Positions 1 to 64,000 of a stretch of 64,000 nt of DNA are shown here, one piece after another. The notes beneath the pieces are model-generated. The model worked only from the letters and a program-made list of their open reading frames with translations, ran no database searches and had not been told where the DNA came from. This stretch comes from a virus: the IMG/VR virus record IMGVR_UViG_3300045972_000084, positions 1 to 64,000 of that record; one strand, 5' to 3'. How positions within the stretch are numbered: position 1 is the first letter of the stretch; the number at the start of each line of letters is the position of its first letter. The translations under genes were made by a program, and so were the position numbers.

Positions 1-1
1 T

Positions 2-229
2 CAAGACGCCAAGGGCGATGTAATTGCAACTGCTCCCATTCAAACGGCGAGCCCTTCAAAGCCGAATGTCAAGGCAGAAGCTGATGCCAAGGCGGCCAGC
101 GATGCTGAAGAGTTCCGCAAAGCCTTTGCTGACACTCCAGACGTTGGTGAGACGCGCAAGCATCAAAGCAATGCACCTCTGGAAAACGCTGTATCTCCAG
201 TCGCTCTGGTTATTGAAGCCAAGAAGTAA
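2..229 (+). CDS. 3' end of an upstream gene (partial); possibly terminase large subunit by synteny only
   Basis: Frame 2 is open from the window edge to TAA at 227-229. The stop overlaps the portal ATG (TAATG). No motif recognised. Confidence 0.4.
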   Translation, partial: QDAKGDVIATAPIQTASPSKPNVKAEADAKAASDAEEFRKAFADTPDVGETRKHQSNAPLENAVSPVALVIEAKK

Positions 230-2574
230 TGAGCGAAGACCTTCAGTACGCGCTAGCAGCCAAGGAGGCTTACGGCAACGACGGCGAAGTTGCGCCTCTT
301 GCGGCCCTTGGCCCGCGCATGCTGATGGAGTTTGCCGAGGCTGAAGCGGATAGGCGTATCACTGAGCTTCGATGGCTCATGGATCTGCGCCAGTTCCGTG
401 GCCAATACGACCCAGAAGTGTTGGCACTGATTGGACCCAAGCGTTCGCGTGCGTTTGTGCGCAAGACCCGGGTCAAAGTCAAGACAGCGAATAGCCGTGT
501 GGAAGATCTGCTTTTCCCCTCTGGCACTGAGAAGAATTACGAAGTAGACACGTCTCCAAAGCCTAGCGTTCCGAAAGAAATTCGCACAGGAATTATTCAG
601 CAGTTGACGATGATGGCCAAGCAGGCCATGCAGCAAGACCAGAGCATGCAGGTTCCTCCTATTACGAAAGACGTAGTCGAGAAGGCTGTCCTTCAGGTCT
701 GTAAGGAAGCTGCAAAGGCGATGTCTTCCACGATTGAAGACCAGTTGACTGAGGTTCGTTACAAGCAGATTTGCAAGCAGGTTATCAATTCTGCACACCT
801 TTATGGAACTGGTGTTCTAAAGGGTCCGCTGGTTGAGCGCCGGGTACGTTCTAGATTCGTCAATGAGAACGGCAAGTGGGTAGAGAAGAGTGAGGCCTAC
901 ATTGTCCCGTTCATTGACTACGTTCCGCTGTGGCGTCTGTACCCAGACATGGGTGCTGATGAACTGAGCAAGTGCCGGTATATATTTGAGCGTCACCAGA
1001 TGACGCATGCAGATCTGGCTGAGCTATCGCAGAGGAAGTCATTCCGTGGTGAGGTCATTAAGGCCTACCTGGAGTCTCATCCGCGTGGAGAGACGACCGT
1101 CAAGTTCATTGATAACGAGCTGAAGATCATTGGAGATCGTAATTCCAAGCAGGGCAACAATGACGGCAAGTATGAAGTCCTGGAGCGCTGGGGTTGGTTG
1201 ACTGGTGATGATTTGAAGCAAGCTGGCGTTGATGTGAAAGATGACCGCCTTCATGAGTCGTTCTTCAGCAACGTCTGGCTGCTCCCTAATGGCGAGGTGA
1301 TCAAGGCAGTCCTGCAGCCGATCAACGGCGTTACCTGGCCGTACCACTTCTACTACTTCGACAAGGACGAGACATCGATATTTGGCGAAGGCCTGGCCAC
1401 TGTCATGCGTGACGATCAGACCATGATCAACGCGGCAACCCGCTTGATGCTGGATAACGGAGCGCTGACATCTGGCTCAATGCTTGAGGTCAACACCGGC
1501 CTGCTGTCGAGCATGGAAGATGGCACTGAAGCCTACCCATGGAAAGTCTATCTACGCAACTCGCAACAGCCTGGTGTTCCTGCTGTGCGGGCAATCGACC
1601 TTCAGTCGAGGCTCCAGGATCTTGGTGGCCTTGCTGATAGGTTTGAGAACAACGCAGACGAAGTGTCTGCAATTCCTCGTTACATGACCGGTGAGAACCA
1701 AAGTCAGGGCGCTGCCGGAACTGCTTCAGGAATGTCCATGCTGCTTGGCGCTGCCAACATCATGATCAAGGATCTGATCAGCGCATGGGATGAGGGTGTG
1801 ACCCGGCCGTTCATTGAGGCGATGTACCGCTGGAACATGCAGTTCAATCCTGATAACTCAATCAAGGGCGACTTCTGCGTGTCGGCTAAGGGCTCAAGCT
1901 CCTTGGTGGCGCGCGAGGTGAGGGCGCAGCAACTGGACCAATTCAGCCAAATGGTTGCTAATCCAATGGATGCGCCATTCATCAAGCGTGACAAGCTCCT
2001 GCGCCAGCGCGCTGAGGCTCATGAGCTTAGTGACATTGTGAAGACGGAAGAGGAAGTTAAGGCAGAGCAAAACAACGGCCAGCTCGCTATGCAGGCTCAG
2101 CTCCAGCAGCAAATGCAACAGCTCCAGTTGGCAGAGCAAGGCCAGAAGGTCGCATTGCTTACGGCCCAGGCAGCCCAGGCAAGCGCCAATGTGGCCCTGA
2201 CCAATGCCAAGGCTATGGAGTCCAAGGTAGCAGCGATTTACGCGGCTCTGGAGGCTGGTGGTGTGGCTACATCGAACCCACGCATTGCCCCGGCCGGAGA
2301 TGAGATCCTGCGCAGCTCAGGCTGGAAAGACGCAACACCAGATCCAAGCATTGCCCAGCTCGATACGACGCCGGTTCAGCAAGCAACGGAAAGCGTGGCA
2401 CCAGATCCATCTATGCAGGGCATTGATCCAAACACGCACCCGAATGCTCCGGCCAATCCGCAGATTCCACAGGTTCAGGCTCCGCAGCCAGATTCAGCAG
2501 ACAGCGCGCCGACCGGGCAAGTAGGCATGCATGCCGGAATTGAGACACCAAGGGTTACCGATGGCCAAGCTTGA
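229..2574 (+). CDS. Portal protein (781 aa) with long Q/A/P-rich C-terminal extension
   Basis: Size and position are those of a portal: immediately upstream of scaffold and major capsid (P22-like order). It is translationally coupled to the upstream gene. Confidence 0.75.
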   Translation: MSEDLQYALAAKEAYGNDGEVAPLAALGPRMLMEFAEAEADRRITELRWLMDLRQFRGQYDPEVLALIGPKRSRAFVRKTRVKVKTANSRVEDLLFPSGTEKNYEVDTSPKPSVPKEIRTGIIQQLTMMAKQAMQQDQSMQVPPITKDVVEKAVLQVCKEAAKAMSSTIEDQLTEVRYKQICKQVINSAHLYGTGVLKGPLVERRVRSRFVNENGKWVEKSEAYIVPFIDYVPLWRLYPDMGADELSKCRYIFERHQMTHADLAELSQRKSFRGEVIKAYLESHPRGETTVKFIDNELKIIGDRNSKQGNNDGKYEVLERWGWLTGDDLKQAGVDVKDDRLHESFFSNVWLLPNGEVIKAVLQPINGVTWPYHFYYFDKDETSIFGEGLATVMRDDQTMINAATRLMLDNGALTSGSMLEVNTGLLSSMEDGTEAYPWKVYLRNSQQPGVPAVRAIDLQSRLQDLGGLADRFENNADEVSAIPRYMTGENQSQGAAGTASGMSMLLGAANIMIKDLISAWDEGVTRPFIEAMYRWNMQFNPDNSIKGDFCVSAKGSSSLVAREVRAQQLDQFSQMVANPMDAPFIKRDKLLRQRAEAHELSDIVKTEEEVKAEQNNGQLAMQAQLQQQMQQLQLAEQGQKVALLTAQAAQASANVALTNAKAMESKVAAIYAALEAGGVATSNPRIAPAGDEILRSSGWKDATPDPSIAQLDTTPVQQATESVAPDPSMQGIDPNTHPNAPANPQIPQVQAPQPDSADSAPTGQVGMHAGIETPRVTDGQA

Positions 2575-2812
2575 TAAGGACCAGGAAGTGCAAAAGAGAT
2601 TGCGTGATGCGACACAAATCGTGCGTGAATACGCTGGATCTGACTGCTCCCGTAATGTGATCGAGATGCTTGATGCGATTGGTCAGAGCTACACCATGGA
2701 CCTGGTGCACTGCACTGTGGATGACCTAGTGCGAATCCAGTCTGCTTTGAAGCAGGTTTTTGCAATCAGAAACGTCTTGGCCGCAGAAGGCTTTGACATA
2801 CCAAAGATTTGA
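2561..2812 (+). CDS. Hypothetical small protein (83 aa)
   Basis: ATG at 2561 with AAGGG 7 nt upstream. It overlaps the portal 3' end by 14 nt. Confidence 0.5.
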   Translation: MAKLDKDQEVQKRLRDATQIVREYAGSDCSRNVIEMLDAIGQSYTMDLVHCTVDDLVRIQSALKQVFAIRNVLAAEGFDIPKI

Positions 2813-2819
2813 GGATGCC

Positions 2820-3056
2820 ATGAGCGACCGCACAATAATTCCATCACGCTTCATCAACGTAACTCCAAACGACTCCACTCCATTGAATGGAGTTATCAGC
2901 CTACTGATTGGTGGAGCTGGCAGCCTGGTTATCCAGGGGACTGATGGGCAGAGCGCAACCATCGCTGTTATTGCCGGGCAGGAAGTCCACGGGAAATTCA
3001 CCCGGGTAATGGCGGCCACCACAGCTACCAGCATCGTTGCTGGAATGACTGATTAA
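2820..3056 (+). CDS. Hypothetical small virion-module protein (78 aa)
   Basis: Internal ATG at 2820 preceded by GAGGA. Followed by a terminator. Confidence 0.5.
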   Translation: MSDRTIIPSRFINVTPNDSTPLNGVISLLIGGAGSLVIQGTDGQSATIAVIAGQEVHGKFTRVMAATTATSIVAGMTD

Positions 3057-3080
3057 AGATTCTCTAACCCCTGAAACAAG

Positions 3081-3103
3081 AGCCCCTTCATTGGGGCTTT
3101 TTT
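3081..3103 (+). terminator. Rho-independent terminator
   Basis: AGCCCC (3081-86) / GGGGCT (3093-98) stem, 6-nt loop, T-tract. Confidence 0.8.
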
Positions 3104-3157
3104 ACGTCAGGACAGTTGGCCGACACCGGCCTTGTAAGCCAGTGAAAGGAAAACATC

Positions 3158-4189
3158 ATGGCAATGACCCCAGAGCAAGCAAAGCAGCAAGAGCAAGAAT
3201 TTTCTGCAGGTTACGCAGAGGATCAACAAAAGGCACCAGAGCAATCTGAAGACGAGGCCTTTGGCCTTAGCCCTGAAACTCCAGCGCAAGAAGCTGCAGA
3301 GCCTGCCGCTGAAGAGGCAAAGGAAACTCCAGCACAGGAATCATCCGAGCAGGCCCAGGCCGCAGAAGGTGGGGCCGATGGAGATACTGGTAATGACCAA
3401 GGAACAGCGCCTCCTGAAGTGGCTGTAGCCCCTGATGCTGCTGATGGAAGCAATGTTGGAGAAGAGCCCACTGACCCGAAAGACATCCAGCGCCAAAAGT
3501 CCTGGGAAGGTCGACTTAAAGCAAAAGAAGCTGAACTCAAGGCCCGAGAAGACGCACTCAAGGGATCTGCAAAGCCAGAAGAATCCACAGCGGAAATGAA
3601 AGCCGATGGGGATACCCCAGCCGAAGAAGCCGCAGAGCCTGCAGTGACAGAAAAGCTTGAGGAAGTTGCTGAGCAAGTCAAGAGCGGAGACATGTCAACC
3701 GAAGAGGCAATGAAGACTTTGTCCTCTGATTTTGGCGAAGACTTTGTCAAGATGCTCAACGTCCTGATTGAAGCCAAGTCTGGAGAAGTTGCCAGCAAGA
3801 CGGCAGACGAAAAGGTTGGTGCTGTCAGCGGAAAGCTCGATGGATTGATTGGAGAGCTGGTTGACGATAAAGCCAAGTCTCACTTCGAGTCCATCTCTGA
3901 AGCTCATCCTGATTTCATGGAAGTTGGCGAGAGCCCTGAGTTCAAAGCCTATGTTGATGCGCTCCCTGCTACAGAAAAAGAGCATGCACTAAATGTGATT
4001 GGAAGCGGTAGCGCTGGAGCAATCAACAAGCTATTGACTGTGTACAAAAAGTCGAAGGAAGCGCCAACGCAAGAAAAGCCAGATGAGTCTGCTATGGACG
4101 CCGCTGAAGGAGTCCGAGGAAAGGCCATCAAGCTTCCTGACCATCCTGATAAGAGCGAAGGTTACGAAGAAGCTTGGAACCAGTTCTAA
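3158..4189 (+). CDS. Scaffolding protein (343 aa, highly acidic, E/A/K-rich)
   Basis: Acidic, helical, low-complexity composition. It lies between portal and major capsid. Confidence 0.65.
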   Translation: MAMTPEQAKQQEQEFSAGYAEDQQKAPEQSEDEAFGLSPETPAQEAAEPAAEEAKETPAQESSEQAQAAEGGADGDTGNDQGTAPPEVAVAPDAADGSNVGEEPTDPKDIQRQKSWEGRLKAKEAELKAREDALKGSAKPEESTAEMKADGDTPAEEAAEPAVTEKLEEVAEQVKSGDMSTEEAMKTLSSDFGEDFVKMLNVLIEAKSGEVASKTADEKVGAVSGKLDGLIGELVDDKAKSHFESISEAHPDFMEVGESPEFKAYVDALPATEKEHALNVIGSGSAGAINKLLTVYKKSKEAPTQEKPDESAMDAAEGVRGKAIKLPDHPDKSEGYEEAWNQF

Positions 4190-4439
4190 AGATTTAGGGC
4201 CACAAGCCCAAACCATTGACCGGTTGGTTACCTGTCCGCATCGCTCAGTGTGCGTAATCACTGAGCAACTTTAGAGCACGACATCAGTCGCGCTGGCAAG
4301 GCACTGGGACAAGCTGCAATGGCTCCCCATTCAAGGTGCTCTTGGCCTGCATACGGCAATCGAGTCAGACAGCTCTTTTTGATCGCTCACACCAATTCCG
4401 GTCGCTGAGCAATTTGTCAATTCATCAAAAGGAAAAATC

Positions 4440-5423
4440 ATGGCAACAGTAGCTTATGGCGATATCACGCCTCGCACCGCCGCGTATGCAGAGAAAGAAC
4501 TCTTGAAGCGCGGCATCCCTTACCTGGTTCTGGAGAAGTTTGGCCAAGCCAAGTCTCTGCCCAGCAACTCGACCAAGGTTGAGAAATTCCGCCGCTACAA
4601 CGCGCTGTCCAACACTCCAGTCACATTGACTGAAGGCGTTACTCCTGCGTCCCAAGCGCTGACTGTGACCGACGTGACTGCAACCCTGCAGCAATACGGC
4701 GGCCTGGTCCAAATCACTGACGTGATCCTCGATACCCATGAGGACAACACGCTCAATGAAGCCATCAATCTGTTGGGCGAACAAGCCGCACAGATGATCG
4801 AGAAGATGCGCTATGGCGTGTTGAAAGCTGGTCTCAATGTGCTGTACGCCAACGGCGCTGCACGTAATGCGGTTAACACCGTGTTGACCACTGCGATCCA
4901 GCGTAAGGCTGTTCGTACCCTGAAGCGTCAGAATGCTCGCCCAATCACTTCGATTGTGCGTTCGACTGCTGCGTTCGGTACGGAAAACGTCACACCCGGC
5001 TTCGTCGGTCTGTGCCACCCTGACTTGGAAGGCGACATCCGCGCCATGACAGGCTTCGTTCCTTCTGAGAAGTACGGCTCGCTGTCTCCTTGGGAAAACG
5101 AAATCGGCAAGGTGGACGATGTTCGCTACGTCACCAGCTCGATCTTCGAGGCATTCCCGGATGCTGGCGGCGCTAAGGGCACCATGCTGTCCACCAGCGG
5201 CACTTTGGCTGACGTATACCCCGTGTTGTTCTTGGGTCGCGATGCCTACGGGATCATCGCTCTCAAGGGTCAATACGCCGTCACACCGATGGTTGTGAAT
5301 CCCAAGCCAAGCGATTCCGATCCTTTGGCCCAGCGTGGTTCTGTGAGCTGGAAGGCTTACCAGACTGCGGTCATCTTGAATGACGCCTTCATGTGCCGTG
5401 CGGAAGTTTCCGCTACTGCCTAA
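4440..5423 (+). CDS. Major capsid protein (HK97 fold; N4 gp56-like family suspected)
   Basis: 327 aa downstream of the scaffold, with GGAAAAATC-ATG RBS. The N-terminus YGDITPRTAAYAEKELLKR resembles the N4-gp56-type capsid family as I recall it. A strong terminator follows. Confidence 0.8.
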   Translation: MATVAYGDITPRTAAYAEKELLKRGIPYLVLEKFGQAKSLPSNSTKVEKFRRYNALSNTPVTLTEGVTPASQALTVTDVTATLQQYGGLVQITDVILDTHEDNTLNEAINLLGEQAAQMIEKMRYGVLKAGLNVLYANGAARNAVNTVLTTAIQRKAVRTLKRQNARPITSIVRSTAAFGTENVTPGFVGLCHPDLEGDIRAMTGFVPSEKYGSLSPWENEIGKVDDVRYVTSSIFEAFPDAGGAKGTMLSTSGTLADVYPVLFLGRDAYGIIALKGQYAVTPMVVNPKPSDSDPLAQRGSVSWKAYQTAVILNDAFMCRAEVSATA

Positions 5424-5495
5424 CCAGCAGCCGAGTGATGTGTGACCTACGGGTTGCGCATCACTTCCCAATTGCCGCCCACGCGGTAACTACCA

Positions 5496-5527
5496 AGCCC
5501 CGCAACTCCGCGCTGTGGGGCTTTTTT
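5496..5527 (+). terminator. Rho-independent terminator
   Basis: AGCCCC ... GGGGCT stem followed by TTTTTT. Confidence 0.75.
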
Positions 5528-5565
5528 CATTCCTGCGCGGGATCAACCTTTCTTAAGGAATCATC

Positions 5566-6090
5566 ATGAGTAAACTTTCCGACCTGACCAACAAGTCGAT
5601 TTCTGACTTGCTTGGCAATATGACATTGAACAAGGCAGTGCTGGCTATCAACGCCGCCTCTGCTGCGACTGTCAAAACCACTTCGGCCATCACCTTCACC
5701 AACAACGGTGTCTTGCTGACGAAGGCCGCCCTGGCCGCTCAATCTGTGGTGGCTACCCACTTCATGAACGGCAAGATGGCTGTGACTGCATCGCAGATCC
5801 AGCCCATCTCCAGCACTGCGTATTACACGCTGGGCTTGGATGGCTCGGGCAACGTATGCGTGTCGCAAGGCTCCGTCGTTGGCCAGAACTTGAGCCAGTT
5901 CCAGATGGGCGTGTCCGCTGTTGGCGATGGCCTGGTGCCTGACGTTCCTACCGGCTTCACTCCTTTCGGTGTGATCAAGGTTGTGACCAATGGCGCAACT
6001 ACCTTCCAGATCGGTACTACCGCCCTGGATGCCGCTGGCTGCACGTTCACGTTCTTTGACGTGGCTGTGATGCCTGCTGGCCTGCTGTAA
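5566..6090 (+). CDS. Capsid-associated protein (decoration/cement candidate, 174 aa)
   Basis: Single gene bracketed by terminators directly after the major capsid gene. Good RBS (AAGGAATCATC-ATG). A/T/S/G/V-rich, beta-type composition. Confidence 0.45.
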   Translation: MSKLSDLTNKSISDLLGNMTLNKAVLAINAASAATVKTTSAITFTNNGVLLTKAALAAQSVVATHFMNGKMAVTASQIQPISSTAYYTLGLDGSGNVCVSQGSVVGQNLSQFQMGVSAVGDGLVPDVPTGFTPFGVIKVVTNGATTFQIGTTALDAAGCTFTFFDVAVMPAGLL

Positions 6091-6106
6091 ACCAGCACCT
6101 TGAATG

Positions 6107-6138
6107 AGCCCCTTGGTAGAGATGCCCGGGGGCTTTTT
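6107..6138 (+). terminator. Rho-independent terminator
   Basis: AGCCCC (6107-12) / GGGGCT (6129-34) stem plus T-tract. Confidence 0.75.
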
Positions 6139-6167
6139 CTTTATCAAAACATTTCATAGGTAACCAC

Positions 6168-6530
6168 ATGGCAACGAAAAACCAATCGCAAATCAGCTCC
6201 ATTGATGACGAGCCGCTAGTGCAGGTATCTCCGGAAGTAATGGCTGCAAACGCAGGCATTGTTCCTGCTGAAAACATGGATGACGGGCTTTCCGGAAAGA
6301 TGGAAATGGTCACAGTCCACTCCTCTTCTGAAGAGAACGGTGGAGATGCAATCCTTCTGATTCACAACGGCTATGCACGCCAGATCCCTCGCGATACGCC
6401 AGTGAAGATCCCCACGGAAGTGGCCCAGGTTCTGCGTGATGCGAAGGTCACTCAGTACAAGCCAGGCCCAGGCGGCGCGGTCACAGAAGAGCAGCGTCCT
6501 CGCTACGCATTCTCTGCTGTTCCAGTCTAG
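6168..6530 (+). CDS. Hypothetical virion-module protein (120 aa)
   Basis: ORF in the late operon. No motif recognised. Confidence 0.55.
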   Translation: MATKNQSQISSIDDEPLVQVSPEVMAANAGIVPAENMDDGLSGKMEMVTVHSSSEENGGDAILLIHNGYARQIPRDTPVKIPTEVAQVLRDAKVTQYKPGPGGAVTEEQRPRYAFSAVPV

Positions 6531-6548
6531 GTCTAAGGGCGGAACAGC

Positions 6549-7193
6549 ATGAAGTTCGATGACTTCTATCCGTACATCGCGCCTGAAGTGTTGGGCTGCC
6601 CAGATCCGATCATGCGCAACGCAGTCAACCTGGCTGCGATTGACTTCACCCGAGAAACTCTTTGCTGGACAGAGCTTCAGTCTCCAATAAAACTTGTTGA
6701 AAACACCCCGGACTATGAGCTGGATATTCCAGCCGGTGCCTACATGACAACCGTCAGGGATGTGTGGTGCGGAGCAAGGAGACTTGCACCGAAGACTATG
6801 GCCGAGATCCAGGAGGCCTTGCCAGACTGGCAGACCAGCACATCCAGCCAGCCAAGTTTTTATAACCAGGGCGTTGACCGTGGATCAATACGAATCTACC
6901 CAACACCGGCCAGCCTCACTGGAGCAGAGACGATTGTTGTGCGCGCTGCTTATGTTCCAACTGCGGCCGCAACAACTCTCCCAGATTTTCTAGGCCAGCG
7001 TCACCTCGATGTCATTTCGAGTGGAGCCAAGTCTCGGCTCATGTTCATGTCTTCCGCTCCGTGGGCCAATAAAGACATGGCAGTTTTCTATAAGCAAGTA
7101 TTCGATGACGGAGTCATCAAATCGAAGATTGATGAGGCTCACGACCGTGTGCGCGGATCGATCTCTGTCAAACCAAGAACCTTCGGACTATAG
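6549..7193 (+). CDS. Hypothetical head/neck-module protein (214 aa)
   Basis: ORF in the late operon, tightly packed with its neighbours. Confidence 0.55.
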   Translation: MKFDDFYPYIAPEVLGCPDPIMRNAVNLAAIDFTRETLCWTELQSPIKLVENTPDYELDIPAGAYMTTVRDVWCGARRLAPKTMAEIQEALPDWQTSTSSQPSFYNQGVDRGSIRIYPTPASLTGAETIVVRAAYVPTAAATTLPDFLGQRHLDVISSGAKSRLMFMSSAPWANKDMAVFYKQVFDDGVIKSKIDEAHDRVRGSISVKPRTFGL

Positions 7194-7200
7194 GTAAAAC

Positions 7201-7884
7201 ATGTCAATCGCAGCTCAATCAATCATCCACCGCGTAGTCGATACGCTTCAAGACAATACCTCGATTCGCTGGCCCGTCGGGGAGCTTGCACGCTACTTCA
7301 ATGATGGACAGCGTGAAGTGATTCTTTACCGTCCTGATGCGATGGTCACGAACACTGCGCAAACTTTGGTATCAGGAAGCAAGCAGGCGATTCCAGCCAC
7401 TGGATCTAAGCTCATTGAAGTCGTAAAGAACACCATAAGCAAGAAGGCTATTCGCCTTTGCAACCGGGAGATTCTTGATGCTCAACAGCCTGGATGGCAT
7501 GCGCTGACAGGTGTCGTTGATGCAGTTCATTACTGCTATGACCCGCGCGATCCAAAAGTGTTTTATGTGTACCCACCAAACACAGGCACAGGATCTGTTG
7601 ATTTGATTTATTCAAATACCCCAACTGACATTACAGAGCCATCCTCTGGAGATTACACGGCCATCACTGGAAACCTTTCAGTACCAGACATCTACGCCAA
7701 TGTGATCCAAGACTACATCCTATATCGAGCCTATGCAAAGGATGCGGACTATGCCGCTAATGGAGCTCGGTCGCAAGCTGCGTATGCCTCTTTTGCTGCA
7801 GCACTTGGAATTGAAATCAAAGCAACTATTGCCATTGGACCAACCTCCAAAGGCAATCCAAATGTGACAGCACCAGCAGCTTAA
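7201..7884 (+). CDS. Hypothetical head/neck-module protein (227 aa)
   Basis: ORF in the late operon. Confidence 0.55.
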   Translation: MSIAAQSIIHRVVDTLQDNTSIRWPVGELARYFNDGQREVILYRPDAMVTNTAQTLVSGSKQAIPATGSKLIEVVKNTISKKAIRLCNREILDAQQPGWHALTGVVDAVHYCYDPRDPKVFYVYPPNTGTGSVDLIYSNTPTDITEPSSGDYTAITGNLSVPDIYANVIQDYILYRAYAKDADYAANGARSQAAYASFAAALGIEIKATIAIGPTSKGNPNVTAPAA

Positions 7885-7894
7885 GGAGTAAGAC

Positions 7895-8362
7895 ATGGCA
7901 ACAGGAAATATCAAATGGTTCCAGCAAGGTTTGTTGGACCTAGGAAATAAAATCCACAATCTCTCCAGTGACGTTCTACAGCTTGGAATCGTCACAACAG
8001 CGACTGTTCCGGCAATGGGTACTGCTGGACCCCACTGGGGTGGAACGGGTACTACCAACTTCGCTACCAATCAGGTTGGTATTGCGGGTGGTTATACGGG
8101 TCCTATCACCCTGGCTGCAGTCACCTGGACCAACGTGGCCGGTGTTCTTACCCTACGAGCTACTGATGTGGTCATTCCACAGAATGCGTCTGGGTTCTCT
8201 AACGCAGCTTGGGGGATCGTATTCAACAGCACTGATGCGAATAAGCGTGCCATAGGCTACATAGAGTTGAGCGCTGGCGGAACTTTGAGCATTGTGTCTG
8301 GCTCTGTGACTGTCGACTTCCAAGGCGCTGGCACTGACGTTCTGACGATCACACCGGCATAA
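7895..8362 (+). CDS. Hypothetical virion protein (155 aa)
   Basis: ORF in the late operon with AGGAG RBS. Confidence 0.55.
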   Translation: MATGNIKWFQQGLLDLGNKIHNLSSDVLQLGIVTTATVPAMGTAGPHWGGTGTTNFATNQVGIAGGYTGPITLAAVTWTNVAGVLTLRATDVVIPQNASGFSNAAWGIVFNSTDANKRAIGYIELSAGGTLSIVSGSVTVDFQGAGTDVLTITPA

Positions 8363-8363
8363 C

Positions 8364-9731
8364 ATGAGTGACAACTACGCCACCAATGCGGGCTCTGGCG
8401 GGGCCACCTTTGCATCAGACGATGTAGGTGGTGTCCAGTACCCTCGCGTCAAAGCCACATGGGGCGTGGATGGGATCGCCACGGATGTGAGCGCCGCCAA
8501 CCCCATGCCTGTAACCAATCAGGATTGCGTGGTACTACTGTCAACAACGATTGCGGCAACAGGGGCGAGCACCAGCATTGACACCCTTGGCTACGGCGCA
8601 GTTGTCATCCAGTTGTCTGGTGTATGGAACGGCAACCTGTACTTTGAAGCGAGCAACGACAACACGAACTGGGACACTGTGTTAGTGTTCTCCCGTGACA
8701 GCCTGAGCTTGCAGGATATTGTTTCGCAGAGTGGTCTTTACACCATTCGCCCCAGTGGTCGATACCTGCATATTGTCACGACTTCCATGAGCGGAACCAT
8801 GACGGTCAACGCTATGGGTCGTGCTGCCGAGGGTATCAGTGCAGGAGACTTGCTATCACTGGCGATGGATCGGCAAAACAACACTCCGCTGTTCACTGAG
8901 TTGAATGACAAGAGTTTGGCTGCCATTTCCCCTGTGCAGGCAATGCAACAGATCGGGTTTTACTCGACAACTGGGAATACCGTAAACCAGACAATACTTC
9001 TATATGCTGACTGCTCTAATTTCCGCAGCCTATCTTTTCAGTGGCAAACCAATGCAGCGTCGTCAATAATTCCAGAGTGGAGTAATAACGGTGTTGTATT
9101 CCAACCAGCCACCACATACGACCAAGCTGGTAACGCAGGCACAACCCTCGCACCTATTAGCAGCGGTATTCGCGTCACGAATGTGTACGCTAAATATTTC
9201 CGAATGCGCTTATCGGGTACATCCAGTGGGCTGCTGGAAGTCACTTTGTTTGGGGGTCAGCACCCTATCGGAGGATCGCCTACTACCCAGCCCGTAACTG
9301 TGTCTAGTGGGACCGTTACGACAGTTACCGCCGTGACAGGGGCTACTGTTACCGCTCACAACGCATCGGCAGTCACCAACGGAACAACCCCAGGTACTTT
9401 GGTTTCCGCAGCCACCAACAATCTTACCCAGATGAAGGCTACGTTGGGCCGCATCTACATGTTGGACGCGACTAACACCACAGCGGTGACGCAGTACATC
9501 AAGCTGTTCGCTCTACCAAGCGCTTCGGTGACGATGGGTACAACTGCAGCGACGATGAATCTGGCTATTCCACCGACTGCATCGGGTGGCCGGTTGATCC
9601 TCAACATCAATGACCTCGGATTGTGCCTGGGCGGCACAGGCATCGCATTCGCTATCACCACTGGCAGTTCACTCACAGACAACACCGCAACAACTGCTGG
9701 CGCTGTCATTCTCAATTACGCATACGCATAA
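8364..9731 (+). CDS. Hypothetical virion structural protein (455 aa)
   Basis: ORF in the late operon. T/S/G/A-rich, beta-type composition. Confidence 0.55.
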   Translation: MSDNYATNAGSGGATFASDDVGGVQYPRVKATWGVDGIATDVSAANPMPVTNQDCVVLLSTTIAATGASTSIDTLGYGAVVIQLSGVWNGNLYFEASNDNTNWDTVLVFSRDSLSLQDIVSQSGLYTIRPSGRYLHIVTTSMSGTMTVNAMGRAAEGISAGDLLSLAMDRQNNTPLFTELNDKSLAAISPVQAMQQIGFYSTTGNTVNQTILLYADCSNFRSLSFQWQTNAASSIIPEWSNNGVVFQPATTYDQAGNAGTTLAPISSGIRVTNVYAKYFRMRLSGTSSGLLEVTLFGGQHPIGGSPTTQPVTVSSGTVTTVTAVTGATVTAHNASAVTNGTTPGTLVSAATNNLTQMKATLGRIYMLDATNTTAVTQYIKLFALPSASVTMGTTAATMNLAIPPTASGGRLILNINDLGLCLGGTGIAFAITTGSSLTDNTATTAGAVILNYAYA

Positions 9732-9740
9732 GGAGCAATC

Positions 9741-10400
9741 ATGCTTTCACAAGGACAAGTCGGACAAATCGCATCAGCCGGTGACGGTGTACAGGTAGCA
9801 CTTCGCGCAGGAAGACTGGGCGATCAGATCGTCAGCGAACTGCACGGAAAATACTACGAGCAGACCTATCGTGGCAACGTGTTCTCCATTGGCATGACCA
9901 GCACTGCGCTGTCTGCCAACACCATCACAGTCGCTGCGACGACGACCCCAATCATCGGTGTGTGGAACCCAGTGGGCTCAGGTAAGAACTTGGTTCTGCT
10001 GAAAGCCAAGAACGTCATCACCGTAGCAGGAGCTTCTGCCGTAGCCCCCGGCGCGTTTGTCTGGGCTACGTCGATTGGTAATGCTGCAATCAGTACAGGC
10101 TTGGCCCCACTGAGCCGCTTGACGCTGGCTAACTCAGGTTCCATCGCCAAGGGTTTCAACATCAGCACTGCGCTCACAGGCATGACCAACGCATTGGTTA
10201 TTCAGCAGGCAGCAGCTTTTGGTACTTTGGTAGCGGCGCAGGGCGCAACAGCAACCCCGATGATTTCTGGTGACGCAGTAGAGGAGTTTGACGGCGCATT
10301 CATCGTACCTCCGGGCGGTGTAGTTGCGCTGCTGAACACGGTCTCAACAACCACTATCAGCGTGGCTTCCATGCTCTTGTGGGAGGAATGCCCCCTCTAG
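9741..10400 (+). CDS. Hypothetical virion structural protein (219 aa)
   Basis: AAGGAG RBS, late operon. Confidence 0.55.
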   Translation: MLSQGQVGQIASAGDGVQVALRAGRLGDQIVSELHGKYYEQTYRGNVFSIGMTSTALSANTITVAATTTPIIGVWNPVGSGKNLVLLKAKNVITVAGASAVAPGAFVWATSIGNAAISTGLAPLSRLTLANSGSIAKGFNISTALTGMTNALVIQQAAAFGTLVAAQGATATPMISGDAVEEFDGAFIVPPGGVVALLNTVSTTTISVASMLLWEECPL

Positions 10401-10403
10401 CCT

Positions 10404-10952
10404 ATGAGTCCTCTTAAAGATATACCCCAAAACAAAGCCCACATCGAGAAGCGCATGTCCTCAAGGTCCGCAACTTACTCGGCACGGTTTTCAGCGACCA
10501 CGCACAAGGTTTGCACTTGCTGCAAGGAAGATAAGCCTATAGCTAACTTCCATAAAAGGTCAGGGCGTAAGTTCGGCTACAAACCTCTTTGCATATCTTG
10601 CGCTTATGAGCGCACACGCCAGTGGAAAGCTGCGAACAAAGATAAGACAGTAGCGCACAAGCGGGCATTTCAGGAGCGCAATAGAGCGCACAGATGTGCT
10701 TACCAAAACCTGCGTCACGCCGCTACTCTAAAGCGTACTATCCCTTGGGCCAACTTGGACCACATCAAAGGAATGTACGAGATTTGTGCTGTGTTCCGAC
10801 GTGTGGGTCTAGATTTGCAAGTCGATCACATCATTCCGATGCAGGGTGAATTAGTTTCTGGGCTACATGTGGAAACCAATCTACAGCTCATGGGTCGGAT
10901 TGAAAATATCAGCAAGAAAAACAGATTCAATATAGAGGAGGTGCCAATATGA
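10404..10952 (+). CDS. HNH endonuclease (free-standing, inside structural operon)
   Basis: CxxC...CxxC zinc motif at the N-terminus. C-terminal LQVDHIIPMQGELVSGLHVETNLQLM...ENISKKN is an HNH signature. Confidence 0.8.
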   Translation: MSPLKDIPQNKAHIEKRMSSRSATYSARFSATTHKVCTCCKEDKPIANFHKRSGRKFGYKPLCISCAYERTRQWKAANKDKTVAHKRAFQERNRAHRCAYQNLRHAATLKRTIPWANLDHIKGMYEICAVFRRVGLDLQVDHIIPMQGELVSGLHVETNLQLMGRIENISKKNRFNIEEVPI

Positions 10953-11284
10953 GCAACTATGACGGCTCTCAAGTGGGCGTCCCGTATGTTCGGGCGCACC
11001 GTGTCACTATCAATTGGGCTGATTCGGAGTCAACTCCTACAGCCTTCATTGAACAGTCTGAGGGTGTGAAGCTAGCCGATGGGACCATTCGCACGCTCGG
11101 ACCCCTGCCAAACATCCTGGTTCACTTGGACTTCGCAGGAAGCGGTGATGCAGCCATACCTCTGATTAACCCAGAGAATGCAGCGCATTTGGGCGCTGAC
11201 ACTACGCTGAATCAAGCATTCCTTGCGGTGCTTGCTGTGGTCCGTGCAGAGCAACTTAAAGCCGAGCCTGTAGCACCTGTATGA
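10949..11284 (+). CDS. Hypothetical tail-module protein (111 aa)
   Basis: ATGA-type coupling to neighbours. Confidence 0.5.
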   Translation: MSNYDGSQVGVPYVRAHRVTINWADSESTPTAFIEQSEGVKLADGTIRTLGPLPNILVHLDFAGSGDAAIPLINPENAAHLGADTTLNQAFLAVLAVVRAEQLKAEPVAPV

Positions 11285-11637
11285 CCAAAGTAGTAGAAGA
11301 CCGTGTACTTGAAACCAGCACCACAACGGGTACTGGCGCACTGACTCTGTTGGGGGCGGTATCAGGCTATCGGGCGTTCTCTGCTGTCTGCGTGAACAAC
11401 GACACGGTTGACTACTACATCGAAGCAGTGGATGCCAGTGGCGTACCCACAGGCGCTTGGGAGACTGGTATTGGTACATGGGGCACAGGAAACATCCTGA
11501 CGCGCACCTCGGTCATCTCCAGTAGCAATGCAGACACCGTAGTGACTCTGGGAGTAGGGACTAAGCGGGTAGGCATCGGTCTGCTGTCCAAAACTGTTGA
11601 CGCGAACTTCAATCCATTCCTTTTGATGGGGGCTTAA
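11281..11637 (+). CDS. Hypothetical tail-module protein (118 aa)
   Basis: Coupled ORF. The TTTGTGALTL...WETGIGTW pattern is common in small phage tail-associated proteins (recollection). Confidence 0.5.
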   Translation: MTKVVEDRVLETSTTTGTGALTLLGAVSGYRAFSAVCVNNDTVDYYIEAVDASGVPTGAWETGIGTWGTGNILTRTSVISSSNADTVVTLGVGTKRVGIGLLSKTVDANFNPFLLMGA

Positions 11638-11967
11638 ATGGCACAGACTTACAAGGTGCTCGGGCAGGTGTATCCCGCTGGCAGCACCGACACCACGCTG
11701 TACACAGTACCCGCTGCGACCCAGACTGTTTCTAGCACTATCAACGTCTGCAATCAGGCTTCGTCGTCCGCCACGTTTCGCGTGTCTGTCAGACCCCTCG
11801 GAGCTACATTGAACAATCAGCACTACCTGTCCTATGAGACACCGATACCAGCTTATGACAGCATCCCATTGACGCTTGGTATCACCCTTGGGGCCACCGA
11901 TGTGGTGACTGTCCGCTCAAGCAACGGGTCGATCTCATTCAGCATATTTGGCTCTGAGGTAATCTAA
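11638..11967 (+). CDS. Hypothetical tail-module protein (109 aa)
   Basis: Coupled ORF directly upstream of the fibre gene. Confidence 0.5.
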   Translation: MAQTYKVLGQVYPAGSTDTTLYTVPAATQTVSSTINVCNQASSSATFRVSVRPLGATLNNQHYLSYETPIPAYDSIPLTLGITLGATDVVTVRSSNGSISFSIFGSEVI

Positions 11968-14772
11968 ATGAGCGCAGGCGCACTATCCCTGCGTAAGATC
12001 AGCGGCAAGAACTACGGGGCCAAGCCGACCTCTGTGGTGGCTGCATACGGGGATCAGTATTGGAACCAGACTTCGCTGCTGCTGCTTGGCAACGGGTCAA
12101 CGGGATTGCAGAACAGTACCGCGATTGATAGTAGCGCAAGCCCTTACGCAATCACAGCTAGCGGGACACCCGCGCAGGGTACGTTTTCTCCTGTGGCTGG
12201 AATGGGGTCGTGCTACTTCAACGCAAGCACTGATTACTTTCAGGCAACTGGCTACGATGTAGCCGCGCTAGGTAACGGGGACTTCACTATCGAATGCTGG
12301 TTCAATGCTGCTGACGTAGTGACTACCCGCTCCATCCTAAGCACTTTCTCAGCCCCAGCAGCAGCAGACGGAAAGGGAATTTCGGTGGAGTGGGTTGCTG
12401 GCTCAAAGATGGCGTTTTACTCCTTCGCGTACAACGGCTCTGCTGCCCCTGTTGTGGTCCAAACCTCAACCTGTTCTTTGAACACTTGGTATCACATAGC
12501 TGTGACTAAGCAGGGTACAACACACCGGTTGTTTATAAATGGGAATCTGGAGGCAACCGCCATTGCGGCATATACCGTGGTAGCTGGTGGTGCGATGGTT
12601 ATTGGAAGCTCCTTGTATGGTGTGGCCGCCAGAACCTTCAATGGGTATATCGCGGGCTTCAGAGTGATCAAAGGAGCCGCCCTATACACCGCCAGCTTTA
12701 CGGTCCCATCGACACCGCCGACAGCCGTAGCTGGTACTTCCCTTCTGCTGAACTTCGGCAACGCTGGAGTCTACGATTCGACAGGTAAAAACAACGTGAA
12801 GATTGGAGGGACAGTAGCGCCCTCAAGTTCCGTTGTGAAGTACGGCGTCAGCAGCATAAATTTCACAGGCTCATCTTCCATAGTTCTACAAGACTCCCCA
12901 TCCTTTGAGCTTGGAGCGAGTGACTTCACCATTGAGTTCTGGGTGAATACCACCCAGACAACTCAGTACGCCACACTGATTTCTCGCAGCACAGCCGCAT
13001 TCGCCACCGGTATGTGGACCCTGATGCTTAACTCGGCAGCCGCAGGTTCTGGCGCAATATCGCTGTGGGCATACGAGGTGAACGCTGGCGCAGCCGCCGT
13101 TATGACAACCACGGGTGTGAACGTCATTGATGGTTCATGGCATCACGTTTCCATGACCCGCATGGGTAGCGCATGGACTATCTGGGTGGATGGCATTAGT
13201 AGAGCAACTGCCACCTCCGCTGCAACCATAGCTGACCTTGCTAGTGGCCCGTTCATAGGCATGGACCAGTTCATCGGTCGGTACTACACAGGCTACCTTG
13301 ATGACTTCCGGTTCACGCTCGGAGTAGCCCGTTACAAAGGCAACTTCCAGCCTCCGATTTCAGAGTTGCCATCGTTCTACGGCTCTCCAACGACTGACGA
13401 TTACTGGACGCAGACCACACTTCTATTACATGGGGATGGGGCAAACGGGGCTAACAACGCCTCGATAATCGACTCCAGTGTCAATAACCTAACCGACACG
13501 GTTGTGGGAACCCCAACGCAAGGCAGCTTTACCCCCTTCCCAGTTACCGCAAACTCAGGGAAGACTTACGTTGCTTCTATAAACGGGGGCTCCTGCTATT
13601 TCAACGGCACAACGGACTATCTAACTTACGTCGCCACGGATGCAATGAATGACATCGGTACTGTCTCGATGCCAGTTACTATTGAGGCGTGGGTATACCC
13701 AACCTCCTTTGCGACGGATGGGACAGTAATCGGGCGAGGGGGTAGTGTGTATGGGTGGAACGCATCAAACGGTGTTGCCTACTATCTTCACCTTAATACC
13801 ACCACCGGGATACCTTCGTTCCACTATTTCATAGGGGGTACGAGTACCACTTCTGCGACTGCAGCCTCGGGGGTTGCATTGAATGCCTGGACCCACTTGG
13901 CGGTAGTCTGGGACGGCGTATCCTCCACGAAGTTATACGTAAATGGGGCACTGGCTGCCACCACTAGTGGGGCCTACGTTGCCCCTACCACTAACACTAC
14001 ACTAGCAGTCGGGGCAGTAGCTGGTGGAAGTGCATCCTCCAGGTTCGCTGGGTATATCTCAAATCTTAGGTTCGTACGCGGAACTGCGGTATATACCACT
14101 GGATTCACGGTGCCACCCGCACCCCTAACTCCGATTGCAAACACTCAGTTGCTGCTTAGCTTCAATAACGCCGCAATCATTGACCAGACTTGCAAGACGA
14201 ATCTACAGGTGGTCGGTAGCGCTGCGACGATGGTTTCGGTAAATAAGTTTGGTGGTAGCAGTTTGTACTTCAATGGGACAACTGACTATCTTAAATCCCC
14301 CACAATGACGCAATTGCAAGGTGGACCTTTCACTGTTGAGGCATGGCTCTACCCAAGTCAGGTTACAACAGGGTTTTATGTGTTCACCCAGGTCGGAACT
14401 ACATCCGATTGGAGTGCAACTGGATATTCCTTTGACTGCACTACTACGGGGGCGTTCCCGCTTTTTGAGTTAAAGACAGGCGTAGGCACTCTAGCAAGTG
14501 CTACAAGCTCTATAGCCTTGGTAGCGAATACATGGCAGCACGTTGCTTGGGTATACGATGGTACAAATGCCAAGATATTTGTTAATGGGGTTCAAGGGGT
14601 ATCAACTGCTATAGCTCACGCAGCCAGCAGCGCACCCAATTCGATTATTGGGGCGGGCAGTGCTGGAGCATCCCCGTATGGCGGTTACATAGACGACTAC
14701 CGCATCACCAAAGGCTTAGCCCGATACACAGCCAACTTCATCCCGCCCACTGCGGCGCTGCCTGACAGATGA
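11968..14772 (+). CDS. Tail fibre/receptor-binding protein with four tandem LamG (concanavalin-A-like lectin) domains
   Basis: A ~230-aa unit occurs four times. Repeated motifs: DFTIE(C/F)W / PVTIEAWVYP / PFTVEAWLYP; W(Y/H)H(I/V); and YIAGFRVIKG / YLDDFRFTLG / YISNLRFVRG / YIDDYRITKG, each followed by F(T/Q/I)(V/P)P. Confidence 0.75.
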   Translation: MSAGALSLRKISGKNYGAKPTSVVAAYGDQYWNQTSLLLLGNGSTGLQNSTAIDSSASPYAITASGTPAQGTFSPVAGMGSCYFNASTDYFQATGYDVAALGNGDFTIECWFNAADVVTTRSILSTFSAPAAADGKGISVEWVAGSKMAFYSFAYNGSAAPVVVQTSTCSLNTWYHIAVTKQGTTHRLFINGNLEATAIAAYTVVAGGAMVIGSSLYGVAARTFNGYIAGFRVIKGAALYTASFTVPSTPPTAVAGTSLLLNFGNAGVYDSTGKNNVKIGGTVAPSSSVVKYGVSSINFTGSSSIVLQDSPSFELGASDFTIEFWVNTTQTTQYATLISRSTAAFATGMWTLMLNSAAAGSGAISLWAYEVNAGAAAVMTTTGVNVIDGSWHHVSMTRMGSAWTIWVDGISRATATSAATIADLASGPFIGMDQFIGRYYTGYLDDFRFTLGVARYKGNFQPPISELPSFYGSPTTDDYWTQTTLLLHGDGANGANNASIIDSSVNNLTDTVVGTPTQGSFTPFPVTANSGKTYVASINGGSCYFNGTTDYLTYVATDAMNDIGTVSMPVTIEAWVYPTSFATDGTVIGRGGSVYGWNASNGVAYYLHLNTTTGIPSFHYFIGGTSTTSATAASGVALNAWTHLAVVWDGVSSTKLYVNGALAATTSGAYVAPTTNTTLAVGAVAGGSASSRFAGYISNLRFVRGTAVYTTGFTVPPAPLTPIANTQLLLSFNNAAIIDQTCKTNLQVVGSAATMVSVNKFGGSSLYFNGTTDYLKSPTMTQLQGGPFTVEAWLYPSQVTTGFYVFTQVGTTSDWSATGYSFDCTTTGAFPLFELKTGVGTLASATSSIALVANTWQHVAWVYDGTNAKIFVNGVQGVSTAIAHAASSAPNSIIGAGSAGASPYGGYIDDYRITKGLARYTANFIPPTAALPDR

Positions 14773-16133
14773 GCCTCGGTTCCCGCCCCCTAGCTGGCTC
14801 CCCGCTTGGCGCTGGTAGGGGGGTAGCGGTAACGCTGTCTGCTGCTGAGTTCTCGGTAGCGGGTATCCCTGCGCTTGGTGCATTGTTGGCGGCATCGAAC
14901 CCAAATACAACGATTGCCTGCACGGTAGGTGGAGCGGCTGCAATCGGTGTTACGGCATCCATATCGACGGCATCCAATACCGTAATAACCTGCAGTGTTG
15001 GCGGATCTGTGGCGGCAGGAACGGCCGCCCAAGTATCGTCGTCCATAGCTGCATCGGTAGTGGGTGCATCGGCTGTCGGTCAGACTGCACTGATCTCAGC
15101 GTCGATAGCAGCGTCTGTTGGCACTGCTTCTGCAGTTGGTACAACTACAAACATTTCTAGCGGAATAACTGCATCCGTTGGAACCGCGTCCGCTATTGGT
15201 ACTACAGCAAATATTGCTGTTGCAGGGTCCAATGTAATAACGGCTACGGTTGGGACTGCATCTGCTACTGGAACTACTGGTAACGTAAACACTGCACTTG
15301 TTGCAGGAGCAGGAGGCGCATCCGCTACAGGATCTACAGCAAACCTTAATTCATCTGTTGTAGCGTCTGTTGGATCATCCTCTGCGGTTGGAGCATCTGC
15401 CAGTGTAAGCGTAACAATATCGTCCGGCGTAGGCGCAGCGTCTGCCACGGGTACGACGGCATTTGTCTCTACATCGATTGCATCGTCTATTGGAGGTTCT
15501 GCTGCTGCAGGAACGAATGCAAATGTAAATTCCAGCATAGTTGCATCGGTAGGAACCGCACCAGCGATAGGTGTAACTGCATCAGTTGGAACCTCTAGTA
15601 ATACAACCATAGTTGGCGTGGTTGGAGGAGCATCGGCTACAGGTGTTGCAGCAAGCATTCCGATAGCTCTACAAACCTCTTCTGGATCTGCTTCTGCCGC
15701 TGGCGTAAATGCTAATGTGGGGCTCACTCTTACCACGTCAACGGGCCTGGCATCAGCTAATGGGGTGACGGTAACACTTCCGTCTACGCTGTCCACATCG
15801 ACCGGTATAGCGAGCGCTGCTGGTACTCCTACCCTGGTGAGTATCACCCTTAAGACACTCACTGGAGCTGCTACCGCTGAAGGTGCAATTGCATCCGTAG
15901 TCACATATGGAAATAGCCCATCCATCTATGTGAGTTATGTGCCTTCGACAGGCGTTCTGACAATGATTCAGATTGATAAGAACACCGTAGAAGTGCCTAC
16001 GAAAAGTTACCTATCAATGGTCACAACAGAGATCTACTCATCCTCACTAGATGTCGGATCTTATGCGCTTTCTGTTCCAGCTACAGATGGCAATCTCAAC
16101 GTGTTAGTGAATTCAACATTGGTGACAACATGA
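14769..16133 (+). CDS. Repeat-rich fibre-like protein (about 17 tandem 20-residue A/S/T/G/V repeats)
   Basis: Periodic xxxIxxSVGxASAxGTxxxV units run through most of the 454 aa. Coupled to the LamG fibre gene. Confidence 0.65.
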   Translation: MSLGSRPLAGSPLGAGRGVAVTLSAAEFSVAGIPALGALLAASNPNTTIACTVGGAAAIGVTASISTASNTVITCSVGGSVAAGTAAQVSSSIAASVVGASAVGQTALISASIAASVGTASAVGTTTNISSGITASVGTASAIGTTANIAVAGSNVITATVGTASATGTTGNVNTALVAGAGGASATGSTANLNSSVVASVGSSSAVGASASVSVTISSGVGAASATGTTAFVSTSIASSIGGSAAAGTNANVNSSIVASVGTAPAIGVTASVGTSSNTTIVGVVGGASATGVAASIPIALQTSSGSASAAGVNANVGLTLTTSTGLASANGVTVTLPSTLSTSTGIASAAGTPTLVSITLKTLTGAATAEGAIASVVTYGNSPSIYVSYVPSTGVLTMIQIDKNTVEVPTKSYLSMVTTEIYSSSLDVGSYALSVPATDGNLNVLVNSTLVTT

Positions 16134-16423
16134 GCATTCTAGGAACATTCACTAAGCAGCCTGCTGATAAGCAGGACTATGACATCAGTTTTGCAGATTG
16201 GCTAGCAGCTCTTGGTGACACTGGTCTATCGCATACCTCAAGCATCACTGGTAACGATTCTGCAGCAACTCTATCCCCAGCTTCCTCTCTAACTGCTGGA
16301 GTCGTGAAGGTATGGGTCTCCGGTGGAACAGACGCAGTTGATTACAAAGTCAGTGTCAACCTCACAACTTCTGCAGGCCGAGTAAAGCAGGTAGAAATCA
16401 AGATCAAAGTGAAGGAGACATAA
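16130..16423 (+). CDS. Hypothetical small protein (97 aa)
   Basis: ATGA coupling to the upstream fibre gene. Confidence 0.5.
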   Translation: MSILGTFTKQPADKQDYDISFADWLAALGDTGLSHTSSITGNDSAATLSPASSLTAGVVKVWVSGGTDAVDYKVSVNLTTSAGRVKQVEIKIKVKET

Positions 16424-16639
16424 ATGGCCTTACCTCTGTGGATTGTCAACGCTGACATAAAAATTATGTCATGGCTCGGAGGTAAGGATAGAGAGACGCT
16501 CTCAAGCGCTTCATGGAATGCTCACCTGACAAATGTCTGGTGGGGATGGACGTATCTCGTAATCGACTTGTTGCTTTACGTTTGGCAGAGGGACCACTCT
16601 CGCCTAGATTGGGAATACCGCAAGGAGATTTACCAATGA
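16424..16639 (+). CDS. Small membrane protein (71 aa)
   Basis: Hydrophobic W-rich segment WWGWTYLVIDLLLYVW. Abuts its neighbours. Confidence 0.45.
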   Translation: MALPLWIVNADIKIMSWLGGKDRETLSSASWNAHLTNVWWGWTYLVIDLLLYVWQRDHSRLDWEYRKEIYQ

Positions 16640-17058
16640 TAGAACGTACCTATTGGGAAACCTTCGTCCACATCCTGTGCGACTCTATGCGCCCTGTGCG
16701 ATTCATTTCGCTATGGGTCTACATCCTGGTAGCGGGATCTTTCTGCCACGCAGGATACAACACCAAATACAGCGATGAGCTGCAAGTTCTCTTCAATGCC
16801 TTTCCTTGGTGGGTATGGGCTTGCCTATCAACCTATGTAGCTATTGCTCGGTTCATTGGGTTGTTCGTGTGGGAGGGTAAGTGGTACACGCGCAGGATCA
16901 CTCCTGTAATCGGCATGGTGGTATGGGCATTCCTGTTCACTGGTGCAGGAATCCTTACGCCAATCGATGGCATGGCCCTGTTGTACTTCATCCCTATGGG
17001 TATGGAAGTTTGGATTCTTGGACGTGCATTTGCAGAAGGGTTCATTGGTAATGACTGA
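16636..17058 (+). CDS. Polytopic membrane protein (140 aa, about 4 TM)
   Basis: ATG at 16636 overlaps the previous stop (ATGA). Four hydrophobic stretches. The longer start given in the ORF track is unlikely. Confidence 0.5.
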   Translation: MIERTYWETFVHILCDSMRPVRFISLWVYILVAGSFCHAGYNTKYSDELQVLFNAFPWWVWACLSTYVAIARFIGLFVWEGKWYTRRITPVIGMVVWAFLFTGAGILTPIDGMALLYFIPMGMEVWILGRAFAEGFIGND

Positions 17059-17401
17059 ACTAATAAAACTCGTTACCGATGGGACGCTACCAATTGGCTT
17101 CGGAGTGGTGGTGTTCTTGATACTCGTATCACTACAAATACCAAAGATCATCAACGGGCTGCGTGGTGACCGCGCTGATGGAAATATTCTCACGCGACTG
17201 GCAACAGCAGAAGCCAAGATCATGGAACTAAGCGACACCATCCACGCTCACGCTATAGATATCACCCTGGCACAGATGCACTTACTCAAGCTGTATCACC
17301 AGATGCTGGAAGAAGGATCAGATATTCCTCAAGATGTTCAGGGCTACGTGGATGAAATTATGGCGCGGCGGGCCAAGACCTGGGCGGAGAAGCATGAATG
17401 A
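17051..17401 (+). CDS. Membrane-anchored coiled-coil protein (116 aa)
   Basis: Internal ATG at 17051. N-terminal TM (LPIGFGVVVFLILVSL) followed by a helical region. Confidence 0.45.
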   Translation: MTELIKLVTDGTLPIGFGVVVFLILVSLQIPKIINGLRGDRADGNILTRLATAEAKIMELSDTIHAHAIDITLAQMHLLKLYHQMLEEGSDIPQDVQGYVDEIMARRAKTWAEKHE

Positions 17402-17496
17402 GTACCGCATCTGCATTCGCATTCGGAGTGATCGTAGGGATTGTAGTGGGTGTAGTTCTTTCGGTTGCTTCCAATTTACCTAGTTCGGAGAAATAA
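17398..17496 (+). CDS. 32-aa single-TM peptide (not in ORF track)
   Basis: ATGA overlap with the upstream stop. Sequence MSTASAFAFGVIVGIVVGVVLSVASNLPSSEK. Its stop lies 1 nt before the endolysin ATG. Confidence 0.35.
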   Translation: MSTASAFAFGVIVGIVVGVVLSVASNLPSSEK

Positions 17497-17497
17497 C

Positions 17498-18025
17498 ATG
17501 ACACCAGAAGAATTGGCCTCGGCCACGGGCGCTAGCATGGCGGATGCACTCAAGATGCTTACCCCAATTGAGGCTGCGATGGAAGAGTTCGAGATTGACT
17601 CTCCACAACGCAAGGCAATGTTTCTATCTCAGGTAGGGCATGAGTCTGACGGGCTGCATTGGCTTCGGGAAATATGGGGTCCAACACCAGCGCAAGAGCG
17701 CTACGAGGGTCGCGAGGACTTGGGCAACTTCCTGCCGGGTGACGGCTCAAAGTACCGTGGCCGTGGCCTACTTCAGATCACTGGCAGGAGCAACTATGTG
17801 GAAGTGGGCGAGGCTCTTGGACTTCCTCTTGTTGATAACCCTCAACTTCTTGAGACTCCAATCAATGCCGCGCGATCTGCTGCTTGGTTCTGGAAGGACC
17901 ATGGATTGAATGAGCTTGCTGATAACGGTGAATTCATCCGAATTACGAAGCGCATCAACGGTGGATTGAATGGATATGACAAGCGCCTGGCGCTGTATCA
18001 AAAAGCCCAGGAGGCTCTCGCATGA
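17498..18025 (+). CDS. Endolysin, glycoside hydrolase family 19 (chitinase-like lysozyme)
   Basis: FLSQVGHESDGL...YEGREDLGN..PGDGSKYRGRGLLQITGRSNY is the phage GH19 signature. GGAGAAATAAC-ATG RBS supports the start at 17498. Confidence 0.85.
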   Translation: MTPEELASATGASMADALKMLTPIEAAMEEFEIDSPQRKAMFLSQVGHESDGLHWLREIWGPTPAQERYEGREDLGNFLPGDGSKYRGRGLLQITGRSNYVEVGEALGLPLVDNPQLLETPINAARSAAWFWKDHGLNELADNGEFIRITKRINGGLNGYDKRLALYQKAQEALA

Positions 18026-18270
18026 TGGAATTTATGAAGAAGCTTTTCTCAGAGGCTGATAACCAGACTCCTTGCCCAGTTCGTGTAGCAGCTGGAATAT
18101 CCAATGTGATTTATCACCTGGCTGCTGTAGCCGGGATCTGCATGGGTTCGATTCATTTGGACATCTCAACCCTTGGACAGTACCTCCAGCATATGGCAAC
18201 TCTGATTGGAGTTGGCGGAGTATCCGTTGGTGCGAAGTCAATCATGAAAGCAGATGCCAATGCTCCTTGA
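18022..18270 (+). CDS. Holin-like protein (82 aa, two hydrophobic segments)
   Basis: Lies between endolysin and spanins, overlapping both. Two TM-like stretches. Confidence 0.5.
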   Translation: MMEFMKKLFSEADNQTPCPVRVAAGISNVIYHLAAVAGICMGSIHLDISTLGQYLQHMATLIGVGGVSVGAKSIMKADANAP

Positions 18271-18751
18271 CCTACTTCTAAATCCTCGCTTCTGGGCCAC
18301 TCTCGTAGTGGCCTTTTTTTTGTCTGCACTTCTTCAAAAGACCTATCACATGGGCCAGGAAAGCATCCAGTCCCAGTGGGATGCGCAAACCGCTCAGATG
18401 GCTAAGCAAACCATCGCAATCCAACTCGATGCAGCAGCAAAAACAAAACAACTTCTTGAAGATAAAGAGGCTCTTCGCAATGAAAAAGACATTGAAATCA
18501 ATAAGCTTAATTCTGATGTCGCTGATCTTAATAAGCGGCTGCGCCAGCGACCCAAGCGTGGTAGTCAAGGCGGTGTGTCCAACGATACCTCCACTGGATC
18601 AGTCCCCAGCTGTACAGGAGCCGAGCTTTACCAAGAAGATGGACTCGTTCTTGCAGGGGAAGCTTCCAGAGCAGACCACATTCGACTACAGCTTATCGAG
18701 TGCCAAGCCGACTATCAAAAAGCCCGCGTTGCCTGCAACGCCATCAAATAA
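18254..18751 (+). CDS. i-spanin (Rz-like)
   Basis: N-terminal TM (FWATLVVAFFLSALL) followed by a long coiled-coil and charged region. It contains an embedded lipoprotein gene. Confidence 0.75.
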   Translation: MPMLLDLLLNPRFWATLVVAFFLSALLQKTYHMGQESIQSQWDAQTAQMAKQTIAIQLDAAAKTKQLLEDKEALRNEKDIEINKLNSDVADLNKRLRQRPKRGSQGGVSNDTSTGSVPSCTGAELYQEDGLVLAGEASRADHIRLQLIECQADYQKARVACNAIK

Positions 18752-18755
18752 GTAG
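18480..18755 (+). CDS. o-spanin (Rz1-like lipoprotein), embedded in +1 frame of the i-spanin gene
   Basis: MKKTLKSISLILMSLILISGC lipobox (LISG|C) with a Pro-rich mature part. It ends 4 nt after the Rz stop. Confidence 0.75.
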   Translation: MKKTLKSISLILMSLILISGCASDPSVVVKAVCPTIPPLDQSPAVQEPSFTKKMDSFLQGKLPEQTTFDYSLSSAKPTIKKPALPATPSNK

Positions 18756-18760
18756 GCAGT

Positions 18761-21745
18761 ATGGCAATCATAAGAATACAACTATTCGGCGGTGAAGCTC
18801 CAAGCTTTTCTGATCGAACTCTGCCAAACAACTATGCGCGCGTTGCGCAAAATCTATTAGCCAAGACGAACGAGTTTCGCCCTCTGGATGCCGACCTTTT
18901 AGTGGCAACGATAAGCAATTCAAATCCAAATTCTCTGTATCGGACGCCCCGCGCTGTCGGAGGAGCTATTGACTCTGACTATAGCCAGCGCTGGGTTGCT
19001 CCTCCGTCCATATTAACGGATGGATACTATGTTCCAGGTCAGATCGATGATGACCTTACCTCCAGGACATATGCAACTGGAGCGGCAACGATTGTTAATG
19101 GATCAACTCCATTTGGGTTCCCACTTGTATTTGATAGTACGGGCTATACCAAAAGGCTTGGAGTCCCAGCTCCTATCAAGCCGGTCGCTGTAAAAACTGA
19201 AGTCCCTGAGTATTCCACTGAGGAAGACAACGCAGCGCGCAAGAGTGTTCCTGATGCTCTTTACCAAGCGCTCAAGGACAATACCTCGGCGGTTCCACTT
19301 GGCTCCTATACCCCAGCTGGAAACCCGCCAACATCCACCACGATGGGTTGGTTGCGATGGGACCAGACCGGCGTTACTGATTCTCTTGGCGGTGCCAATG
19401 GACTTCCAGGGAAAACGGTAGGTGAGTGGAATGTACTGATCCCATTGCAATCTGGATCTGGCGCTTACGTCATCATTCCATCGTTTGTTGGGAAATACAA
19501 ATTCCTGATGCAGACGGAGTTTAGTGGTACACATGTGATTTATTTGGGCATGCACTACTGGGCCGTTCCAATCACGATGCAAGGTACTGGCTACTCGGTT
19601 AACACAACCGCGATGTCCACTCAAGTCCAGGCTATTCAAAATCCTGATACACAGGTCGCTAGCTGGATACCTGCTGCAGCCGCAAATACATTCTGCACAA
19701 AAACAGCAAACTACTTCGCAACCACAGAGCTTCCACAAAAGACCAGCATCCTTTCTCAGGATAGGGCCAATGTTGCTCTAGTGCTCGCACTTGGCATGGG
19801 CCAAATGCCTGTCATGACCGCGACCATGACATCATTCTTTAACCTGACTGCTGTCAATGCCGAGATCAACAATGCCATTGCAGCATTTGCTGATGATGTC
19901 ATGGTTAAGGTCGATGATGCAATGGTAGTGGATAACGGATCTCTTGGAAGGCCTACCACTGCTGCAGACATCATTGCGCTATTCCCATCAAACCAAACAT
20001 CCAGCAACACACTTTTGTTCTCCGACTCGTATGGCGTGCGAAACATATCAGTCAATCTTATTCGTAACGCTGTATCTGGCTTGCTTCCTGACGGATTCTC
20101 TATGGCACCAGATCTGGTCTCACAGAGAAAGTACAACGCAGCGAAGTCCCTGGTAATCACCAACGCAATCAACGCGAACCTAGTTCCAATATTTAGCAAT
20201 GCGCATTGGTCTTCTACCTATACAGCAGAGTTCCCTCTTGGAAGCAATCAGTCTACTGACTCAGCATCAAGCGTTGCAGCAGCCGATGTTTCATCGGCTA
20301 TCGCAGCAGTAGAACGCGCATCAAAGCAGGTCACAACTGACTACGACAATGTTCTCATCAAGATCAATAACACCATCAAGTACGACCTATTTGATGCGTG
20401 GATTGTTGTTGATAAGACCATCAATCTCCCAACGCCTGTAACTAGGGCGATAGATAGCAGGTACTACGTCACCACATTGGTCACCGCATGGGGTGAGGAG
20501 TCTTCTCCATCCCCTGTATCTTACATGTTGACGACTGATCAGAATGACTACGTCACCATCACAAAACCATCCGGATTTCCAATTGACCGGCAGATAGCTG
20601 GATGGCGTCTGTATCGCTCCAATGCAGGAAACCAAGGGGCAGCATTCCAGCTGGTCTCTGATAAGGATGCAACAGTAGAAAATTGTGGATCGCAAGCAGT
20701 TCTTATCAATGGAGCTTTTGATTACTTCGACATCGTTACCGGCACCGGTTACAAGGATGTCATCAAGTCCTCGTCCCTCCAGGACACGATTGCTACCACC
20801 ACATGGCTTGAGCCCCCATCAAATCTCCAAGGCCTCACTGGCATGGCCAATGGAGTCATGGCGGGCTACTACGACAACGTCATCTGCTTCTGCGAGCCCT
20901 ATGTCCCATATGCCTGGCCAGTTGAGTATCAACAGACTACCAAGATGCCAATCACTGGGCTCGGTGGATTCGGCCAGTCTCTGTTTATTGGCACCCGTGG
21001 AAACCCTTATATCGCCAATGGATCTGACTCAGCAAGCATTAGCCTGATCGAGCTTCCTACATCGCAAGCGTGCGTTAGCGGAAGGGCAGTTGTTTCAATT
21101 CCCAATGGTGTTTTGTATGCATCGCCTGATGGAATTTGTATGGCCGATAACGGAGGGGTGAAGGTTTTATCTTCTGACCACTTCAGCAGAAATATCTGGC
21201 AGGGGATGAACCCATCGAAGATGTTCGCTGCGCAACACGATGGAATTTATTACTTCGTGTTCCCAGGTGGAACGCCAGGGTCCGGTGGAATACCAGCCTC
21301 AGCAGATCCATCTGGACCAGGTTGCTATGGATTTGACTACCAGGCTGGAAAGCTTGTCAGAGTCACATTCAGTACCCTGCCAAGCGCATTCTTTGAAGAC
21401 AAGATCTCGGATACCTTGTATGCGGCCATGGGAACTGGCGTGTATGCACTCTTCTCAGCTGGAACATCCAGAGTTGGGACGTACAAAACTGGGACTATCA
21501 GAACTCCATCTTATGACTCAATGGCCTGGATACAGGTGGATAGCGACTTATCCGGTGATGTGACTGTGAACTGGTATGCAGATGGATCATTGAAGCACTC
21601 AAAAGTCATCCATCCATCAAATGGTATAGCTCCACTTCGACTTCCGAGTGGGATAGTGAAGGAGCACGTTGTAGAGGTCATCTCTTCAGCCGGAATTACT
21701 AGCGTGACGTTGGCTAGCTCTACAGAGGAGCTGAGATCCGTATGA
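18761..21745 (+). CDS. Large tail structural protein (994 aa; nozzle/tail-tubular-B-like candidate)
   Basis: Size and position. The C-terminal pattern WGEESSPSP...WRLYR...WLEPPSNLQGL...CEPYVPYAWP...QACVSGRAV...LYASPDGI matches a podophage tail-protein family as I recall it. Confidence 0.45.
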   Translation: MAIIRIQLFGGEAPSFSDRTLPNNYARVAQNLLAKTNEFRPLDADLLVATISNSNPNSLYRTPRAVGGAIDSDYSQRWVAPPSILTDGYYVPGQIDDDLTSRTYATGAATIVNGSTPFGFPLVFDSTGYTKRLGVPAPIKPVAVKTEVPEYSTEEDNAARKSVPDALYQALKDNTSAVPLGSYTPAGNPPTSTTMGWLRWDQTGVTDSLGGANGLPGKTVGEWNVLIPLQSGSGAYVIIPSFVGKYKFLMQTEFSGTHVIYLGMHYWAVPITMQGTGYSVNTTAMSTQVQAIQNPDTQVASWIPAAAANTFCTKTANYFATTELPQKTSILSQDRANVALVLALGMGQMPVMTATMTSFFNLTAVNAEINNAIAAFADDVMVKVDDAMVVDNGSLGRPTTAADIIALFPSNQTSSNTLLFSDSYGVRNISVNLIRNAVSGLLPDGFSMAPDLVSQRKYNAAKSLVITNAINANLVPIFSNAHWSSTYTAEFPLGSNQSTDSASSVAAADVSSAIAAVERASKQVTTDYDNVLIKINNTIKYDLFDAWIVVDKTINLPTPVTRAIDSRYYVTTLVTAWGEESSPSPVSYMLTTDQNDYVTITKPSGFPIDRQIAGWRLYRSNAGNQGAAFQLVSDKDATVENCGSQAVLINGAFDYFDIVTGTGYKDVIKSSSLQDTIATTTWLEPPSNLQGLTGMANGVMAGYYDNVICFCEPYVPYAWPVEYQQTTKMPITGLGGFGQSLFIGTRGNPYIANGSDSASISLIELPTSQACVSGRAVVSIPNGVLYASPDGICMADNGGVKVLSSDHFSRNIWQGMNPSKMFAAQHDGIYYFVFPGGTPGSGGIPASADPSGPGCYGFDYQAGKLVRVTFSTLPSAFFEDKISDTLYAAMGTGVYALFSAGTSRVGTYKTGTIRTPSYDSMAWIQVDSDLSGDVTVNWYADGSLKHSKVIHPSNGIAPLRLPSGIVKEHVVEVISSAGITSVTLASSTEELRSV

Positions 21746-24700
21746 CAAGACAGACTCAACTACCTGCGCTCTCCAGCGTTTCTACTGGAAACACTACGTT
21801 AGACAATTGGATCAGAGCTGTAACAGAGCACCTGCAAGTCAGAGAGGGAGATCGAGGGTCTCCTGACGATAGGGTTGTTACGCTTCGAGATCTTAAGACG
21901 CTAGGCCTTGACACATCATCCTGGCCAACAACTGGATCTCCTGCAGGCGGTATTCTGGTTAGGCTTCCTTCAGGTGGTTATGCGCAAGTTCCATTCTCAT
22001 CATTTGCAGATTCCTTAAGGGGGACGCAACTGTATGCAGACTTGATTCGTAATATCGATGACCCAACAAGGTTTGAGGGTCTGTCTTCCGATATCAAGAA
22101 CATTCTTCTTTCGAGTCTGGCTGATGAGGCTGCCGCACGCGGAGCAGCCATTACTCACACTAAGGAGATCATCCAGTCTCAAACACAAAGTCTAGCGGTA
22201 CAAGTTGACGCCACAACAGCAGCTCTGAATAAAAGCGTCTCTGGCATCCGTGAAGTAACTTTTGCTACTGCCAATGATGTAACCGCTCAAGCTGGAAAAA
22301 TTACTGAAATCACGGCAGGCCTTGATGCAACTTCAAATACCCTTCCGACTACTTATCCGACCGTTGCAGCTCTCAAGAGCGCAGTTCCTACAGGACTTGC
22401 AGGTAAGTATTACAAGGTCACCAACCCAGTCGCTGGACAGCCTGTTTTATTGTTTAAGTGGGACGCTGTGAATGGCACCTACACAGTCGCAGGAAAAGGA
22501 AACATAGCAGGACTAACCCAGTCCATGATAGCCACTGCTGACCGGGATGCCGGGTCAGAGGCCCAGTACACACTGAAGGTCACGGCCGGTGGAAAGATTG
22601 CAGGCTTCGGGCTTTCAGCTACAGACCCGATTGCTGGCGGCGGAACTTCTGCGTTCATTGTCAATGCAGATAAGTTCGCGCTAGTTACATCCACCACATC
22701 AATTTCCGATCCGACTGCACCACCCACGAATCTGATTCCATTTGGCGTAGATGCTAGTGGGGTGTACATCAATGGCTCAATCCGAGTTAACTCTGGCGGC
22801 GCAACAATTGGTTCATTCGGATCTGGTAGTGCTGGAATCACTGGGGCTGTTTACTATCAAGGCGCATCAGCTCCTGCAGCACCCACAGCCAGCACGGGCT
22901 CTTACAACTTCACGACCAATGTACTGATACCTCCGACTGGCAGTGTTACCTGGTCAACTTCTGTGCCTACTGTTGGGACTAATCCTACCTATGCAAGTTA
23001 TTACACTTTTACAGGAACTGGGACTGTAGCCTGTACTGGAGCATGGTCCGGTCCAGTTGCTGTAGGTCAGCAAGGAGTAGACGGTAAGCGTGGACCCATG
23101 GTCACCAAAATTACAGGTGCATGGAACGCTTCAACAGCAGCCACACAAATCGCATCCATTGCCACTGCGGCAGGTTCTACACCTACAACCCCAATCAAAG
23201 GTGATATCGTTTACTACACAGGCGGCGCTAATGAATGCACTAACGCCACTGGCCCAGTGTGGGGTACTGTGGCGGCCTATATCGACGGCAGTTTGATTGT
23301 TACAGGAACTGTTTCAAGCTCACAGATTGCGACCGGAACAATAACCGTAGGAAACCTTGGCTCAAGCGTCCTTGATTATTCCAACATACTGGGTGTCACA
23401 AAGCCAGCCAATAACGCAAATAAGACAACTGTGTCTGCTGGCGTTTTATTTAATGACGGAGTCACCACTGGAATCAATGTCGACAACTCTCTCCTTAATA
23501 CTGCAATATCAAATGCAGCTGGAACTGCTGCGTGGACTGGGGTTTCTTCAAAGCCTGTAGAGCTAACTGATGGCAGAATTTCAACCGCTCTAAGCACCGC
23601 AGGAGTTGTTGTTTCTGGAGTCAAGCCAGGCATCGTTGTTACTACTGGTGGCGCTGGCTTATACATGGGTTCAGATTTCCTTGGGTACTACAACGGTGCC
23701 ACATGGAAAACCTACATGGATAACTCAGGCAACTTCTATTTAGGAGGTGCTGGCGGGAGCTTGGTATGGAATGGATCAACGCTCACCATTAACGGTGGCG
23801 GGACGTTCACAGGAACACTCAAAGTAGGAACAAATCCCACAGTTACTGGAACTGGGGCCGGTACAAGCATGTCCGGACTTGGGGCAGTGTTCAACACAGG
23901 CGCATCTGGTTCGTTCGCCATAGGTAACAGCGCTACGAATATTGCATTCGACGGAACAACAATGGTTCTGAATGGGAATGTGGTCAAAGCGGGGAATATC
24001 AATGTCACTGATCTTGGGCAGATTAACCCTAACCTTGGGACCATAACAGGCTTATCCTCCCTGCGAATTGGCTCTGGGGCGGCGTCCTTCAATGTAGACG
24101 CAGTCGGGGGCATTTGGTCGGGCAGCACTACTTATGCAGGCGCTCCATTCAGCGTAACCAACGCGGGCGTACTTGTCGCAGCAAGTGCCAACATCACAGG
24201 GACCATCAATGCGTCTTCAGGAAATATCTTTGGTAACCTAGGATTGGGGACTGGCGGCGCTCTCATACTAAGCAGCACGGGAAAGATTTACAGCGGCAGC
24301 AGAAGTAGCTATTTCAATACATCTCCGGGGGTATTCATCGGCGGCGACGGTAGTTTCTCGTTCGGCAGCGGAACATCCTACATATCGTATGACGGGGCTA
24401 CGAACTACAACATATCGCAGGATGTCCTTATCAATGGGGTCAACGCTGGGTTGGTTGTGGCAAATGCCGCAGCGGGGGCGTCGGTTGCGGCCACTATAAG
24501 CGGGAAATTAGACAAGGATGGCGCTGCTATCCTTACTGGCCCCGTCACACTAAACGCCGCCAATGCGCTTACTGTTGGGACTCCTGCGCTAGACGCAGTA
24601 GCCGGGCATAACGGGTTCTATATAGGCAGCACTGGGATAGTGGGCACCAAAAACGGTGTTGCCACGTTCACCTTGGACACTGCTGGTAATGCTATCTTTA

Positions 24701-26190
24701 AAGGCGACATTACAGGTGCAACAGGATCATTCGGCGGGGTGTATACAGGAACTCTAAGCGCAGCGATGATTACGGCTGGCACCATAAGTGCTTCTGTTTC
24801 CTTGACTGCAGCGACAATCACTGGCGGGGTAATTGGAACGGCGTCAGGAGGGGCAAGGACTGAACTGACGGCAACAAGTAACGGGCTTACATCCTACGCA
24901 TCGGATGGAACAACTGTCCTTGCGAGTATAGGTAGTGCGTCCGCCGCATCTGCGGGTTCTGGCTATGTGAAGTCAACAGGTGGGGCTAATAACGCCGCTG
25001 GTTTCGCTTCATACTCCTCAAACTACACGATTTATACCGTAAATAACGGGACAGGGGCGGCTTTAGGTGCCGAGAATGTAGGCGGCGGCGGCGTTGGTAT
25101 CTGGGCCTACTCTAATGGGTCTTACGCAGTCCGAGCAGTTAGTACTTCTGTTGGTTCTTACGGTGAGGGGCAGGCCACTGGAGCAACTGGCGTACAGGGG
25201 TTTGTAAGCGGGGTGTATTCCAATGGGATTGGAGTACACGGTACTGGAAACGGCACCGGTGGGATTGGGGTAAACGGTGATGCTTCTGGAACCAACGGAA
25301 CTGGAGGCGTCTTCCAATCTACCAATTACATTGCGATGGTTGCCAGCGGTTCAAACTATGGCGTGTACTCGTCTGCATCCACTGGAGTTTGGGGATTCTC
25401 AAAGGCCAATGGCATTGGCGTGGAAGGGTCAATTATTTACAACGGAACGGGAGGCGTAGGAGTCAAGGGCGATTCAAACGCTACGTCTTCGATTGGTGTT
25501 CGGGGGGAAGCCTCTGGCTCTGCCTCTCAGGCGGGCTCTTTCTACGCTACGGGCTCTGGTTCGATGGGGGTATGGGTAAGCTCCGCTAGTTCCTACGGGG
25601 TGTATTCATCTGCCACAGGTACTTACGCCTTTTACGCAGGAACGGGCGCAGCTACTGGATCGCAGTCCATCTATGGTTACGGCCCATTCACTGGCGCTCA
25701 CGATAGCCTAACCGTGAAGACTGAGGTAATTGAGTCTGGTGACATTGTTGTGGACACTGCAATCGTTGGTAAGGCTGGTGTGTCGGACACCATAGCCACG
25801 ATAACTAAATCAACCACACCGAATCAGAAGTGTGTGCTTGGCGTATATGCAGGGAAAAATCCCGTACCAAATAAACCCGCAGGTGATGCGCCCTACACGG
25901 GGCCAAACGCAATGGGTCCGATGCCCGATGCGGATTACACAGCCTACCAATCCACGCACGACTGTTCGATCATCAATGCCTTGGGTGAAGGCCAGATCAA
26001 CGTGGTCAAAGAAGGAGGCAACATTGAAGCGGGCGACTACATCGTTACATCAAGCACGGCTGGTAAGGGCATGCGCCAAGCTGACGACCTTTACCGCAAC
26101 ATCACAGTGGCAAGAGCCCGTGAATCGGTTGTTTGGGACGCAGGCGACAGTTCTGTGAAGATGATTTCTTGTATCTACTTATCGGGGTAA
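21742..26190 (+). CDS. Tail fibre/host-specificity protein (1,482 aa) with lambda-J-like central domain and Gly-rich repeats
   Basis: AQYTLKVTAGGKIAGFGLSAT...SAFIVNADKFALV...IPFGVDASGVYINGSIRV resembles the gpJ-type fibre domain. A long G/S/T/A/V-rich distal part follows. Confidence 0.65.
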   Translation: MTRQTQLPALSSVSTGNTTLDNWIRAVTEHLQVREGDRGSPDDRVVTLRDLKTLGLDTSSWPTTGSPAGGILVRLPSGGYAQVPFSSFADSLRGTQLYADLIRNIDDPTRFEGLSSDIKNILLSSLADEAAARGAAITHTKEIIQSQTQSLAVQVDATTAALNKSVSGIREVTFATANDVTAQAGKITEITAGLDATSNTLPTTYPTVAALKSAVPTGLAGKYYKVTNPVAGQPVLLFKWDAVNGTYTVAGKGNIAGLTQSMIATADRDAGSEAQYTLKVTAGGKIAGFGLSATDPIAGGGTSAFIVNADKFALVTSTTSISDPTAPPTNLIPFGVDASGVYINGSIRVNSGGATIGSFGSGSAGITGAVYYQGASAPAAPTASTGSYNFTTNVLIPPTGSVTWSTSVPTVGTNPTYASYYTFTGTGTVACTGAWSGPVAVGQQGVDGKRGPMVTKITGAWNASTAATQIASIATAAGSTPTTPIKGDIVYYTGGANECTNATGPVWGTVAAYIDGSLIVTGTVSSSQIATGTITVGNLGSSVLDYSNILGVTKPANNANKTTVSAGVLFNDGVTTGINVDNSLLNTAISNAAGTAAWTGVSSKPVELTDGRISTALSTAGVVVSGVKPGIVVTTGGAGLYMGSDFLGYYNGATWKTYMDNSGNFYLGGAGGSLVWNGSTLTINGGGTFTGTLKVGTNPTVTGTGAGTSMSGLGAVFNTGASGSFAIGNSATNIAFDGTTMVLNGNVVKAGNINVTDLGQINPNLGTITGLSSLRIGSGAASFNVDAVGGIWSGSTTYAGAPFSVTNAGVLVAASANITGTINASSGNIFGNLGLGTGGALILSSTGKIYSGSRSSYFNTSPGVFIGGDGSFSFGSGTSYISYDGATNYNISQDVLINGVNAGLVVANAAAGASVAATISGKLDKDGAAILTGPVTLNAANALTVGTPALDAVAGHNGFYIGSTGIVGTKNGVATFTLDTAGNAIFKGDITGATGSFGGVYTGTLSAAMITAGTISASVSLTAATITGGVIGTASGGARTELTATSNGLTSYASDGTTVLASIGSASAASAGSGYVKSTGGANNAAGFASYSSNYTIYTVNNGTGAALGAENVGGGGVGIWAYSNGSYAVRAVSTSVGSYGEGQATGATGVQGFVSGVYSNGIGVHGTGNGTGGIGVNGDASGTNGTGGVFQSTNYIAMVASGSNYGVYSSASTGVWGFSKANGIGVEGSIIYNGTGGVGVKGDSNATSSIGVRGEASGSASQAGSFYATGSGSMGVWVSSASSYGVYSSATGTYAFYAGTGAATGSQSIYGYGPFTGAHDSLTVKTEVIESGDIVVDTAIVGKAGVSDTIATITKSTTPNQKCVLGVYAGKNPVPNKPAGDAPYTGPNAMGPMPDADYTAYQSTHDCSIINALGEGQINVVKEGGNIEAGDYIVTSSTAGKGMRQADDLYRNITVARARESVVWDAGDSSVKMISCIYLSG

Positions 26191-26193
26191 CAA

Positions 26194-26514
26194 ATGGCTG
26201 ATTACAAACAATCGACGGTGGCTGGTACTGCGTGGCAACGGTGCAGCGAGGTGAGAATCGCAAACCCGTATCAGGGATTCGGTGGCACCCCATTGGTCAC
26301 CTTTGGGGAGGAACAAATCATTAACGTGGGCGGCAAGTATGTGCGCCAGTATGTTGGAGAGCTACACAAAGGATTTGATCCCGCCGCAACTATTGCCATG
26401 CTCAATCCAGTTACTGGTGAGTCGCTTGGTACAACAGTCACCCACGGCGAGCTTTACGCCATCCTTTTCAGCCTGTACATGCAGACCGCCCAGGAACGGG
26501 ACGCCGCGCAGTAG
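26194..26514 (+). CDS. Hypothetical protein (106 aa; fibre-associated or chaperone by position)
   Basis: Starts 3 nt after the fibre gene. No motif recognised. Confidence 0.45.
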   Translation: MADYKQSTVAGTAWQRCSEVRIANPYQGFGGTPLVTFGEEQIINVGGKYVRQYVGELHKGFDPAATIAMLNPVTGESLGTTVTHGELYAILFSLYMQTAQERDAAQ

Positions 26515-26518
26515 TATT

Positions 26519-26548
26519 TTGACTATTGCATTGCTTGTAGCGTAAAAT
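26519..26548 (+). promoter_or_regulatory. Sigma70-like promoter TTGACT-N18-TAAAAT
   Basis: -35 at 26519-24 and -10 at 26543-48, in an intergenic region. Confidence 0.5.
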
Positions 26549-26640
26549 GCTGCCAGCAACAAAACCGGACAAACAGCACCGGTATAACAAACAGCAGCCA
26601 TAGTCTTGGCCTAGCCGCCTTCAAATTCCGTAATCACCAC

Positions 26641-26669
26641 AGCCGCCTGGATTTCCACGCGGCTTTTTT
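26641..26669 (+). terminator. Rho-independent terminator
   Basis: AGCCGC (26641-46) / GCGGCT (26659-64) stem plus TTTTTT. Confidence 0.75.
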
Positions 26670-26682
26670 GTCGTTTCATCCT

Positions 26683-27207
26683 ATGCAAATCACAGTCAAG
26701 TACGGGTCTGGGTTTGAGGTGAATCCACCTAAAGAAGTAGAAAGCAAAGAGGTGGACTTACCTCAGTCCATCGCTATGCGCGAGAAGGTTGACCTGATAG
26801 CAAGGGGAATCATAGATAGCGCGCTTCCGCAAATCGAGTGCCCTATTCGGCACCACTTCGCGCCAGGGATGTACGGGAGAGAGATTTCGATACCAGCTGG
26901 AACTGTCTTGATTGGAGCTGTTCACAAGACAGACAACTTGGTAGTTTTGTCCAAGGGTCTCATTAGGATGGTTACAGAAGACGGGTTCACTGAAATAGCC
27001 GCACCCCACACCATGATGTGCAAGGCCGGTACAAGAAATGCCGGATTGATTGTTGAAGATTCCGTGTGGACAAATTTTTTCCCAACATTAGAAACCGACC
27101 CAGACAAACTCATTGAGTTACTCACAGAGTCAACTGCAGATGAGATCCTTGGCGGAAAGAACAACGAACAGCTATTGGCAATGAAGGCCAAGCAATTGGA
27201 GGTTTGA
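26683..27207 (+). CDS. Hypothetical protein, cupin-like beta-barrel suspected (174 aa)
   Basis: ORF. The start is uncertain (ATG 26683 or TTG 26668, neither with a clear SD). Confidence 0.45.
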   Translation: MQITVKYGSGFEVNPPKEVESKEVDLPQSIAMREKVDLIARGIIDSALPQIECPIRHHFAPGMYGREISIPAGTVLIGAVHKTDNLVVLSKGLIRMVTEDGFTEIAAPHTMMCKAGTRNAGLIVEDSVWTNFFPTLETDPDKLIELLTESTADEILGGKNNEQLLAMKAKQLEV

Positions 27208-27208
27208 T

Positions 27209-28189
27209 ATGTCAGTAGCAATGGTTTCAGCGGGAATAGGCGCAGTTGGCATGCTTGCAAGTAATGCAAATGCGCGATCCGCCGCAAGTCAGGCATCCGA
27301 TGCAAATGCAGCAGCATTGGATGCTCAAGGAAAAGCCACTGGAGACCGTCTTGCATTTGACACAAAGGTCTATAACGACGGCGCTGGAGATCGCCAGTTT
27401 GCATCTAACCAAGCGCGTCAAGCTGCGCAATGGCAAGCAGATGACCGGACAAAGTACAACGCACTTCAGGATGATCAAATCGCCAGGGGTAAAAAATACC
27501 AAGGCGTTCAGGACAAAATCCTAACTGACGCTGAAAACTTCGATACTGAAGGCAAGCGCGAGGAGCTTGCTGGGAAAGCCATTGGAGATGTGAATCAGGG
27601 CTTTGATGCAGCCACATCACAGGTGCGGCGCAATCAGGAGCGCATGGGTATTAACCCAAGCTCAGGAAGGGCGATGGCCACAGAGAATGCCGGAATGTTC
27701 TCCAAGGCTCTTGGCATCGCCGGGGCTGCCAGTAAAGCCAGGGCTGATGCCACAACAGTTGGCTATGCCAGGAAGATGGATGCCGCAGGATTTGCAAATG
27801 GGACCATCGGTAACCAGGCAACGCAGGCAAGTCTCGCGCTTCAGTCTGGAAACTCTTCCGTCAATAACAGCCTCATTCCACTCGCTGTTTCATCTTCTGC
27901 CAACGGAGCGATGAGCACTGGCTATGGAAACGCTGCTGGTGGATATCAGAATCTTGGCAATACACAAGCTGGAAGCTTCTACGGATCTCAGAACTATGGA
28001 GCAGGAGTAGGACAGTCTGTAGGAAACATGTTTGGGAATATCGCAGGCATGGGTTTGAAGGCTTACCAGAACTGGAATTCAGGATCTAGTGCACCAATGG
28101 GTGGATGGTCTCCGAATTCAAATAGTGCTTCTACTAATGATGCGATGTCTGCCAGCTTACTGGCAAATGGGTATGGAACTGGACCTTAA
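27209..28189 (+). CDS. Internal virion/ejection protein candidate (326 aa, G/A/S/N/Q-rich)
   Basis: Position upstream of the SLT and giant protein genes, and its composition. Confidence 0.45.
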   Translation: MSVAMVSAGIGAVGMLASNANARSAASQASDANAAALDAQGKATGDRLAFDTKVYNDGAGDRQFASNQARQAAQWQADDRTKYNALQDDQIARGKKYQGVQDKILTDAENFDTEGKREELAGKAIGDVNQGFDAATSQVRRNQERMGINPSSGRAMATENAGMFSKALGIAGAASKARADATTVGYARKMDAAGFANGTIGNQATQASLALQSGNSSVNNSLIPLAVSSSANGAMSTGYGNAAGGYQNLGNTQAGSFYGSQNYGAGVGQSVGNMFGNIAGMGLKAYQNWNSGSSAPMGGWSPNSNSASTNDAMSASLLANGYGTGP

Positions 28190-28201
28190 TAGGAATAAAT
28201 C

Positions 28202-30190
28202 ATGGGACTATATTTAGGCGGAATCGCAAACGGTTTCAATGGATTTATGCAGGGCATGGACCAGCAGTCTGCTAGAGAGCAGCTCGCAAAAGACCGAGAA
28301 TTTCAGCAGTCTCAGCGCCAGGTTACTCTCGACCAGCAAGCCAGAGATAGGGACTTGCTCAGTCAGATGCGCAGCGTAAACCCGAACAAGGAAGTTCCTG
28401 TTGATGATGGGTCGGATGCTCCACAGGCCCCGGCCTCAAGCGATGCTTCGACTCAAGCTCCAAGCCAGCAGGCTACTGCTGCTCCAGCGAGTGCGCCAGC
28501 AGCTCCAGTGGATAACGCTCCTACTCCATCGGTAGACGCTACAGCAATCCCACCTTTAAATCCAAATGCAATAAGGGAATCCAGAGACGCATCATCTGCT
28601 CTAGCAACTGGAAAAGATAAATCAACTCCATCCTCAAATTTATCTCCGCTAACTCCATCAAGCGTCGAATCGCAGCCCGCTATTCCAAAGGTTACGGTAG
28701 CGCCAACTGATAGTGGGTTCCAGCCTCCTCCAGCAGGAGACCAGGCTTCTCCTGCGTCCGCTCCAGAATCCACGCAAAATGCAGTAGCTCAGCAACCCCA
28801 AGCAAAGCCGAAGACACGCTTTGTACCGAAGACTCAGGATGAGATGGCGCAAGAGTATGCACAGATTGCATATAAGGCAGGGAAGCCGGAAGAAGCCATT
28901 AAGTACATCGACTACGCAAACAAGGTGGCATTCGAGAGATCCACACGACAGTTTGCTCAGATTGATGCCAGTGCTGAAGGAAAGAGTACCGCCCAGTTAG
29001 CGCAACAGGTACAGCAAGTATTCCATGATGATCCAATGTTTGGAACATTCAAGATCACTGGAGTCGACCCTAAAACCGGCGCAGTGACTATTCTTGCATC
29101 GAATAAAAATACTGGCTATTCCACTACCAAGACTTTTACAAATCCTGGTCAACTCATGGACTCCATGCGCGCGTACTACACGCCCGACATGTTCAATCAA
29201 ATGCGCCAGGCTGCGGCTTCTGCTAAGTACAAGCAAATGTCAGAGCACTTCAATCTTAAAGCTGGTGAAGTTGCTTTCGATGGAACTGGAAGATTGATCG
29301 GAAGTAATACGCAGGCTCCAAAAGGATTCGAGTGGGTCAAGGATCAGTTTGGTAATAACACTGGTGAGCTGCACAAGATGTCGACAGGGGACGGAGAGAT
29401 GGCTGCAGATGCTAAGGTTGCTGCAGCAGAGGCTCGCAAGAAAGCTGATAAGGATGTTGGGTATTCAATAATTAAAGATAGCTTCAAGGATCAAGGGGAC
29501 GCAAAGAACATTGGTCCTGCAACTAGCATCTATGAAAATATCCTGGCGAATAGCAATGATCCTGGGATGACTCCACAGACTGCTGCTGGAATTGCCATGA
29601 GGGCTGTACAAGCTGGAACTCCATTCACAGAAACTCTTGACCCAGCAACTGGGTACATAAATCAACATCTTCCTGACTACGCTCAGGTAGATAAAAAGAC
29701 TGGACTTCCATCTGGTCAAGCTACAAATACCAATCATCTCATTGGATCTAGGACTTATAGCGGAGAGTCAGATCCAATATCTGCAGTGAAAATGAAGGAG
29801 TACGTTAATAAGTGGACATCATCTTTGCCAAAGAATGAACTCACAGAATATCAAAGCGTTACCACCCCAGAAGGTGCTGCCAAATACAACACAGCAGTTG
29901 CTGGAGTTATTGATAAGGTAAAGCAAAATTTTCAAGCTGAGCGTTCTGCCGCTAAAAATAGCCAAGAACAAGAATCTGCATTGAATAAGTACCAGGCTGC
30001 TATGGATAAGATAGCAGCAGACCAGCGTAAGGTAAATTTATTCCGCCAGTTTTATACGCCACCACCAGCTCCTACGCAGGCAGATTCAAGCCCTGGCATT
30101 GTTAATAAGCTTTCTAATTTTATTGGCGGAATTGGTAGTGCTGTGGGGTCTGCAAATTATCGAAGTGGATCAGCTACTCAACGCCTATAG
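28202..30190 (+). CDS. Internal virion/ejection protein candidate (662 aa) with P/A/S/Q low-complexity N-terminal third
   Basis: Position and composition. Confidence 0.45.
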   Translation: MGLYLGGIANGFNGFMQGMDQQSAREQLAKDREFQQSQRQVTLDQQARDRDLLSQMRSVNPNKEVPVDDGSDAPQAPASSDASTQAPSQQATAAPASAPAAPVDNAPTPSVDATAIPPLNPNAIRESRDASSALATGKDKSTPSSNLSPLTPSSVESQPAIPKVTVAPTDSGFQPPPAGDQASPASAPESTQNAVAQQPQAKPKTRFVPKTQDEMAQEYAQIAYKAGKPEEAIKYIDYANKVAFERSTRQFAQIDASAEGKSTAQLAQQVQQVFHDDPMFGTFKITGVDPKTGAVTILASNKNTGYSTTKTFTNPGQLMDSMRAYYTPDMFNQMRQAAASAKYKQMSEHFNLKAGEVAFDGTGRLIGSNTQAPKGFEWVKDQFGNNTGELHKMSTGDGEMAADAKVAAAEARKKADKDVGYSIIKDSFKDQGDAKNIGPATSIYENILANSNDPGMTPQTAAGIAMRAVQAGTPFTETLDPATGYINQHLPDYAQVDKKTGLPSGQATNTNHLIGSRTYSGESDPISAVKMKEYVNKWTSSLPKNELTEYQSVTTPEGAAKYNTAVAGVIDKVKQNFQAERSAAKNSQEQESALNKYQAAMDKIAADQRKVNLFRQFYTPPPAPTQADSSPGIVNKLSNFIGGIGSAVGSANYRSGSATQRL

Positions 30191-30199
30191 GACAGTCAA

Positions 30200-30790
30200 A
30201 TGCCTATTTCATTTCTTAATGAGTTAATGAGTAGCTATAGCGGTAAGACTGCACCTTCAGTCAACCCATCATCTTCTGGGAAAGTTACGTTAGCACCAGG
30301 GTCTTCATCGGTCATAGGATACAAAGATCCAGCATGGGATAGCGCTGAACAAAATGCTTCCAGCAAGACCGGGGTTCCAGTGGAGCTAATCAGGTCGATA
30401 CGAGTCAATGGTGAGAAGAGTAACTCCGATCAAGTTAGCCCAAAGGGAGCTCGCGGAGTTTATCAATTCATCCCATCTACCCGCAATGCATTCAAGGAAA
30501 AGTATGGAGTTGATGCGTACAGCAATGACCCAAATGAACAAGCCTTAGCAGCAGCACATCATCTTAATGAAGGCTACCAAAGAACAGGTAGTTGGGGTAA
30601 AGCTGCTGCTGGTTTCAATGGTGGAATATCCGGAGAACGCGGAACCAATAAAACTCAAGAAAACAAAGACTATGTAAAACGTGTCATGGGTGGAATTACG
30701 CAGCGTACATCTCTAAATGATGATGACTATAGCGATGCGTGGAGTAACGATAAATTTGCAAGTACGGACGATACCGATCAAACTGCCTGA
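30200..30790 (+). CDS. Lytic transglycosylase (SLT domain) virion protein
   Basis: VNGEKSN (catalytic Glu) ... GARGVYQFIPSTRNAF ... matches the SLT motif set. Confidence 0.75.
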   Translation: MPISFLNELMSSYSGKTAPSVNPSSSGKVTLAPGSSSVIGYKDPAWDSAEQNASSKTGVPVELIRSIRVNGEKSNSDQVSPKGARGVYQFIPSTRNAFKEKYGVDAYSNDPNEQALAAAHHLNEGYQRTGSWGKAAAGFNGGISGERGTNKTQENKDYVKRVMGGITQRTSLNDDDYSDAWSNDKFASTDDTDQTA

Positions 30791-30797
30791 GAAAAAT

Positions 30798-33700
30798 ATG
30801 AGCGAAACACAATTTTCTTCTTTGAACAAAATTCTTGCAGATTACAACAAGTCTGGAGATTCTCCATCTATTTCACACCCAGTTAATTCAATGGATGGGC
30901 AGGTTGGATTAGCGCAACCAACACAATCTCCAATGGGCTTCATGGACCATGTGTCAGACGTTGGAAATTCTATCGTTCAAGGTGGCAAGGATTTAGTTCG
31001 CGGCGGATCTGACATGGTTCGGTCAACCGTAGGAGGATTTGCAGATCTTGGGAATAAGGCTGGCCTTGTATCTGATGAAACAAAAAACTCCATTGATGAG
31101 TCGAATGTCAAAGCCATTGGTGAAAACCTGAAAGAGGCTGAGGCTCCTGACCGGTATAAGCCGAAAGGACTATCTGGAGAGGTGGCGCTTGGACTCACTC
31201 ATGCCGCCCCAGCTATTGCGGTATCCATGATCCCCGGCGTTGGCCAGGTGCTTGGCCCGGCCGCCTTCGCAATTCAAGGAGCTGGCGCTGGATTTGATGC
31301 TATTGCCCAAGGTGATAGCCTTAATAATGCACAGGCAAAAGCCATTGGCCAGGGAGCGCTCAACACTGCACTTGGCCATGTTGTAAGTGGATCTGGGAAT
31401 GCTCTTCTGTCAAAGGTTCCGGTAGTAGGCAGGGCATTTGAACAAACAGCCGCAGACACCCTCCCAGCCGTTGGCGCAAGGTTCGCGCAGGGTGCTGGAT
31501 CGATGGCTGCATTTAAGCCTGCTGGGGCTGCAATTGATGCGGCTGCAGACTATGCCACTGGAGAGATGAAGAATCCTGATGGCACGGATAAGACATATGA
31601 CTGGAAGCCAGGTGCGGCTGATCTTTTGATCGGTGGCTTCATGGCAGTACCGCACTCCGTCTCCGAGTACGCCAGCCGCAATAAGATGCCTGCACAGGCT
31701 ACTCTATTCTCTGACGGCTCAACAGGTGTAGCTCATAAAAATGGCACCCTGTTCTCATCTTCTTCTGCCGCAGAATCATTTATCCAATCCAATAAATTGG
31801 ATGGAGCTACCGTAGCTCCAGTCACCAAAGGAATGTTCGACAAGAACTCCAAGGATGACAAGGTTCTCGGATATGTTGTAAAGCCACCGATAGATATCAC
31901 CCCAAGTGGTGGACAAACATCTGAAGCAATTCCCCCTACCGATCCGGTAACTCAATCCCTCACAGATTCTGCCAATAAAGGCGGGCCACTATCTACCGCT
32001 GTATTGGCGGCAGACCCCATTGGCCAACGTGCCAGTGAAGTGGAGGTCATGCTTCGCTCAGGAGATCTCCTGGAGAAGGTGCGCGCCATTGATCCTTCTG
32101 GCGCAACTCCGTTCCTGGATGCATGGCGTACGGCTCAAAACAAGTCCCTTCCAGAGCAAGTTAGACAAACAGCGCTGAATCAAGTTAATCAGGTAATGGA
32201 TCTGGTTAAGCAGCGCCAAGCGAAAGACCTCGCACAGCAGGTTGGATCGCAAATGCCAAACCTGGAGCAGCAAGGCCCTGGTGTTGAGATCAATAACGGC
32301 CTACCAAGCTCCATCACTCAGGCGGGCCACCAGTGGTCTGAGATGTCTGGATCGACTCCGGCAGAAGACATGGCTGCGCAGAAAGCCCAGGCTCTCCAGG
32401 AGCAACAAGCGCAGGAAACACAACCCTCATCTGATGCGCCAATTATCCAATCCGGACCCCGTGAGCGACAAGCAAAGCGGGATGCCGAATTGGCTGGGCA
32501 ACGATGGCAAGATAAACAACCTATAGGCAACCCAGCCTACGAATCATCACCCTACCCAGCGCCCTCCACAGAGGGCGTTTCCACATCTGGAGATCTGAAT
32601 GGCACAAAGGATGGAGCTCAACCCGTTCCTGGAGTCAGCACACCTACAGGGCGCGCTATCGATGCAGGCAGCGTGGCTCCTGGAGATGTCGGAAGAGATG
32701 GACTGGCAGCTAACCAAGAGCGGCCACCTGTTAGTAGCGTGGGTGAATTGGGTAAACAGTCCAGTGGATCAAGCAACTCAACAGTAGGAGAAGGTCATGG
32801 CAATGAAGCCACTCAAGCCATCCAAGCAGAAACGCAAGGATCGCCGGAACCATCCAGAACAGCAGTAGAGCCTGAAGCGCAGACAGTTACCCCCGCAGGA
32901 GATGGTCCGGCAGATGTTCGCCGTCGCAAGGCGCAGCTGTCCAGCATGATCTCTAAGGGATTTAGCGATGCCGAGCGCCGCGATGATGGAAGCTTCTGGC
33001 TGATTAATCACCGTACCAATGAGGAAATGAAGCTGGATGGACCGGCAGACTTCCAGCGCGCACGCACCCTTACTGAAAATGCTATTAAGGAAAAGGCAGC
33101 GGAATCCCCAAGCTCGCCTCGCAATGAAAAGAATGAGCCAAGTAAAGCCCAGATTGATGCTAACAACTACGAGCAACCGGAGACAGAAAAGCTTGGCTTT
33201 CGTGTTGGAGTTGAACAAGATGTAGGGTCTGAGCGCAAAGGAATAGATGAGCAGGGCAAGTCATGGCGACAAGTAATGCGGCACATCTATGGAAAGATTA
33301 AAGGGTTCGGCAAGGGGTTCGATGGCGATGAGCCAGATGCCTTTGTTGGCCATGGCCGTCGCATATTTGTGATCGACCAGACTAAGCCGGACGGAACCTT
33401 TGATGAGCATAAGATCATGCTCGGCTTCAAGGATGAGGAAGATGCACGCCAATCCTACCTAAGCAACTATGAAAAGGGTTGGAACCGCATTGGCGCAATC
33501 ACGGAGATGCGTCCCCATGAATTGCGTCAATGGCTCAAGAATGGTGGAGCACTAAAACCTGCAAAGCCTTATGATCCTGTGACGAATACAGGGGTTAAAT
33601 ATGCAGCAGTTCATGGAGTCGATAAGTCATCTTCCGAAGGAAAAACAGATGGCCAAGATCGAGCAGGAGATCAAGGAGTGGACCGAACTGGCGGACAGCC

Positions 33701-36700
33701 AGAGGACATCGGACTGCGCGACTCCAGTATTGGAAGCCTTGCACAAAGTGGATCAGCTCTTCGAGATTCTGAAAAAGATGCGGCAGACGTAGCATCTACC
33801 GCACAAAAGCAAGGGAGAGAAATTTCTCTTGCTAACCCAGAGCATCCGGCCACGCGCGCGATCAATGCTCTGCTTGATGTTATGGCGGGTCTCACTGGAC
33901 ATCGAGGGATTGCAGTATCGGATACCGGACGCGGAGCATCTGACGGTTTCTATGATCCATTGACAGATCGATATCACGTCAATGTCGATGCGCCTCAAAT
34001 GAACGTAGCCAAGACTATCGTTCATGAGTTTGGTCACCTGGCCAAAAAATACCCTGGCATCGCTGCACTCTATAGCGAGATGTATCGCCTGATTCCAGAG
34101 AATATCAAACGCGAATATTTTGAGAAGTACAAATTCAAAGGACAGTCTTTTGATTCTGCAAATGGGAAGCAGCTTCACCTACTTGAAGAAGAGATGATCA
34201 ATGACTTCCTTGGCGGCCGGATGCATGACAAGGAATGGTTGGCAGACTTGGCAAATAAGAAGCCAAATTTATTCCAGAACTTTATCAAAGAATGGATACC
34301 ACTACTCGACAAACTCATCACAGAACTGCGTGGAATCCTTGGGTCAGAGCGCGATAGTGGCCTGCAACAGAAGGACATTGATGAGCGAATGATTTCTGGC
34401 GGACATCTGGATCAGCTTGAACAGATGAAGCGCATTGCCATGGATGTTGCTGAGGAGTGGGCAAAGAACCGCCCTGCGTACGCTGAGCGCGCTGGAATCA
34501 ATGACATTCTTGTGAAGCACAGTTCACGCGAAGATCTCCAAAAAGAGATGGAAGATGAGCTTAACGGTCGATCTGTTTCAGATGAGGATATCAAGGCCAA
34601 AGGCCGCATGGCAGAAGATGCCTACCCAGATCTGGAATGGAAGCCAGACAGCTCCGGGTTCCAAGAAACAACCATGGCACCGAGCGAAGGAAAGCATCAG
34701 CAGCGCATTGAGATGAATGAAGATCTGCGATCTGACCTTTGGGAAGGTGGAATGAATAACACCTGGGTTGGACCGAGCCTGGACGAGCGTGATGGATACG
34801 CGACCAAGAAAGGCGCTAGGGACTTCTTCCGTCGCCAGGTTGCTGCTATTGATTTGCGCAACCGTAAGTTTGACCTAGCCAATACCGTTGAGAAAAGTAA
34901 GCTTAATGAGTTGGTGAGTGCGTGGAAAACCATGGAAGAGATCGATGGCGCGCACCGGTACAGAGGAACCCTGCGCTCCGACATGTCTCTCAAGGATATC
35001 GCCAAGAGCATGGGCGTCACCGACAAATACGATGTGTCCATTATGAAGGCTCCTAGTGAGTTGGGTGAACACTCCATTAGCGTCACTTTTGTTGATAAAA
35101 AGACCGGCGCTAGCTATGGAGCCACCCTAGATCGTCATACCAAAGATGGTCAGAGATTCCTAACGGCCAATACGATTGAGCTTGGAAAGAGTGGACTTGG
35201 TGGAGCTTTCTATCAAATGGCTGCAGAGTTCGCCGCGCGCAACGGTATGAAGCTGCACCCGGAAGATTCTCTATCCGGAATCAATGCCTACCGCCGCACT
35301 GAACAGCAACTGTCTGCTGCGCTGCGAACAGATAAATCTAACGTCATGGTTCCGCATAAGGTCCAGCGCGTACATGGATTTGAAGATGATGCAACTCGTC
35401 AAGAGCAGCATGATGCAAACCTTGGTCGATTGATATTGGCTGGAGTGCGCAATGCGAAAGAGCTCATCCCAAGCTTTGAAGCTCTTAGATACTCTCCAGA
35501 GATGGGGACGTTTACCGACACCAAAGGTGTGGACAGAGAAAAAGCAATTACTCAAATTCTGAATAGCCCAGACTCGCGCGCATTTGGCATGGGTCGATCT
35601 ACCTTGGCCCGGGCAGTCATGTCAAATATGATTCTCAAGGGAGAACTGTCTGCAAAAGATGTTGCCTCATTCAAGGAGCCTGTCCTTTATAGCGCACGCG
35701 ATGAGGCAGCTCAGCAATATCGAGATGTGGAAGATGAGTATCGAGGTACTGAGCATTGGATGAAGGCCCCCAATGGGAAGCCAACAAAACTGAATGAGCG
35801 CCAATGGGTCCAGGCGCGCACACCAAACTTCCTGAAGTGGTTCGGTGACTGGACCAAGGGTGACATCTGGGGCCGTGACGATGTGTCCAAGGTTGTCGAT
35901 GAGAATGGAGAGCCATTGGTCGTCTATCACGGAACTGATAAAGGGGGCTTTTATTCCTTCAACGAACCTGGTGGGAAAGACCGTGGTGACTTAGGAATAT
36001 TCACGACAAGCAATGGATCAATGGCGGAAAGTTACATCCGAAAAGGTCATGCCAAAGACCTAACTCCATTGAATGATCAGCAGAAGCTGGACGATGCTGG
36101 TATTGAAATTTATGAATACCAGGGAAGGGAATCTTCCAAGGCAACAAAAGACGAAACATTCTATGGGTATCGCTCGTCTTGGTCTGGAGATGAGAGTGGA
36201 TATTCATCAAAGGAGGAGGCTCAGAGCGCTGCAATAAGCCTTATTGAAGAGGGCGATGATGGAAGCACTAAGCCAGGTGTCTACGCCACATTCCTGAATC
36301 TTCGCAACCCCTACGAAACAAATTTCGAGGGCGCGATGTGGAGCGGCGAGAGGCATGACCAATTTATGGTGCTGGATAAGGATGGGGAGCCGATCTACAC
36401 AGACGACGGCCGCCAATTCATGGATAACGCTGAAGCCATTGATCTTGCGGATGCAAGGGGTGGCCAGGTAACTGATGCCGACTCTCACTGGGAAACCACC
36501 GATAGCGCCGTGCGCAATGGACGAAATGGTCATGACGGAACCATCATTCTCAATGTCGTTGATGACGGCGGTGGAGTGGGTTATGACATGGAGCCGTCCG
36601 ATGTGTTTGTTGCAAACCATGCAGATCAGCTGAAATCTGCAGACTTCAACACTGGAGAGTTTGGCGATACCGATGACATTCGTTACAGCGAAAAATCAAA

Positions 36701-39700
36701 TGAACGAGAGTACAAACTAGACATCAAGATGGAAGAGCGATCAACTTTAAAGACAGCACGTCTAAGCGAGGAAGAACAATCTGCAATCGCCTCAGCAGCC
36801 AAGGATCTTGGCCTGTCTGATGTAGCAGTGGCCAAGGTTATTGAGTCAGCAAAGGAAACAAAGAAGCGCTTCCCAGTATCGAAAGGTTGGGCACCAGCAG
36901 AGGTGATTGGTATCTACTTCAAAAAGGATGACGATGAACTCCCAATCCCTGGCACTGAAGAACCAAAGTTCAAAGTAATACCTTACGGATTCAATATCCC
37001 TCCAGGTGAGAAGAGGGCTCCAGCTAAGATCGATGAGAAGTGGATGTCGCAGGTAACTGACAAGTTCCATGGTCTCGTTGAAGACCTGTACAAGCGATCA
37101 GACGCTGGCGACAAAAATGCCCAGACCATCATTGCGCACCAGACCTGGTATCGGAACGTGGCCGAGGTGCTGCGCCGCGAGTATGGTGCACAAGGTGACC
37201 TCTTGGCAGACTTGCTTGGAGCTATAAGCCCTAACACACCAGTAGACACGAACTGGCGTTTTTCTCTGGACATCCTGCGCAGGTTTGTCCGTGGCGAGTT
37301 CAAGCCTCTCATGGAGAATTTCGTCAAATACATTGAGGCCGGTGGAGCTCCATCTAAATACCCGGCAGCAGAGAAGATCCGCCAACTCAGCGGGAAGCTC
37401 TATGGAATGAACTCCGGCAATGCCATGGTGGCCATGGCCAACCTCTGGAGAAACATTGAGTCCGGCCAAGCGCCAAAGGCGCGCAACTTTGCGCTCAACC
37501 TGATTGGCCAATCCAACATGGCCACGATTGACGTATGGGCCGCTCGCATGCTACGCCGGGCAGCCAACCTAGTTCGTGGTGCCGACTTGCCACGCATCCC
37601 CCCATCGTCTGAAGCTGGCGTGTCTGGCGTCTGGAACGCAGATGCAACCAAGGTAACCGGTGCATTCGGCTTCGGTGCTGAGGTCATGCGCAGGGTGTCT
37701 GAGCGCATGCAGAAGGATGGTCGCAATGTCACCCCACCGGATCTGCAGGCAATTGCCTGGTTCGCAGAGAAGGAATTGTGGGGCACTAAAGGCTGGACCA
37801 CCAAGACGGGCGAGGGTGGATCGTTCGAGGAGAACATCTCCGCGTCTCCCGTGGAGCGCTACCTGGCCGGTTGGAGTATCCAGCAGGGCGAGAAAGCGCC
37901 TGAGCCAGGAGATGTGTCGACCGCCCAGGCGCGCGTTATGGCTATGCTCATTGGGGACGACAGCGTTGTAGCCGCCCGGGCACAGCCAACATTCGGCCTG
38001 TACGGCGGCGTCATTGAGCACTCATTCGACACCGAGTGGACTGTCACCAAAGGACAGCATGACCCTTCACTGGTAATGGCTGAAATTGCCAAAGTCAGTA
38101 AGGAAAATGGTCAATATGACATCTTTGTCTCCAGGGTGATACACCCAGATGAGCGAAGTGCTAACGCTCGGCCCGGCGTTGAGATATATTTCAAAACGAA
38201 GCGCGATCTTGAGGCGGCAATGCCGGTCCTTAATGAGTTCACATCACGCGGTCAGGATGGCTTTACTCTGGCAACAGACATGCGATCCAAGCCCGGCGAG
38301 TTCATTGGGGTTCGACTGCAGTACGTTCCAGAGATTTCTATGCGCTGGGATGAGGGTCTTCGCAAGGAGCTTATGGCTCCTGGCGGGATTGAGAAGGTAC
38401 TGAAGGAAAAGTTCGAGGCATTGCGTGACATTGCGCGCGATGTCCAATTGATGAATGGGGTTGCATACGCCAGCACCCATTTGTATGACACGGTGGTGAT
38501 TGGGAAGGAGAACTACGATGAGTACATTGATCGAGCAGCTGGAGGAGGACATCCCAAGGATGGAGGCCAAGTATGGTTCGGACGACCAGTTCGTGAAGGA
38601 CTCGAAGGAGCAGTTGCGCGCTATGAAGGAAAACGTGGGCAAGTCGACGCAGGACGTGTACCGGATGCAGGCAGTGAACTTCAGTCCGTCAAAAACAGTA
38701 GCCGGGACGAAGGACATAGCGGACGGGATGGAGCGCCAGATCAACGAACGATTCGGAGCGCTATCCACTACGGACAAAGACCGGGACTAAAAGTTCTATC
38801 CGGGTCCAGTCACGGAACTGGGCTCAAAGGAGCTGAGTATGACAGGCTTAAAAACACAACAGACCCGCGACTCACGAAGCGGGTTTATTTTTATGCTCCA
38901 GTCGAAGGAGGCATACCACAGCCTGAAATCGGCCTGGGAGGAAGCGTTTATAGAGCCGACCTCGAAGGCATCTATGACCTACGCACCGCAAACCAACCCA
39001 TCCGTGGAGCAGGTAATAGTTTTGAATCAGCGCTGCTTGACGCTGGATACAAGGGTTACATCAACCCCGAGCAAGGAACCATTGTTGTCCTAAACCAGGA
39101 TGTTCCGGTGGAGCACATTGGCGGGATCGGAGATCACAAGGTTATCCAGCGCCGCAATGAACGTACTATCCCTAGAGTAGAAACGCGCCAGGAAGGCGCA
39201 GAACTCGTTCGGCAGCCTCAAGGCCAGGAGGCTATGGACCTGGTTCAAAACAAGGCTGCAATCAAGGATGCGGCCCCGTCCTACCGCATGGAGTACGGGC
39301 ACGCCCGCGTGCTGAAGAGCGAAGCGCCAAAGGCAGACGCCGTCCTGGCCAAGGCCGGGTCTACTTTCCAGTTTGGTGATATTCGCCACAGCTCGCGCGA
39401 TCTAGGCTTCTACTCTGAGCTATCCAAGCAAGTTGAAAAAGCCACCATGAAGCAGGCCCCGTCCGGTGCATGGAAGTCCTACATCAAGGCCTTGACCCAG
39501 AAGGGCGTGAAGGCGGATGAGATCGAGTGGACTGGCGTCAATGATTTCCTGGATCTGAAAGACGGCAAGGTATCGAAGGATGAGATCCTGAAATTCCTTG
39601 ACGGTAATGGAGTCCAGATCAATGAAGTGACGCTTGGAAGTCCGAAGGCTGATGTCGAAAAGGTAAGCGCCAAGATCGGCCACCTCGGCTACGAAGCCTA

Positions 39701-42700
39701 CCTAGATCCAATCGACGGCACTGCGTACTTCATCGACCCTGACGGAGAGATCGCCTACTACGATGATCTTCCAGACCACATCCAGAAGATGGTGGATGAT
39801 ACTGGCGTAAGCGTGTCCGGTCCTGCGAAGTACGAGAACTACGTTCTTCCCGGCGGCGAGAACTACCGCGAAGTTCTTCTGACGTTGCCCGGAAGAAATG
39901 GATGGCTTGGCGAGAACGGGGAAACGGGCGAAGGAAAAATCTTTAACACACGCGACGAGGCGATTGCATTTGCTGGGCTGAACGGTGAAGTTAGCGAGTC
40001 TGAATCTAAGGATGGCTACCGCTCATCCCACTGGGACCAGAAGAATGTCCTAGCTCACATTCGTATGAACGACCGTACCGACTCCGAAGGTAAACGGGTT
40101 TTATTCGTGGAAGAGGTGCAATCTGACTGGGGTCAGGATGGAAAGAAGAAGGGGTTCAATGCTGAGCTAGACAAGACCCCTCTGACCCTAGAAGAAATTT
40201 CAGAGTTGAACGACTTGTACGGACTGCGCATCACAGGAAGAACACCAGAGCAGACTGCACGCATGCACGCGCTGAACGACCGCGATAACGCATCCAAAGG
40301 CAAGGGTACGATCCCGGCTGCCCCATTCGTAGGCAAGACCGACGCTTGGGTATCCCTAGCCCTGAAGCGAGTCATCAAGATGGCCGTGGATGGAGGCTAT
40401 GACAAGGTCGCGTTTGTGAATGGAGAGCAATCAGCAGATCGGTACTCTCTTGCAAAGAAGGTAAAGATCATTGACTACAGCGTGACTGGCGACCAGAACT
40501 ATCACGTTGAGGCATTCACGCATGACGGGGAGGTATTGCCGATCCCATACAGCCTTGATGCTGATGGTATCGAGCGTTATGTCGGCAAAGAAATTGCCCA
40601 GAAAATTGTCGATACCGCAACCAGAGAAAAGCAATCTGTAAAGGGCGATGACCTAAAGGTCGGTGGTGAAGGCATGAAAACTTTCTATGACCGCATCGTC
40701 CCATCCGTAGCCAAAGACGTGCTCAAGAAATTGGGTGGCGAGAAGCTGGAGACGGTATCAATGTCTCACGACCCAAATCAAGAGCTATCCAAGTGGGAGC
40801 CTGAAGATGGAGTAGGAGATGGAAGTAAAGCGGCCATTGACCAATACTCACAACCAGGTTTCACCATAACCCCGGAGATGCGTGATAAGGTTGGAAGTGG
40901 TATGCCGCTATTTAGTGAGCGAGATGAGAAGAATACAGATCTATTCCACAAGGATGTCAACACGCAGCGCATGTATCTACATAGCGTAGCCACAAAAGAA
41001 TATCTCCTGAATCGCCGAGTATCCAGTGCCGATACCGAGGTATCCGAGCGGTCTGGCTCACCCAATTCAGGAGACGTTGCTAGTGTAATCAATTCTCTAC
41101 TGAATGACAAGGGCGATGATGAAGTGAAAAAAAGCATGCGCTCCGGAACCTCAACCTGGGACATGTACGACGACTCCAAGTTTGATGACATCACCTACAA
41201 GCTGCAGAATAAGCAGATTGATACTAAGCGTGTCATTGAGTCCATTGAGAAGTATGTCGGAAAAGTAGACAACGATAAGAACGTCTACTTGCAAGAGGAG
41301 CTGTTCCATGGCCGCGCCGCCAAGGCAACCCACGACTTCGCCAAGCATGAGCTTGAGCCCTTGATGAAAGAGATTAAGGACGCGGGCTATGAACTGTCTG
41401 ATGTGGAGGAATACCTGCATGCGCGCCACGCCAAGGAGGCTAATGCGGTGATCGCCATGCGTGACCCCAGCATGCCTGATGGCGGGTCCGGAATGACCGA
41501 CGCCGCAGCCGATGCCTATATGAGAGCTCTGAGTCAAGAGGACCGAGCCAAGCTCTCTTCTATCTCCGCCAAGGTGGACGCCATTACCAACCAAACCAGG
41601 CAGATGTATGCCGACTATGGTCTGGAATCGCAGGCGACGGTAGACGGTTGGAAGTCCATGTTCAAGAACTACATCCCGCTTCAGCGCGAGGATAAGGAAG
41701 GCACCATGGGTATAGGCCAGGGCTTCTCCGTCAAGGGTAAAGAGGTCAAGGGCCGCACCGGCTCAACCCGCAAGGTGGTCGATATCCTGGCCAACATTGC
41801 CATGCAGCGCGAGCGCTTGATTGTTCGTGGGGAAAAGAACCGCGTCTCCAATGCGCTCCTGGGCCTAGCCATCGCCAACCCCAACCCGGAGTTCTGGAGC
41901 GTCGGCGCACCGCCGTCTGAGCGCGTCTATGACCCGGACACCAACTCCGTGGTACTTCGGCCTGACCCGATGTACAAGAGCCGTGACAACGTGATCGTGA
42001 CAAAGGCGAAGCAGCCCGACGGGACCATCAAAGAGGTAGCGGTCGTTTTCAATGAGGAAGATAAGCGCGCACTGCGCATGGCCAAGGCCTTAAAGAACCT
42101 GGATGCTGGAGATCTTGAAGGATTGCTGGGTGTAAGCGCCAAGATCACACGTTATTTCTCAGCGGTGAACACCCAGTACAACCCAGTGTTTGGTGTAGTG
42201 AATCTGGTGCGTGACGTGCAGCATGCCATGATCACGCTGGACCGAACGCCTCTGGCCAAGAAAAAAGGCAAGATCGCACGCGACACTGTGTCGGCCCTAT
42301 CCGGTATTTATCAGGACATGCGCGCAGAGCGTAATGGTCAGCCCGGGACATCCCAGTGGTCCCAGCTCTGGGAAGACTTCCAGCATGAAGGCGGGCAGAC
42401 TGGCTACCGGCAGATGTTCGCTACAAGCAAGGACCGCGCTGAAGAGCTGCAAAAGACGCTCAATCCAGATGCCTGGCTTGAAGGGAAGTACAGCAAGATC
42501 TTCACTGCCAATGGGGCTTTAAAGGTTCCATTGTCAAAAGCTAAGGAAGGTGCAAGCGTTATCTTTGATTGGCTGAGTGACTACAACGAGTCCATGGAAA
42601 ATGGAGTTCGACTTGCAACCTATAAGGCTGGCCTAGATCAGGGTATGAGCAAGCAGGAAGCTGCCAGCTTGGCCAAGAACTTGACGGTCAACTTCAACCG

Positions 42701-43826
42701 CAAGGGTCAAATTGGGCAGCAGGCAGGAGCGGTGTACGCATTCTTCAATGCAGCCGTTCAAGGCACGGCCAACATTGGACAGACACTGTTCACTATGGAA
42801 GGCGGGAATATAAAGAGTGCCCGCTTGAGCTCTACCGGAAAGAAAGTAGTTTATGGCGGGATGATGCTGGGTGCCATGCAGGCGCTGGCGCTGGCTGCCG
42901 CAGGATTCACAGACGATGATCCTCCACAGTTTGTGCGAGACCGTGGACTGGTTTTCCCAATTGGAGACAAGAAGTACATCTCAATTCCACTACCTCAAGG
43001 GTTCAATGTGATCCCGGGAATGGGCCGACAACTTACTGAGTTTGCGCTCAATGGGTTTAAGAACCCAGCCAAGAAGGCAATCGATTTGATTGGCCTGTTT
43101 GCGGATAACTTCAATCCGATTGGCAATGCCGGGATGTCTATGCAGACCCTGGCACCCACAGCGCTGGACCCATTGGTTGCACTGACTGAGAATAGGGACT
43201 TTACTGGAAAGCCGATTGCCCGGGTTAACAGCAATAAGGCTGTACCAGGATTCACCCAGTTCAAGGACAGCGCTACCGTGATTGGAAAGCTGATCGCTGA
43301 AGGAATCAATGGGGTAACCGGTGGCAATGCCTACGTTGCCGGTGCGCTCAGCCCAACTCCTGACCAGATTGACTACCTGCTAGGGCAGGTAACCGGTGGA
43401 GTCGGCCGCGAGCTGTCAAAGGTTGAGCAGACAGCCATCAGCACGGCGACTGGGGAGGATGTTCCATCCTTCAAGATGCCACTGGTAGGACGCTTTTATG
43501 GAGATGCCAAAGAACAGGCTGCCCAAGGAGGCCAGTTCTACTCCAACGTCAATCATCTCAATGAGATTGAGACTGAGGTCAAGGCAATGCGTAAGGATGG
43601 GAAATCTGCTGATGCGCAACAAGTGCTCCGGGATAACCCAGATGCCTACTTGATTGCTCAAGCAAATGTGGCAGAACGCCAGGTGCAGCGCCTCAACAAA
43701 GAGAAGCGAGACCTGGTTGCCAAGGGTGCTGACCGTGACCTTGTAAAAGCCAAAGAGCTTCAAATCACGGCAGTAATGACGCGGCTTAATAATGCCATGG
43801 AGAAAATCCATGAGACATCAAGGTAA
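30798..43826 (+). CDS. Giant multidomain virion/ejection protein (4,342 aa; polyvalent-protein type)
   Basis: Uninterrupted 13,029-nt ORF. ATG at 30798 lies 7 nt after the SLT stop. It contains a HEFGH zincin motif, an ART-like module, several conserved uncharacterised modules and hydrophobic segments. Confidence 0.85.
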   Translation: MSETQFSSLNKILADYNKSGDSPSISHPVNSMDGQVGLAQPTQSPMGFMDHVSDVGNSIVQGGKDLVRGGSDMVRSTVGGFADLGNKAGLVSDETKNSIDESNVKAIGENLKEAEAPDRYKPKGLSGEVALGLTHAAPAIAVSMIPGVGQVLGPAAFAIQGAGAGFDAIAQGDSLNNAQAKAIGQGALNTALGHVVSGSGNALLSKVPVVGRAFEQTAADTLPAVGARFAQGAGSMAAFKPAGAAIDAAADYATGEMKNPDGTDKTYDWKPGAADLLIGGFMAVPHSVSEYASRNKMPAQATLFSDGSTGVAHKNGTLFSSSSAAESFIQSNKLDGATVAPVTKGMFDKNSKDDKVLGYVVKPPIDITPSGGQTSEAIPPTDPVTQSLTDSANKGGPLSTAVLAADPIGQRASEVEVMLRSGDLLEKVRAIDPSGATPFLDAWRTAQNKSLPEQVRQTALNQVNQVMDLVKQRQAKDLAQQVGSQMPNLEQQGPGVEINNGLPSSITQAGHQWSEMSGSTPAEDMAAQKAQALQEQQAQETQPSSDAPIIQSGPRERQAKRDAELAGQRWQDKQPIGNPAYESSPYPAPSTEGVSTSGDLNGTKDGAQPVPGVSTPTGRAIDAGSVAPGDVGRDGLAANQERPPVSSVGELGKQSSGSSNSTVGEGHGNEATQAIQAETQGSPEPSRTAVEPEAQTVTPAGDGPADVRRRKAQLSSMISKGFSDAERRDDGSFWLINHRTNEEMKLDGPADFQRARTLTENAIKEKAAESPSSPRNEKNEPSKAQIDANNYEQPETEKLGFRVGVEQDVGSERKGIDEQGKSWRQVMRHIYGKIKGFGKGFDGDEPDAFVGHGRRIFVIDQTKPDGTFDEHKIMLGFKDEEDARQSYLSNYEKGWNRIGAITEMRPHELRQWLKNGGALKPAKPYDPVTNTGVKYAAVHGVDKSSSEGKTDGQDRAGDQGVDRTGGQPEDIGLRDSSIGSLAQSGSALRDSEKDAADVASTAQKQGREISLANPEHPATRAINALLDVMAGLTGHRGIAVSDTGRGASDGFYDPLTDRYHVNVDAPQMNVAKTIVHEFGHLAKKYPGIAALYSEMYRLIPENIKREYFEKYKFKGQSFDSANGKQLHLLEEEMINDFLGGRMHDKEWLADLANKKPNLFQNFIKEWIPLLDKLITELRGILGSERDSGLQQKDIDERMISGGHLDQLEQMKRIAMDVAEEWAKNRPAYAERAGINDILVKHSSREDLQKEMEDELNGRSVSDEDIKAKGRMAEDAYPDLEWKPDSSGFQETTMAPSEGKHQQRIEMNEDLRSDLWEGGMNNTWVGPSLDERDGYATKKGARDFFRRQVAAIDLRNRKFDLANTVEKSKLNELVSAWKTMEEIDGAHRYRGTLRSDMSLKDIAKSMGVTDKYDVSIMKAPSELGEHSISVTFVDKKTGASYGATLDRHTKDGQRFLTANTIELGKSGLGGAFYQMAAEFAARNGMKLHPEDSLSGINAYRRTEQQLSAALRTDKSNVMVPHKVQRVHGFEDDATRQEQHDANLGRLILAGVRNAKELIPSFEALRYSPEMGTFTDTKGVDREKAITQILNSPDSRAFGMGRSTLARAVMSNMILKGELSAKDVASFKEPVLYSARDEAAQQYRDVEDEYRGTEHWMKAPNGKPTKLNERQWVQARTPNFLKWFGDWTKGDIWGRDDVSKVVDENGEPLVVYHGTDKGGFYSFNEPGGKDRGDLGIFTTSNGSMAESYIRKGHAKDLTPLNDQQKLDDAGIEIYEYQGRESSKATKDETFYGYRSSWSGDESGYSSKEEAQSAAISLIEEGDDGSTKPGVYATFLNLRNPYETNFEGAMWSGERHDQFMVLDKDGEPIYTDDGRQFMDNAEAIDLADARGGQVTDADSHWETTDSAVRNGRNGHDGTIILNVVDDGGGVGYDMEPSDVFVANHADQLKSADFNTGEFGDTDDIRYSEKSNEREYKLDIKMEERSTLKTARLSEEEQSAIASAAKDLGLSDVAVAKVIESAKETKKRFPVSKGWAPAEVIGIYFKKDDDELPIPGTEEPKFKVIPYGFNIPPGEKRAPAKIDEKWMSQVTDKFHGLVEDLYKRSDAGDKNAQTIIAHQTWYRNVAEVLRREYGAQGDLLADLLGAISPNTPVDTNWRFSLDILRRFVRGEFKPLMENFVKYIEAGGAPSKYPAAEKIRQLSGKLYGMNSGNAMVAMANLWRNIESGQAPKARNFALNLIGQSNMATIDVWAARMLRRAANLVRGADLPRIPPSSEAGVSGVWNADATKVTGAFGFGAEVMRRVSERMQKDGRNVTPPDLQAIAWFAEKELWGTKGWTTKTGEGGSFEENISASPVERYLAGWSIQQGEKAPEPGDVSTAQARVMAMLIGDDSVVAARAQPTFGLYGGVIEHSFDTEWTVTKGQHDPSLVMAEIAKVSKENGQYDIFVSRVIHPDERSANARPGVEIYFKTKRDLEAAMPVLNEFTSRGQDGFTLATDMRSKPGEFIGVRLQYVPEISMRWDEGLRKELMAPGGIEKVLKEKFEALRDIARDVQLMNGVAYASTHLYDTVVIGKENYDEYIDRAAGGGHPKDGGQVWFGRPVREGLEGAVARYEGKRGQVDAGRVPDAGSELQSVKNSSRDEGHSGRDGAPDQRTIRSAIHYGQRPGLKVLSGSSHGTGLKGAEYDRLKNTTDPRLTKRVYFYAPVEGGIPQPEIGLGGSVYRADLEGIYDLRTANQPIRGAGNSFESALLDAGYKGYINPEQGTIVVLNQDVPVEHIGGIGDHKVIQRRNERTIPRVETRQEGAELVRQPQGQEAMDLVQNKAAIKDAAPSYRMEYGHARVLKSEAPKADAVLAKAGSTFQFGDIRHSSRDLGFYSELSKQVEKATMKQAPSGAWKSYIKALTQKGVKADEIEWTGVNDFLDLKDGKVSKDEILKFLDGNGVQINEVTLGSPKADVEKVSAKIGHLGYEAYLDPIDGTAYFIDPDGEIAYYDDLPDHIQKMVDDTGVSVSGPAKYENYVLPGGENYREVLLTLPGRNGWLGENGETGEGKIFNTRDEAIAFAGLNGEVSESESKDGYRSSHWDQKNVLAHIRMNDRTDSEGKRVLFVEEVQSDWGQDGKKKGFNAELDKTPLTLEEISELNDLYGLRITGRTPEQTARMHALNDRDNASKGKGTIPAAPFVGKTDAWVSLALKRVIKMAVDGGYDKVAFVNGEQSADRYSLAKKVKIIDYSVTGDQNYHVEAFTHDGEVLPIPYSLDADGIERYVGKEIAQKIVDTATREKQSVKGDDLKVGGEGMKTFYDRIVPSVAKDVLKKLGGEKLETVSMSHDPNQELSKWEPEDGVGDGSKAAIDQYSQPGFTITPEMRDKVGSGMPLFSERDEKNTDLFHKDVNTQRMYLHSVATKEYLLNRRVSSADTEVSERSGSPNSGDVASVINSLLNDKGDDEVKKSMRSGTSTWDMYDDSKFDDITYKLQNKQIDTKRVIESIEKYVGKVDNDKNVYLQEELFHGRAAKATHDFAKHELEPLMKEIKDAGYELSDVEEYLHARHAKEANAVIAMRDPSMPDGGSGMTDAAADAYMRALSQEDRAKLSSISAKVDAITNQTRQMYADYGLESQATVDGWKSMFKNYIPLQREDKEGTMGIGQGFSVKGKEVKGRTGSTRKVVDILANIAMQRERLIVRGEKNRVSNALLGLAIANPNPEFWSVGAPPSERVYDPDTNSVVLRPDPMYKSRDNVIVTKAKQPDGTIKEVAVVFNEEDKRALRMAKALKNLDAGDLEGLLGVSAKITRYFSAVNTQYNPVFGVVNLVRDVQHAMITLDRTPLAKKKGKIARDTVSALSGIYQDMRAERNGQPGTSQWSQLWEDFQHEGGQTGYRQMFATSKDRAEELQKTLNPDAWLEGKYSKIFTANGALKVPLSKAKEGASVIFDWLSDYNESMENGVRLATYKAGLDQGMSKQEAASLAKNLTVNFNRKGQIGQQAGAVYAFFNAAVQGTANIGQTLFTMEGGNIKSARLSSTGKKVVYGGMMLGAMQALALAAAGFTDDDPPQFVRDRGLVFPIGDKKYISIPLPQGFNVIPGMGRQLTEFALNGFKNPAKKAIDLIGLFADNFNPIGNAGMSMQTLAPTALDPLVALTENRDFTGKPIARVNSNKAVPGFTQFKDSATVIGKLIAEGINGVTGGNAYVAGALSPTPDQIDYLLGQVTGGVGRELSKVEQTAISTATGEDVPSFKMPLVGRFYGDAKEQAAQGGQFYSNVNHLNEIETEVKAMRKDGKSADAQQVLRDNPDAYLIAQANVAERQVQRLNKEKRDLVAKGADRDLVKAKELQITAVMTRLNNAMEKIHETSR

Positions 43827-43835
43827 GGGATTGGC

Positions 43836-44450
43836 ATGGCCGAAACTTCAAAAATTCTTGGAAGTGCAGGGCAGGGACTGCCAATACCAAGCTGGAGCTC
43901 CGCAGTAAAAGACCCGACTTTCTGGAATGAGATAAAGAACAGCGCAGTGAATCTGGTGACAAACCCGGTAGACCAGTATCACAAGACAATCGATGCAGTT
44001 CTTACCCCGGCTGACAGGGCGTCTGAAGTCAGCAAGCGGGAATACCCAACACAGGACTGGGATCTGACCCAGCGCAATGCATTACGCCACTCCATGTGGG
44101 TTGGTGGCATGGCGCGGGCGATGGGCGCTGGCGCAGACAATCCAAGGTGGTCTGGGCTTGCTACCTCAGCTGCTAAGGGGGTCGGATATGCCAATGAGGC
44201 TGCGAGCTATCTAAAGCGAATCAAGGACGGTCAGAGTACAGATGATCCTGAGTATGTGCGAGACACGCTCCATGATCTGAATGCTAATGCAGTAGGCACT
44301 ATGGCGGCAGCCAAGGCAACGTCTGACGAAGACTTCGAGAATCAGCTTATTGACGCATCCAAAAACGCCAGAAGGGGCGCTCCGGTTGGCCTACTAAATA
44401 TGACTGACGGTCGGCTCTCAGCTGATCCAGACTCTCAAGCACCCAAATAG
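43836..44450 (+). CDS. Hypothetical protein (204 aa) with NALRH-x2-W ... ANE ... HDLNANAVG motif triad
   Basis: ORF 9 nt after the giant gene and the last gene of the late operon. Confidence 0.5.
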   Translation: MAETSKILGSAGQGLPIPSWSSAVKDPTFWNEIKNSAVNLVTNPVDQYHKTIDAVLTPADRASEVSKREYPTQDWDLTQRNALRHSMWVGGMARAMGAGADNPRWSGLATSAAKGVGYANEAASYLKRIKDGQSTDDPEYVRDTLHDLNANAVGTMAAAKATSDEDFENQLIDASKNARRGAPVGLLNMTDGRLSADPDSQAPK

Positions 44451-44865
44451 CCACTCCAATTGACAGAGCAATACTCAGGAACTCATGCGCGCCGTCAAGA
44501 TAGAACGGGTTTGCTTTGATCCATGGTCCGAATGGGGCTACATCGGTGTGCACAAACATGTCTAGAGCCACATGCGTTACGGTTCCAAGTAGGCATCCAA
44601 GCCACCAGCCTAGATTGCGAATCCTGATAAGTGATAAAAATATACCTATCATAATTGCCCCGGCGAACGTGTGATCAGCTCCGGAGTGAAGTGTTCCCAC
44701 AGGTGCTGGACCTCCATATTCATGAGTCCTAACCTCAATCGCCTGGAGAATTACGGGCAGATCTAGCGCACAGTTTGCCAGTACAAAGCCAACCTCACTC
44801 ATCTTTCGTTTTGTAACGCGATTGAGCAATGGAAGTAATCCGAAATGAAGCGGAGTAATTGGCAT
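44347..44865 (-). CDS. Membrane-bound metal-dependent hydrolase-like protein (YdjM/DUF457-like, 172 aa)
   Basis: Several TM segments with conserved His/Asp. THVALDMFVHTDVAPFGPW resembles the YdjM-family motif SHILADMLTPAGVPLLWP. Confidence 0.5.
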   Translation of the reverse strand: MPITPLHFGLLPLLNRVTKRKMSEVGFVLANCALDLPVILQAIEVRTHEYGGPAPVGTLHSGADHTFAGAIMIGIFLSLIRIRNLGWWLGCLLGTVTHVALDMFVHTDVAPFGPWIKANPFYLDGAHEFLSIALSIGVAIWVLESLDQLRADRQSYLVGQPERPFWRFWMRQ

Positions 44866-44874
44866 AGAGATTCC

Positions 44875-45084
44875 TTAATTCAGCAGTATGCGGATGAGAG
44901 ACCAAAGCACCGCTCCGACTGCAGATACTCCCATAACAACCCAAGCCCCAACCAGGGCAACCTGGGTTGCTTCCTTTGGCGCAAAGCCAATAGCTATAAC
45001 AATAGCCAAGAATCCAATTGCAAGAATCTCCATATGGCCCATATTAGGTGCCAAACAAAAATTCCACAATAGACAATTTGTCAC
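44875..45084 (-). CDS. Small two-TM membrane protein
   Basis: Hydrophobic ORF. The track start is GTG and an internal ATG is also possible. Confidence 0.4.
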   Translation of the reverse strand: MTNCLLWNFCLAPNMGHMEILAIGFLAIVIAIGFAPKEATQVALVGAWVVMGVSAVGAVLWSLIRILLN

Positions 45085-45260
45085 ATAAACATCGCTATCA
45101 ACATCTCCGACTCCTGCACAACGGTTGATAAGTGCGAGGAGATAGTATCAAATATGGCGCTATTGCTTGCGTCAGTTTGAGCTGAAATTAACTGTATTAC
45201 CGCGATGCTGTGCTCTTTGATTTGCTCAGCATGTGACATTACCAAGTCTGCGTTTCCCAT
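45081..45260 (-). CDS. Possible 59-aa ORF (not in track)
   Basis: An ATG..TGA ORF I translated by hand. Weak RBS. Its stop overlaps the next ORF's start. Confidence 0.25.
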   Translation of the reverse strand: MGNADLVMSHAEQIKEHSIAVIQLISAQTDASNSAIFDTISSHLSTVVQESEMLIAMFM

Positions 45261-45349
45261 TCCGTTTTTCCCGTGTTTTATTTTGGAGTTCTTAGTTTAA
45301 TGTTTGCCGCACAGAAAAGCAATGGGGTCAACTGGTTGGGTTGATTTAG

Positions 45350-45378
45350 AGCATAAGTTGCCCAACAGCAACTATCAA
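45350..45378 (-). promoter_or_regulatory. Candidate promoter TTGATA-N17-TATGCT for the moron operon
   Basis: Read on the minus strand. A 5-bp inverted repeat GTTGC/GCAAC lies in the spacer. Confidence 0.3.
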
Positions 45379-45410
45379 AAAGATAGACATTCTGGCATTT
45401 CAGGGAGATT

Positions 45411-45431
45411 CCCAGGGAAATTATATGAATA
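45411..45431 (+). repeat. Arm-type integrase-site candidates, left pair (CAGGGAGAT, CAGGGAAAT)
   Basis: Direct repeats 12 nt apart, about 70-90 nt left of the core. Confidence 0.5.
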
Positions 45432-45498
45432 CCATGAGTATCTGTAAGTAACTCCCCAGTGGGGAGTCTGCCGTACAGCAACTATTTATATGCTGTAC

Positions 45499-45528
45499 TA
45501 ATTGGTTCGAGTCCAATTGCGCCTACCA
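45499..45528 (+). other. attP core candidate: 3' fragment of a tRNA gene (T-arm plus acceptor 3' strand plus ACCA)
   Basis: ATTGG-TTCGAGT-CCAAT T-arm, then TGCGCCT-A-CCA. No matching 5' acceptor strand (AGGCGCA), D-arm or anticodon arm lies upstream. Confidence 0.6.
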
Positions 45529-45543
45529 ATGAACATCACGTTC

Positions 45544-45563
45544 CAGGGAGATTCCAGGGAGAT
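45544..45563 (+). repeat. Arm-type integrase-site candidates, right pair (CAGGGAGAT x2)
   Basis: Direct repeats 11 nt apart, in the same orientation as the left pair, 16-35 nt right of the core. Confidence 0.5.
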
Positions 45564-45640
45564 AAACTCCAAAAGGAGCCTCTCCACTGGATTCGTGATT
45601 GTTTTCCATCCGGCATCAATCCAGATTTCTTTACAGCAAA

Positions 45641-46057
45641 TCAAGTATTTTTGATCGCTGGCTCTCTCCAGTCTTGGGCAATGCCAAGCTTCAAAAGAAT
45701 TTCCCACTCTTGCTGGGAAATCTCTGCGCCCTCATCCCACCCATAGTGCTTGATCCCGTAGTAGGCATCGTCAAAGTCGGCATCCGGATCATTGAACTCC
45801 CCGCGCAGGCGGAGCATTCGCTCCAGGTACGTTTCTGTTCCTATGACGTTACTCTCATCATCATAGATTTCAAATGGGTCTTCAGCTTCGGCACTCCTTT
45901 CAGCCCAAAGACCATAGGTGAACCTATCGCCCGCGCCATCAATTGAGTCCAGGCGATTCAAAATACACTCCTCGCTATCTGCTAGAACGTACAAAAGAAC
46001 AACCTCGACCTGAGACTTTGGGCCGCAATGGCGCAGCATGATTTTGTGCAGTTTCAT
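45641..46057 (-). CDS. Hypothetical acidic protein (138 aa)
   Basis: ORF downstream of int and HNH. No motif recognised. Confidence 0.5.
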   Translation of the reverse strand: MKLHKIMLRHCGPKSQVEVVLLYVLADSEECILNRLDSIDGAGDRFTYGLWAERSAEAEDPFEIYDDESNVIGTETYLERMLRLRGEFNDPDADFDDAYYGIKHYGWDEGAEISQQEWEILLKLGIAQDWREPAIKNT

Positions 46058-46084
46058 ATCAACCTTTCACACAGAGAATTTGCT

Positions 46085-46603
46085 TTAGATCTTTGATGCT
46101 GGGTGCATCAATCTTTTGGCTGCAACGTAGGCGCTGTGAGCATCATTCGGGTTATCAAAGTACCCAAGCGATTTTGTTACTCCATTGATCACAATCCGCG
46201 CCTGGTACTTTGAAATTCTTTTATGAATATGCGATCCAAGAAGCCTGCTGTTTATGTTGTTCGCTGTTGCCCTTCTTTGATTTTGAAGATTCTCAGTCCT
46301 CGAAAGAAGTCTAAGATTTTCAATTCGGTTATCTATCCTTACGCCATTGATGTGATCAATATCTAAGTTCTCAGTAGGGTGCGACCCATATTCATACAGC
46401 CAGGCTAGTCTGTGCGCCTTATGTATTACGCCATTTACCCTGATGTGCACATACCCATGGAGGCCAATAGTTCCTGCGACAGCACCTTTCCTTGCTCTTG
46501 ACGAGAAGTTGTCTATCCACCTGAACTCTCCAGTTTCAGGCGAATAGGACAGCTTGCTTTTGAGAACTTCCAGAGTGATGCTTCTTGTTTTTGCTGCCAT
46601 CAT
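46085..46603 (-). CDS. HNH homing-type endonuclease (HNH_3-like)
   Basis: LDIDHINGVRIDNRIENLRLLSRTENLQN. It overlaps the int stop by 4 nt. Confidence 0.75.
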   Translation of the reverse strand: MMAAKTRSITLEVLKSKLSYSPETGEFRWIDNFSSRARKGAVAGTIGLHGYVHIRVNGVIHKAHRLAWLYEYGSHPTENLDIDHINGVRIDNRIENLRLLSRTENLQNQRRATANNINSRLLGSHIHKRISKYQARIVINGVTKSLGYFDNPNDAHSAYVAAKRLMHPASKI

Positions 46604-47736
46604 TCAGGCCCTACCCGGCTAAGCATAGCCTCCAGCTTTGCTTTCTCCCTACCCCTATCAGATCCATCTATCCATTTTGAATAGACCTGAAAAAGCATCT
46701 TCGCGTTGGCATGCCCCATCTGCCGGGACACATAGGCCGGGTTCACGCCTGCTAAAAGGCAGTTGGTGGCATAGGTATGCCGTGTCTGGTAAGAACGCCT
46801 GTAGCGCACGCCTACGGCTTCCAGCGCTGGTTTCCAGTAGTGATCCCGCTGGCTACGCTCGTCATGCCAGGGCTTCCCGGTGACCGGGTTCTGGAAGATG
46901 AAGCTCGCCGGGTCATTGCCGGTGATTTCCTTCATGTAGGACAGGGCCTCAATCGCCCGGGTCACAAGGTCCACATCCCTGGCGTTGTAGGTCTTGAGCG
47001 GCTTGAGCTCACCGGCCGACCTGGCGCGCGAGACGTGGATGGTCTTGTCTCTGGCGTTCAAGTCGGACCATTTCAGGGCGATGATCTCCTCCGGCCGCAT
47101 GCCGGTCATGAAGGCGAACTCATAGTAGGCCCAGGCCGCCACGTCTTTGTTATCTTCAAGCCACTTCAGGATGGTCTCCATCTCCTCCATGGATAACGGG
47201 TCCGGAGCAACCGGCTGGCCCTTGCTGTTCTCGATGCCGTCCATCGGGTCATCAATTTTCAGATCCCGCTTGGCCAAATGGAAAACCCCGCGCAAGCAGA
47301 TGAGGTAATTGTTCAGCAGCTTAGGGGATTTCCATGGCTGGTTACCGATCTTGGCTGCCACATGGGCATGGGTCAGGCGGTCGAACGGCGTGTGCTCGCC
47401 AAACAATTCCTTCCACACACCCAGCGCATTGCGGTACTGGTCCTTGGTCTTAGTGGCCAGGCGGCCCTTGGTTTCAAACCAGAGGTCACACATCTGGCCA
47501 AAGGTCTTGGAGTCTGGTGACGCCTGGACCCTCTTGCTTTCTGGGAAGAAGTCCGCGTAAACGAAAGTGCCTTCTCGGATCTTGCGCTTGATCTGCTCCA
47601 CCAATTTGATGGCGTAGCGCTCATTGGTCGGGGTTGGCTCAATCTTGAGCGTCTCCCGGATGTTCTCGCCATTCCAAGTGAATGCCACCCGGATGGACTT
47701 GTCGCGTAGCTCTACGCCGTTTCCGTTGCGTGCCAT
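46600..47736 (-). CDS. int: Tyrosine integrase (lambda-type, with N-terminal arm-binding-like domain)
   Basis: RPEEIIALKWSDL (Arg), SYQTRHTYAT...MGHANAKMLFQVYSKW (H-x-x-R ... H ... Y). The N-terminal GVELRDKSIRVAFTWNG is typical of arm-binding domains. Confidence 0.9.
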   Translation of the reverse strand: MARNGNGVELRDKSIRVAFTWNGENIRETLKIEPTPTNERYAIKLVEQIKRKIREGTFVYADFFPESKRVQASPDSKTFGQMCDLWFETKGRLATKTKDQYRNALGVWKELFGEHTPFDRLTHAHVAAKIGNQPWKSPKLLNNYLICLRGVFHLAKRDLKIDDPMDGIENSKGQPVAPDPLSMEEMETILKWLEDNKDVAAWAYYEFAFMTGMRPEEIIALKWSDLNARDKTIHVSRARSAGELKPLKTYNARDVDLVTRAIEALSYMKEITGNDPASFIFQNPVTGKPWHDERSQRDHYWKPALEAVGVRYRRSYQTRHTYATNCLLAGVNPAYVSRQMGHANAKMLFQVYSKWIDGSDRGREKAKLEAMLSRVGPE

Positions 47737-47737
47737 G

Positions 47738-47941
47738 TCAAACTCCTTTTTCTACCCACCTTTCATATCCATGAAGGTCGATGTAGATGCGGCCGTCAGG
47801 CCCTTTGCGGTATTGCTTCCCATCAGCCCAGTCACCGCGCGCAATCTTTCCTTCGATGGCGCGCTTTGATAGGCCGGTGACTGTTGAGGCCAGGCCGATC
47901 ACAATGAACCGGCTTGGCGTGACTTTGACTTCCTGGGTCAT
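47738..47941 (-). CDS. xis: Excisionase/AlpA-like DNA-binding protein
   Basis: 67 aa immediately upstream of int. Contains GLSKRAIEGKIARGDW...IDLHGYERW. Confidence 0.65.
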   Translation of the reverse strand: MTQEVKVTPSRFIVIGLASTVTGLSKRAIEGKIARGDWADGKQYRKGPDGRIYIDLHGYERWVEKGV

Positions 47942-48381
47942 GCTCCCGTACTTCCGAAGCCGCCAACTCCTCGTTTTGTAATTGGTAGGTAGTCAACTTC
48001 TTGGAATGCGATTGGGATAACTGGAATGACCATTGCCTGCGCAATTCGATCACCTTCGCTGACACGAAGAATATCGGCCTGCATACTGTCTCCATGCAGC
48101 TTTACCGCAACTTCTCCTCGGTAATCGCTATCAATAACGCCTACACAATTAGACAGCCGTGTGCTATTTTTGAAGCCATGGCCGCTGCGTGAAAATATCA
48201 ACATTGCATATCCATTTGGTATTTCAAACGAAAGACCAGTGCGGAATGCCGTAGCGCCACCAGCAAGCACAGGGGATTGATCTCCGCAATCCACAGCATG
48301 CAGATCAAAACAAGCAGACCCATCGGTTGCATAAACTGGGATAGTTGCTTTTGGGTGGTTTTTCTTGACTTTAATTTCCAT
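47938..48381 (-). CDS. dut: dUTP diphosphatase (trimeric dUTPase)
   Basis: GSACFDL, SRSG, GVIDSDYRGE and GFGSTG motifs. Confidence 0.9.
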   Translation of the reverse strand: MEIKVKKNHPKATIPVYATDGSACFDLHAVDCGDQSPVLAGGATAFRTGLSFEIPNGYAMLIFSRSGHGFKNSTRLSNCVGVIDSDYRGEVAVKLHGDSMQADILRVSEGDRIAQAMVIPVIPIAFQEVDYLPITKRGVGGFGSTGA

Positions 48382-48520
48382 TTTTCTTTCCTTCTTTAAT
48401 CACCTGTTCAGTTGTTGTGAACCGGTGCATGTTGAAACATTGGTATCTGCGATACCTACCGTCTGGCTTTGGTCTTGAATCAATAACTTCAGCAGGCTTT
48501 CCACATACTGGACAATTCAT
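48371..48520 (-). CDS. NrdR-like zinc-ribbon-only protein (49 aa)
   Basis: MNCPVCG..VIDSR...RRYQC....RFTTTE parallels the NrdR N-terminus MHCPFC...VIDSR...RRRRQC..C.ERFTTFE. There is no ATP-cone. Confidence 0.5.
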   Translation of the reverse strand: MNCPVCGKPAEVIDSRPKPDGRYRRYQCFNMHRFTTTEQVIKEGKKNGN

Positions 48521-48711
48521 TACTGAGGCCTTCTTGGAAATGGACACCACGATCTCCAGGCATTGGAGCGCCCATCCCATCGACCGCGAACAAGTACCCC
48601 ACCCATGTTCTCAAGCCATACTTCCACATTGACAGGGCAGGTACTCATGGGCTGCAGGTAGAACTCATCTGCAACGGCAATGTTTTCAGATCGATTGATG
48701 GTGAACTTCAC
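48520..48711 (-). CDS. Small phage protein (DUF551-like, 63 aa)
   Basis: W-rich C-terminus ...GRW...W..WCPFPRRP. Confidence 0.4.
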   Translation of the reverse strand: MKFTINRSENIAVADEFYLQPMSTCPVNVEVWLENMGGVLVRGRWDGRSNAWRSWCPFPRRPQ

Positions 48712-48747
48712 TTTGCAGCCCTATCTAGGTAATCGAAGAACCCAGCG

Positions 48748-48966
48748 CTACACAAAGCGATGGCAATAGCGACTGAAACCATTCCCAATGCCGCGCAAAA
48801 GTTCCAGAGTGATTGGGATAGTCTCTTCATCGACCAGCTCCGTCTGGGACGAATCTACCGTCTGGGTAATGGAGGCCATCAGCACATCTGCTCGGGAGTA
48901 ATAACGCCGCCTCAGAGCCAGGCCTTCCGGCGTATGGCATAAGCTCAGCTCCGTCATATAGATCAT
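48748..48966 (-). CDS. Hypothetical protein (72 aa)
   Basis: GGAGG-N5-ATG at 48966. It overlaps the tail of the upstream ORF. Confidence 0.4.
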   Translation of the reverse strand: MIYMTELSLCHTPEGLALRRRYYSRADVLMASITQTVDSSQTELVDEETIPITLELLRGIGNGFSRYCHRFV

Positions 48967-49222
48967 CAGAACCTCCAACGATTGTTCTGGCTGTAGCCTT
49001 GATCCGAGAGGACTCAAGTCCAATCCTTTTGCGCCCCTGCCAGGTAGCTCCAACAAGATCTGTCACATCTTTGTCGGCTTTGATATAGCCAGCAGACACG
49101 GCCTTCTTGTAGATGGCCGCAGTCAACCCGGGAACTGTGTTGAACAGATCTGCCTTATCCATAGAACCAATGCGATTCAAGATCGCAATGGCGTCATCAA
49201 TGATTTTGTCGTCCAGTGTCAT
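48827..49222 (-). CDS. Hypothetical protein (131 aa; C-terminal third of doubtful coding quality)
   Basis: ORF coupled to the upstream gene. Confidence 0.4.
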   Translation of the reverse strand: MTLDDKIIDDAIAILNRIGSMDKADLFNTVPGLTAAIYKKAVSAGYIKADKDVTDLVGATWQGRKRIGLESSRIKATARTIVGGSDDLYDGAELMPYAGRPGSEAALLLPSRCADGLHYPDGRFVPDGAGR

Positions 49223-49419
49223 GAGTAGTAGTTGTTTGCCTGGTTAAAAGCTGAAATGAGCTGCTCCTTAGTTGCTCGCTGAGTCTCAATAAGCTTCTTT
49301 GCTTTTTTATGAAACTCTCTGAACTGGCGAGTGAACTCAATACCGCTGTTGTTCACCTTCTCAGGAACCTTTCGGAGCATCTCTTTCAACTGCGCACGAA
49401 GGACTTCACGCTCATCCAT
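49219..49419 (-). CDS. Hypothetical helical protein (66 aa)
   Basis: Internal ATG at 49419 gives a compact arrangement with neighbours. Confidence 0.4.
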   Translation of the reverse strand: MDEREVLRAQLKEMLRKVPEKVNNSGIEFTRQFREFHKKAKKLIETQRATKEQLISAFNQANNYYS

Positions 49420-49699
49420 GGGAGTATTCCTTTGGACCTTGTGTGACTTCATTCTGGATAGCGCTCTCGATGGTTGATTGAGAGATGGCTGCGCGTGTTT
49501 CTTCGCTGACCGTGTCTTCTCCAGCAATTTCAATTTCGACACCGGCCTTGGCCATGGCGAAGACTTCATGCTGCGCAGGGATGTCTACAGTGAACTCATT
49601 GCGCGCAACATAGGCCAGCGCACCACGGGGTGTGGATGCTTCAACGAGGTGCACATCGGTGCGTGATTTAACGCGATAGAGACGAGTTTTAGTAGCCAT
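49412..49699 (-). CDS. Hypothetical protein (95 aa)
   Basis: ORF with AGGAAAAATC-ATG RBS. Confidence 0.5.
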   Translation of the reverse strand: MATKTRLYRVKSRTDVHLVEASTPRGALAYVARNEFTVDIPAQHEVFAMAKAGVEIEIAGEDTVSEETRAAISQSTIESAIQNEVTQGPKEYSHG

Positions 49700-49714
49700 G
49701 ATTTTTCCTTTAAG

Positions 49715-50005
49715 TTAACGAACGAATTGAGTTTTGTTAGCAATCACCCGATACCGGAAGAGACCGTTACCCATGTGCACTTTTTCAACTTCATGAGCGC
49801 CAAAGCGCTCTTTGCGAAGATGTCGAAGCTGGGCACTAACACTTGCCTGTGGATCGCCGGTAACTTCAGATATCTGATCAAGCGTGTGCCACAGTCCATC
49901 ACTGACTACATTCCAAATGCGAAGCAGTTGCCCAGTAAGGCGAACGTCATCGCGTGAAGGGATGTAATCAGATCCTGCAAATCGGTTTTGTGTTGCTGTA
50001 TTCAT
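49715..50005 (-). CDS. Winged-helix DNA-binding protein (96 aa), apparently leaderless
   Basis: GDPQASVSAQLRHLRKERFG...FRYRV is a wHTH pattern. The ATG lies 7 nt after a CATAAT -10 box. Confidence 0.5.
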   Translation of the reverse strand: MNTATQNRFAGSDYIPSRDDVRLTGQLLRIWNVVSDGLWHTLDQISEVTGDPQASVSAQLRHLRKERFGAHEVEKVHMGNGLFRYRVIANKTQFVR

Positions 50006-50012
50006 GTTTGAT

Positions 50013-50041
50013 ATTATGCCGAACGGCAAACAAAAAGTCAA
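50013..50041 (-). promoter_or_regulatory. Early promoter TTGACT-N17-CATAAT
   Basis: Minus strand: TTGACT ttttgtttgccgttcgg CATAAT atcaaac ATG. Confidence 0.65.
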
Positions 50042-50068
50042 GAAAAAAGCACCAGTTTTTTCTGGTGC
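50041..50068 (-). terminator. Rho-independent terminator
   Basis: GCACCAG-aaaaaa-CTGGTGC followed by TTTTTT on the minus strand. Confidence 0.8.
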
Positions 50069-50074
50069 CGTTGA

Positions 50075-50449
50075 TTAAGTGCGCATTGCCAAAGCATCAA
50101 TGCGCCACTTCGGGAGGCGCATAGCCCCGCGAATGCGATCAACAAAGTAATCTGGAACCTTCTTCGTTCCATCCGGGCCAGGCATTACGGTGTCCATCAA
50201 CGCCTTTGCGAACGCACGCACCGGCCGCATCACAATCACCGGTCGGCCTTGGTTGAATTGGTTCTCAGACCCTGGCCAAGTTGGAGAGTGCAGCGGGGCG
50301 GTAATGCGTGTCCGCGTTACCAGTGGCTTGGGCTTGATCTTGCTGCGCTCAATGGCCGCCTTGTATGCGCGGGCAATGATGACCAGGTCTTCTGGCTTTG
50401 CGCGGTTCTCATCCTTGCGGCGGAACGCGCGGGACTTCTTTCCGTTCAT
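50075..50449 (-). CDS. Hypothetical basic protein (124 aa)
   Basis: ORF followed by a terminator. Confidence 0.5.
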   Translation of the reverse strand: MNGKKSRAFRRKDENRAKPEDLVIIARAYKAAIERSKIKPKPLVTRTRITAPLHSPTWPGSENQFNQGRPVIVMRPVRAFAKALMDTVMPGPDGTKKVPDYFVDRIRGAMRLPKWRIDALAMRT

Positions 50450-50661
50450 TGGATCTCCTTCGTGGTGTGATTGAATTTGCCGACGACCATCTTGCTGATG
50501 TAGGTTCCGATGGAATCGGCCTTCATCAGGTTGTCGTGCAGCTCGGGTGGTACGCCCTGGTACTGGTAAATCTTTTTTCCAGACTTGAATTGCACAGACA
50601 GGACATTTGTCGCTGAGTTGTAGCCAACATGTGACACGTTGGATGAATTAACTGGCTTCAT
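50446..50661 (-). CDS. KTSC domain protein
   Basis: SSNVSHVGYNSATNVLSVQFKSGKKIYQYQGVPPELHDNLMKADSIGTY. Confidence 0.7.
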   Translation of the reverse strand: MKPVNSSNVSHVGYNSATNVLSVQFKSGKKIYQYQGVPPELHDNLMKADSIGTYISKMVVGKFNHTTKEIQ

Positions 50662-51563
50662 GATTTCTCCTCGGGTTTTGTTTGACCACCCAGTGCATCA
50701 ACTAGGTGGAGGATTGCTAAGCGCAGGGTGCCTGTGGTGATGGCTACATCGGAATCAAATGCATCATCCTTTGCATCGCCATGGCTGTTTTCAAAAACTA
50801 TATCCAGGATCTGGATCTTCTGAAGAACTAGGTCTTCCGTCAGCACAAAGGACACGCTATCTGAATAGGTCATGGCCATCTTGGTGACTGATTTGCCGCC
50901 TTCGATATGGCCAACAATTTCCTTGATGTCTAGCGCATGGTTGTCGTACTTAACTTTGGCCTTGGACTCATCGCATGCTTTGAGCTCCAGTGACCTATCA
51001 ATACTGAATGACTCATCGCAAGCTCCATCAACAAGCCATGCGGCCATGCAGCCGGATGGGGATCGCAGTGTTGTCAGTGGCGTGATTACCAGTTGGTGCA
51101 TGGCACGCACCAGTGACGTAATAGCTAAATCAGCTTTAGATCCAGTAGCCCCAACAGCAATTGTCTTTGCCATGACATCGATCCATACCAGTACAGCAGA
51201 GCGGGTAGGAAAGGCGCTGGGCAGGAGCTCTAGCACGATCTCTTCCTTGAGCTCCTTGCTTTCTTTCTTGCCCGGCTTGCGGCCGGTCTGCTCTTCGATA
51301 GCTGCCTTGCGCTCTTGAAGCTTGCGTTCGACCACATCAGACGGGACTTTCTTGGTTTCGATCTGCAGCTTGAGAATCCACTGGTTGTCGATGGACTCTA
51401 CGAGAGCGCCGAAGCTATCGCCACGGGGCGGCACCCATCCAATGGATGAGGCCTGGGTTGGTCCACAAGGAACAAATGAATGCTCCTGCAGGTGCTCCTC
51501 GGCCAATCCATGAACCATGGGTGCGGCGGTCTGGAAGTTGAATAACGATAGAACCTTAAACAT
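50658..51563 (-). CDS. rdgC: Recombination-associated protein RdgC
   Basis: F.PCG......GWVPP ... LLPSAFPTRS ... WID pattern, collinear with E. coli RdgC. Confidence 0.8.
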   Translation of the reverse strand: MFKVLSLFNFQTAAPMVHGLAEEHLQEHSFVPCGPTQASSIGWVPPRGDSFGALVESIDNQWILKLQIETKKVPSDVVERKLQERKAAIEEQTGRKPGKKESKELKEEIVLELLPSAFPTRSAVLVWIDVMAKTIAVGATGSKADLAITSLVRAMHQLVITPLTTLRSPSGCMAAWLVDGACDESFSIDRSLELKACDESKAKVKYDNHALDIKEIVGHIEGGKSVTKMAMTYSDSVSFVLTEDLVLQKIQILDIVFENSHGDAKDDAFDSDVAITTGTLRLAILHLVDALGGQTKPEEKS

Positions 51564-52002
51564 GATGATCCTTTACCATTGCGTGAACCTCTTTGTGGTG
51601 ACTTGTGCACAGCCACACCACATCAAGTGGCATGCTGTAGTCCGGGTGGTGACCTTCAACTTTTTCTTCTCCGCAGACTAAGCATGGGAGTTTTTGAAGG
51701 CGGCCATCTCTTATGGCATTTGCAACAAGGTAGCTTGCATGCCTGCGCTCAGGCCTCCTTGCTGCCCACCTCTCTGCCGCTGCCTTGTGACTCTGTGCAA
51801 ATGCTTGAGTCTTCTGATACTCGGTACGTGCTGACACTCGATGTGGCATTGACCCACGCATCCTGTCATAGGCACGTATTGACTCCAGGTTTTCCTGCCT
51901 GTGCTTGTTGACCGCAGCCTTTACACAGGACTTGCACTTGGTTTTATTGGATGCATAGAACTCGTTTGCATCCTTATTGGTTAAGCAAGTTTTGCAGATC
52001 AT
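51556..52002 (-). CDS. Zinc-finger / HNH-like protein (148 aa)
   Basis: GAGGTGCAA-ATG at 52002. N-terminal CxxC...CxxC. C-terminal CLVCG...EGHHPDYSMPLDVVWLCTSHHKEVH. Confidence 0.55.
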   Translation of the reverse strand: MICKTCLTNKDANEFYASNKTKCKSCVKAAVNKHRQENLESIRAYDRMRGSMPHRVSARTEYQKTQAFAQSHKAAAERWAARRPERRHASYLVANAIRDGRLQKLPCLVCGEEKVEGHHPDYSMPLDVVWLCTSHHKEVHAMVKDHHV

Positions 52003-52009
52003 TTGCACC

Positions 52010-52537
52010 TCAGAACGGGATCTCAGAATCGTCCATGTCATCGAACCCACTGCTTTGTGGCGGCGGCGCTTGGCGCGTTGGCTGCTGGCGCTGTGGAGGC
52101 TGCTGTGGTCGCTGCTGTGGAGCGCGCTGTTGTGGAGCTGGCTGGCGTGGCTGTTGAGGCTGCTGGGCCTGGCCGCCTTGTTGACCATCCTGCTGACCCT
52201 GATCTCGATTGCCCAGCAACTGGAGCTCAGTCACAACAATGTCAACCGTGTTCTTTTCAACGCCAGCCTGGTCTGTGTACTTGCCGTACTTGATGCGGCC
52301 TTCGATGTAGAGCGGGCTACCCTTGCGGACGTACTCTCCAGCAATCTCTGCCAGCCGGTCATAGAACGTGATACGGTGCCACTGAGTGTCTTCGGTGACT
52401 TCCCCAGTCTCCTTGTTTTTGCGACGGCTACTGGTAGCTAAGCTTGTGCTTGCGACGGCCTGTCCTGATGGGAGGTATCGGATCTCCGGGTCGCGCCCGA
52501 TATTTCCAACTAGGATGACTTTGTTTACGGATGCCAT
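52010..52537 (-). CDS. ssb: Single-stranded DNA-binding protein
   Basis: VNKVILVGNIGRDPEIRY...W..I.F...LAEIAGEYVRKGS.LYIEGR, a Q/P-rich linker and an acidic tail DDSEIPF. Confidence 0.92.
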   Translation of the reverse strand: MASVNKVILVGNIGRDPEIRYLPSGQAVASTSLATSSRRKNKETGEVTEDTQWHRITFYDRLAEIAGEYVRKGSPLYIEGRIKYGKYTDQAGVEKNTVDIVVTELQLLGNRDQGQQDGQQGGQAQQPQQPRQPAPQQRAPQQRPQQPPQRQQPTRQAPPPQSSGFDDMDDSEIPF

Positions 52538-52552
52538 TTACTTTCTCCTGGG

Positions 52553-54199
52553 TTAAATGAGTTCGGGTTGGTTTATCAAATCCATGGACTTGATAAACTT
52601 CACTGCAGTTGCTTCCGATACATTGAAAGCGCTGGCTAATGCAGAAATGATTTGCCGGTCAGTAGGTTGTCCGCTGAAGCTGGTGGTGCTGACCACTGCA
52701 TAGGAAGGGGTAAAGCTGGTCACAGTTGCAACAGTGCAATCAATCAGGACAGCGCCTTTACCCTGAGTGACTGTGTCCAGGTTTGATGTAGTTGGCACAA
52801 CACCCTCGACCAATGTCGTTGCAGATGCCAGCGTAGCCTTCGCGCTTTCAAATGCACGGTCATTGGCCTGCTTAGCTTCGTCTGCAGCTTTAGTCTTAAC
52901 AGCTTCTTCTGCCAATTTCTTGGCTTCGTACTCAGAGACGCGCACCTTCAGCAGCGCAGCAAAATCGTCAGCAGCTTTTCCGCAGACATGGATTAGATCT
53001 GGGAACAGAAACTTCCAGTCGGTAGGCTCACTACTCAATGATGTGACATTGATCTGAATGCGGTCGGCCGTCATGCTTGCTTCGATCTGCGCGCGGGCCA
53101 GCTCTTCATTCACTGAGGAACGCAGGCTTTCCACGGTGCGCTTATTCTTCACAGCACCAGCAAAGTCAGCGACGATGCCGGGCATCAACGCTTGTCCCAG
53201 GCGCTTGTTCAGCGTGGCAATGTGGTCATCCAGTTTCGACCTTGCTTCCCGGACAATCTCCAGCTTGATGGATTCCTTGCGGGTCTTCACCAGATCGCTC
53301 AGCTTCAGTCGCTTGGAGCGCATTGCTTCCTTGAGAGAATCAATCGTGCGGAACAGGTCATCAATAGTGGCGGTCTGCGATAGGGCTTGGGTCTTGACGG
53401 CTTCCAACTCCTTCTCTGCAGAGTCGCAAAACTTCACCATCTTTTCTGCGTCAGCGAAGTCCTGGTCCGTCTTCAGGTCGGTGTTGATCTTCTCGATAAA
53501 CGCCAGGGCTGTGGTTTTGTAGACTGCCAGATTGGAGGACTTCACCTCGCCGGACAAGCTAACTACCAGGGCCGGGAGATGATCCACTGATTGACCAACT
53601 GGAGCGGCCACTACTTCTTTGTGCTGGTAGTTGGCCAGGTCTTCCTTGAACTGTTTCCAACCAGCGATTAACTGTGCACGGCGCTCTGGAACTGAGGTGT
53701 ACCAGCAACCATAGGTTCCTTGGTCGGTGCCGTCAGAGGTGGTGAAGTAGCAGCGCTGAGCACCAGTCACAAGGAGTTGCTGTTCAAGCTGAAAGTAGTA
53801 ATGCGGCTCCAGGTTGCTGGTCATTACGGCAGTGCGCAGGGACTCATTGAAAAGCTTGTTCTCCCACGTAATCTGCTCATCCATAGTCATGCCATCCAGG
53901 CTGGCCAGCAAGTCCAGGCCTTCAATCGTGACAATGCATGTGCTTGGGAAAAGATCTTCACCCAGGATGCCTTCAACGATAGGCCGTGCCAAAGCTTCCG
54001 CTTGGTGCCCACGGTCAAACACATACTGCTTACTGGCGGTAACTTCCTCTGTGATTCCAGTGGCCTTAGCCTTCAACAGGCTGTCGCGTGTCTGGTACTT
54101 GCTCACGCCAAGCATTGCAGGAGCCTCTGATGCGGTGAGGTATTTGGCCCGAAGTGCGAGCCACTCACTCGACCCTTGAACTACATTGATGATTTCCAT
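52553..54199 (-). CDS. YqaJ/lambda-Exo-type exonuclease with about 350-aa C-terminal extension
   Basis: The N-terminal GSSEWLALRAKYLTASEAPAMLGVSKY...R is a YqaJ signature. It is adjacent to Erf and SSB. Confidence 0.7.
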   Translation of the reverse strand: MEIINVVQGSSEWLALRAKYLTASEAPAMLGVSKYQTRDSLLKAKATGITEEVTASKQYVFDRGHQAEALARPIVEGILGEDLFPSTCIVTIEGLDLLASLDGMTMDEQITWENKLFNESLRTAVMTSNLEPHYYFQLEQQLLVTGAQRCYFTTSDGTDQGTYGCWYTSVPERRAQLIAGWKQFKEDLANYQHKEVVAAPVGQSVDHLPALVVSLSGEVKSSNLAVYKTTALAFIEKINTDLKTDQDFADAEKMVKFCDSAEKELEAVKTQALSQTATIDDLFRTIDSLKEAMRSKRLKLSDLVKTRKESIKLEIVREARSKLDDHIATLNKRLGQALMPGIVADFAGAVKNKRTVESLRSSVNEELARAQIEASMTADRIQINVTSLSSEPTDWKFLFPDLIHVCGKAADDFAALLKVRVSEYEAKKLAEEAVKTKAADEAKQANDRAFESAKATLASATTLVEGVVPTTSNLDTVTQGKGAVLIDCTVATVTSFTPSYAVVSTTSFSGQPTDRQIISALASAFNVSEATAVKFIKSMDLINQPELI

Positions 54200-54209
54200 A
54201 TTTCCTCCG

Positions 54210-54998
54210 TTATTGGGTTACTGTTGCGCGGACCATGGCCTTTTGCTCTTCGGTCATGTTTGCGCGGGATGCGACCGTGGCGATAACCTGGTCGGCCGTT
54301 TTCTTTCCTGACTCAATCAGTCCGCGCCACGTCGGCAGGTTCTTGGCGAACTGGTCGTCGGAGTAGGGTGGCAGTCCATTGCCTTGTTGCTGCTGCTGTT
54401 TGCGGTATTCAGGAGGAGGCTGATCGAAATCATTTCTTCCATATCCGTACCCATCGTCATCGGGCATATCCATGGTTGCTAATCCGCACGATTGCAGCAG
54501 CGTATAACGACTTAAATAAGTCTGGGCCGATGCAATTGCTTGGATTGAATTCTTCTTCCCGCTAACATCTGGCGGAGACATCATGGTTGTTGACTCGCTG
54601 TGCCCAAGGCGGTGCGTAATCTTGCAAGTTACAGAAATTACTCCGTTCTCTTGCTTTGTTTCCCAGCTATGACTAAACCCATACTCAGCAAGTGCATTGA
54701 CAACAGCTTTGGTTACATCTCCAAGGGTTGCATGCATGTACTCAGTACCAGAGAAAGAAACAAGCTTTGTCTTGAAGATTTCTGGCGGGTGCTTTTTGAA
54801 CTCCGCCATATCTGCAACATAGGCCTTGCGCGCCTCATTTGCCTCGTAATCTTTCTGTAAGTTCATAAGGCCTTGCATTTGCTCCACAGTCATGCCTGCC
54901 TGTAGTGCAATAATTGCATTTGCCATTGGCCCAGCCGACAGTTGGCCAGTAGGCTGAGACTGAATGGCACCTTGTTTTGATTCGACTATTGCGTTCAT
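54210..54998 (-). CDS. ERF-family single-strand annealing protein
   Basis: ATLGDV...L...GFSHSWET....G.ISVTCKITHRLGHSE ... NSIQAIASAQTYLSRYTL ... DDDG. GGAG-N6-ATG favours the start at 54998. Confidence 0.7.
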   Translation of the reverse strand: MNAIVESKQGAIQSQPTGQLSAGPMANAIIALQAGMTVEQMQGLMNLQKDYEANEARKAYVADMAEFKKHPPEIFKTKLVSFSGTEYMHATLGDVTKAVVNALAEYGFSHSWETKQENGVISVTCKITHRLGHSESTTMMSPPDVSGKKNSIQAIASAQTYLSRYTLLQSCGLATMDMPDDDGYGYGRNDFDQPPPEYRKQQQQQGNGLPPYSDDQFAKNLPTWRGLIESGKKTADQVIATVASRANMTEEQKAMVRATVTQ

Positions 54999-55525
54999 AC
55001 ATGACTCCATGATTTGCTTGATGCTGCTCGGCTTGCAGTCATTCGACTTACTGAGAATTCATTCGCCAGTGTTGTGATTGACGCACCTTCACTTCTGCGT
55101 TTACGAAGTGCTATCACGGCATCTGTATTGAGTTTTGAGAATGGATGGCGATCACCGCAGTTGCTTGTCCCGTGCATTCGCTTGTCAGCATGGTTTGCTT
55201 TAATCGTGTCCCATCGCAGGTTGGATGCTTTGTTGTTCTGCCTATCGCCATCGCAGTGGCATGCCTGCATTCCTTCTGGACACGGGCCAACAAATGCGCA
55301 GAGAACTATTTGATGTATGTATACGGTTGAAACAATGTCACCATTTGTCAACCGAATGCTTAGATACTTTGATTTGCCTGCACCTGGAGATAGAACTTTT
55401 TCGTAAATCTGGTACTGCTTTCCATCTGGTTGATGGACAACTCTCGGAAGCCTTTTAATACGACCAAGATCACTGATCATGTAAAGACCTTCATAGCCAA
55501 CTACATCAATCCATTGCTCGTTCAT
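54995..55525 (-). CDS. HNH homing endonuclease (NUMOD4-like N-terminus)
   Basis: WIDVVGYEGLYMISDLGRIKRL; CHCDGDRQNNKASNLRWDTIKANHADK. Confidence 0.8.
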   Translation of the reverse strand: MNEQWIDVVGYEGLYMISDLGRIKRLPRVVHQPDGKQYQIYEKVLSPGAGKSKYLSIRLTNGDIVSTVYIHQIVLCAFVGPCPEGMQACHCDGDRQNNKASNLRWDTIKANHADKRMHGTSNCGDRHPFSKLNTDAVIALRKRRSEGASITTLANEFSVSRMTASRAASSKSWSHV

Positions 55526-55547
55526 GTTTTCTCTCCTGTTAAATTAC

Positions 55548-55576
55548 ATTATGCCATACGGCAAACAAAAGAGCAA
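55548..55576 (-). promoter_or_regulatory. Early promoter TTGCTC-N17-CATAAT (paralogue of the 50,013 promoter)
   Basis: Spacer ttttgtttgccgtatgg is almost identical to that at 50,019-35. An 8-bp inverted repeat at 55566-95 overlaps the -35. Confidence 0.5.
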
Positions 55577-55606
55577 CAGATAGTTGACTCTTTTGTGTTG
55601 GTTATT

Positions 55607-55909
55607 TCAGACTGGTCTGATTAAGCCGAGCTCGAAAAGCTGGCCAATAGTGCTGCGGTGAGCTTCATCCCATCTCTCTATGCGCTCACTCTTGGAAAGG
55701 TTCTTTCCGCTATCAATTTCAACGTGGCATTTAGGGCATATTGCAGCTACCCGGTAGGGCTTCGCCTTCAACCCCATGCCCTTACCATCCTTGCTCTGGT
55801 TTGAGTGCGATACCTGAACACCATGTTTGCCGCACAGTTGACACGGCAGCTGGGCCACTGCGGCGAACAGTTTCTTCTGATCGCTAGGGTGCATGAGCTG
55901 ATACTTCAT
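55607..55909 (-). CDS. YbcO/DUF1364-like putative nuclease
   Basis: C..CG...V..SH.......GMGLKA......A.C..CH.EID pattern. It sits next to a YbcN-like gene, as in the DLP12 nin region. Confidence 0.5.
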   Translation of the reverse strand: MKYQLMHPSDQKKLFAAVAQLPCQLCGKHGVQVSHSNQSKDGKGMGLKAKPYRVAAICPKCHVEIDSGKNLSKSERIERWDEAHRSTIGQLFELGLIRPV

Positions 55910-56376
55910 GCGTACGCCAATATCTGATCGACAATGTTTCGCAACCGTGCCTCAGACATTTCCCCGTGGTAGATGTGCTTCAAAGCCGCGCTAATGAAGT
56001 CTGAGTAGACCTGTTCGCGCTCCTCGGGAGAGCACTTCGCGAATGAAAGTGACCTGGCTTTTGGCGTTGGCTTTCCATCCCAGTCAAACACGACATCAAA
56101 GTGCCCAGCAAGAATCGTGAAGTGCTGCCTCCATGTGTCAAAGCACGGCTTTACCAGTTGCCCCTGGTACTCAACCCCGGTGTCGACGCGATCCTTGAAT
56201 TGCTCATAGCAGAGATTCAACAAACTCATCATCTTGCGGTGGAATGCACCGTTCTGCATGAGCTTAAATTCTCCGCGCACCATGGAGCCAGACTTGAATC
56301 GTTTAAGTGACTCTGCCTGCTCATCATCAACCGGTATAAGCGAACCCGTTGGAGACTTTAGAAGGATTACTTCCAT
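55906..56376 (-). CDS. YbcN/DUF1367-like protein
   Basis: 156 aa. N-terminal L.P.DDE..E.LK..K.G...R.EF...NGAFHRKMMSLLNL. Confidence 0.45.
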   Translation of the reverse strand: MEVILLKSPTGSLIPVDDEQAESLKRFKSGSMVRGEFKLMQNGAFHRKMMSLLNLCYEQFKDRVDTGVEYQGQLVKPCFDTWRQHFTILAGHFDVVFDWDGKPTPKARSLSFAKCSPEEREQVYSDFISAALKHIYHGEMSEARLRNIVDQILAYA

Positions 56377-56585
56377 TGCGCCTCCAACCGGATTCCGCGT
56401 GACGTTCCTTTGATGATACGGATCTGACCCTTACGCTCCAGGATTTTCAAACCTTCCTCTGCAGAGTTTGGGCTCCTATATCCCAGGCCCTCGGCGATCT
56501 CTTGCCTGGTAGGTGGCACATCGTTTTTCGTGATGAAGTCCTTGATGAAGTGCATCATCTTGGTTTGAACTGCTGTCAAATGCAT
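56367..56585 (-). CDS. LexA N-terminal DNA-binding domain only (72 aa; no cleavage site, no S24 domain)
   Basis: PPTRQEIAEGLGYRSPNSAEEGLKILERKGQIRIIKGTSRGIRL versus E. coli LexA [44 protein letters not shown]. Confidence 0.8.
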   Translation of the reverse strand: MHLTAVQTKMMHFIKDFITKNDVPPTRQEIAEGLGYRSPNSAEEGLKILERKGQIRIIKGTSRGIRLEAQWK

Positions 56586-56587
56586 GC

Positions 56588-57583
56588 TTAGTCTCGCTCT
56601 TTGTAAAGGAGGTTGATGGTCTTAAACGAAAGTGTGTGGTCCAGTGAGCGGAACACTAGGCCCTCGCCGTGGCGGCCGTTGGGGTAGGTGATCTCAGCCA
56701 TCCGACGAAGCTGGTCCGCATCCAAGTAGCAGCCCGGCTCAATCGTGAACTGGGCATGCGCAATGGGTACGCCGGTTGCAATGCAGGCGTCAATCAGATC
56801 CTGGTCGCTGCGGCGGCAATGGTTCACAAAGTCGTACAGCGTGAAGGCGCGTCCCTCAACATCCGCCAGTCCCAATGGGTTACCTTGGATGCTTGGACCT
56901 ATCACCTCGAACTGCAGTGCACAGCCTTCAGGCAGTTTGCTTAGGTCGTACTTGCGTGCCGTCTTCCAGTAGGCATTCGTTCCACCAGTAGGGATGAACT
57001 CTTCGAGCTCCAGGTTTCTACTGGCCACACGAAGTGCACCCGTGGTAATGTCGTTCCACGCGGTGCAGCTTGATCCGTCGTACTTAATGCGCGCCACCAT
57101 GGCGAGGTTGGCGATCTTGTCTTCCAAGTCGTCAACGGTCTGAAAGTTGGGCTCATCGGTCTTTGGAATGAAGCTAGGGAAGTTTCCTTTGGCCACGCCT
57201 TGCATGGATGCCGGAATGGGCTTGGTGAACTTTGTCACCCCAAGCTTCTCGGAGAAGTCAGTCCCTATGGGCGCATCGAATTGAAGCTCATCAACTGGGT
57301 CGGTTGGGATGTTGATGATCACGCATTCCGAAGGTACGCCTTTAAAGCGGGCCATGCGAACACGCCACTTGTGCTTTTCCATGAATGCCCAGCGTGGGTC
57401 AGGCGGGAGCACGGCATCCTGCAGAAATACTAAAACCCTTGAAGCAGGTAGGACATCAAGCCCAACTACTCCAGACCACTTGCCTGCAGATCCGCACACC
57501 ACTGTTGCCTGACGAATAAAGTCAGCTCCTGGGATGTTGTGAATTGCTACTACCATTCCGATTACTACTAACGCCTGTGTCAT
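56588..57583 (-). CDS. ATP-dependent RNA ligase, DRB0094/Rnl5-like (N-terminal OB plus nucleotidyltransferase)
   Basis: KYDGSS motif I (KxDG). The N-terminal ...IHNIPGADFIRQATV.G...W.VV... is OB-like. Length is about 330 aa. Confidence 0.65.
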   Translation of the reverse strand: MTQALVVIGMVVAIHNIPGADFIRQATVVCGSAGKWSGVVGLDVLPASRVLVFLQDAVLPPDPRWAFMEKHKWRVRMARFKGVPSECVIINIPTDPVDELQFDAPIGTDFSEKLGVTKFTKPIPASMQGVAKGNFPSFIPKTDEPNFQTVDDLEDKIANLAMVARIKYDGSSCTAWNDITTGALRVASRNLELEEFIPTGGTNAYWKTARKYDLSKLPEGCALQFEVIGPSIQGNPLGLADVEGRAFTLYDFVNHCRRSDQDLIDACIATGVPIAHAQFTIEPGCYLDADQLRRMAEITYPNGRHGEGLVFRSLDHTLSFKTINLLYKERD

Positions 57584-57721
57584 CTTTTTTCCTCTTTAGT
57601 TCAAGCCACGGAAGCTGCTCCGTGTATGTGTTGAAAGCCCTATCTGCATAAGCCGGGTCAAAGGTGTAGATCCATCGGCAATGGGATAGGACAAGTTGTT
57701 TCAGAGCCTTGTCTCGTTCTG

Positions 57722-57904
57722 TTAAACCGTTGTGTTCTTCAGCGCGAATACACCCCTCCTTGTCCGACGGAGAAAACCGTCATTTGCCATTTCCGTTAGG
57801 AGTTGCTGTAACTTCCGGTAGGACTTCCATCCGGTGATCTCCAAGACCTCATTGATACTCAAAGGGCCGTGCTCCAGGAGCATGTAAAGGGATCGCCGGT
57901 TCAT
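57722..57904 (-). CDS. Winged-helix protein (60 aa)
   Basis: TGATG coupling. LSINEVLEITGWKSYRKLQQLLTEMANDGFLRR. Confidence 0.45.
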   Translation of the reverse strand: MNRRSLYMLLEHGPLSINEVLEITGWKSYRKLQQLLTEMANDGFLRRTRRGVFALKNTTV

Positions 57905-58287
57905 CAGTACGGCTCCTTGTTTTCGTTGTGGCGCACCCAAAACTCTTTGCAGTCAGCTCGGAACTCCCAATCTCCACGCTCTGTGTTGGCAGGGTGATCA
58001 AATCCAAATCCCTCATCCCATTGGCGATCAATCCCAAACTGGCGTTCAGTTGCCAAGGTGCATGCGGGGCAGTTGTGGCATGCTTCACGCAGCGCCTTAA
58101 AACCCTTTGCATAGGCGGCCTGCAGTTCAGGCATCGAGAGTTGAACCTCACCCATCAGGGCGCACATACTGCACTCCCGATCAGGTCGCAACGTGCAACC
58201 CTTTTCATGCTTCACCATGGAAGGCTTGGTTCCGGTAGACTTTTTGCAGTGGTCGCAGTAGTACCGGTTTTTCAAAATAATCTTCAT
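57904..58287 (-). CDS. Cys-rich zinc-finger protein (127 aa)
   Basis: YYCDHCKK...HEKGC, CSMC and CHNCPAC motifs. Confidence 0.5.
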   Translation of the reverse strand: MKIILKNRYYCDHCKKSTGTKPSMVKHEKGCTLRPDRECSMCALMGEVQLSMPELQAAYAKGFKALREACHNCPACTLATERQFGIDRQWDEGFGFDHPANTERGDWEFRADCKEFWVRHNENKEPY

Positions 58288-59219
58288 GCTCGCATCCTTT
58301 GTTTCGCAAGGTGTTCAAGATTTGTAAGGGTGAGTGGAGGGGCTTGCCTCTGACTACGGACCCGGGCCTTGTAGGCCAGGAATTGCTCATCCAGCTCAAC
58401 CCATGGTCCAAAGCCATTGGCAATACCCTCAGCCTCGATAGAGGCTCTGGAGTCAGGGTCTGCAGTTGCCGCGCTTTCTGGCGGAGGTGCGACCCCAAAC
58501 GATCCACGGACCCGGAGCTTGGCCCAGTCCTCACGGACAGCCTCCATGAACGCCGAGTCCCAGTCGACGTACTGGTAGCCCTTGGCCTTGGCCTTGGCTT
58601 TGAACGCCTCCAGGTGTTGGTTGAGCTGGCCAAAGCCCTTCTCCCTGGACCAGTCCACAACCCGTTGGCTAATGCCAAAGTCGACTGGGATGTCTGACTT
58701 CGGTGGCTTCCTCTTTGGCTTATCCACAGTGGGCGTAGGCAACGCAGTTGCCGATGGCGCGGAAGCGCTGCACTCAGGAAGGGGGAAGGGGGAAGAGGGA
58801 TTCAGGAAGAGGGATTCAGCCGGAGCGGTTCCGTTTTTATCCAGAACTTTCTCGATATTCTCTAACTTGTTGATTTCATTAGAGTTTTCTGGAGGTGCTG
58901 GGATTTCACTTCCGGAGTCTCGCTCGTTCTTGTGAGGGTTCTGGTGCTTGTCAAAATTGAGGATGCTGATGTACCGTTGACCTGATACGGAATAGATCAA
59001 GATAAATCCAGAGTCCTCCAGATTTTTCGCGAGGACTTCGATATCGCAGTTGTCGTACGGCAGAAGTTGAACTTTGATTCGTTTTGGGCGGAACTCAAAG
59101 CAACCCTTGAAGTCGGCAATAGTCCACATGCCAATGAATAGGAGCCTGGCTATTGGCTCAAGCTCACCAAGCTTATCGTTGGAGAAAAAGCTGGGCTTTA
59201 TATTCCTCGCTCTTGCCAT
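58284..59219 (-). CDS. Putative replication initiation/organiser protein (311 aa)
   Basis: It is the second gene of the leftward operon, after the Cro-like gene. The N-terminal IKPSFFSNDKLGEL.P.ARLLFIGMWTIADF.G pattern is seen in phage replication proteins (recollection). Confidence 0.4.
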   Translation of the reverse strand: MARARNIKPSFFSNDKLGELEPIARLLFIGMWTIADFKGCFEFRPKRIKVQLLPYDNCDIEVLAKNLEDSGFILIYSVSGQRYISILNFDKHQNPHKNERDSGSEIPAPPENSNEINKLENIEKVLDKNGTAPAESLFLNPSSPFPLPECSASAPSATALPTPTVDKPKRKPPKSDIPVDFGISQRVVDWSREKGFGQLNQHLEAFKAKAKAKGYQYVDWDSAFMEAVREDWAKLRVRGSFGVAPPPESAATADPDSRASIEAEGIANGFGPWVELDEQFLAYKARVRSQRQAPPLTLTNLEHLAKQRMRA

Positions 59220-59310
59220 TTATTTTGTCCTACTGGTTAAAATTACAGGTTGCATATCTATACTTGTTTGCTAGACTGCAAATCTAATGTTGAGAAATTT
59301 GTTAAATCCG

Positions 59311-59523
59311 CTACCTAGTTGTCAAGCTGAGTCGCCAGCGAAGAAGTTCTTCGTGCGTGAACTTTCCACTGGAAAGCTCAACGATCACGGGAATCCATTT
59401 CGCTGGGAGAGCGCGTCTTTCGTGCTTCACATTGCTGACATTTGTCGCATTGATGCCCAGCTTTTTTCTCAACTGGGTGGCCTGCCCAGGATTCTTATCC
59501 AGCCATTTTCGGAATTTCTGCAT
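59311..59523 (-). CDS. Cro-like HTH regulator (70 aa), leaderless
   Basis: Divergent from cI. QATQLRKKLGINATNVSNVKH is an HTH. The ATG lies 6 nt after the -10 box. Confidence 0.65.
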   Translation of the reverse strand: MQKFRKWLDKNPGQATQLRKKLGINATNVSNVKHERRALPAKWIPVIVELSSGKFTHEELLRWRLSLTTR

Positions 59524-59525
59524 GC

Positions 59526-59538
59526 CAGCATTATGCTG
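59526..59538. promoter_or_regulatory. Operator candidate: perfect palindrome CAGCAT-T-ATGCTG overlapping the Cro -10 box
   Basis: Seen directly in the sequence. Centred on the CATAAT. Confidence 0.55.
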
Positions 59539-59558
59539 AACAGCAAACGAATGGTCAA
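59530..59558 (-). promoter_or_regulatory. PR-like promoter TTGACC-N17-CATAAT
   Basis: Minus strand: TTGACC attcgtttgctgttcag CATAAT gctggc ATG. Confidence 0.65.
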
Positions 59559-59591
59559 GAGTCCTGCAAATTATTACAAAAGGAGGTAAAT

Positions 59592-60281
59592 ATGGCTGAA
59601 AAAGATGAGCTAACACCAATTCGCAGATCAAACCTGGCTCTATGGATGGAGGAGGGTGGGGTCACCAGGACATCCTTGGCTGATCGCCTTGGTGTTGGCC
59701 GTGCCTATACGTCACTTCTATTTAATGAGACGCGCTACTTTGGATCAAAGGCGGCAAGGTCTATTGAGAAGAAGCTTTACATGCCTACTGGATTCTTGGA
59801 TGCAGCACCAGGGACTGTGCCTTTGTCTGTATCTGAGTGGTCTACACCCGCAGATTTGCCATCGAATGTTTTTGCACTGGTGCCAAGGATTGCCGTCCAG
59901 GTTGCGGCCGGAAGCGGCGCGATTGTGGATGTCGAAGAGCATCTTCCTCCCCTTGCTTTTAGAAAGCATTGGCTTGATAAGAAACAGATTACGAGCAGGG
60001 ATAACCTGCGCATCGTGACCGTGAAGGGAGACTCGATGAGCCCCTACCTCATGGATCACGATGTTGCAATGATTGACACCGGCCAAGTCGACCAGATCCA
60101 AGACAATCACATTTATGCGATAGAGCACTCAGGCGATGTTCGGATTAAGAGACTGTCAAAAAGATTCGATGGGGGTGTGTTGATCAGGTCTGATGCACCG
60201 GGCTACCCGGAAGAATCACTCTCAGCCAAGGACGCTAAGTCGCTTCGCGTTATTGGGAAGCTGGTATGGCGTGCTGGATAG
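59592..60281 (+). CDS. cI: CI-type repressor (HTH plus S24 LexA-like autopeptidase)
   Basis: N-terminal HTH (TRTSLADRLGVGRAYTSLLFN), an Ala-Gly site (QVAAGSGA), GDSMSP (Ser) and IKRL (Lys). AAGGAGG RBS. Confidence 0.9.
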   Translation: MAEKDELTPIRRSNLALWMEEGGVTRTSLADRLGVGRAYTSLLFNETRYFGSKAARSIEKKLYMPTGFLDAAPGTVPLSVSEWSTPADLPSNVFALVPRIAVQVAAGSGAIVDVEEHLPPLAFRKHWLDKKQITSRDNLRIVTVKGDSMSPYLMDHDVAMIDTGQVDQIQDNHIYAIEHSGDVRIKRLSKRFDGGVLIRSDAPGYPEESLSAKDAKSLRVIGKLVWRAG

Positions 60282-60453
60282 GATAGATCAAGGCTTCGAG
60301 ATGGCGCATGACCCGCAGTGGCGCACCTTTTGATTCGTACCGTGTGTATGTTCGGAGTGATACCCCGAGCTTTTGCGCCATAGCTTCTTGAGAGAGTCGG
60401 AAGTCGCAGCAACGTGCAAGACGGAGTTGCTGGATGCTTTGTTCATTTGTCAT
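60250..60453 (-). CDS. XRE-family HTH protein (67 aa)
   Basis: LSQEAMAQKLGVSLRTYTRYESK. The 3' end overlaps the cI 3' end by 32 nt. Confidence 0.6.
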   Translation of the reverse strand: MTNEQSIQQLRLARCCDFRLSQEAMAQKLGVSLRTYTRYESKGAPLRVMRHLEALIYPIQHAIPASQ

Positions 60454-60715
60454 GATGTCGATTCCTTTCGGTGAGAGTCGCATGCAGGTAGCATTTCCAC
60501 AGCGTCTCGATGTGTGATCCTGGGTATTTGTATCCAGGCTTTGGCGTGACGAGCACGCGAGGTTGGTAGCCCATGGTCTGAAGAAAGACATGGAACGATT
60601 CGCGGATAGGGAGGTCTCGCTCCAGTGTTGTAGTCTCGATGCGAACCCGCTCCTCAAAGTCTTCCTTGCGTAGGATGGCTTCTCGGATCTTGTCTTCTTC
60701 AGATGGGTGTGTCAT
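60443..60715 (-). CDS. Hypothetical protein (90 aa)
   Basis: ATGA-coupled to the deacetylase gene. It overlaps the HTH gene start by 11 nt. Confidence 0.5.
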   Translation of the reverse strand: MTHPSEEDKIREAILRKEDFEERVRIETTTLERDLPIRESFHVFLQTMGYQPRVLVTPKPGYKYPGSHIETLWKCYLHATLTERNRHHDK

Positions 60716-61608
60716 GTTGTTTCCAGTAGGTGTTGCCGATGCTGAATGCTACCCCTGGCAGCGCGCAAAGTGTTGAGGTGCACCCTGAGTACCGGATCGG
60801 TCTCAATCGTGCCTCCTGGGTTAGCCTGGTAGCCTCCGGCGATGCAAAATGAAGTTGGTGCATTGATGTTGTCAAAGACCATCTTGTCGCGTTGCGATAA
60901 CTGCTTGTCGTCTAGGAATCCTCCAAGCGGGTCATTAATGTGAGGATCGGCACCCAGCTGCGCAATTACAACGTCTGGTCGAAATGCATTTATTTCGTCA
61001 ATCGATTCCTTTAGCCAGGCTTGAAACTCAAGTGCCTCCTGCCTTGGGTTGTCACCGTAAAAGTATTTGCCTTGTGTTAAATGCAAGACACTGTTTGACA
61101 GCTCCGGCTTGTGCTGCAATATATTTTCAGTTCCATTGCCTTCATGCATGTCGAGATCGAGAATTGCACACTTGAAGTCAGGGTTTTCTTGCAGCAATTT
61201 TGCAGCCACAACCATCAGCCCATTGAATGTACAAAAGCCACCGGAGCCGATGCTGTAGCCGCTATGGTGGAAGCCGCTTGTGGGGCTTAGGACTGGAGTT
61301 GTCGGGCTCTCTATTGCGCACCTTGTTGCTCCAAGTAGGCTACCAATGGTCCATAAACAAGACTCCGGAATGCGTGGGTCGCAATTCTCAAATCCGTTCG
61401 GGTCCATGAGTGCAAAGATACGATCCACATGATCTTTGCGATGCACAAGGTACAAGTCTTCTTTTGTTACTGGTGTTACTTGGCGCACGTCTGAAAATCC
61501 GTGGCGAGACGCGAGCCAAACCAATCGCTCTGGCTTTGATGCACTTGGTGAGTAACTATCTATCCCGGAAACCGACTGACGTTTGTCGTAAAAAATTGGT
61601 ATGTTCAT
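60712..61608 (-). CDS. HDAC/acetoin-utilisation/acetylpolyamine-amidohydrolase superfamily Zn-deacetylase (298 aa)
   Basis: SGFHHSGY, ILDLDMHEGNGTE, GADPHINDPLGG and IAGGY: the full catalytic signature. The start at 61608 avoids overlap with the upstream gene. Confidence 0.8.
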   Translation of the reverse strand: MNIPIFYDKRQSVSGIDSYSPSASKPERLVWLASRHGFSDVRQVTPVTKEDLYLVHRKDHVDRIFALMDPNGFENCDPRIPESCLWTIGSLLGATRCAIESPTTPVLSPTSGFHHSGYSIGSGGFCTFNGLMVVAAKLLQENPDFKCAILDLDMHEGNGTENILQHKPELSNSVLHLTQGKYFYGDNPRQEALEFQAWLKESIDEINAFRPDVVIAQLGADPHINDPLGGFLDDKQLSQRDKMVFDNINAPTSFCIAGGYQANPGGTIETDPVLRVHLNTLRAARGSIQHRQHLLETT

Positions 61609-61609
61609 T

Positions 61610-62242
61610 TCATGCTGCCTTTTTGAAAATTCCATTTGATGCAATCTCTATATCTTTATAGAAGACGTTCCTTTTGCTGATGTATTGATAATCCAGCCCA
61701 GCTAAGTCACATGCATCGCCAAGCGAAATTACTTCGTTTTTGTAAAAGACCATAGTGGTCGTTGATCTGTTTCTTGCTTGTGATTTGCTTGTAGCCCATC
61801 GACAATTTTCAGGCCCATAAGGCTTGCTGTTGTCTATCCTGTCCAAGCTAAATTGAAGACCAGGTCTATTTCCCATGTCTGCAAGAAATATCAAGTAGTT
61901 TCTCCATTCCAATGGAGGAGTTCGATCCTTGTATTCGTTGTATCTTGGGTAGTTCTTATTGGTGCATCTATTCCACATTGATTTCCATGAGCTGTATGTT
62001 ATGGAGTCAACATCGCCATGTTTTAGAAAGGTTGAAGATGTAATTTTTTTATGCAAGCATCCGCAGCTTTTAGTGTGACCACTTAATAAAGAATACTGCC
62101 GTACTGATGTCAACTCACCGCAATCACAAACGCATTCCCATATTGGAACTCTGCTCTTGTTTTTTCCTTTGTATTCTGTGACGATAAGATTTCCAAATCT
62201 AGTTCCAATCAACTCCATCTTTGCATCAATTGCTTTTGGCAT
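61610..62242 (-). CDS. Phage Zn-finger / degenerate HNH(AP2)-like DNA-binding protein (210 aa)
   Basis: GTRFGNLIV...WECVCDCG....L.SGHTKSCGC; YSSWKSMWNRC; SLDRIDNSKPYGPENCRWAT. Confidence 0.55.
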   Translation of the reverse strand: MPKAIDAKMELIGTRFGNLIVTEYKGKNKSRVPIWECVCDCGELTSVRQYSLLSGHTKSCGCLHKKITSSTFLKHGDVDSITYSSWKSMWNRCTNKNYPRYNEYKDRTPPLEWRNYLIFLADMGNRPGLQFSLDRIDNSKPYGPENCRWATSKSQARNRSTTTMVFYKNEVISLGDACDLAGLDYQYISKRNVFYKDIEIASNGIFKKAA

Positions 62243-62409
62243 TAGATTTCTCCTTCGTAAAGAAGATCCTCGGCCGTCTCATCGATATGCTCAGCGATGT
62301 TGAGTGCAGTAGCCAGCAGCATGTTGTCAGGCTGCTGGCGCATTAGGCGTTTGAGGATTACTTGAATGTGGTGTGCATCCACCACGATGTTTGAGAGTTG
62401 TTCACTCAT
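62242..62409 (-). CDS. 55-aa ORF (not in track)
   Basis: AAGGAG-N6-ATG at 62409. TAATG coupling to the next gene. Confidence 0.45.
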   Translation of the reverse strand: MSEQLSNIVVDAHHIQVILKRLMRQQPDNMLLATALNIAEHIDETAEDLLYEGEI

Positions 62410-62547
62410 GTCATGCTCCTTATCGAGACTTCAATCCACCATCTGTTTTGAATCAGAGTGGTGGGCAGGATGTTCAAAACCAGAGATAAGTCTGGCGGCT
62501 GACGTTACCGCTCAACCCATCCTGCCCGTAATCGAAATTAAGGACAT

Positions 62548-62576
62548 GACAAAACCGCACTGACGGGGCGGTTTCT
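62548..62576 (-). terminator. Rho-independent terminator
   Basis: AAACCGC / GCGGTTT stem with UUUUGU on the minus strand. Confidence 0.65.
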
Positions 62577-62650
62577 CCGCTTATCTCAAGGTGTTTTGAA
62601 GCACCATCCATTTCTGGACAGCTCGAATATACGCCTGCAAAATTCTTGTG

Positions 62651-62845
62651 TCAAGATTTCCCCTGTATGTATTTTGTGAGCCGACCAATGCGGTCGGTGT
62701 TGTATGCGCAGATCGCTATCGAATAGTCTTTTGCAGACTGTGCGTCCAAAAGACTGCGCCTGGCTTCTTCGAGCTCTCGAATTGCCATCTCTTCTGGAGA
62801 GGGTTTGCGAAATGGGCTGAGGAACTGCTGCAGAAATTCTTTCAT
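62651..62845 (-). CDS. Hypothetical small protein (64 aa)
   Basis: Coupled ORF followed by a terminator. Confidence 0.5.
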   Translation of the reverse strand: MKEFLQQFLSPFRKPSPEEMAIRELEEARRSLLDAQSAKDYSIAICAYNTDRIGRLTKYIQGKS

Positions 62846-63075
62846 TTACCTTCCTTTATGATTGCGTCGTAGATCTCACGGCCAAGCTGTTCGAGACCCC
62901 ACTGGGTGCAGGTTGTAGAGAGCAGTGTGCGCAGCTCTTGCGGGTTCTTCGCAGAGTCCAGACGGGACTCGATCTTCAGCAGGAACTCGCCGTGGGTAGC
63001 ATCCACTTTCTTTACTGTGGCGAGCACCTCGTACCCACCTGTCTTGATGATGGTCTGTGTCATCCGATCCTCCAT
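62842..63075 (-). CDS. Hypothetical small protein (77 aa)
   Basis: Coupled ORF. Confidence 0.5.
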   Translation of the reverse strand: MEDRMTQTIIKTGGYEVLATVKKVDATHGEFLLKIESRLDSAKNPQELRTLLSTTCTQWGLEQLGREIYDAIIKEGK

Positions 63076-63151
63076 TTAAAAATATCAAGCGCAAAAATAA
63101 CAACGGCCACAAGATATGCGGCCGCGAGAATGAGGTTTAGTTTTCGGTGGT

Positions 63152-63343
63152 TCAAAGCGTAGCCCTTTGTGCCAGGGCATCACTTATTTCACCGTTGCGA
63201 TGCAGGTATTCGACAAAGCTGCAGAAAGCTACGCGTACATCTGTGCTGTATTGATTTTGCTTCCATGCTCCATGCTTCAGATAGCTGTTACGGCTCCAGA
63301 ACTGGTTGCGAATTTCTTTCTGAGTGATGATGCTGTAGTTCAT
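63152..63343 (-). CDS. Hypothetical small protein (63 aa)
   Basis: ORF. Confidence 0.45.
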   Translation of the reverse strand: MNYSIITQKEIRNQFWSRNSYLKHGAWKQNQYSTDVRVAFCSFVEYLHRNGEISDALAQRATL

Positions 63344-63420
63344 GATGCTTTCCCTGTTGCTTTAAGAATTGCTGCGCGGGCAACAATCAGTGGACCATCT
63401 GCTCCCTCGGGGGTTGGAAG

Positions 63421-63651
63421 CTAGCCCATAGTCAGCTCGGCAATTTCGACCATCTGCTTAAGAGCATCAAGTAGATCTGGAGTTGCAGCTATCAACTTTG
63501 CATTTGCAATGGATAGCTCATCGTCCCCAGAAAGTTCAATCCCAGTCAGTGCAACTACACTGAATGGAGAAGAAGTAACTCCGTAATGGACTCGGCTGTC
63601 GTCTTTAACAAGAACACGACCAAACGCCCATGGTCCAGGTGAATGTTTCAT
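63421..63651 (-). CDS. Hypothetical protein (76 aa) with GPW ... ANAKLIAATPDLL motif
   Basis: The internal ATG gives ATGA coupling. The motif is common in small phage proteins. Confidence 0.5.
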   Translation of the reverse strand: MKHSPGPWAFGRVLVKDDSRVHYGVTSSPFSVVALTGIELSGDDELSIANAKLIAATPDLLDALKQMVEIAELTMG

Positions 63652-63929
63652 GCTGCAATCCTCCGGTGAATAACGAGCTGCGCGCCGCGCTTCCATTGAC
63701 ACTTATGGACATAGTCCTCAAGTACCTTGGAGCTGGCGAAGTCTGTGATGACGAACGACTCGTCTTCCCAGGTAACTCCGAGCTGGCCTTTACCGTGGCG
63801 TTCATCAAGGTAGACATCCACCCTAGTGGGTTGCACACTGCGAGAGCGGGCGACGATGCCGCGCAGGTTGCGGCTCTTTGCGATGACGTTCAGGTCACGG
63901 TCAAGAATTTTGATCACGATGAGCTCCAT
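63648..63929 (-). CDS. Hypothetical protein (93 aa)
   Basis: ORF. Confidence 0.45.
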   Translation of the reverse strand: MELIVIKILDRDLNVIAKSRNLRGIVARSRSVQPTRVDVYLDERHGKGQLGVTWEDESFVITDFASSKVLEDYVHKCQWKRGAQLVIHRRIAA

Positions 63930-64000
63930 ATTTGTAAATTGGTTTGACGTGTGATGAGTGGTGTATGGTTGTCACCTTTCCATCTGAATGGATAACGCGG

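Follow-up and report, generated by a model that had tools for sequence, protein, structure and literature searches.

Many podophages devote a fifth of their genome to giant polyvalent proteins, whose delivery mechanism and most of whose domains are poorly understood. Polyvalent proteins of the kind described by Iyer, Burroughs, Anand, de Souza and Aravind in 2017 combine class-specific domains, many unrelated modules per chain, a neighbourhood of virion genes and an internal metallopeptidase-like domain, and their processing by a protease was proposed by the same authors (PMC5512222). Described giants of podophages include phi24B gp47 (2,811 aa), JC1 gp69 (4,515 aa) and the product of the 'DarB-like' gene of BcepIL02. 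JC1 gp69 has been detected by virion mass spectrometry (PMC9144972), and phi24B gp47, which was found in virion proteomics, has been proposed to be an ejection protein (bioRxiv 10.64898/2026.04.10.717836). In N4 (Schitoviridae), the ejected virion RNA polymerase (vRNAP, gp50) has been proposed to traverse a channel of ~35 Å as beads on a string (PMC13434306). The ejection operon of Schitoviridae is marked by suppression of cysteine, which has been attributed to the passage through the periplasm (PMC11445570).

Here we describe a giant protein of 4,342 aa encoded in a 64,000-nt stretch of viral DNA (IMG/VR record IMGVR_UViG_3300045972_000084, positions 1 to 64,000; hereafter the window). Analysis of its sequence and of its neighbourhood suggests, with good probability, that it is a virion-packaged polyvalent ejection protein of a phage that has a capsid of the N4 type and whose tail is probably short. 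The giant is an additional member of an already known and poorly understood class, and the known picture of polyvalent proteins is not changed by it but sharpened and made testable.

The giant gene and its neighbours

The gene is located on the + strand at 30798..43826 (4,342 codons plus stop) and is uninterrupted, with 0 Cys codons in frame. The ORF listing gives a single + strand ORF at 30717..43826, corresponding to 4,369 aa when counted from the first ATG; as the SLT gene before it terminates at 30790, the ATG at 30798, 7 nt further on, yields the 4,342-aa protein. The single 13-kb ORF described in the first-pass annotation is thus confirmed. Genes called independently on a publicly available assembly (Logan SRR35489184, 49.9-kb contig) include one for an identical protein, which makes a split of the ORF by sequencing or assembly error unlikely, and homologues of the giant are collinear across nearly its full length. 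The frame is not a chance product, because the chance of 4,342 stop-free codons is (61/64)^4342 ~ e^-208. When 50,697 phage records were searched with the gene by megablast, nothing was matched, so that it has no near DNA relative in this collection. No family was assigned to the protein by NCBIfam and PADLOC searches, and a scan for promoters and terminators between 26000 and 45500 revealed none beyond the shuffled expectation.

Assignment of the giant to the polyvalent class, which had been proposed earlier, is borne out by InPase, LPD37, ART-PolyVal and LPD38, four Pfam families that were built from polyvalent proteins and that all score above their curated cut-offs. The chain of 4,342 aa contains five Pfam families and at least three conserved unnamed blocks, and the gene lies among virion genes of a phage. 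About three quarters of the chain, including the ~515-aa module described below, is covered by no Pfam model. Full-length relatives of 3.4-5.1 k aa have a common collinear backbone and differ in their added domains, among them glucosaminidase, MuF_C, NUDIX, RadC, ParB, GNAT, methyltransferase and HATPase. A tape-measure-like or fibre-like nature of the giant was considered and rejected, as Pfam and PHROG give no structural family and the matched domains are enzymatic.

The + strand module to which the gene belongs encodes a portal, a major capsid protein of the N4 type, tail-type proteins and the SLT protein. The major capsid protein belongs to TIGR04387 (N4-gp56 family, 3e-98), and it was the only one detected, weakly (2e-4), when all virion proteins of the window were compared with those of N4 by BLASTP. 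The type of the capsid, together with the gene order, indicates that the tail is probably short. The giant of Pseudoalteromonas phage Y3, the phage with the closest capsid, shows no similarity to the giant studied here.

Three genes precede the giant directly. The first encodes a 326-aa protein (27209..28189, +) with a match to phrog_8003 'virion structural protein' (4e-31) and 0 Cys. It is followed by a 662-aa protein (28202..30190, +), a candidate ejection protein which is also free of Cys and has no detectable relatives, as PHROG, Pfam, NCBIfam and phage tblastn searches all returned no match. The third is a Cys-free SLT lytic transglycosylase of 196 aa (30200..30790, +; PF01464, 2.6e-11), which additionally matches phrog_342 'internal virion protein with endolysin domain' (3.5e-17). 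The first-pass annotation had placed two internal-virion-like proteins and an SLT enzyme here; the SLT enzyme is confirmed, the 326-aa protein has its match in a virion structural family, and the 662-aa protein has no match. Downstream, a 204-aa DUF6973 protein (43836..44450, +; PF22322, 2.8e-6; 0 Cys) is encoded by the final + strand gene ahead of convergent genes.

Domains of the central region

InPase, a family I pyrophosphatase-like domain, is present at aa 784-914 (33147..33539, +; PF18823, 5.6e-38), as the first-pass annotation had read this block from its motifs. A phage portal of known structure also carries the domain at its C-terminal end (9b41_L, 7.5e-24). Residues D842, D844, D847, D869, E870 and K872 are at least 90% conserved among 17 homologues, and the acidic metal-binding motif D-x-D-x-x-D of the family is kept as DGDEPDAF. 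A pyrophosphatase-like domain which retains the expected acidic metal-binding residues is predicted.

The second block is a conserved zincin-like domain of about 200 aa (aa ~1025-1222; 33870..34463, +), carrying HEFGH at aa 1076-1080. A first homologue search with the region aa 931-1445 was empty, and an exhaustive HMMER search among 1.84 billion representatives later gave 93 homologues, nearly all of them in proteins of 1.5-5.1 k aa. H1076, E1077, H1080 and the downstream E1132 are invariant (72/72 homologues), and D1136 is 97% conserved. Searches of this domain revealed no significant Pfam peptidase model and no PDB sequence match; the profile gave only spurious HMG-box matches (E≈0.02) and a short match of 27 residues to TTHA0227 (E 1.3). 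For comparison we used MPTase-PolyVal and MuF_C, which we take to be the peptidase models of polyvalent proteins. Neither of them is in the Pfam match list of the giant, and in this respect its zincin-like domain appears to differ from the proteins of Iyer and colleagues; MuF_C occurs separately in the relative P0265. The earlier designation as a zincin is therefore supported as far as the invariant HExxH and Glu are concerned, but the domain matches no known peptidase family. With the ~515-aa module, it is one of two conserved domain families without a database name that are defined here.

LPD37 (aa 1446-1614; 35133..35639, +; PF18853, 2.6e-12) lies inside a conserved block at aa ~1259-1634, the conservation of which was measured over 33 homologues. 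It is followed by an ART-PolyVal ADP-ribosyltransferase domain (aa ~1665-1965; 35790..36692, +), matched in two stretches (PF18760, 3.3e-12) with an insert of ~75 aa, in agreement with the ART-like block noticed previously. H1711 (in VVYHGT), Y1746 and E1844 (in FEGA) are at least 90% conserved among 16 homologues, and Y1829 is equally conserved. ART-PolyVal presumably belongs to the H-Y-E class of ADP-ribosyltransferases, and H1711, the candidate tyrosine Y1746 and E1844 may be read as its triad, as judged from their conservation.

The nature of these enzymes bears on where the giant acts. It has been suggested by the authors of the phi24B study that gp47, with its metallopeptidase, is a structural component of the ejectosome (bioRxiv 10.64898/2026.04.10.717836), and the giant might likewise be mainly a trans-envelope conduit, its enzymes serving envelope penetration, for example as a metallopeptidase that cuts peptidoglycan peptides, and not being directed at cytoplasmic targets or host defences. 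An N-terminal glucosaminidase in some relatives, the SLT gene directly upstream of the giant, and the PTXU04 homologue (gp25), which is required for plaque formation even on a laboratory host (PMC11879866), are in line with such a role. However, an ADP-ribosyltransferase requires NAD+ and a pyrophosphatase requires PPi or nucleotide substrates (established biochemistry; Iyer 2017, PMC5512222), and action in the cytoplasm is therefore indicated. Moreover, the payload varies strongly among the relatives (NUDIX, RadC, ParB, GNAT, methylase), a pattern more in keeping with conflict effectors than with a fixed conduit, and we consider a mainly structural role unlikely. The ADP-ribosyltransferase and the pyrophosphatase-like domain may contribute to counter-defence or to an early takeover of the host, and the modules of the giant in general may be counter-defence effectors.

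Two smaller conserved regions follow. DUF7178 (aa 2109-2252; 37122..37553, +; PF23802, 1.2e-6) scores 29.1 bits against a cut-off of 27 and is found in five of 13 related giants. An unnamed conserved block at aa ~2632-2798 (38691..39191, +; 23 homologues aligned) is 65% identical to the C-terminal end of protein P0029 and has tblastn matches in phage zth2-2 and Limnohabitans phage DC33, in both cases to hypothetical proteins.

The last part of the central region is an unnamed conserved module of ~515 aa (aa ~2865-3380; 39390..40937, +) with 123 homologues, in none of which any Pfam model covers this stretch. It contains the motifs LPGGENYRE, SSHWDxxNVLAHxRxNDR, EExQSDW and GGEGMKxFYD, and 19 of its columns are invariant and mostly polar. 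Giant phage proteins also contain the module, as do megaplasmids of P. aeruginosa in a protein of 5,000 aa, in accordance with the earlier suggestion that the block with SHWDQ and IPAAPF recurs in giant proteins of conjugative elements. Its AF2 model is confident (pLDDT 80, pTM 0.74) and has no fold match in the PDB (best E 0.01, prob 0.08); the profile likewise found nothing among PDB sequences. The module looks enzymatic. Invariant His, Arg, Glu, Gln and Asp are present in this candidate for a new fold. A GNAT-like reading, based on scattered PDB fold matches of probability <0.2, was not trusted, and interpretation of the D…ExQ hairpin as PD-(D/E)xK was dropped because in the AF2 model the strand carries the Asp at its wrong end.

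Terminal regions and podophage relatives

The Gly/Ala-rich hydrophobic N-terminus recognised in the first-pass annotation extends over aa ~125-290 (31170..31667, +; composition and Kyte-Doolittle (KD) analysis). It is moderately hydrophobic, with 43% G+A and KD-19 peaks of 1.3-1.5 at aa 127-159. A comparable hydrophobic patch, low in sequence identity, is located within the first ~400 aa in nearly all of 28 related giants. A composition scan places a linker region of low hydrophobicity, probably disordered, at aa ~524-790 (32367..33167, +).

The C-terminal module (aa ~3452-4340; 41151..43817, +; phrog_14770, 2.8e-192) is mostly helical and, with ~890 aa, is the best-conserved part of the giant. 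The chain can be cleanly divided into this conserved module and a payload that varies. The module has 476 homologues with identity of up to 77%, and 349 records of phages contain it, among them 933W, GP4 and BcepIL02; JC1 gp69 and phi24B gp47 carry the same module. It includes LPD38 (aa 4040-4230; 42915..43487, +; PF18857, 5.9e-42). Its AF2 model (pLDDT 80, pTM 0.78) has 70 matches in BFVD at E<=1e-3, mostly to numbered last or later fragments of large polyvalent proteins, and PTXU04 gp25 is among the fold matches (4.8e-21). No match to the PDB was found for the model (best E 0.85), and hhalign against N4 gp51, T7 gp16 and T7 gp15 gave probabilities <1%, which indicates no relation. Since the module is unlike these proteins and any PDB structure, its role is deduced from conservation and position only.

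A hydrophobic, Gly-zipper-like helix, VVYGGMMLGAMQALALAAAGF (aa 4017-4037; 42846..42908, +; KD-19 peak 1.59), precedes LPD38. Its Gly, Gln and Ala positions are near-invariant among 47 homologues, and an equivalent helix is located ~300-370 aa before the C-terminal end in most related giants that reach into the C-terminal module. The first-pass annotation had called this stretch a clear TM segment; the helix is there, but with a KD of 1.6 it is moderately hydrophobic only and could sit buried in the fold.

The giants of 933W/phi24B-, GP4- and Bcep22-like podophages resemble the present one in having a C-terminal module of ~800-890 aa with LPD38 and in the place of their genes, which come last among the large ones of the virion module, ahead of convergent genes. 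Identity of the C-terminal module to that of Stx phages is 30.5-30.7%. In contrast, the N-terminal ~3,400 aa are unrelated, with LPD5/LPD1/MuF-C or SLT/helicase/methylase in those giants, and the capsid in the window is of the N4-gp56 family and not 933W-like.

The likeness to Bcep22/BcepIL02 proposed in the first-pass annotation holds for the C-terminal module only, 82% of which is matched by the 'DarB-like' gene of BcepIL02 (tblastn, 27.5% identity, 3e-49); the helicase and methylase domains are absent here. The usual annotation of relatives, among them those in GP4 and BcepIL02, and a match of phrog_10089 'DarB-like antirestriction' to aa 651-943, would also allow the giant to be a DarB-like antirestriction protein that shields incoming DNA from type I restriction by means of a methylase and a helicase. 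However, the phrog_10089 match spans the InPase region only, the similarity to the BcepIL02 gene does not extend beyond the C-terminal module, and Pfam and NCBIfam searches revealed no methyltransferase or helicase domain at E<=1, so that the giant does not group with P1 DarB. We give this explanation hardly any credence.

The closest phage relative within the INPHARED collection is gp57 of Bacillus phage vB_BspP_Dartukuta (4,203 aa). Over 99% of the length of the C-terminal module, the two are 54.6% identical; gp57 also has InPase and ART-region matches, it contains 0 Cys, and its gene is positioned after that of a 660-aa Cys-free protein. Unlike these parts, the remaining chain has no detectable similarity, and the host is Gram-positive.

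Absence of cysteine and a proposed ejection model

The giant and its four neighbours (27209-44450) form a Cys-free block, with 0 Cys in 5,730 aa (P≈4e-18), whereas the Cys content is 0.70% in upstream virion genes and 1.56% in early genes. Known ejection proteins of podophages share this property: no Cys is present in N4 gp50/51/52 (4,294 aa), in P22 gp7/20/16 or in T7 gp15/16, and T7 gp14 has one, whereas Cys does occur in the portal, tail and fibre proteins of these phages. By the Cys suppression known from podophage ejection proteins, the giant (0/4,342 aa) and the whole five-gene block resemble them. Related giants together have 75 Cys in 200,838 aa. Cys is also absent from some virion proteins that are not ejected (scaffold-like proteins of N4 and of the window, and N4 gp56), and its absence is a correlate of ejection, not a proof.

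N4 offers the closest parallel in arrangement. The major capsid protein is of the same family, the giant gene closes the late operon directly after smaller ejection genes, as gp50 does in N4, and the ejection block is wholly Cys-free in both. Like gp50, the giant has a hydrophobic N-terminal region and is a multidomain, linker-rich chain. Unlike gp50, it is without an RNA polymerase domain and has a payload of effector-type enzymes, and the order of two small genes is reversed. BLASTP of the giant against N4 virion proteins, gp50 and gp51 included, found nothing, and no polymerase Pfam family was matched, which sets it apart from N4-like vRNAPs; BLASTP against N4 and hhalign of the C-terminal module also revealed no similarity to the characterised ejection proteins T7 gp15/gp16 and N4 gp51. 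Ejection is supported because the Cys-free block matches proven ejection proteins of N4, P22 and T7 and because the giant occupies the slot of the N4 vRNAP. Alternatively, the giant might be made late but not packaged, or not ejected, for instance as a cytoplasmic factor of the late phase or as a scaffold-like or internal head protein that the capsid retains. The presence of relatives in virions, the Cys-free signature in common with proven ejected proteins and the position of the gene among ejection genes argue against this, and we regard it as very improbable.

Packaging, ejection, processing and the targets of the effectors are what we infer for the favoured polyvalent ejection protein. A few copies of it would be packed into the head, loosely folded as 'beads on a string', and at infection would be threaded through the channel of portal and tail, accompanied by the Cys-free products of the neighbouring genes (the 326-aa and 662-aa proteins, the SLT murein hydrolase and the DUF6973 protein). 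The two terminal hydrophobic elements and the ~890-aa C-terminal module may constitute a common delivery and anchoring part, which could serve to package the protein, to form a channel or to insert into the membrane. The ~3,000 aa in the centre would be an exchangeable enzyme payload that acts early in the host and includes the pyrophosphatase-like domain, the ADP-ribosyltransferase, the enzymatic-looking ~515-aa domain and other unnamed blocks. The internal HExxH…E domain is a likely protease, which would release separate effectors from the chain.

A bolder version of the ejection model, which we put forward tentatively as possible rather than probable, is that in a lineage with N4-type capsids an effector array has replaced the vRNAP in the ejection slot, carried on a portable, essential chassis common to hundreds of otherwise unrelated phages and with a new-fold 515-aa enzyme family in its payload. 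If this is true, the C-terminal module would provide a general rule for head loading and tail delivery of megadalton cargo. The chassis would comprise the N-terminal hydrophobic patch and the ~890-aa C-terminal module with its membrane-type helix.

The published Cys-free signature of ejection is here carried from Schitoviridae to polyvalent-protein phages, where it offers a cheap sequence test for co-ejected neighbours. In the giant gene, TGT and TGC together occur 0 times in the coding frame, as against 112 and 201 times in the remaining two frames.

Reading frame and domain composition

The region 30717–43826 (+ strand) of the window forms a single ORF in the ORF listing. The SLT gene upstream ends at 30790 and, after a gap of 7 nt, an ATG at 30798 opens the frame of a polyvalent protein of 4,342 aa (30798–43826, here called the giant, to which all residue numbers refer), in agreement with the length given in the first-pass annotation. 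In a second, independent assembly that is publicly available (Logan SRR35489184, 49.9-kb contig), gene calling gives the identical 4,342-aa protein flanked by the same genes; the intact frame is, therefore, not an assembly artefact. Homologues cover the giant collinearly over almost its whole length. A DNA search of the phage collection revealed no close relative of the gene.

Above the family cut-offs, five Pfam families match the giant, namely InPase (aa 784–914, 5.6e-38), LPD37 (aa 1446–1614, 2.6e-12), ART-PolyVal (two stretches from aa 1701, 3.3e-12), DUF7178 (aa 2109–2252, 1.2e-6) and LPD38 (aa 4040–4230, 5.9e-42). Pfam coverage amounts to about one quarter of the chain, and searches of NCBIfam and PADLOC gave no matches. 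The InPase domain, also present as a fusion to a phage portal of known structure (9b41_L), retains the DGDEPDAF motif and other conserved acidic residues. The ART match is divided by an insert of about 75 aa; H1711, Y1746 and E1844 are conserved at 90% or more and by our own assignment are a candidate H-Y-E triad.

The HEFGH motif belongs to a ~200-aa domain (aa ~1025–1222), for which a word-indexed search found no homologues and an exhaustive HMMER search found 93, nearly all within proteins of 1.5–5.1 k aa. Across 72 aligned sequences H1076, E1077, H1080 and E1132 never vary, and D1136 is kept in 97%. In our reading the motif looks like a gluzincin-type signature; the domain matches neither the Pfam peptidase models nor PDB sequences.

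Full-length relatives share a collinear backbone, for example the long homologous proteins P0255 (4,389 aa), P0265 (4,462 aa), P0276 (3,988 aa) and P0252 (5,118 aa). A scan of 13 giants showed ART-PolyVal (10/13), LPD38 (8/13), LPD37 (6/13), DUF7178 (5/13) and InPase (4/13) as recurrent domains; glucosaminidase, MuF_C, NUDIX, RadC, ddrB-ParB, GNAT, methyltransferase and HATPase form the variable set. Of 28 long relatives, nearly all have a moderately hydrophobic stretch rich in Gly and Ala within their first ~400 aa, and most of those reaching into the C-terminal module have a hydrophobic helix ~300–370 aa from the C-end. At the level of sequence, the family pattern points to an exchangeable payload carried on a conserved chassis. 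The giant shows the testable features of a phage-type polyvalent protein, namely unrelated domains fused in one very long chain, signature domains of the class and a place among virion genes, with the zincin-like domain as a candidate processing peptidase. Both the description and the interpretation in the first-pass annotation are supported. The polyvalent class is already known; what the giant cleanly presents is the split of putative chassis and payload, two unnamed conserved domains and a probably co-ejected gene set.

Conserved modules and their distribution

By far the best-conserved part of the giant is the C-terminal module (aa ~3452–4340), with 476 homologues at up to 77% identity, many of them in betaproteobacterial metagenome bins. 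It matches phrog_14770 (2.8e-192) and is found in 349 phage records, including Bacillus phage Dartukuta (54.6% identity), 933W and other Stx phages (30.5–30.7%) and BcepIL02 (27.5%, 3e-49), as well as Vibrio phages, Ralstonia GP4 and Bacillus Page-like podophages. The module includes a hydrophobic helix (aa 4017–4037) in which the Gly, Gln and Ala residues hardly vary. The AlphaFold model is helical for the most part (pLDDT 80, pTM 0.78) and has no match in the PDB; its 70 BFVD matches at E<=1e-3 are mostly numbered as the last or a later fragment of large polyvalent proteins. One BFVD fold match is PTXU04 gp25, which is required for plaque formation (PMC11879866).

The block with the SHWDQ…EEVQSDW and IPAAPF motifs is a conserved module of about 515 aa (aa ~2865–3380) with 123 homologues, 19 invariant and mostly polar columns, and no Pfam model. 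Its AlphaFold model is confident (pLDDT 80, pTM 0.74), and the PDB holds neither a fold match to this model nor a sequence match. The module is present in a few phages. It also occurs, at 31.7% identity over 98%, in a 5,000-aa 'LPD23 domain-containing protein' of P. aeruginosa plasmid p382 (NZ_CP115292.1, 1–10953); the Pseudomonas megaplasmids encoding this protein are 222–282 kb in size. The link drawn in the first-pass annotation between this block and giant proteins of conjugative elements and phages is borne out. Another unnamed block of ~170 aa (aa ~2632–2798, window 38691–39191), also lacking a Pfam model, is shared by 23 homologues and by small phage proteins; it matches annotated hypothetical proteins of a few phages (Limnohabitans phage DC33, phage zth2-2).

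Cysteine-free genes and proposed ejection

The giant gene contains no TGY codon in frame; its two other frames contain 112 and 201. It belongs to a block of five consecutive + strand genes (27209–44450) without a single Cys in 5,730 aa, the others encoding a 326-aa protein (27209–28189), a 662-aa protein (28202–30190), the SLT protein (196 aa) and a DUF6973 protein (204 aa, 43836–44450). Elsewhere in the window, Cys content is 0.70% in upstream virion genes and 1.56% in early genes (P≈4e-18 for the block). Giants with the zincin-like domain have 75 Cys in 200,838 aa, 87 of 120 homologues of the C-terminal module have none, and Cys is absent from Dartukuta gp57 and from the giants of Pseudoalteromonas phage vB_Pun_Y3. 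Likewise, Cys is absent from the proven ejection proteins gp50, gp51 and gp52 of N4 (4,294 aa), gp7, gp20 and gp16 of P22, and gp15 and gp16 of T7, with one in T7 gp14; portal, tail and fibre proteins of these model phages contain it. For the ejection operon of Schitoviridae such a signature is already in the literature, where it is attributed to passage through the periplasm (PMC11445570). Applied here as a test, and not as a new discovery, this signature marks 27209–44450 as a probable ejection operon.

Searches of PHROGs, Pfam and NCBIfam, and tblastn against 50,697 phages, gave no match to the 662-aa protein. It is similar to N4 gp51 (644 aa) in size and position but not in sequence, and Dartukuta, the closest phage, has a 660-aa Cys-free protein at this position.

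In the best-supported account, each step of which we infer for this phage, the giant would be packed loosely folded in the head and would leave through the tail channel together with its neighbours. Packaging, delivery and membrane functions would fall to its conserved ends, and processing to the zincin-like domain, as proposed for polyvalent proteins by Iyer et al. (PMC5512222); the ART, InPase and unnamed modules may act early in the host. Ejection as beads on a string has been proposed for the N4 vRNAP (PMC13434306). Two proteins with the same C-terminal module have been found in virions, JC1 gp69 (PMC9144972) and phi24B gp47, which is abundant, invisible in cryo-EM and a proposed ejection protein (bioRxiv 10.64898/2026.04.10.717836). 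Comparison with the characterised ejection proteins N4 gp51, T7 gp15 and T7 gp16 showed no relationship in sequence. The giant lacks the methylase and helicase expected of a DarB and the polymerase expected of an N4-type vRNAP.

Genome context and the N4-type slot

The + strand module runs from the portal (229–2574) through the major capsid protein (4440–5423) and, among others, a four-fold laminin-G protein and a phrog_511 'internal virion protein' to the Cys-free block, after which convergent − strand genes follow. The capsid protein belongs to the N4-gp56 family (TIGR04387, 3e-98); the phages with the most similar ones are Pseudoalteromonas phage vB_Pun_Y3 (46%), Pseudomonas phage Rollin, Xanthomonas phage DES1 and Bacillus Page-like podophages. 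The N4 genes run from the portal through the capsid to gp52-gp51-gp50, with the ejected vRNAP of 3,500 aa last; the giant occupies the same slot without similarity to gp50. Phage Y3 has two giant Cys-free genes there (24147–37521 in Y3; 3,421 and 1,027 aa), with no detectable similarity to the giant of the window, and the slot thus appears, from these sequences, to accept different, unrelated giant cargoes.

Upstream of the Cys-free block, 18761–26190 encodes two large virion-module proteins with 7 and 5 Cys, of 994 aa (phrog_511, 3.6e-109) and 1,482 aa (no family match); judged by their Cys, both are unlikely to be ejected. The 934-aa protein at 11968–14772, with four concanavalin-A/laminin-G-type lectin domains (PF13385, 2e-77, 4 stretches), is likely a receptor-binding tail protein. 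The virion module also includes an endonuclease VII/HNH-like gene (10404–10952; phrog_1035, 2.6e-24) whose product is rich in Cys (7 residues).

Follow-up and report, generated by a model that had tools for sequence, protein, structure and literature searches.

Stand-alone LexA domains in phages

The only stand-alone LexA homologue to have been characterised experimentally, gp6 of the Bacillus tectivirus GIL01, is a truncated LexA homologue that activates late genes at P3, and it acts as an activator with changed specificity rather than as an SOS damper, binding GaCACAnnTGTGaC and not the host LexA box (PMC6182141). Its gene belongs to an early operon that follows a promoter repressed by LexA (PMC6182141, PMC11511902). 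A second point of reference is LexA itself, whose isolated N-terminal domain keeps some SOS-box binding and repression, and because this fragment still binds and represses, ClpXP must clear it (PMC10584840). In phages more broadly, stand-alone LexA domains are a recurrent and already annotated gene family, present in about 55 deposited phage records (e.g., mEp460 gp46, SfV orf42, EPP-1 lexA_2). These temperate-phage proteins (PHROG 24920, 362 and 3502) include those of mEp460 (gp46), SfV (orf42), SfII, SfIV (gp43), cdtI, Stx2 phages, mEp390 (gp43), Edwardsiella phage EPP-1 (lexA_2), Hafnia phage yong2 and Pelagibacter phage HTVC106P (gp18). The PHROG label of these families, ‘transcriptional repressor’, is an annotation by homology. 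Our literature search returned no work on what such domains do in phages that infect Proteobacteria, and to our knowledge none of these has been tested experimentally.

Evaluating the window (the whole 64,000-nt stretch of viral DNA analysed here), we found a further such gene, here called mini-LexA, at 56367..56585 on the minus strand. The initial annotation had implied novelty for it, which given PHROG 24920 and 362 and the deposited records was overstated. The phage relatives resemble mini-LexA in being single domains encoded among the replication, nin and recombination genes of the early operon, and mEp460, mEp390, SfIV and EPP-1 possess a separate S24-type CI, as does the phage carrying mini-LexA. 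By the features of PHROG 24920 and 362, mini-LexA belongs with them, having the profile match, a single domain (about 70–160 aa, no S24) and an early-region position. It is only 37–55% identical to phage stand-alone LexA domains, however, and many of these relatives are 108–159 aa long (mEp460, 108 aa) with a C- or N-terminal extension that the 72-aa mini-LexA lacks; EPP-1 (71 aa) and HTVC106P (77 aa) are closer to it in length. The subfamily to which it belongs is tied to an RNA ligase–NinB module and comprises 3 sequences among 5.8 billion clusters.

The mini-LexA protein, its truncation and its selection

The assignment of mini-LexA draws on the ORF, PF01726, PHROG profiles, 1LEA and an AF2 model searched with Foldseek. 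Starting at an ATG, the 72-aa product (MHLTAVQTKMMHFIKDFITKNDVPPTRQEIAEGLGYRSPNSAEEGLKILERKGQIRIIKGTSRGIRLEAQWK) matches Pfam PF01726 LexA_DNA_bind over profile positions 3–65 of 65 (E=4.8e-20), and the Pfam search of these 72 residues returned no other domain, leaving PF00717 (S24) unmatched. It also matches phrog_24920 (E=1.1e-21) and phrog_362 (E=6.2e-18), and the top structure by sequence is 1LEA, the E. coli LexA N-terminal domain (E=1.3e-18). Residues 3–68 align gap-free to E. coli LexA 4–69, with identity of 38/66 (57.6%) over the aligned residues and 38/72 (52.8%) overall, so that the approximately 50% identity first estimated by eye was fair. The AF2 model (pLDDT 82) has the topology H-H-H-E-E, and its top Foldseek match is 3jso_B, from the LexA–DNA complex 3JSO (TM 0.82, rmsd 2.0). 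The recognition helix, SPNSAEEGLK, is of the E. coli LexA type, and its comparison with the E. coli helix in the initial annotation is correct in our alignment. Among the E. coli LexA residues that contact DNA (Ser39, Asn41, Ala42, Glu44 and Glu45; PMC13416735), four of five are kept (Ser39, Asn41, Glu44, Glu45); residue 42 is Ser where LexA has Ala, and residue 46, beyond this set, is Gly where LexA has His. Against TIGR00498, only profile positions 3–70 of 203 are covered, and the score of 65.2 bits lies below the curated equivalog cut-off of 110.95 bits. Compared with LexA repressor proper (TIGR00498, S24), mini-LexA thus has the winged helix without the Ala-Gly site and without the S24 domain. 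ORF, Pfam, TIGR00498 span and structure searches agree with the earlier description of a stand-alone domain devoid of cleavage site and protease domain, and mini-LexA is a full LexA winged-helix DNA-binding domain and nothing more.

Truncation after RGIRL had been noted from the start and stands, while the six residues then counted between RGIRL and the stop are in fact five (EAQWK). This places the end of mini-LexA at the position of LexA residue 73, ahead of Ala84-Gly85, with LexA residues 74–84 missing and a conserved EAQWK tail in their stead. The RNA-ligase stop and the mini-LexA ATG are 2 nt apart, and at its stop the mini-LexA gene shares 10 nt with the beginning of NinB. No frame downstream has room for an S24 domain; because NinB overlaps the stop, neither a cleavage site nor an S24 domain is possible. 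Since the Ala-Gly site and the Ser/Lys domain are missing, mini-LexA has no RecA*-driven autocleavage, from which it follows, as had been claimed, that RecA* cannot inactivate it by this route.

Two metagenomic relatives share this architecture, P0002 (72 aa) and P0003 (75 aa), both with the tail ...RGIRLExQWK, and dN/dS against P0002 is 0.075, with synonymous sites saturated. Because two relatives share the architecture and dN/dS is about 0.08, mini-LexA is a real gene under purifying selection. A sequencing frameshift in a full-length lexA, which the initial annotation had named as a way for its reading to fail, is excluded, as these independent relatives end at the same conserved tail. The gene is short, and the metagenome assemblies of the database hold many frameshifted LexA fragments, which might suggest either an error of sequencing or assembly or a captured host lexA of which mini-LexA would be the non-functional remainder. 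We consider this extremely improbable and already contradicted by the present results: dN/dS is low against a relative with saturated synonymous sites, the same length, conserved QWK tail and gene order recur in three independent assemblies, the gene is tightly coupled to both neighbours and its architecture is common to whole PHROG families. Recent capture is also excluded because no full-length LexA was found that is closer than about 58% identity.

Mini-LexA diverges at the protein level 3–6 times faster than its neighbours. P0002, 74% identical to mini-LexA, has Val-Asp in place of Glu-Glu in the recognition helix, and helix positions 44–46 are variable across stand-alone homologues, which hints at shifting specificity. 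Nucleotide identity to the related locus L005 is about 70% in the mini-LexA gene and about 80–85% in its flanks; seeing that this drop is modest and has no sharp boundary, we rejected the idea of a mosaic ‘specificity allele’.

Early operon and predicted LexA operator

As the initial annotation placed it, mini-LexA sits in the early operon between an RNA ligase (56588..57583, minus strand; PF09414, phrog_968) upstream and nin-type genes downstream, these being the NinB/Orf recombination mediator (55906..56376, minus strand; phrog_319, E=4e-34, full length) and an HNH gene. The RNA ligase adjoins mini-LexA in all three subfamily members and has 89–90% protein identity in L005 and L006, with NinB 85–96% identical in the same two loci. 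Heading the operon is a cro-like gene (59311..59523, minus strand; YdaS/Cro-type HTH) that matches PF15943 at E=1e-6 with 28.9 bits, slightly under the cut-off of 30, followed by a replication initiator (58284..59219, minus strand; phrog_12556, E=1.5e-50). A PR-like sigma-70 promoter predicted from its consensus match (TTGACC-17-CATAAT, 59530..59558, minus strand, 10/12) would drive cro and the early operon. Divergent from cro lies a CI-type repressor with an S24 autopeptidase domain (59592..60281, plus strand; PF00717, E=6e-17; phrog_4, E=1e-30), in agreement with the earlier statement that CI is a separate, full-length S24 repressor; an integrase is also present, and the phage is temperate with its own CI. 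The same operon carries an RdgC-like gene (50658..51563, minus strand; phrog_724, E=1e-71) together with Erf and RecE-like genes, a set whose products generate or process the substrates of RecA. RdgC is a RecA inhibitor, which would link the RdgC-like gene to RecA control.

Comparing this region with phages by megablast returned no match, and for NinB and the portal the closest relatives in cultured phages are those of the Pseudomonas phages Itty13 and Rollin (33–41%). In a scan of genome contigs, the matches were all host-type lexA and came from two gammaproteobacterial MAGs. The host is probably a Gammaproteobacterium. A metagenome scan with the subfamily alignment found no close relatives on long contigs. 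Across 80 loci with related RNA ligases, no comparable LexA-domain gene stands beside the ligase, with one locus (L142) possessing a weak, distant LexA-domain match 2.3 kb downstream, and the LexA-domain gene is absent from all 71 loci with related replication initiators.

The search for SOS boxes that had been suggested returned one strong match on the phage, a predicted LexA operator at 59231..59250 (TACTGGTTAAAATTACAGGT on the plus strand, ACCTGTAATTTTAACCAGTA on the minus strand). It lies in non-coding DNA, within the 91 bp that separate the cro stop from the replication-initiator ATG, 12 nt upstream of that ATG, such that the replication initiator is the first early-operon gene downstream of it, and mini-LexA lies in the same operon 2.6 kb downstream of the box. 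At 18.4 bits it is the sole strong E. coli LexA-box PWM match in the 64 kb (next best, 8.5), and 100 Markov shuffles gave a top score of 12.4±2.1, always short of 18.4. The PWM derives from 21 E. coli boxes, themselves scoring 12.9–27.3 bits, and may not be the motif of the host. The site is a CTG-N10-CAG palindrome with an A+T-rich spacer, scoring within the range of E. coli boxes, and the pattern ACTGN-W8-NCAG has this 1 match in the window against 0.02 expected. Exact CTGT-N8-ACAG, a pattern so strict that it misses the many real boxes with CCAG at their end, has no match in the window, with 19 one-mismatch matches against 27 expected. Neither CTGT/ACAG pairs (spacings 0–16) nor other perfect palindromes in non-coding DNA yielded a recurrent candidate operator. 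One IMG/VR record, L090, matches an exact 19-mer of the box, a match that we set aside as chance because the record shares nothing else with the window. The four kept contact residues and the one strong box heading the operon support the earlier suggestion that mini-LexA probably reads host-type SOS boxes. The box could also serve host LexA alone, as in many phages without mini-LexA.

Scanning for promoters on the operon strand at the box revealed no convincing sigma-70 promoter through it. On the plus strand, a weak promoter-like site (TTAAAA-16-TATACT, 59237..59264, 9/12 matches) has its -35 inside the box, at a frequency of such sites not above chance in the region, and transcription from it would, more speculatively, run antisense across cro in the direction of cI, an arrangement like that of lambda PRE. 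These features bear on a possible, if doubtful, reading in which mini-LexA would be a regulator private to the phage, binding its own operator or operators only and timing the early genes or a PRE-like promoter towards cI, with no meaningful effect on host SOS. A monomeric domain should bind weakly, with local concentration helping, and a nearby cis target is therefore plausible; the box lies in mini-LexA's own operon, the plus-strand site points from it through cro towards cI, and divergence faster than that of the neighbours is as cognate regulator–site pairs show. Yet a protein that binds this box should also bind host boxes that match as well or better, 9/12 matches like that of the plus-strand promoter occur in this region at no more than the chance rate, and the window contains no second copy of the site.

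We also weighed whether mini-LexA might have drifted, as gp6 did, to a phage-specific site from which it switches on a delayed or late promoter. Both are phage-encoded, consist of a DNA-binding domain only and lie behind a LexA-type site, and gp6 is the one experimental precedent; among the early-operon genes scanned we recognised no Q-like antiterminator or other late regulator, the recognition-helix positions vary between homologues, and the late operon begins outside the window, beyond the reach of our search for cognate sites. Were this so, LexA domains would have been recruited repeatedly as phage activators. Several observations nonetheless make such an activator quite unlikely. BLASTP of mini-LexA against gp6 gave no alignment, with 27% identity in the multiple alignment, and gp6 derives from a Firmicute-type LexA with Lys38 in its helix, a residue essential for DNA binding that aligns with mini-LexA Asn40, whereas mini-LexA has a host-type helix and a host-type box present. 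The gp6 palindrome is absent from the window (2 one-mismatch matches, both genic, against 2.95 expected), leading us to reject it as an operator there, and in mEp460, mEp390, SfIV and EPP-1 a LexA-domain gene coexists with a Q-like antiterminator.

New here is the pairing of a strong host-type box with the mini-LexA gene in one operon, and comparable pairings, with a strong box less than 2 kb from the gene, occur in three other phages. The 38.6 kb of Edwardsiella phage EPP-1 contain one such box, of 25 bits, which overlaps a promoter-like site and lies 62 nt upstream of a Rha/Ant-like gene, with the 71-aa LexA domain directly after that gene. In SfIV, a box of 23.8 bits lies 440 nt from the LexA-domain gene, upstream of a KilA-N gene, and Hafnia phage yong2 has an 18.9-bit box on the phage recA, 1.7 kb from its LexA-domain gene. 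Boxes scoring 18 bits or more lay within 4 kb in 4/8 gammaproteobacterial phages with the gene versus 5/71 control loci (Fisher p=0.005), in a comparison of few, non-independent phages with early-region loci lacking the gene whose hosts were not identified. In mEp460, mEp390, Proteus phage V3 and Klebsiella phage Kp4866-6 the gene is present with no box nearby.

A putative RecA*-insensitive operator binder and its known counterparts

Building on the directly observed domain identity, truncation, purifying selection, operon position, and presence and statistical strength of the box, we propose, with confidence just short of even, that mini-LexA is a putative RecA*-insensitive binder of LexA operators that re-represses LexA-controlled promoters. 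Expressed from the early (cro-side) operon once the phage has infected or been induced, it would recognise CTG-N10-CAG LexA operators while possessing no S24 domain with which to be cleaved or to dimerise, and two monomers on one box would hold or restore repression while host LexA is being destroyed. One target can be named, the phage box at 59231..59250 upstream of the mini-LexA gene, where binding would feed back negatively, either on the early operon or on some promoter that the box overlaps. If host SOS boxes were bound too, damping would extend to the SOS regulon and to whatever functions LexA controls in rival prophages. Speaking against the proposal are the variable helix positions, the fast divergence of the protein, the phages in which the gene has no box nearby and the precedent of gp6, an activator at a different site. 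From sequence and operon context we infer the DNA specificity, the dimerisation on DNA, the repression as opposed to activation and the relevant targets, and damping of SOS and regulation of phage promoters, both raised in the initial annotation, are hypotheses in this sense.

With no dimerisation domain, mini-LexA might conversely compete with host LexA, its monomers sitting on half-sites or in non-productive positions, weakening cooperative binding by LexA dimers and raising LexA-controlled expression, which is conceivable for a phage that profits from RecA or SOS functions. We hold this to be highly improbable, since any occupant of an operator overlapping a promoter tends to repress, and repression, not induction, is what is reported for the LexA N-terminal domain on its own (PMC10584840). 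In favour of the proposed operator binder, database relatives with two LexA domains in tandem (P0004, P0007, P0063, P0099) show that a protein can make up for a missing dimerisation domain.

Extending the proposed re-repression beyond this phage, mini-LexA with its LexA box could be an instance of a general phage device, a latch blind to RecA, in which the operon fires and the surrogate then re-closes it and re-represses host SOS and rivals; this extension we regard as unlikely. Here, SOS would destroy host LexA, the LexA-controlled phage operon would make an uncleavable LexA surrogate, and this surrogate would re-close its own operon and re-repress the host SOS regulon along with the LexA-controlled antirepressors, colicins and defence genes of co-resident rivals. 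If this were true, the inducing phage would gain priority over rival elements.

Compared with known systems, the nearest in structure is the E. coli LexA N-terminal domain (residues 1–69; 1LEA, 3JSO), which has the same fold as mini-LexA (TM 0.82). The LexA cleavage fragment likewise lacks the dimerisation and protease domain and is reported to retain SOS-box binding and repression (PMC10584840). That fragment arises by cleavage, whereas mini-LexA is phage-encoded as such. The two also differ at the C-terminus, and mini-LexA, lacking one at residue 84, may for this reason escape degradation by ClpX. Neher et al. 2003 are said to have described the new LexA C-terminus at residue 84 as a ClpX recognition signal. 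Ind- LexA (LexA3) is, like mini-LexA, insensitive to RecA* and so would repress SOS boxes constitutively, but LexA3 is a full-length dimer of normal affinity, and mini-LexA, as a monomeric domain, presumably binds far less tightly and in a concentration-dependent way.

Mobile elements that keep the host SOS regulon down during their own development, the outcome proposed here for mini-LexA, are known (PMC9043618), and SOS restrainers include GIL01 gp7 (a LexA co-repressor), Listeria phage AriS (via RecA), plasmid PsiB and prophage DinI-like proteins. Many temperate phages of enteric bacteria carry a gene such as mini-LexA, Stx2-converting phages among them, and RecA-independent re-repression, if true, would affect the duration and strength of SOS functions in lysogens (mutagenesis, toxins, Shiga-toxin phage induction), competition between co-resident prophages and the timing of phage early genes. 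The gp7, AriS, PsiB and DinI-like proteins act on the RecA or LexA protein and are unrelated in sequence to mini-LexA, which, unlike them, would replace LexA at the DNA.

A stand-alone LexA domain in a phage early operon

Judged by its gene content, the window belongs to a temperate phage, with portal and internal-virion proteins on the + strand alongside an integrase with an adjoining excisionase-like small ORF, a cro-like gene and a CI with an S24 domain, the last of these a gene of its own as the initial annotation had held. A PR-like promoter candidate (59558..59530, - strand, 10/12 match) would serve a long operon on the - strand, in the order cro, replication initiator, Cys-rich protein, small protein, RNA ligase, mini-LexA (the stand-alone LexA DNA-binding domain, 56367..56585, - strand, ATG start, 72 codons), NinB, HNH, NUMOD4/HNH, Erf, RecE-like exonuclease, endonuclease, RdgC-like and further genes, then dUTPase-like, xis-like and int ('dUTPase-like' and 'xis-like' being labels from a reading of the translations). 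The gene thus lies between an RNA ligase and nin-type genes, as first described. The nearest cultured phages are the Pseudomonas phages Itty13 and Rollin, with NinB and portal only 33-41% identical, and Itty13 possesses the NinB-HNH pair without a LexA domain.

Several other features of this phage were recorded. A single 4369-aa ORF (30717..43826, +) closes the virion module, its C-terminal ~880 aa matching giant phage proteins of unknown function (phrog_14770, E=3e-192) and its residues ~670-970 holding a domain in common with DarB-like antirestriction and minor head proteins. By the integrase end of the operon, non-coding DNA (45261..45640) contains AATTGGTTCGAGTCCAATT at 45500..45518. This sequence resembles a tRNA T-arm and probably represents the attP core, corresponding to the 3' terminus of a tRNA gene in the host; ARAGORN found no whole tRNA, and a 7-bp inverted repeat (TACAGCA-N10-TGCTGTA, 45474) adjoins. 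In the gene table of the identical Logan contig, a 310-aa gene upstream of cI (60712..61644, -) is listed with PF00850, a histone-deacetylase-family domain; the gene has no PHROG match and is unusual as a phage accessory. The early region also holds at least four HNH/homing-endonuclease-like genes, all on the - strand (54995..55525, 46085..46603, 61610..62242 and 55607..55909; NUMOD4/HNH_3, AP2-like, phrog_374 and phrog_131).

Mini-LexA is a LexA DNA-binding domain and nothing more: PF01726 (LexA_DNA_bind; E=4.8e-20) aligns from position 3 to the end of its 65-position profile, a Pfam search of the 72-aa product found no second domain, and the NCBIfam lexA equivalog covers it at positions 3-70 of 203 only (65 bits, below the cut-off of 111). 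Across all PDB sequences the top matches were E. coli LexA (1LEA, E=1.3e-18, followed by 1JHF and 3JSO), and a gap-free alignment of residues 3-68 with LexA 4-69 gives 38/66 identities (57.6%), or 38/72 overall, in line with the roughly 50% estimated by eye. AlphaFold2, given a 3-sequence alignment, produced a model (mean pLDDT 82) of three helices plus a two-stranded wing, whose nearest structure is the LexA-DNA complex 3JSO (TM 0.82, rmsd 2.0 Å, 67 residues). The product ends in EAQWK, five residues past RGIRL where six had been counted, at the equivalent of LexA residue 73 and ahead of the Ala84-Gly85 cleavage site, so that the description of a domain without cleavage site or protease holds. 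Its ATG lies 2 nt past the RNA-ligase stop, preceded by a GAG-type Shine-Dalgarno remnant. Because a full-length NinB/Orf gene (phrog_319, E=4e-34) overlaps the stop by 10 nt, no S24 remnant is hidden by a frameshift, which rules out a frameshifted full-length lexA.

Among 5.8 billion protein clusters, the only close relatives were P0002 (74%, 72 aa) and P0003 (77%, 75 aa), both from other metagenomes and both sharing the order RNA ligase, LexA domain, NinB and the C-terminal tail RGIRLExQWK. Between mini-LexA and P0002, dN is 0.15 and dS ~2 (saturated), giving dN/dS=0.075; this is a real gene under selection, and a remnant or artefact is scarcely credible given that ratio and the common gene order and tail. 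Compared with the relative's locus, the RNA ligase is 90% identical, the NinB N-terminus 96% and the LexA domain 74%, so the LexA domain has diverged several-fold faster at the protein level, with no sharp mosaic boundary around it. A 138-bp gap 5' of the ligase (57584..57721), 72-93% identical to its counterpart in L005 (a locus with the same gene order), holds the hairpin CACGGAGCAGCTTCCGTG and may have a regulatory role. Beyond it, the upstream genes of the two loci are unrelated, and the gap forms the left boundary of the conserved module made up of ligase, mini-LexA and NinB.

A predicted host-type LexA box at the head of the operon

A strict CTGT-N8-ACAG search, too strict a pattern, returned no match in the window. 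We then scored the window with a provisional symmetrised PWM of 21 E. coli LexA boxes (training boxes 12.9-27.3 bits), and the search for SOS boxes that the initial annotation had proposed yielded one outstanding candidate, TACTGGTTAAAATTACAGGT (59231..59250), at 18.4 bits against 8.5 bits for the runner-up in 64 kb. None of 100 Markov shuffles reached this score (mean maximum 12.4±2.1 bits), and ACTGN-W8-NCAG, a pattern chosen post hoc, matches once in the window versus 0.02 expected. The box sits in the 91-bp non-coding gap from cro to the replication gene, ends 12 nt ahead of the replication-gene ATG, and lies 2.6 kb upstream of mini-LexA in the same operon. On the operon strand, a promoter scan found no convincing promoter reading through the box; on the + strand, a weak match (TTAAAA-16-TATACT, -35 within the box) would read antisense through cro towards cI and is a lead only, such matches being no more frequent in the region than expected by chance.

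A subset of IMG/VR loci with the same replication initiator (L048-L059) possesses a conserved 15.6-bit LexA-like box, GGCTGTTGATTCATCCAGTA, ~194 nt upstream of the replication gene, and lacks any LexA-domain gene, so LexA control of the replication module may predate mini-LexA.

At E. coli LexA positions 39, 41, 42, 44 and 45, where Ser, Asn, Ala, Glu and Glu are implicated in DNA contact (PMC13416735, citing Knegtel 1995), mini-LexA has Ser, Asn, Ser, Glu and Glu. Positions 44-46 vary among stand-alone homologues (Val-Asp-Gly in P0002), so members of the family may differ in specificity. A phage-private regulator without effect on the host seems unlikely, and a LexA competitor very improbable. 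As a tentative reading, to which we lend not quite even weight, mini-LexA would bind LexA operators and be insensitive to RecA*. Expressed with the other early-operon genes, it would occupy each CTG-N10-CAG box as two monomers, the phage's own box and host SOS boxes would be targeted through the same specificity, and LexA-controlled promoters would be held or re-closed during host LexA cleavage. Since the CI carries an S24 domain, the phage would, as the analogy of lambda CI suggests, be induced at the time when LexA is lost; many recombination functions that generate RecA substrates are encoded in the operon too, along with an RdgC-like gene.

Stand-alone LexA domains and boxes in other phages

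Relatives found by tblastn comprise 61 deposited records, three of which are host lexA or fragments and the rest small stand-alone genes in early regions: 108 aa in mEp460-, SfV-, SfII-, SfIV- and cdtI-like phages and Stx2 phages, 71 aa in Edwardsiella phage EPP-1, 123 aa in Hafnia phage yong2, 159 aa in Proteus phage V3, 77 aa in Pelagibacter phage HTVC106P, and further forms in mEp390 and a Klebsiella phage. They are annotated as 'LexA DNA binding domain protein', 'LexA-like' or 'transcriptional repressor' and fall in PHROGs families 24920, 362 and 3502. Searched exhaustively with HMMER, 1.84 billion representatives yielded 2120 matches, many of them assembly fragments, along with genuine short forms stopping just past RGIRL and tandem two-domain proteins. 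Four of the latter (P0004, P0007, P0063 and P0099; 141-162 aa, two Pfam LexA_DNA_bind stretches each, no S24) could be single-chain pseudo-dimers for palindromic boxes. From both surveys, the kind is already known and mini-LexA is a rare sub-lineage of it.

Boxes recur near such genes. In EPP-1 the one strong box within 38.6 kb (25.0 bits) overlaps a promoter-like site that lies 62 nt ahead of a Rha/Ant-like gene, and the LexA-domain gene directly follows the stop of the latter; in SfIV, 440 nt downstream of the LexA-domain gene and ahead of a KilA-N gene, there is a box of 23.8 bits; and yong2 has an 18.9-bit box directly upstream of a phage recA (6080..7234), 1.7 kb from its LexA-domain gene. 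None was found near the gene in mEp390, V3 or the Klebsiella phage, and none of four strong mEp460 boxes lies within 4 kb of it; these (21-26 bits; 31970, 23255, 23283 and 41021) include two ahead of a DinI-like gene, one within the annotated 5' part of a prophage repressor gene and one where a DNA methylase gene begins. Two control sets were scanned. Among 71 IMG/VR loci with the same replication initiator (750 kb), 0/71 had a LexA-domain gene and 5/71 a box of at least 18 bits; among 80 metagenome loci with related RNA ligases (467 kb), 0/80 had a comparable LexA-domain gene beside the ligase, with one box of at least 15 bits overall and, at one locus (L142), a weak, distant LexA-domain match 2.3 kb downstream. 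A box of at least 18 bits within 4 kb of the gene in 4/8 gammaproteobacterial phages with the domain, versus a box of that strength in 5/71 control loci (Fisher p=0.005; a small, phylogenetically non-independent sample with controls from unidentified hosts) makes the association suggestive rather than established.

Comparison with characterised LexA fragments and GIL01 gp6

Overall, the initial observation is confirmed and its interpretation supported. The post-cleavage N-terminal fragment of LexA reportedly keeps SOS-box binding and repression, so that ClpXP must clear it for full SOS induction (PMC10584840). Among phage proteins, the precedent is gp6 of the Bacillus tectivirus GIL01: this truncated LexA homologue is expressed from a LexA-repressed early promoter and binds the palindrome GaCACAnnTGTGaC overlapping the -35 of late promoter P3, thereby activating P3, with Lys38 in its recognition helix essential (PMC6182141). 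A gp6-like activator is nevertheless improbable here, slightly more so than a phage-private regulator: BLASTP yields no alignment of gp6 with mini-LexA, the recognition helices differ (Lys in gp6 where mini-LexA has Asn), and the gp6 palindrome is absent from the 64-kb window. Our literature search found no experimental work on stand-alone LexA-domain proteins in phages of Proteobacteria. What is new here is the single predicted host-type box heading the mini-LexA operon together with the apparent recurrence of box-gene proximity in other phages, which turns a vague idea into one directly testable by experiment. The novelty of mini-LexA is modest, for it adds one rare new member to a phage gene family that is already known and annotated in many phages, with one characterised, distant precedent.

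Follow-up and report, generated by a model that had tools for sequence, protein, structure and literature searches.

The closest described counterparts of the enzyme considered here appear to be the class IV, or cluster 5, Zn-dependent deacylases, represented in our comparison by VcHdaH of Vibrio cholerae (9GKV/9GKY), HDAC11 of Leptospira interrogans (9RJD/9GZ5), and HDAC11 of Chlamydomonas (9RJE). The foot pocket of cluster 5/HDAC11 enzymes has been characterized by G-(F/Y)-H-H replacing RPP-G-H-H, and by a Gly-rich xGGY motif (PMC11532494). Peptide activity is described as weak in cluster-5 enzymes and as lacking in HDAC11 clade A (PMC11532494, PMC13325672). Phages are not mentioned in the searchable text of a 2024 survey and a 2026 class IV study. 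Virus-encoded Zn enzymes of the same superfamily are the acetylpolyamine amidohydrolases (APAHs) of giant viruses, for which deacetylase activity was demonstrated (PMC9992855). These enzymes represent another subfamily, come from eukaryotic giant viruses, not temperate phages, and are unlinked to a repressor locus.

Among temperate phages, lambda has accessory genes directly beside its repressor gene: rexA and rexB lie on the same strand as cI, downstream of it, and are co-transcribed with it. In this work, we describe a locus that shares this position and encodes an HDAC-family deacylase. It lies in the window, i.e., the whole 64,000-nucleotide stretch of viral DNA that was analysed (IMGVR_UViG_3300045972_000084:1-64000), and was designated L081; homologous loci are labelled L### and proteins P####. 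The closest relative, L170, served as the reference for dN/dS and blastn. The features are collected in Table 1.

Table 1. Features of the cI-adjacent locus in the window, with strand and basis of assignment.
Feature	Coordinates	Strand	Remarks
Terminator-like hairpin (9-bp stem and T-run)	63103..63125	-	Terminator scan; between up63 and up77; site present in L081
up77, 77 aa, no assigned fold family	62842..63075	-	Recurrent partner 5' of deacylase
up64, 64 aa, early-operon gene	62651..62845	-	Stop abuts or overlaps deacylase start in relatives
Sigma-70-like predicted promoter, TTGACA-17-TATATT	62626..62654	-	Consensus match 11/12
Insertion, 1,042 nt	61609..62650	-	No counterpart in L170
Structured leader	62405..62622	-	Fold z-score -5.7
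orf55, 55 aa	62242..62409	-	AAGGAG Shine-Dalgarno; within insertion
HNH-family (homing-endonuclease-like) protein, free-standing, 210 aa	61610..62242	-	PHROG 374
Zn-dependent HDAC-family deacylase, 298 aa	60712..61608	-	PF00850; class IV/cluster-5-like
orf90, 90 aa, three-helix	60443..60715	-	Putative partner/adaptor domain of deacylase
XRE-family HTH protein, 67 aa	60250..60453	-	HTH_3
cI-type repressor (S24 autopeptidase)	59592..60281	+	Peptidase_S24; PHROG 4 repressor; convergent with module
Promoter-like site of Cro-like gene, TTGACC-17-CATAAT	59558-59530	-	Consensus match
Cro-like HTH gene	59311..59523	-	Divergent from cI

The five minus-strand ORFs from orf55 to the HTH gene, together with their junctions, read as the first-pass annotation had claimed. 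The sequence TAATG at 62242 joins orf55 to the HNH gene, TGA-A-ATG with a 1-nt gap at 61609 separates the latter from the deacylase gene, ATGA at 60712-60715 links deacylase and orf90, and orf90 overlaps the HTH gene by 11 nt (60443-60453). The module genes and up64 are under purifying selection, with dN/dS values against the closest relative of 0.04 for up64, 0.07 for orf90, 0.095 for up77, 0.10 for the HTH gene, and 0.14 for the deacylase; the values for orf90, HTH, and deacylase indicate that these are real coding genes.

The deacylase matches Pfam PF00850 (Hist_deacetyl) with an E-value of 2.5e-28 and 99.7 bits (gathering cut-off 27.9). Its 298-aa ATG start agrees with the family N-terminus 'M..PIFYD'; alternative open starts would give 307 aa (ATG) or 310 aa (TTG). 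That every catalytic element is kept had been proposed from the single sequence, and the alignment bears this out: H114-H115 (FHH), D151/D153/H155, D221, and Y260 (GGY) are invariant across 34 homologues and align with the catalytic residues of HDAC11 homologues, which makes a complete set of Asp-His-Asp zinc ligands, tandem His, and catalytic Tyr. Judged by these residues, the HDAC-type Zn deacylase is probably active. Among single-domain PDB entries, VcHdaH (9GKV) and two HDAC11 homologues, 9RJD and 9RJE, match best; with the family profile, nearly full-length alignments were obtained to 9GKV (E 3e-27), 9GZ5/9RJD (1e-26), and 9RJE (3e-26). The top match, VcHdaH, belongs to cluster 5b and is a de-decanoylase. 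Where RPP-GHH is usual, the phage enzyme carries PTSGFHH, and this motif, together with AGGY, resembles the foot-pocket motifs of cluster 5/HDAC11. It also shares with these enzymes a length of about 300 aa. By sequence, its nearest kin thus appear to be the class IV/HDAC11-like "cluster 5" deacylases, and not class I, class II, or polyamine deacetylases. Unlike the described members of that group, to which its identity is about 25-30%, it belongs to a subclade confined to phages and, where flanks are readable, integrative islands, and it has dedicated small partners, orf90 and up77, of a kind not reported for those enzymes in the accessible parts of the literature.

Membership among the APAH/HDAC10-type polyamine deacetylases was considered as well, and full-length similarity including the specificity/dimerisation loop was not found. 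APAH chains align to deacylase residues ~105-176 alone, with one chain reaching 233, and the similarity amounts to about 60 central residues covering the motif region (single-sequence E-values of 1e-10 to 1e-11, profile E-values of 6e-17 to 4e-15). The alignments to APAH and HDAH are thus partial, whereas full-length ones fall to class IV/cluster 5 enzymes. The phage protein is also about 45 residues shorter than APAHs (298 aa versus ~341-353 aa). These observations weigh against the idea of an auxiliary metabolic enzyme that would supply phage replication or packaging by deacetylating a small molecule, for example an acetylpolyamine. The active APAHs of giant viruses speak in its favour, as do the occurrence of deacylase homologues in many viral contigs with lytic-looking contexts and the non-peptide substrates proposed for HDAC11 clade A (PMC13325672). 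The PNAS survey nevertheless lists viral APAH homologues for giant viruses (Imitervirales) alone and for no phage, and a metabolic role would leave the fixed site beside cI and the fusions involving orf90 and HTH unexplained. We regard such a role as quite unlikely.

The deacylase gene and its neighbours do not form a single five-gene cassette, as had been supposed. In L170, L001, and L004, orf55 and the HNH gene are absent, and the up64 homologue runs up to or into the start of the deacylase gene; in L170, the two overlap. The other related loci likewise showed neither ORF at this junction. In blastn against L170, homology stops at 62651, is weak (~66%) from 61399, inside the deacylase gene, and is strong (82%) back from 60954. 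The inserted stretch is placed exactly at the up64/deacylase junction and has a GC content of 0.39-0.42 versus 0.47-0.53 in the flanks; being low in GC, it resembles a mobile HNH cassette. The 210-aa protein had been described as a Zn-finger/degenerate-HNH DNA-binding protein. Its putative HNH affiliation comes from PHROG 374 'HNH endonuclease' (E 6e-54) and PHROG 3377 (E 3e-31), and its N-terminal region is Cys-rich and CapR-like (CapR E 0.009); searches of Pfam for HNH and of the PDB gave no match. The family is spread over 850 GenBank phage records, and homologues occur at other positions in related phages, so that its presence is sporadic: close relatives lack it here, and it is found elsewhere. 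In its strong profile matches, sporadic occurrence, insertion at a gene junction, foreign GC, and the diverged flank in the adjacent gene, the insertion is like phage homing endonucleases of the free-standing HNH type (PHROG 374, 3377); unlike them, it lacks a Pfam HNH match and is accompanied by a 55-aa ORF, for which homologues were not found, and by a structured leader. Thus, orf55 and the HNH gene look like a separately inserted homing-endonuclease-like cassette, distinct from the conserved module. The opposite reading, in which all five ORFs co-evolved as one cassette with the HNH-like protein as its DNA-binding component, draws on the tight gene junctions. Against the gene map of L170, the blastn comparison with it, the lack of both ORFs at this junction in related loci, the foreign composition of this stretch, and the dispersed, mobile nature of the HNH family, we consider it highly improbable.

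The insertion also carries signals of its own. The -35 hexamer of its promoter-like site (62654-62626) overlaps the up64 stop. The leader contains a hairpin at 62548-62576, as well as an sRNA-Xcc1-like fold at 62456-62526 that is sub-threshold (RF02221, 33.4 bits vs a gathering score of 53). The hairpin, which the first-pass annotation took for a terminator, does exist, but the terminator scan made no call there, its U-run pairs into the stem, and it lies downstream of the promoter-like site, not upstream of one. As a point against early or lytic use, the window's own predicted promoter-like site (11/12) could drive the module constitutively, lysogens included.

When the insertion is set aside, the conserved core consists of four genes, namely those for up77, the HDAC-family deacylase, orf90, and the XRE HTH protein, the last of which abuts cI convergently. 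The proposed linkage of the deacylase to phages and to cI proved strong: 202 IMG/VR contigs encode a deacylase relative, and in all eight contigs that have a related cI (at least 44% identity) and enough flank, the deacylase lies beside cI. A common order of small early genes, deacylase, orf90, (HTH), convergent cI, and cro is found in L001-L006, L170, L174, and L166. L066, which has a cI of 49% identity, carries a divergent deacylase (37% identity) at this site. The convergent 3' overlap of HTH and cI recurs, with 32 nt in the window, 38 nt in L162 and L166, and 62 nt in L170.

The module, cro, and the replication genes all point one way, and the module converges on cI. Relatives show translational coupling of the module to a long series of small early-type genes, and in L170, L001, L004, and L174, the deacylase gene is coupled to the preceding gene and leaves no intergenic promoter space. 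The upstream genes to which the module is coupled are of the ea type, and NinX and P22_Y8K6 are among the neighbours. Gene order therefore suggests that the module is the end of an early operon reading towards cI, not co-transcribed with it. Transcription arriving from the upstream early operon would have to pass the terminator-like hairpin between up63 and up77 by read-through or antitermination. The suggested analogy with rexAB consequently fails on orientation: the two share a place beside the repressor gene, whereas the module converges on cI and continues an early-type operon, and family-profile searches revealed no homology between them.

The partner proteins are small. The recurrent partner up77 lies outside the coordinates of the first-pass annotation; its homologues were detected by jackhmmer 5' of the deacylase in nine loci, among them L083 and L084 on Curvibacter chromosomes, and also in L200, and it gave no match in Pfam, in the PDB, or by Foldseek. 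The orf90 family comprises 44 representatives among 1.84e9 proteins searched and is characterized by the core motif IRxxFHxWLxxxGF..TPxPGxxYPGSHxQxLWECxLxATLxER; the AF2 model of orf90 (pLDDT 89.9) has no Foldseek match. The gene lies directly 3' of the deacylase gene in 15 loci, counting the window and the fusion P0085 of L166. Two proteins (P0085 and P0091) combine the orf90 domain with the deacylase, one phage (L174, the sole fusion of this type seen) combines it with the HTH, and L001 combines it with DUF551, with P0145 bearing a similar C-terminal extension. Because fusions occur in both directions, deacylase, orf90, and HTH would be functionally linked. The fusions could also be tolerated accidents of overlapping genes. 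As the orf90 domain occurs without an upstream deacylase in L163 and L201, orf90 is not an exclusive deacylase partner. The 67-aa HTH protein (HTH_3, E 1e-5) has homologues restricted to phage loci adjoining cI.

This arrangement bears on the proposal of a defence module (abortive-infection or TA-like), borne by a prophage or island and expressed in lysogens to exclude other phages. The deacylase would be its effector, and orf90 with the XRE HTH a HigA/MqsA-style neutralising and autoregulatory partner encoded in a toxin-first operon. The order enzyme, small binding domain, XRE HTH is indeed that of HigBA/MqsRA toxin-first type II TA systems, the L174 orf90-HTH protein resembles an antitoxin with neutralising and DNA-binding domains, and the strong promoter-like site upstream in the window is in keeping with lysogenic expression. 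The HTH matches antitoxin-type Xre and MqsA models weakly, below threshold. The earlier view of the 90-aa/HTH pair as toxin-antitoxin-like is weakened by the fusion of orf90 to deacylase, DUF551, and HTH alike, and by four loci (L168, L169, L053, and L063) in which the deacylase is unaccompanied by orf90 and HTH, which argues against an obligately neutralised toxin. Unlike type II TA, the module also has no promoter of its own in relatives, where it is coupled to the early operon. We know of no toxin family of HDAC fold. Type II TA membership was therefore examined as a candidate and set aside, since obligate co-occurrence of effector and partner in an autoregulated operon was not observed.

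The wider neighbourhoods of homologues are mixed. The 17 members of the deacylase subclade lie in phages or, where flanks are readable, in integrative islands, one short contig being unplaced, and the up77-deacylase-orf90 trio also occurs outside phages (L083, L084, and L200). Among subclade members and more distant homologues, defence-type neighbours include type III R-M in L083 and an ABC-3C CTD6/Mrr gene in L084; the P4-like island that holds the deacylase of L168 also encodes RT, DUF4917, and PRTase-CE. HTH_11/PafC-like regulators adjoin 15 of the 80 bacterial deacylase loci. Such neighbours would suit a defence role equally well. Homologues at ~40% identity are found near tail-sheath or RNR genes and on viral contigs of very large size, which makes a lysogeny-specific role unlikely for them. 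Polyvalent-protein genes, which adjoin homologues in L008, L035, and L120, are likewise in keeping with early or lytic use. The HTH is missing from the chromosomal up77-deacylase-orf90 loci, and the module is kept by all phages of the cI lineage, unlike sporadic defence cargo. The statement that no defence or counter-defence role is described for such a deacylase held in our literature searches, and no PADLOC-DB v2 model was matched by the deacylase, orf90, orf55, or the HNH protein, the HTH giving weak generic HTH hits alone. On balance, lysogen-expressed defence is rather unlikely.

The invariant site against cI in this lineage allows for another role, in the lysis-lysogeny switch itself. 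Through orf90, the XRE HTH could bring the deacylase to DNA-bound cI, Cro, or nucleoid proteins; alternatively, transcription of the module into the 3' end of cI could tune repressor levels. The recurring HTH/cI overlap, the deacylase-orf90 and orf90-HTH fusions, and the divergent deacylase at the same site in L066 are consistent with such a role. It presupposes acylated cI or nucleoid proteins in these hosts, however, the orf90-HTH fusion is single, and up77, deacylase, and orf90 are found without HTH or cI in chromosomal loci. This makes a switch function improbable.

The explanation we favour, tentatively, is that the locus is a composite of a conserved early accessory module and an independent mobile HNH cassette. 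The module is common to temperate podophages of one lineage, whose hosts are probably Burkholderiales (Comamonadaceae-like), and closes a long early-type operon that reads towards the convergent cI and overlaps it at the end. Its deacylase, by sequence an intact class IV/'cluster 5'-like amidohydrolase with the His-His dyad, D-H-D ligands, and catalytic Tyr, would remove an acyl group, possibly longer than acetyl, from lysines of host or phage proteins or from a small-molecule amide. The fusions in both directions suggest for orf90 the role of a small three-helix adaptor, which would bind the enzyme and connect it with the XRE regulator. From gene order alone, the module most likely acts in early lytic development or induction, and its role would be host takeover or counter-defence rather than cI-co-expressed exclusion. 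The free-standing HNH homing-endonuclease-like gene was inserted with the 55-aa ORF exactly between up64 and the deacylase gene, bringing a near-consensus promoter and a structured leader, which in this phage may uncouple module expression from the upstream operon. Related phages thus share this module arrangement beside the repressor gene, with small partner proteins and a regulator predicted to bind DNA.

The locus beside the cI gene of this phage is very probably composite, with a putative HNH endonuclease cassette inserted into a module made up of the small gene up77, an HDAC-family deacylase gene, orf90 and an XRE-type HTH gene. The first-pass annotation had described a single five-gene deacetylase cassette; all five minus-strand ORFs are present at the coordinates it gave, with the junctions it described (in sequence, TAATG, TGA-A-ATG, ATGA and an 11-nt overlap), but orf55 and the HNH gene are missing at this junction in the closest relative and related loci, and they lie in a low-GC insertion. 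On the minus strand, at least 20 small ea-type genes, including NinX and P22_Y8K6, are followed by up63, a terminator-like hairpin, up77, up64, the insertion, the deacylase gene, orf90 and the HTH gene. The run ends within the 3' end of cI, which shares 32 nt with the 3' end of the HTH ORF, and resumes with cro, replication genes, RNA ligase and ERF, cI being its sole gene of opposite direction. Between the window and L170, the closest relative found, dN/dS values are 0.04-0.14 for up64, up77, the deacylase gene, orf90, the HTH gene and cI, and these are therefore regarded as real genes under constraint. If functional, the hairpin between up63 and up77, the strongest of its kind in the region, would have to be passed by read-through or antitermination for transcription of the early operon to reach the genes downstream. 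The early region at 54210-57583 on the minus strand also carries a second HNH endonuclease gene, and a LexA_DNA_bind protein is encoded as well. A candidate cI operator, TTTGCAGG, occurs in both promoter regions and was dropped, as its count was close to expectation (4 found vs 3.75 expected).

Features of the locus and of other genes in the window (window coordinates)
Feature	Position	Strand	Basis or remark
orf55, 55 aa	62242-62409	-	ORF reading
HNH-type gene, 210 aa	61610-62242	-	PHROG 'HNH endonuclease' families
Deacylase, 298 aa counted from ATG	60712-61608	-	PF00850
orf90, 90 aa	60443-60715	-	ORF reading
HTH gene, 67 aa	60250-60453	-	XRE-type HTH
cI	59592-60281	+	Peptidase_S24 and PHROG repressor family matches
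Cro-like gene	59311-59523		divergent from cI
up77, 77-aa gene	62842-63075	-	upstream of deacylase
Terminator-like hairpin	63125-63103	-	9-bp stem and T-run
Promoter-like site	62654-62626	-	TTGACA-17-TATATT, near-consensus, sigma-70-like
Structured leader, 218 nt	62405-62622	-	fold z-score vs shuffles
ERF recombinase	54210-55010	-
Second HNH endonuclease	54995-55525	-	NUMOD4 and HNH_3
RNA ligase	56588-57583	-
Portal protein	229-2574	+
Polyvalent protein, 4,369 aa	30717-43826	+	LPD38, InPase, LPD37, ART-PolyVal, DUF7178

The insertion is delimited by comparison with L170, a 4.4-kb contig that shows 82-89% nucleotide identity to the window in its flanks. There, up77-like and up64-like genes precede the deacylase, 90-aa and HTH genes and a convergent cI, and the up64 stop overlaps the deacylase start. 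In blastn, the match extends to 62651, which is exactly the up64 stop; the following 1,042 nt, from 62650 to 61609, have no counterpart in L170. A weak match of about 66% over 229 nt appears within the deacylase gene at 61399-61171, and 82% identity is regained from 60954. The GC content of the insertion is 0.39-0.42, versus 0.47-0.53 in the flanks. It contains the promoter-like site, the leader, which folds far better than its shuffles (z = -5.7), orf55 and the HNH gene. The hairpin at 62548-62576, which had been taken for a terminator, does exist as a hairpin, but it was not called by the terminator scan and lies downstream of the promoter-like site. Rfam gave no matches at gathering scores; a sub-threshold match to sRNA-Xcc1-like (RF02221) at 62456-62526 (33.4 bits vs a gathering score of 53) did not recur next to the HNH homologues of five further loci.

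The 210-aa protein matches PHROG 'HNH endonuclease' families (6e-54) but no Pfam HNH model. Its family is found in 850 GenBank phage records from many hosts, and relatives occur at other positions in some related phage loci; at the up64/deacylase junction, orf55 and the HNH gene were absent from all related phage loci examined. No homologue of orf55 was found in homologue searches, and no close relative in IMG/VR marks the source of the cassette. Judged from sequence comparison, 61609-62650 bears the signature of a putative free-standing homing-endonuclease cassette placed at a gene junction, and the diverged flank, covering the 5' two-thirds of the deacylase gene, would be consistent with such an insertion. 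The cassette itself is ordinary. The locus provides a clean example of one that splits an operon and brings a predicted promoter.

The remaining genes recur together. An IMG/VR scan found relatives of the deacylase in 202 viral contigs, the six closest of which (54-59% identity) all have small early genes followed by the deacylase gene, orf90 and (HTH), and then cI in convergent orientation with cro. The same layout is found in L170, in L174 and in an NCBI metagenome contig (L166). A cI scan with a single protein returned nothing and an alignment query was needed; in this cI-anchored search, the deacylase gene adjoined cI in all eight IMG/VR contigs that had a cI of at least 44% identity and enough flank. 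One contig (L066) carries a cI that is 49% identical and, at the same site, a deacylase that is only about 37% identical and falls outside the window's subclade in a neighbour-joining tree, which suggests selection for such an enzyme at this site. The XRE HTH gene recurs solely in phage loci beside cI, with 3' ends usually overlapping. up77 recurs upstream of the deacylase gene in nine loci, plus L200, and these include two chromosomal loci of Curvibacter that lack phage genes in their vicinity. up77 is thus a second recurrent small partner and is also new; its single-sequence model (pLDDT 72.6) gave no structure matches, and its profile found nothing in the PDB.

At the DNA level, region 59000-63500 has no matches among GenBank phages; near-identical DNA was found in none of them, and no close relatives were found on plasmids. 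The portal protein shares 29-33% identity with its counterparts in HMO-2011-, CRP-1- and phiM6-type podophages and Pseudomonas phage Rollin. Owing to this distant portal and the lack of DNA-level matches, the phage is considered to have no close cultured relative among GenBank phages. The bacterial proteins closest to the deacylase suggest Comamonadaceae-like hosts.

The 298-aa protein scores 99.7 bits against PF00850 (cut-off 27.9). The first-pass annotation had held that the catalytic residues are retained, and H114/H115, D151/D153/H155, D221 and Y260 are indeed unchanged in all 34 aligned homologues; the enzyme is probably active. When the PDB was searched with the family profile, the top near-full-length matches to single domains (E 3e-27 to 3e-26) were 9GKV, the cluster 5b lysine de-decanoylase VcHdaH; 9RJD/9GZ5, HDAC11 of Leptospira interrogans; and 9RJE, HDAC11 of Chlamydomonas. 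Acetylpolyamine amidohydrolases (APAHs) matched a central stretch only. The protein carries the motifs PTSGFHH and AGGY. According to one report (PMC11532494), robust deacetylases have RPP-GHH at the first-motif position, while VcHdaH, of cluster 5, has SGGYHH and HDAC11 has GGGFHH, a change accompanying a foot pocket that is extended to take longer acyl chains; VcHdaH is described there as weakly active on peptides. HDAC11 clade A enzymes are reported to be inactive on peptides (PMC13325672). The protein is therefore a member of a known superfamily that resembles class IV/cluster 5 enzymes. A class IV-like deacylase appears likelier than a polyamine deacetylase, and we are fairly confident that the enzyme is an active class IV-like Zn deacylase. 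A rival reading, which we consider improbable, is a small-molecule metabolic enzyme; the lack of peptide activity in HDAC11 clade A would suit it, and the match to APAHs in a central stretch only speaks against it.

orf90 and orf55 have no family matches in Pfam, PHROGs, NCBIfam or PADLOC, and orf90 has no match in GenBank phages. A word-index search retrieved orf90 alone, a profile search 11 sequences and an exhaustive search 44 representatives in 1.84 billion clusters, making this a very small family. Its conserved core is IRxxFHxWLxxxGF..TPxPGxxYPGSHxQxLWECxLxATLxER. An AlphaFold2 model from nine sequences is a confident three-helix fold (pLDDT 89.9), for which Foldseek found nothing significant in PDB or BFVD. 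orf90 lies directly 3' of the deacylase gene in 15 loci, counting the window and the P0085 fusion, and it forms the deacylase C-terminus in two distinct proteins, P0085 and P0091, the former occupying the same cI-adjacent position. In L174 (5949-6308, minus strand), a single polypeptide contains both the orf90 core and the XRE HTH; in L001 (6906-7277, plus strand), orf90 is fused to DUF551, and P0145 has a similar C-terminal extension. In P0167, it is the C-terminus of an unrelated protein, again followed by HTH and convergent cI, and in L163 and L201 it occurs with no upstream deacylase gene. The family is promiscuous in fusions in the repressor-adjacent region. orf90 is thus a previously undescribed small helical domain tied by fusions to an enzyme and an XRE regulator. 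From the fusions and gene order, we infer that it may be an adaptor-like domain serving both, and we lean towards a functional linkage of deacylase, orf90 and HTH.

The first-pass annotation had raised the possibility that the homologues are housekeeping genes with no phage association; they turned out to be strongly linked to mobile elements. The window's clade comprises 17 of the 169 sequences in a neighbour-joining tree. Ten are cI-adjacent phage copies, two (L083 and L084) come from Curvibacter, and one (L082) lies on a short beta-proteobacterial contig of unreadable context. L167 is an island with Mob_Pre and integrase, and L169 an integrase-bounded island of Rhodoferax sediminis. L168 (Comamonadaceae chromosome OZ239423.1, 7001-9502) has two copies, arranged as deacylase-DUF3293-deacylase, in a P4-like island that carries AlpA and a Toprim/DUF3987 primase; DUF4917, a reverse transcriptase, PRTase-CE and HsdM lie alongside. 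DUF3293, on which literature searches gave no paper, is also 3' of the deacylase gene in all five remaining loci of its neighbour cluster and is Pfam-confirmed in L087. Wherever context is readable, the subclade resides in temperate phages and integrative islands, and one phage lineage has it invariably next to the repressor gene.

These surroundings bear on a rival explanation, that of a defence or toxin-antitoxin-like module. The L168 neighbourhood looks like a defence hotspot, L083 adjoins a type III R-M system, and an ABC-3C CTD6/Mrr gene is found 1.5 kb from L084; on the other side, Zn-dependent deacetylases had been placed outside described phage defence and counter-defence sets, and indeed no PADLOC model matches the deacylase and literature searches gave no such role. 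Among more distant viral homologues (about 40% identity), the gene lies near tail sheath/tube or ribonucleotide reductase genes and on very large contigs. The genes immediately next to 80 bacterial homologues varied, and no one partner was conserved throughout; DUF3293, ADP-ribosylglycohydrolase and a HIT-PLD-helicase protein each recur a few times. In 15 of the 80 loci, an HTH_11/PafC-like regulator (about 240 aa) is encoded no more than about 120 nt from the deacylase homologue, which suggests a putative regulated two-gene chromosomal unit; these loci include L087, L088, L093, L094, L097, L101, L110, L112, L115, L119 and L130. The window also encodes a phage-type 'polyvalent protein', presumably injected along with the DNA, and in L008, L035 and L120, three loci unrelated to one another, a deacylase homologue adjoins a polyvalent-like gene with InPase or LPD37 regions.

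The likeness to an exclusion locus of the rexAB type does not hold. In lambda, rexAB follow cI on the same strand, whereas the module lies on the opposite strand, convergent with cI, at the end of an early-type run. We propose that the module would act early in the lytic cycle or on induction, serving host takeover or counter-defence. Three observations favour this: translational coupling of the deacylase gene to up64 in relatives, the convergent orientation of module and cI, and the presence of homologues in lytic-looking phages. Transcription across it would run antisense into cI, and in this phage the inserted promoter-like site could shift its timing. Whether such an early, pro-phage role holds, rather than lysogen-expressed defence, we regard as evenly balanced. 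A further rival is a switch-modulating complex, the phage counterpart of the eukaryotic assemblies where an HDAC is recruited by a DNA-binding repressor through a corepressor, here HTH-orf90-deacylase. It would be targeted to DNA in the immunity region and act on cI, Cro or nucleoid-associated proteins, so that protein (de)acylation, and by way of it the metabolic state of the host, would feed the lysis-lysogeny decision. The orf90-HTH polypeptide and the cI-adjacent position of the module fit this arrangement, the Curvibacter chromosomal copies, which lack the HTH gene and cI, speak against it, and we consider it quite improbable.

No phage role of Zn-dependent HDAC-family enzymes was described in the literature searched. 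Text searches of two recent surveys, on bacterial and on class IV deacylases, found no mention of phages, and those of polyvalent-protein and jumbo-phage surveys no mention of HDAC. PMC9992855 reports viral APAHs from giant viruses only. What is new is a deacylase subclade of phages and islands, where context is readable, that keeps a constant place next to the repressor gene in one phage lineage. Its function is inferred, yet the module is well defined and testable, with a real chance of new phage-host biology. Should the enzyme strip a host-installed acyl mark, counter-defence enzymes would gain a new class; should it regulate DNA-bound proteins, lysogeny control would gain a new input.
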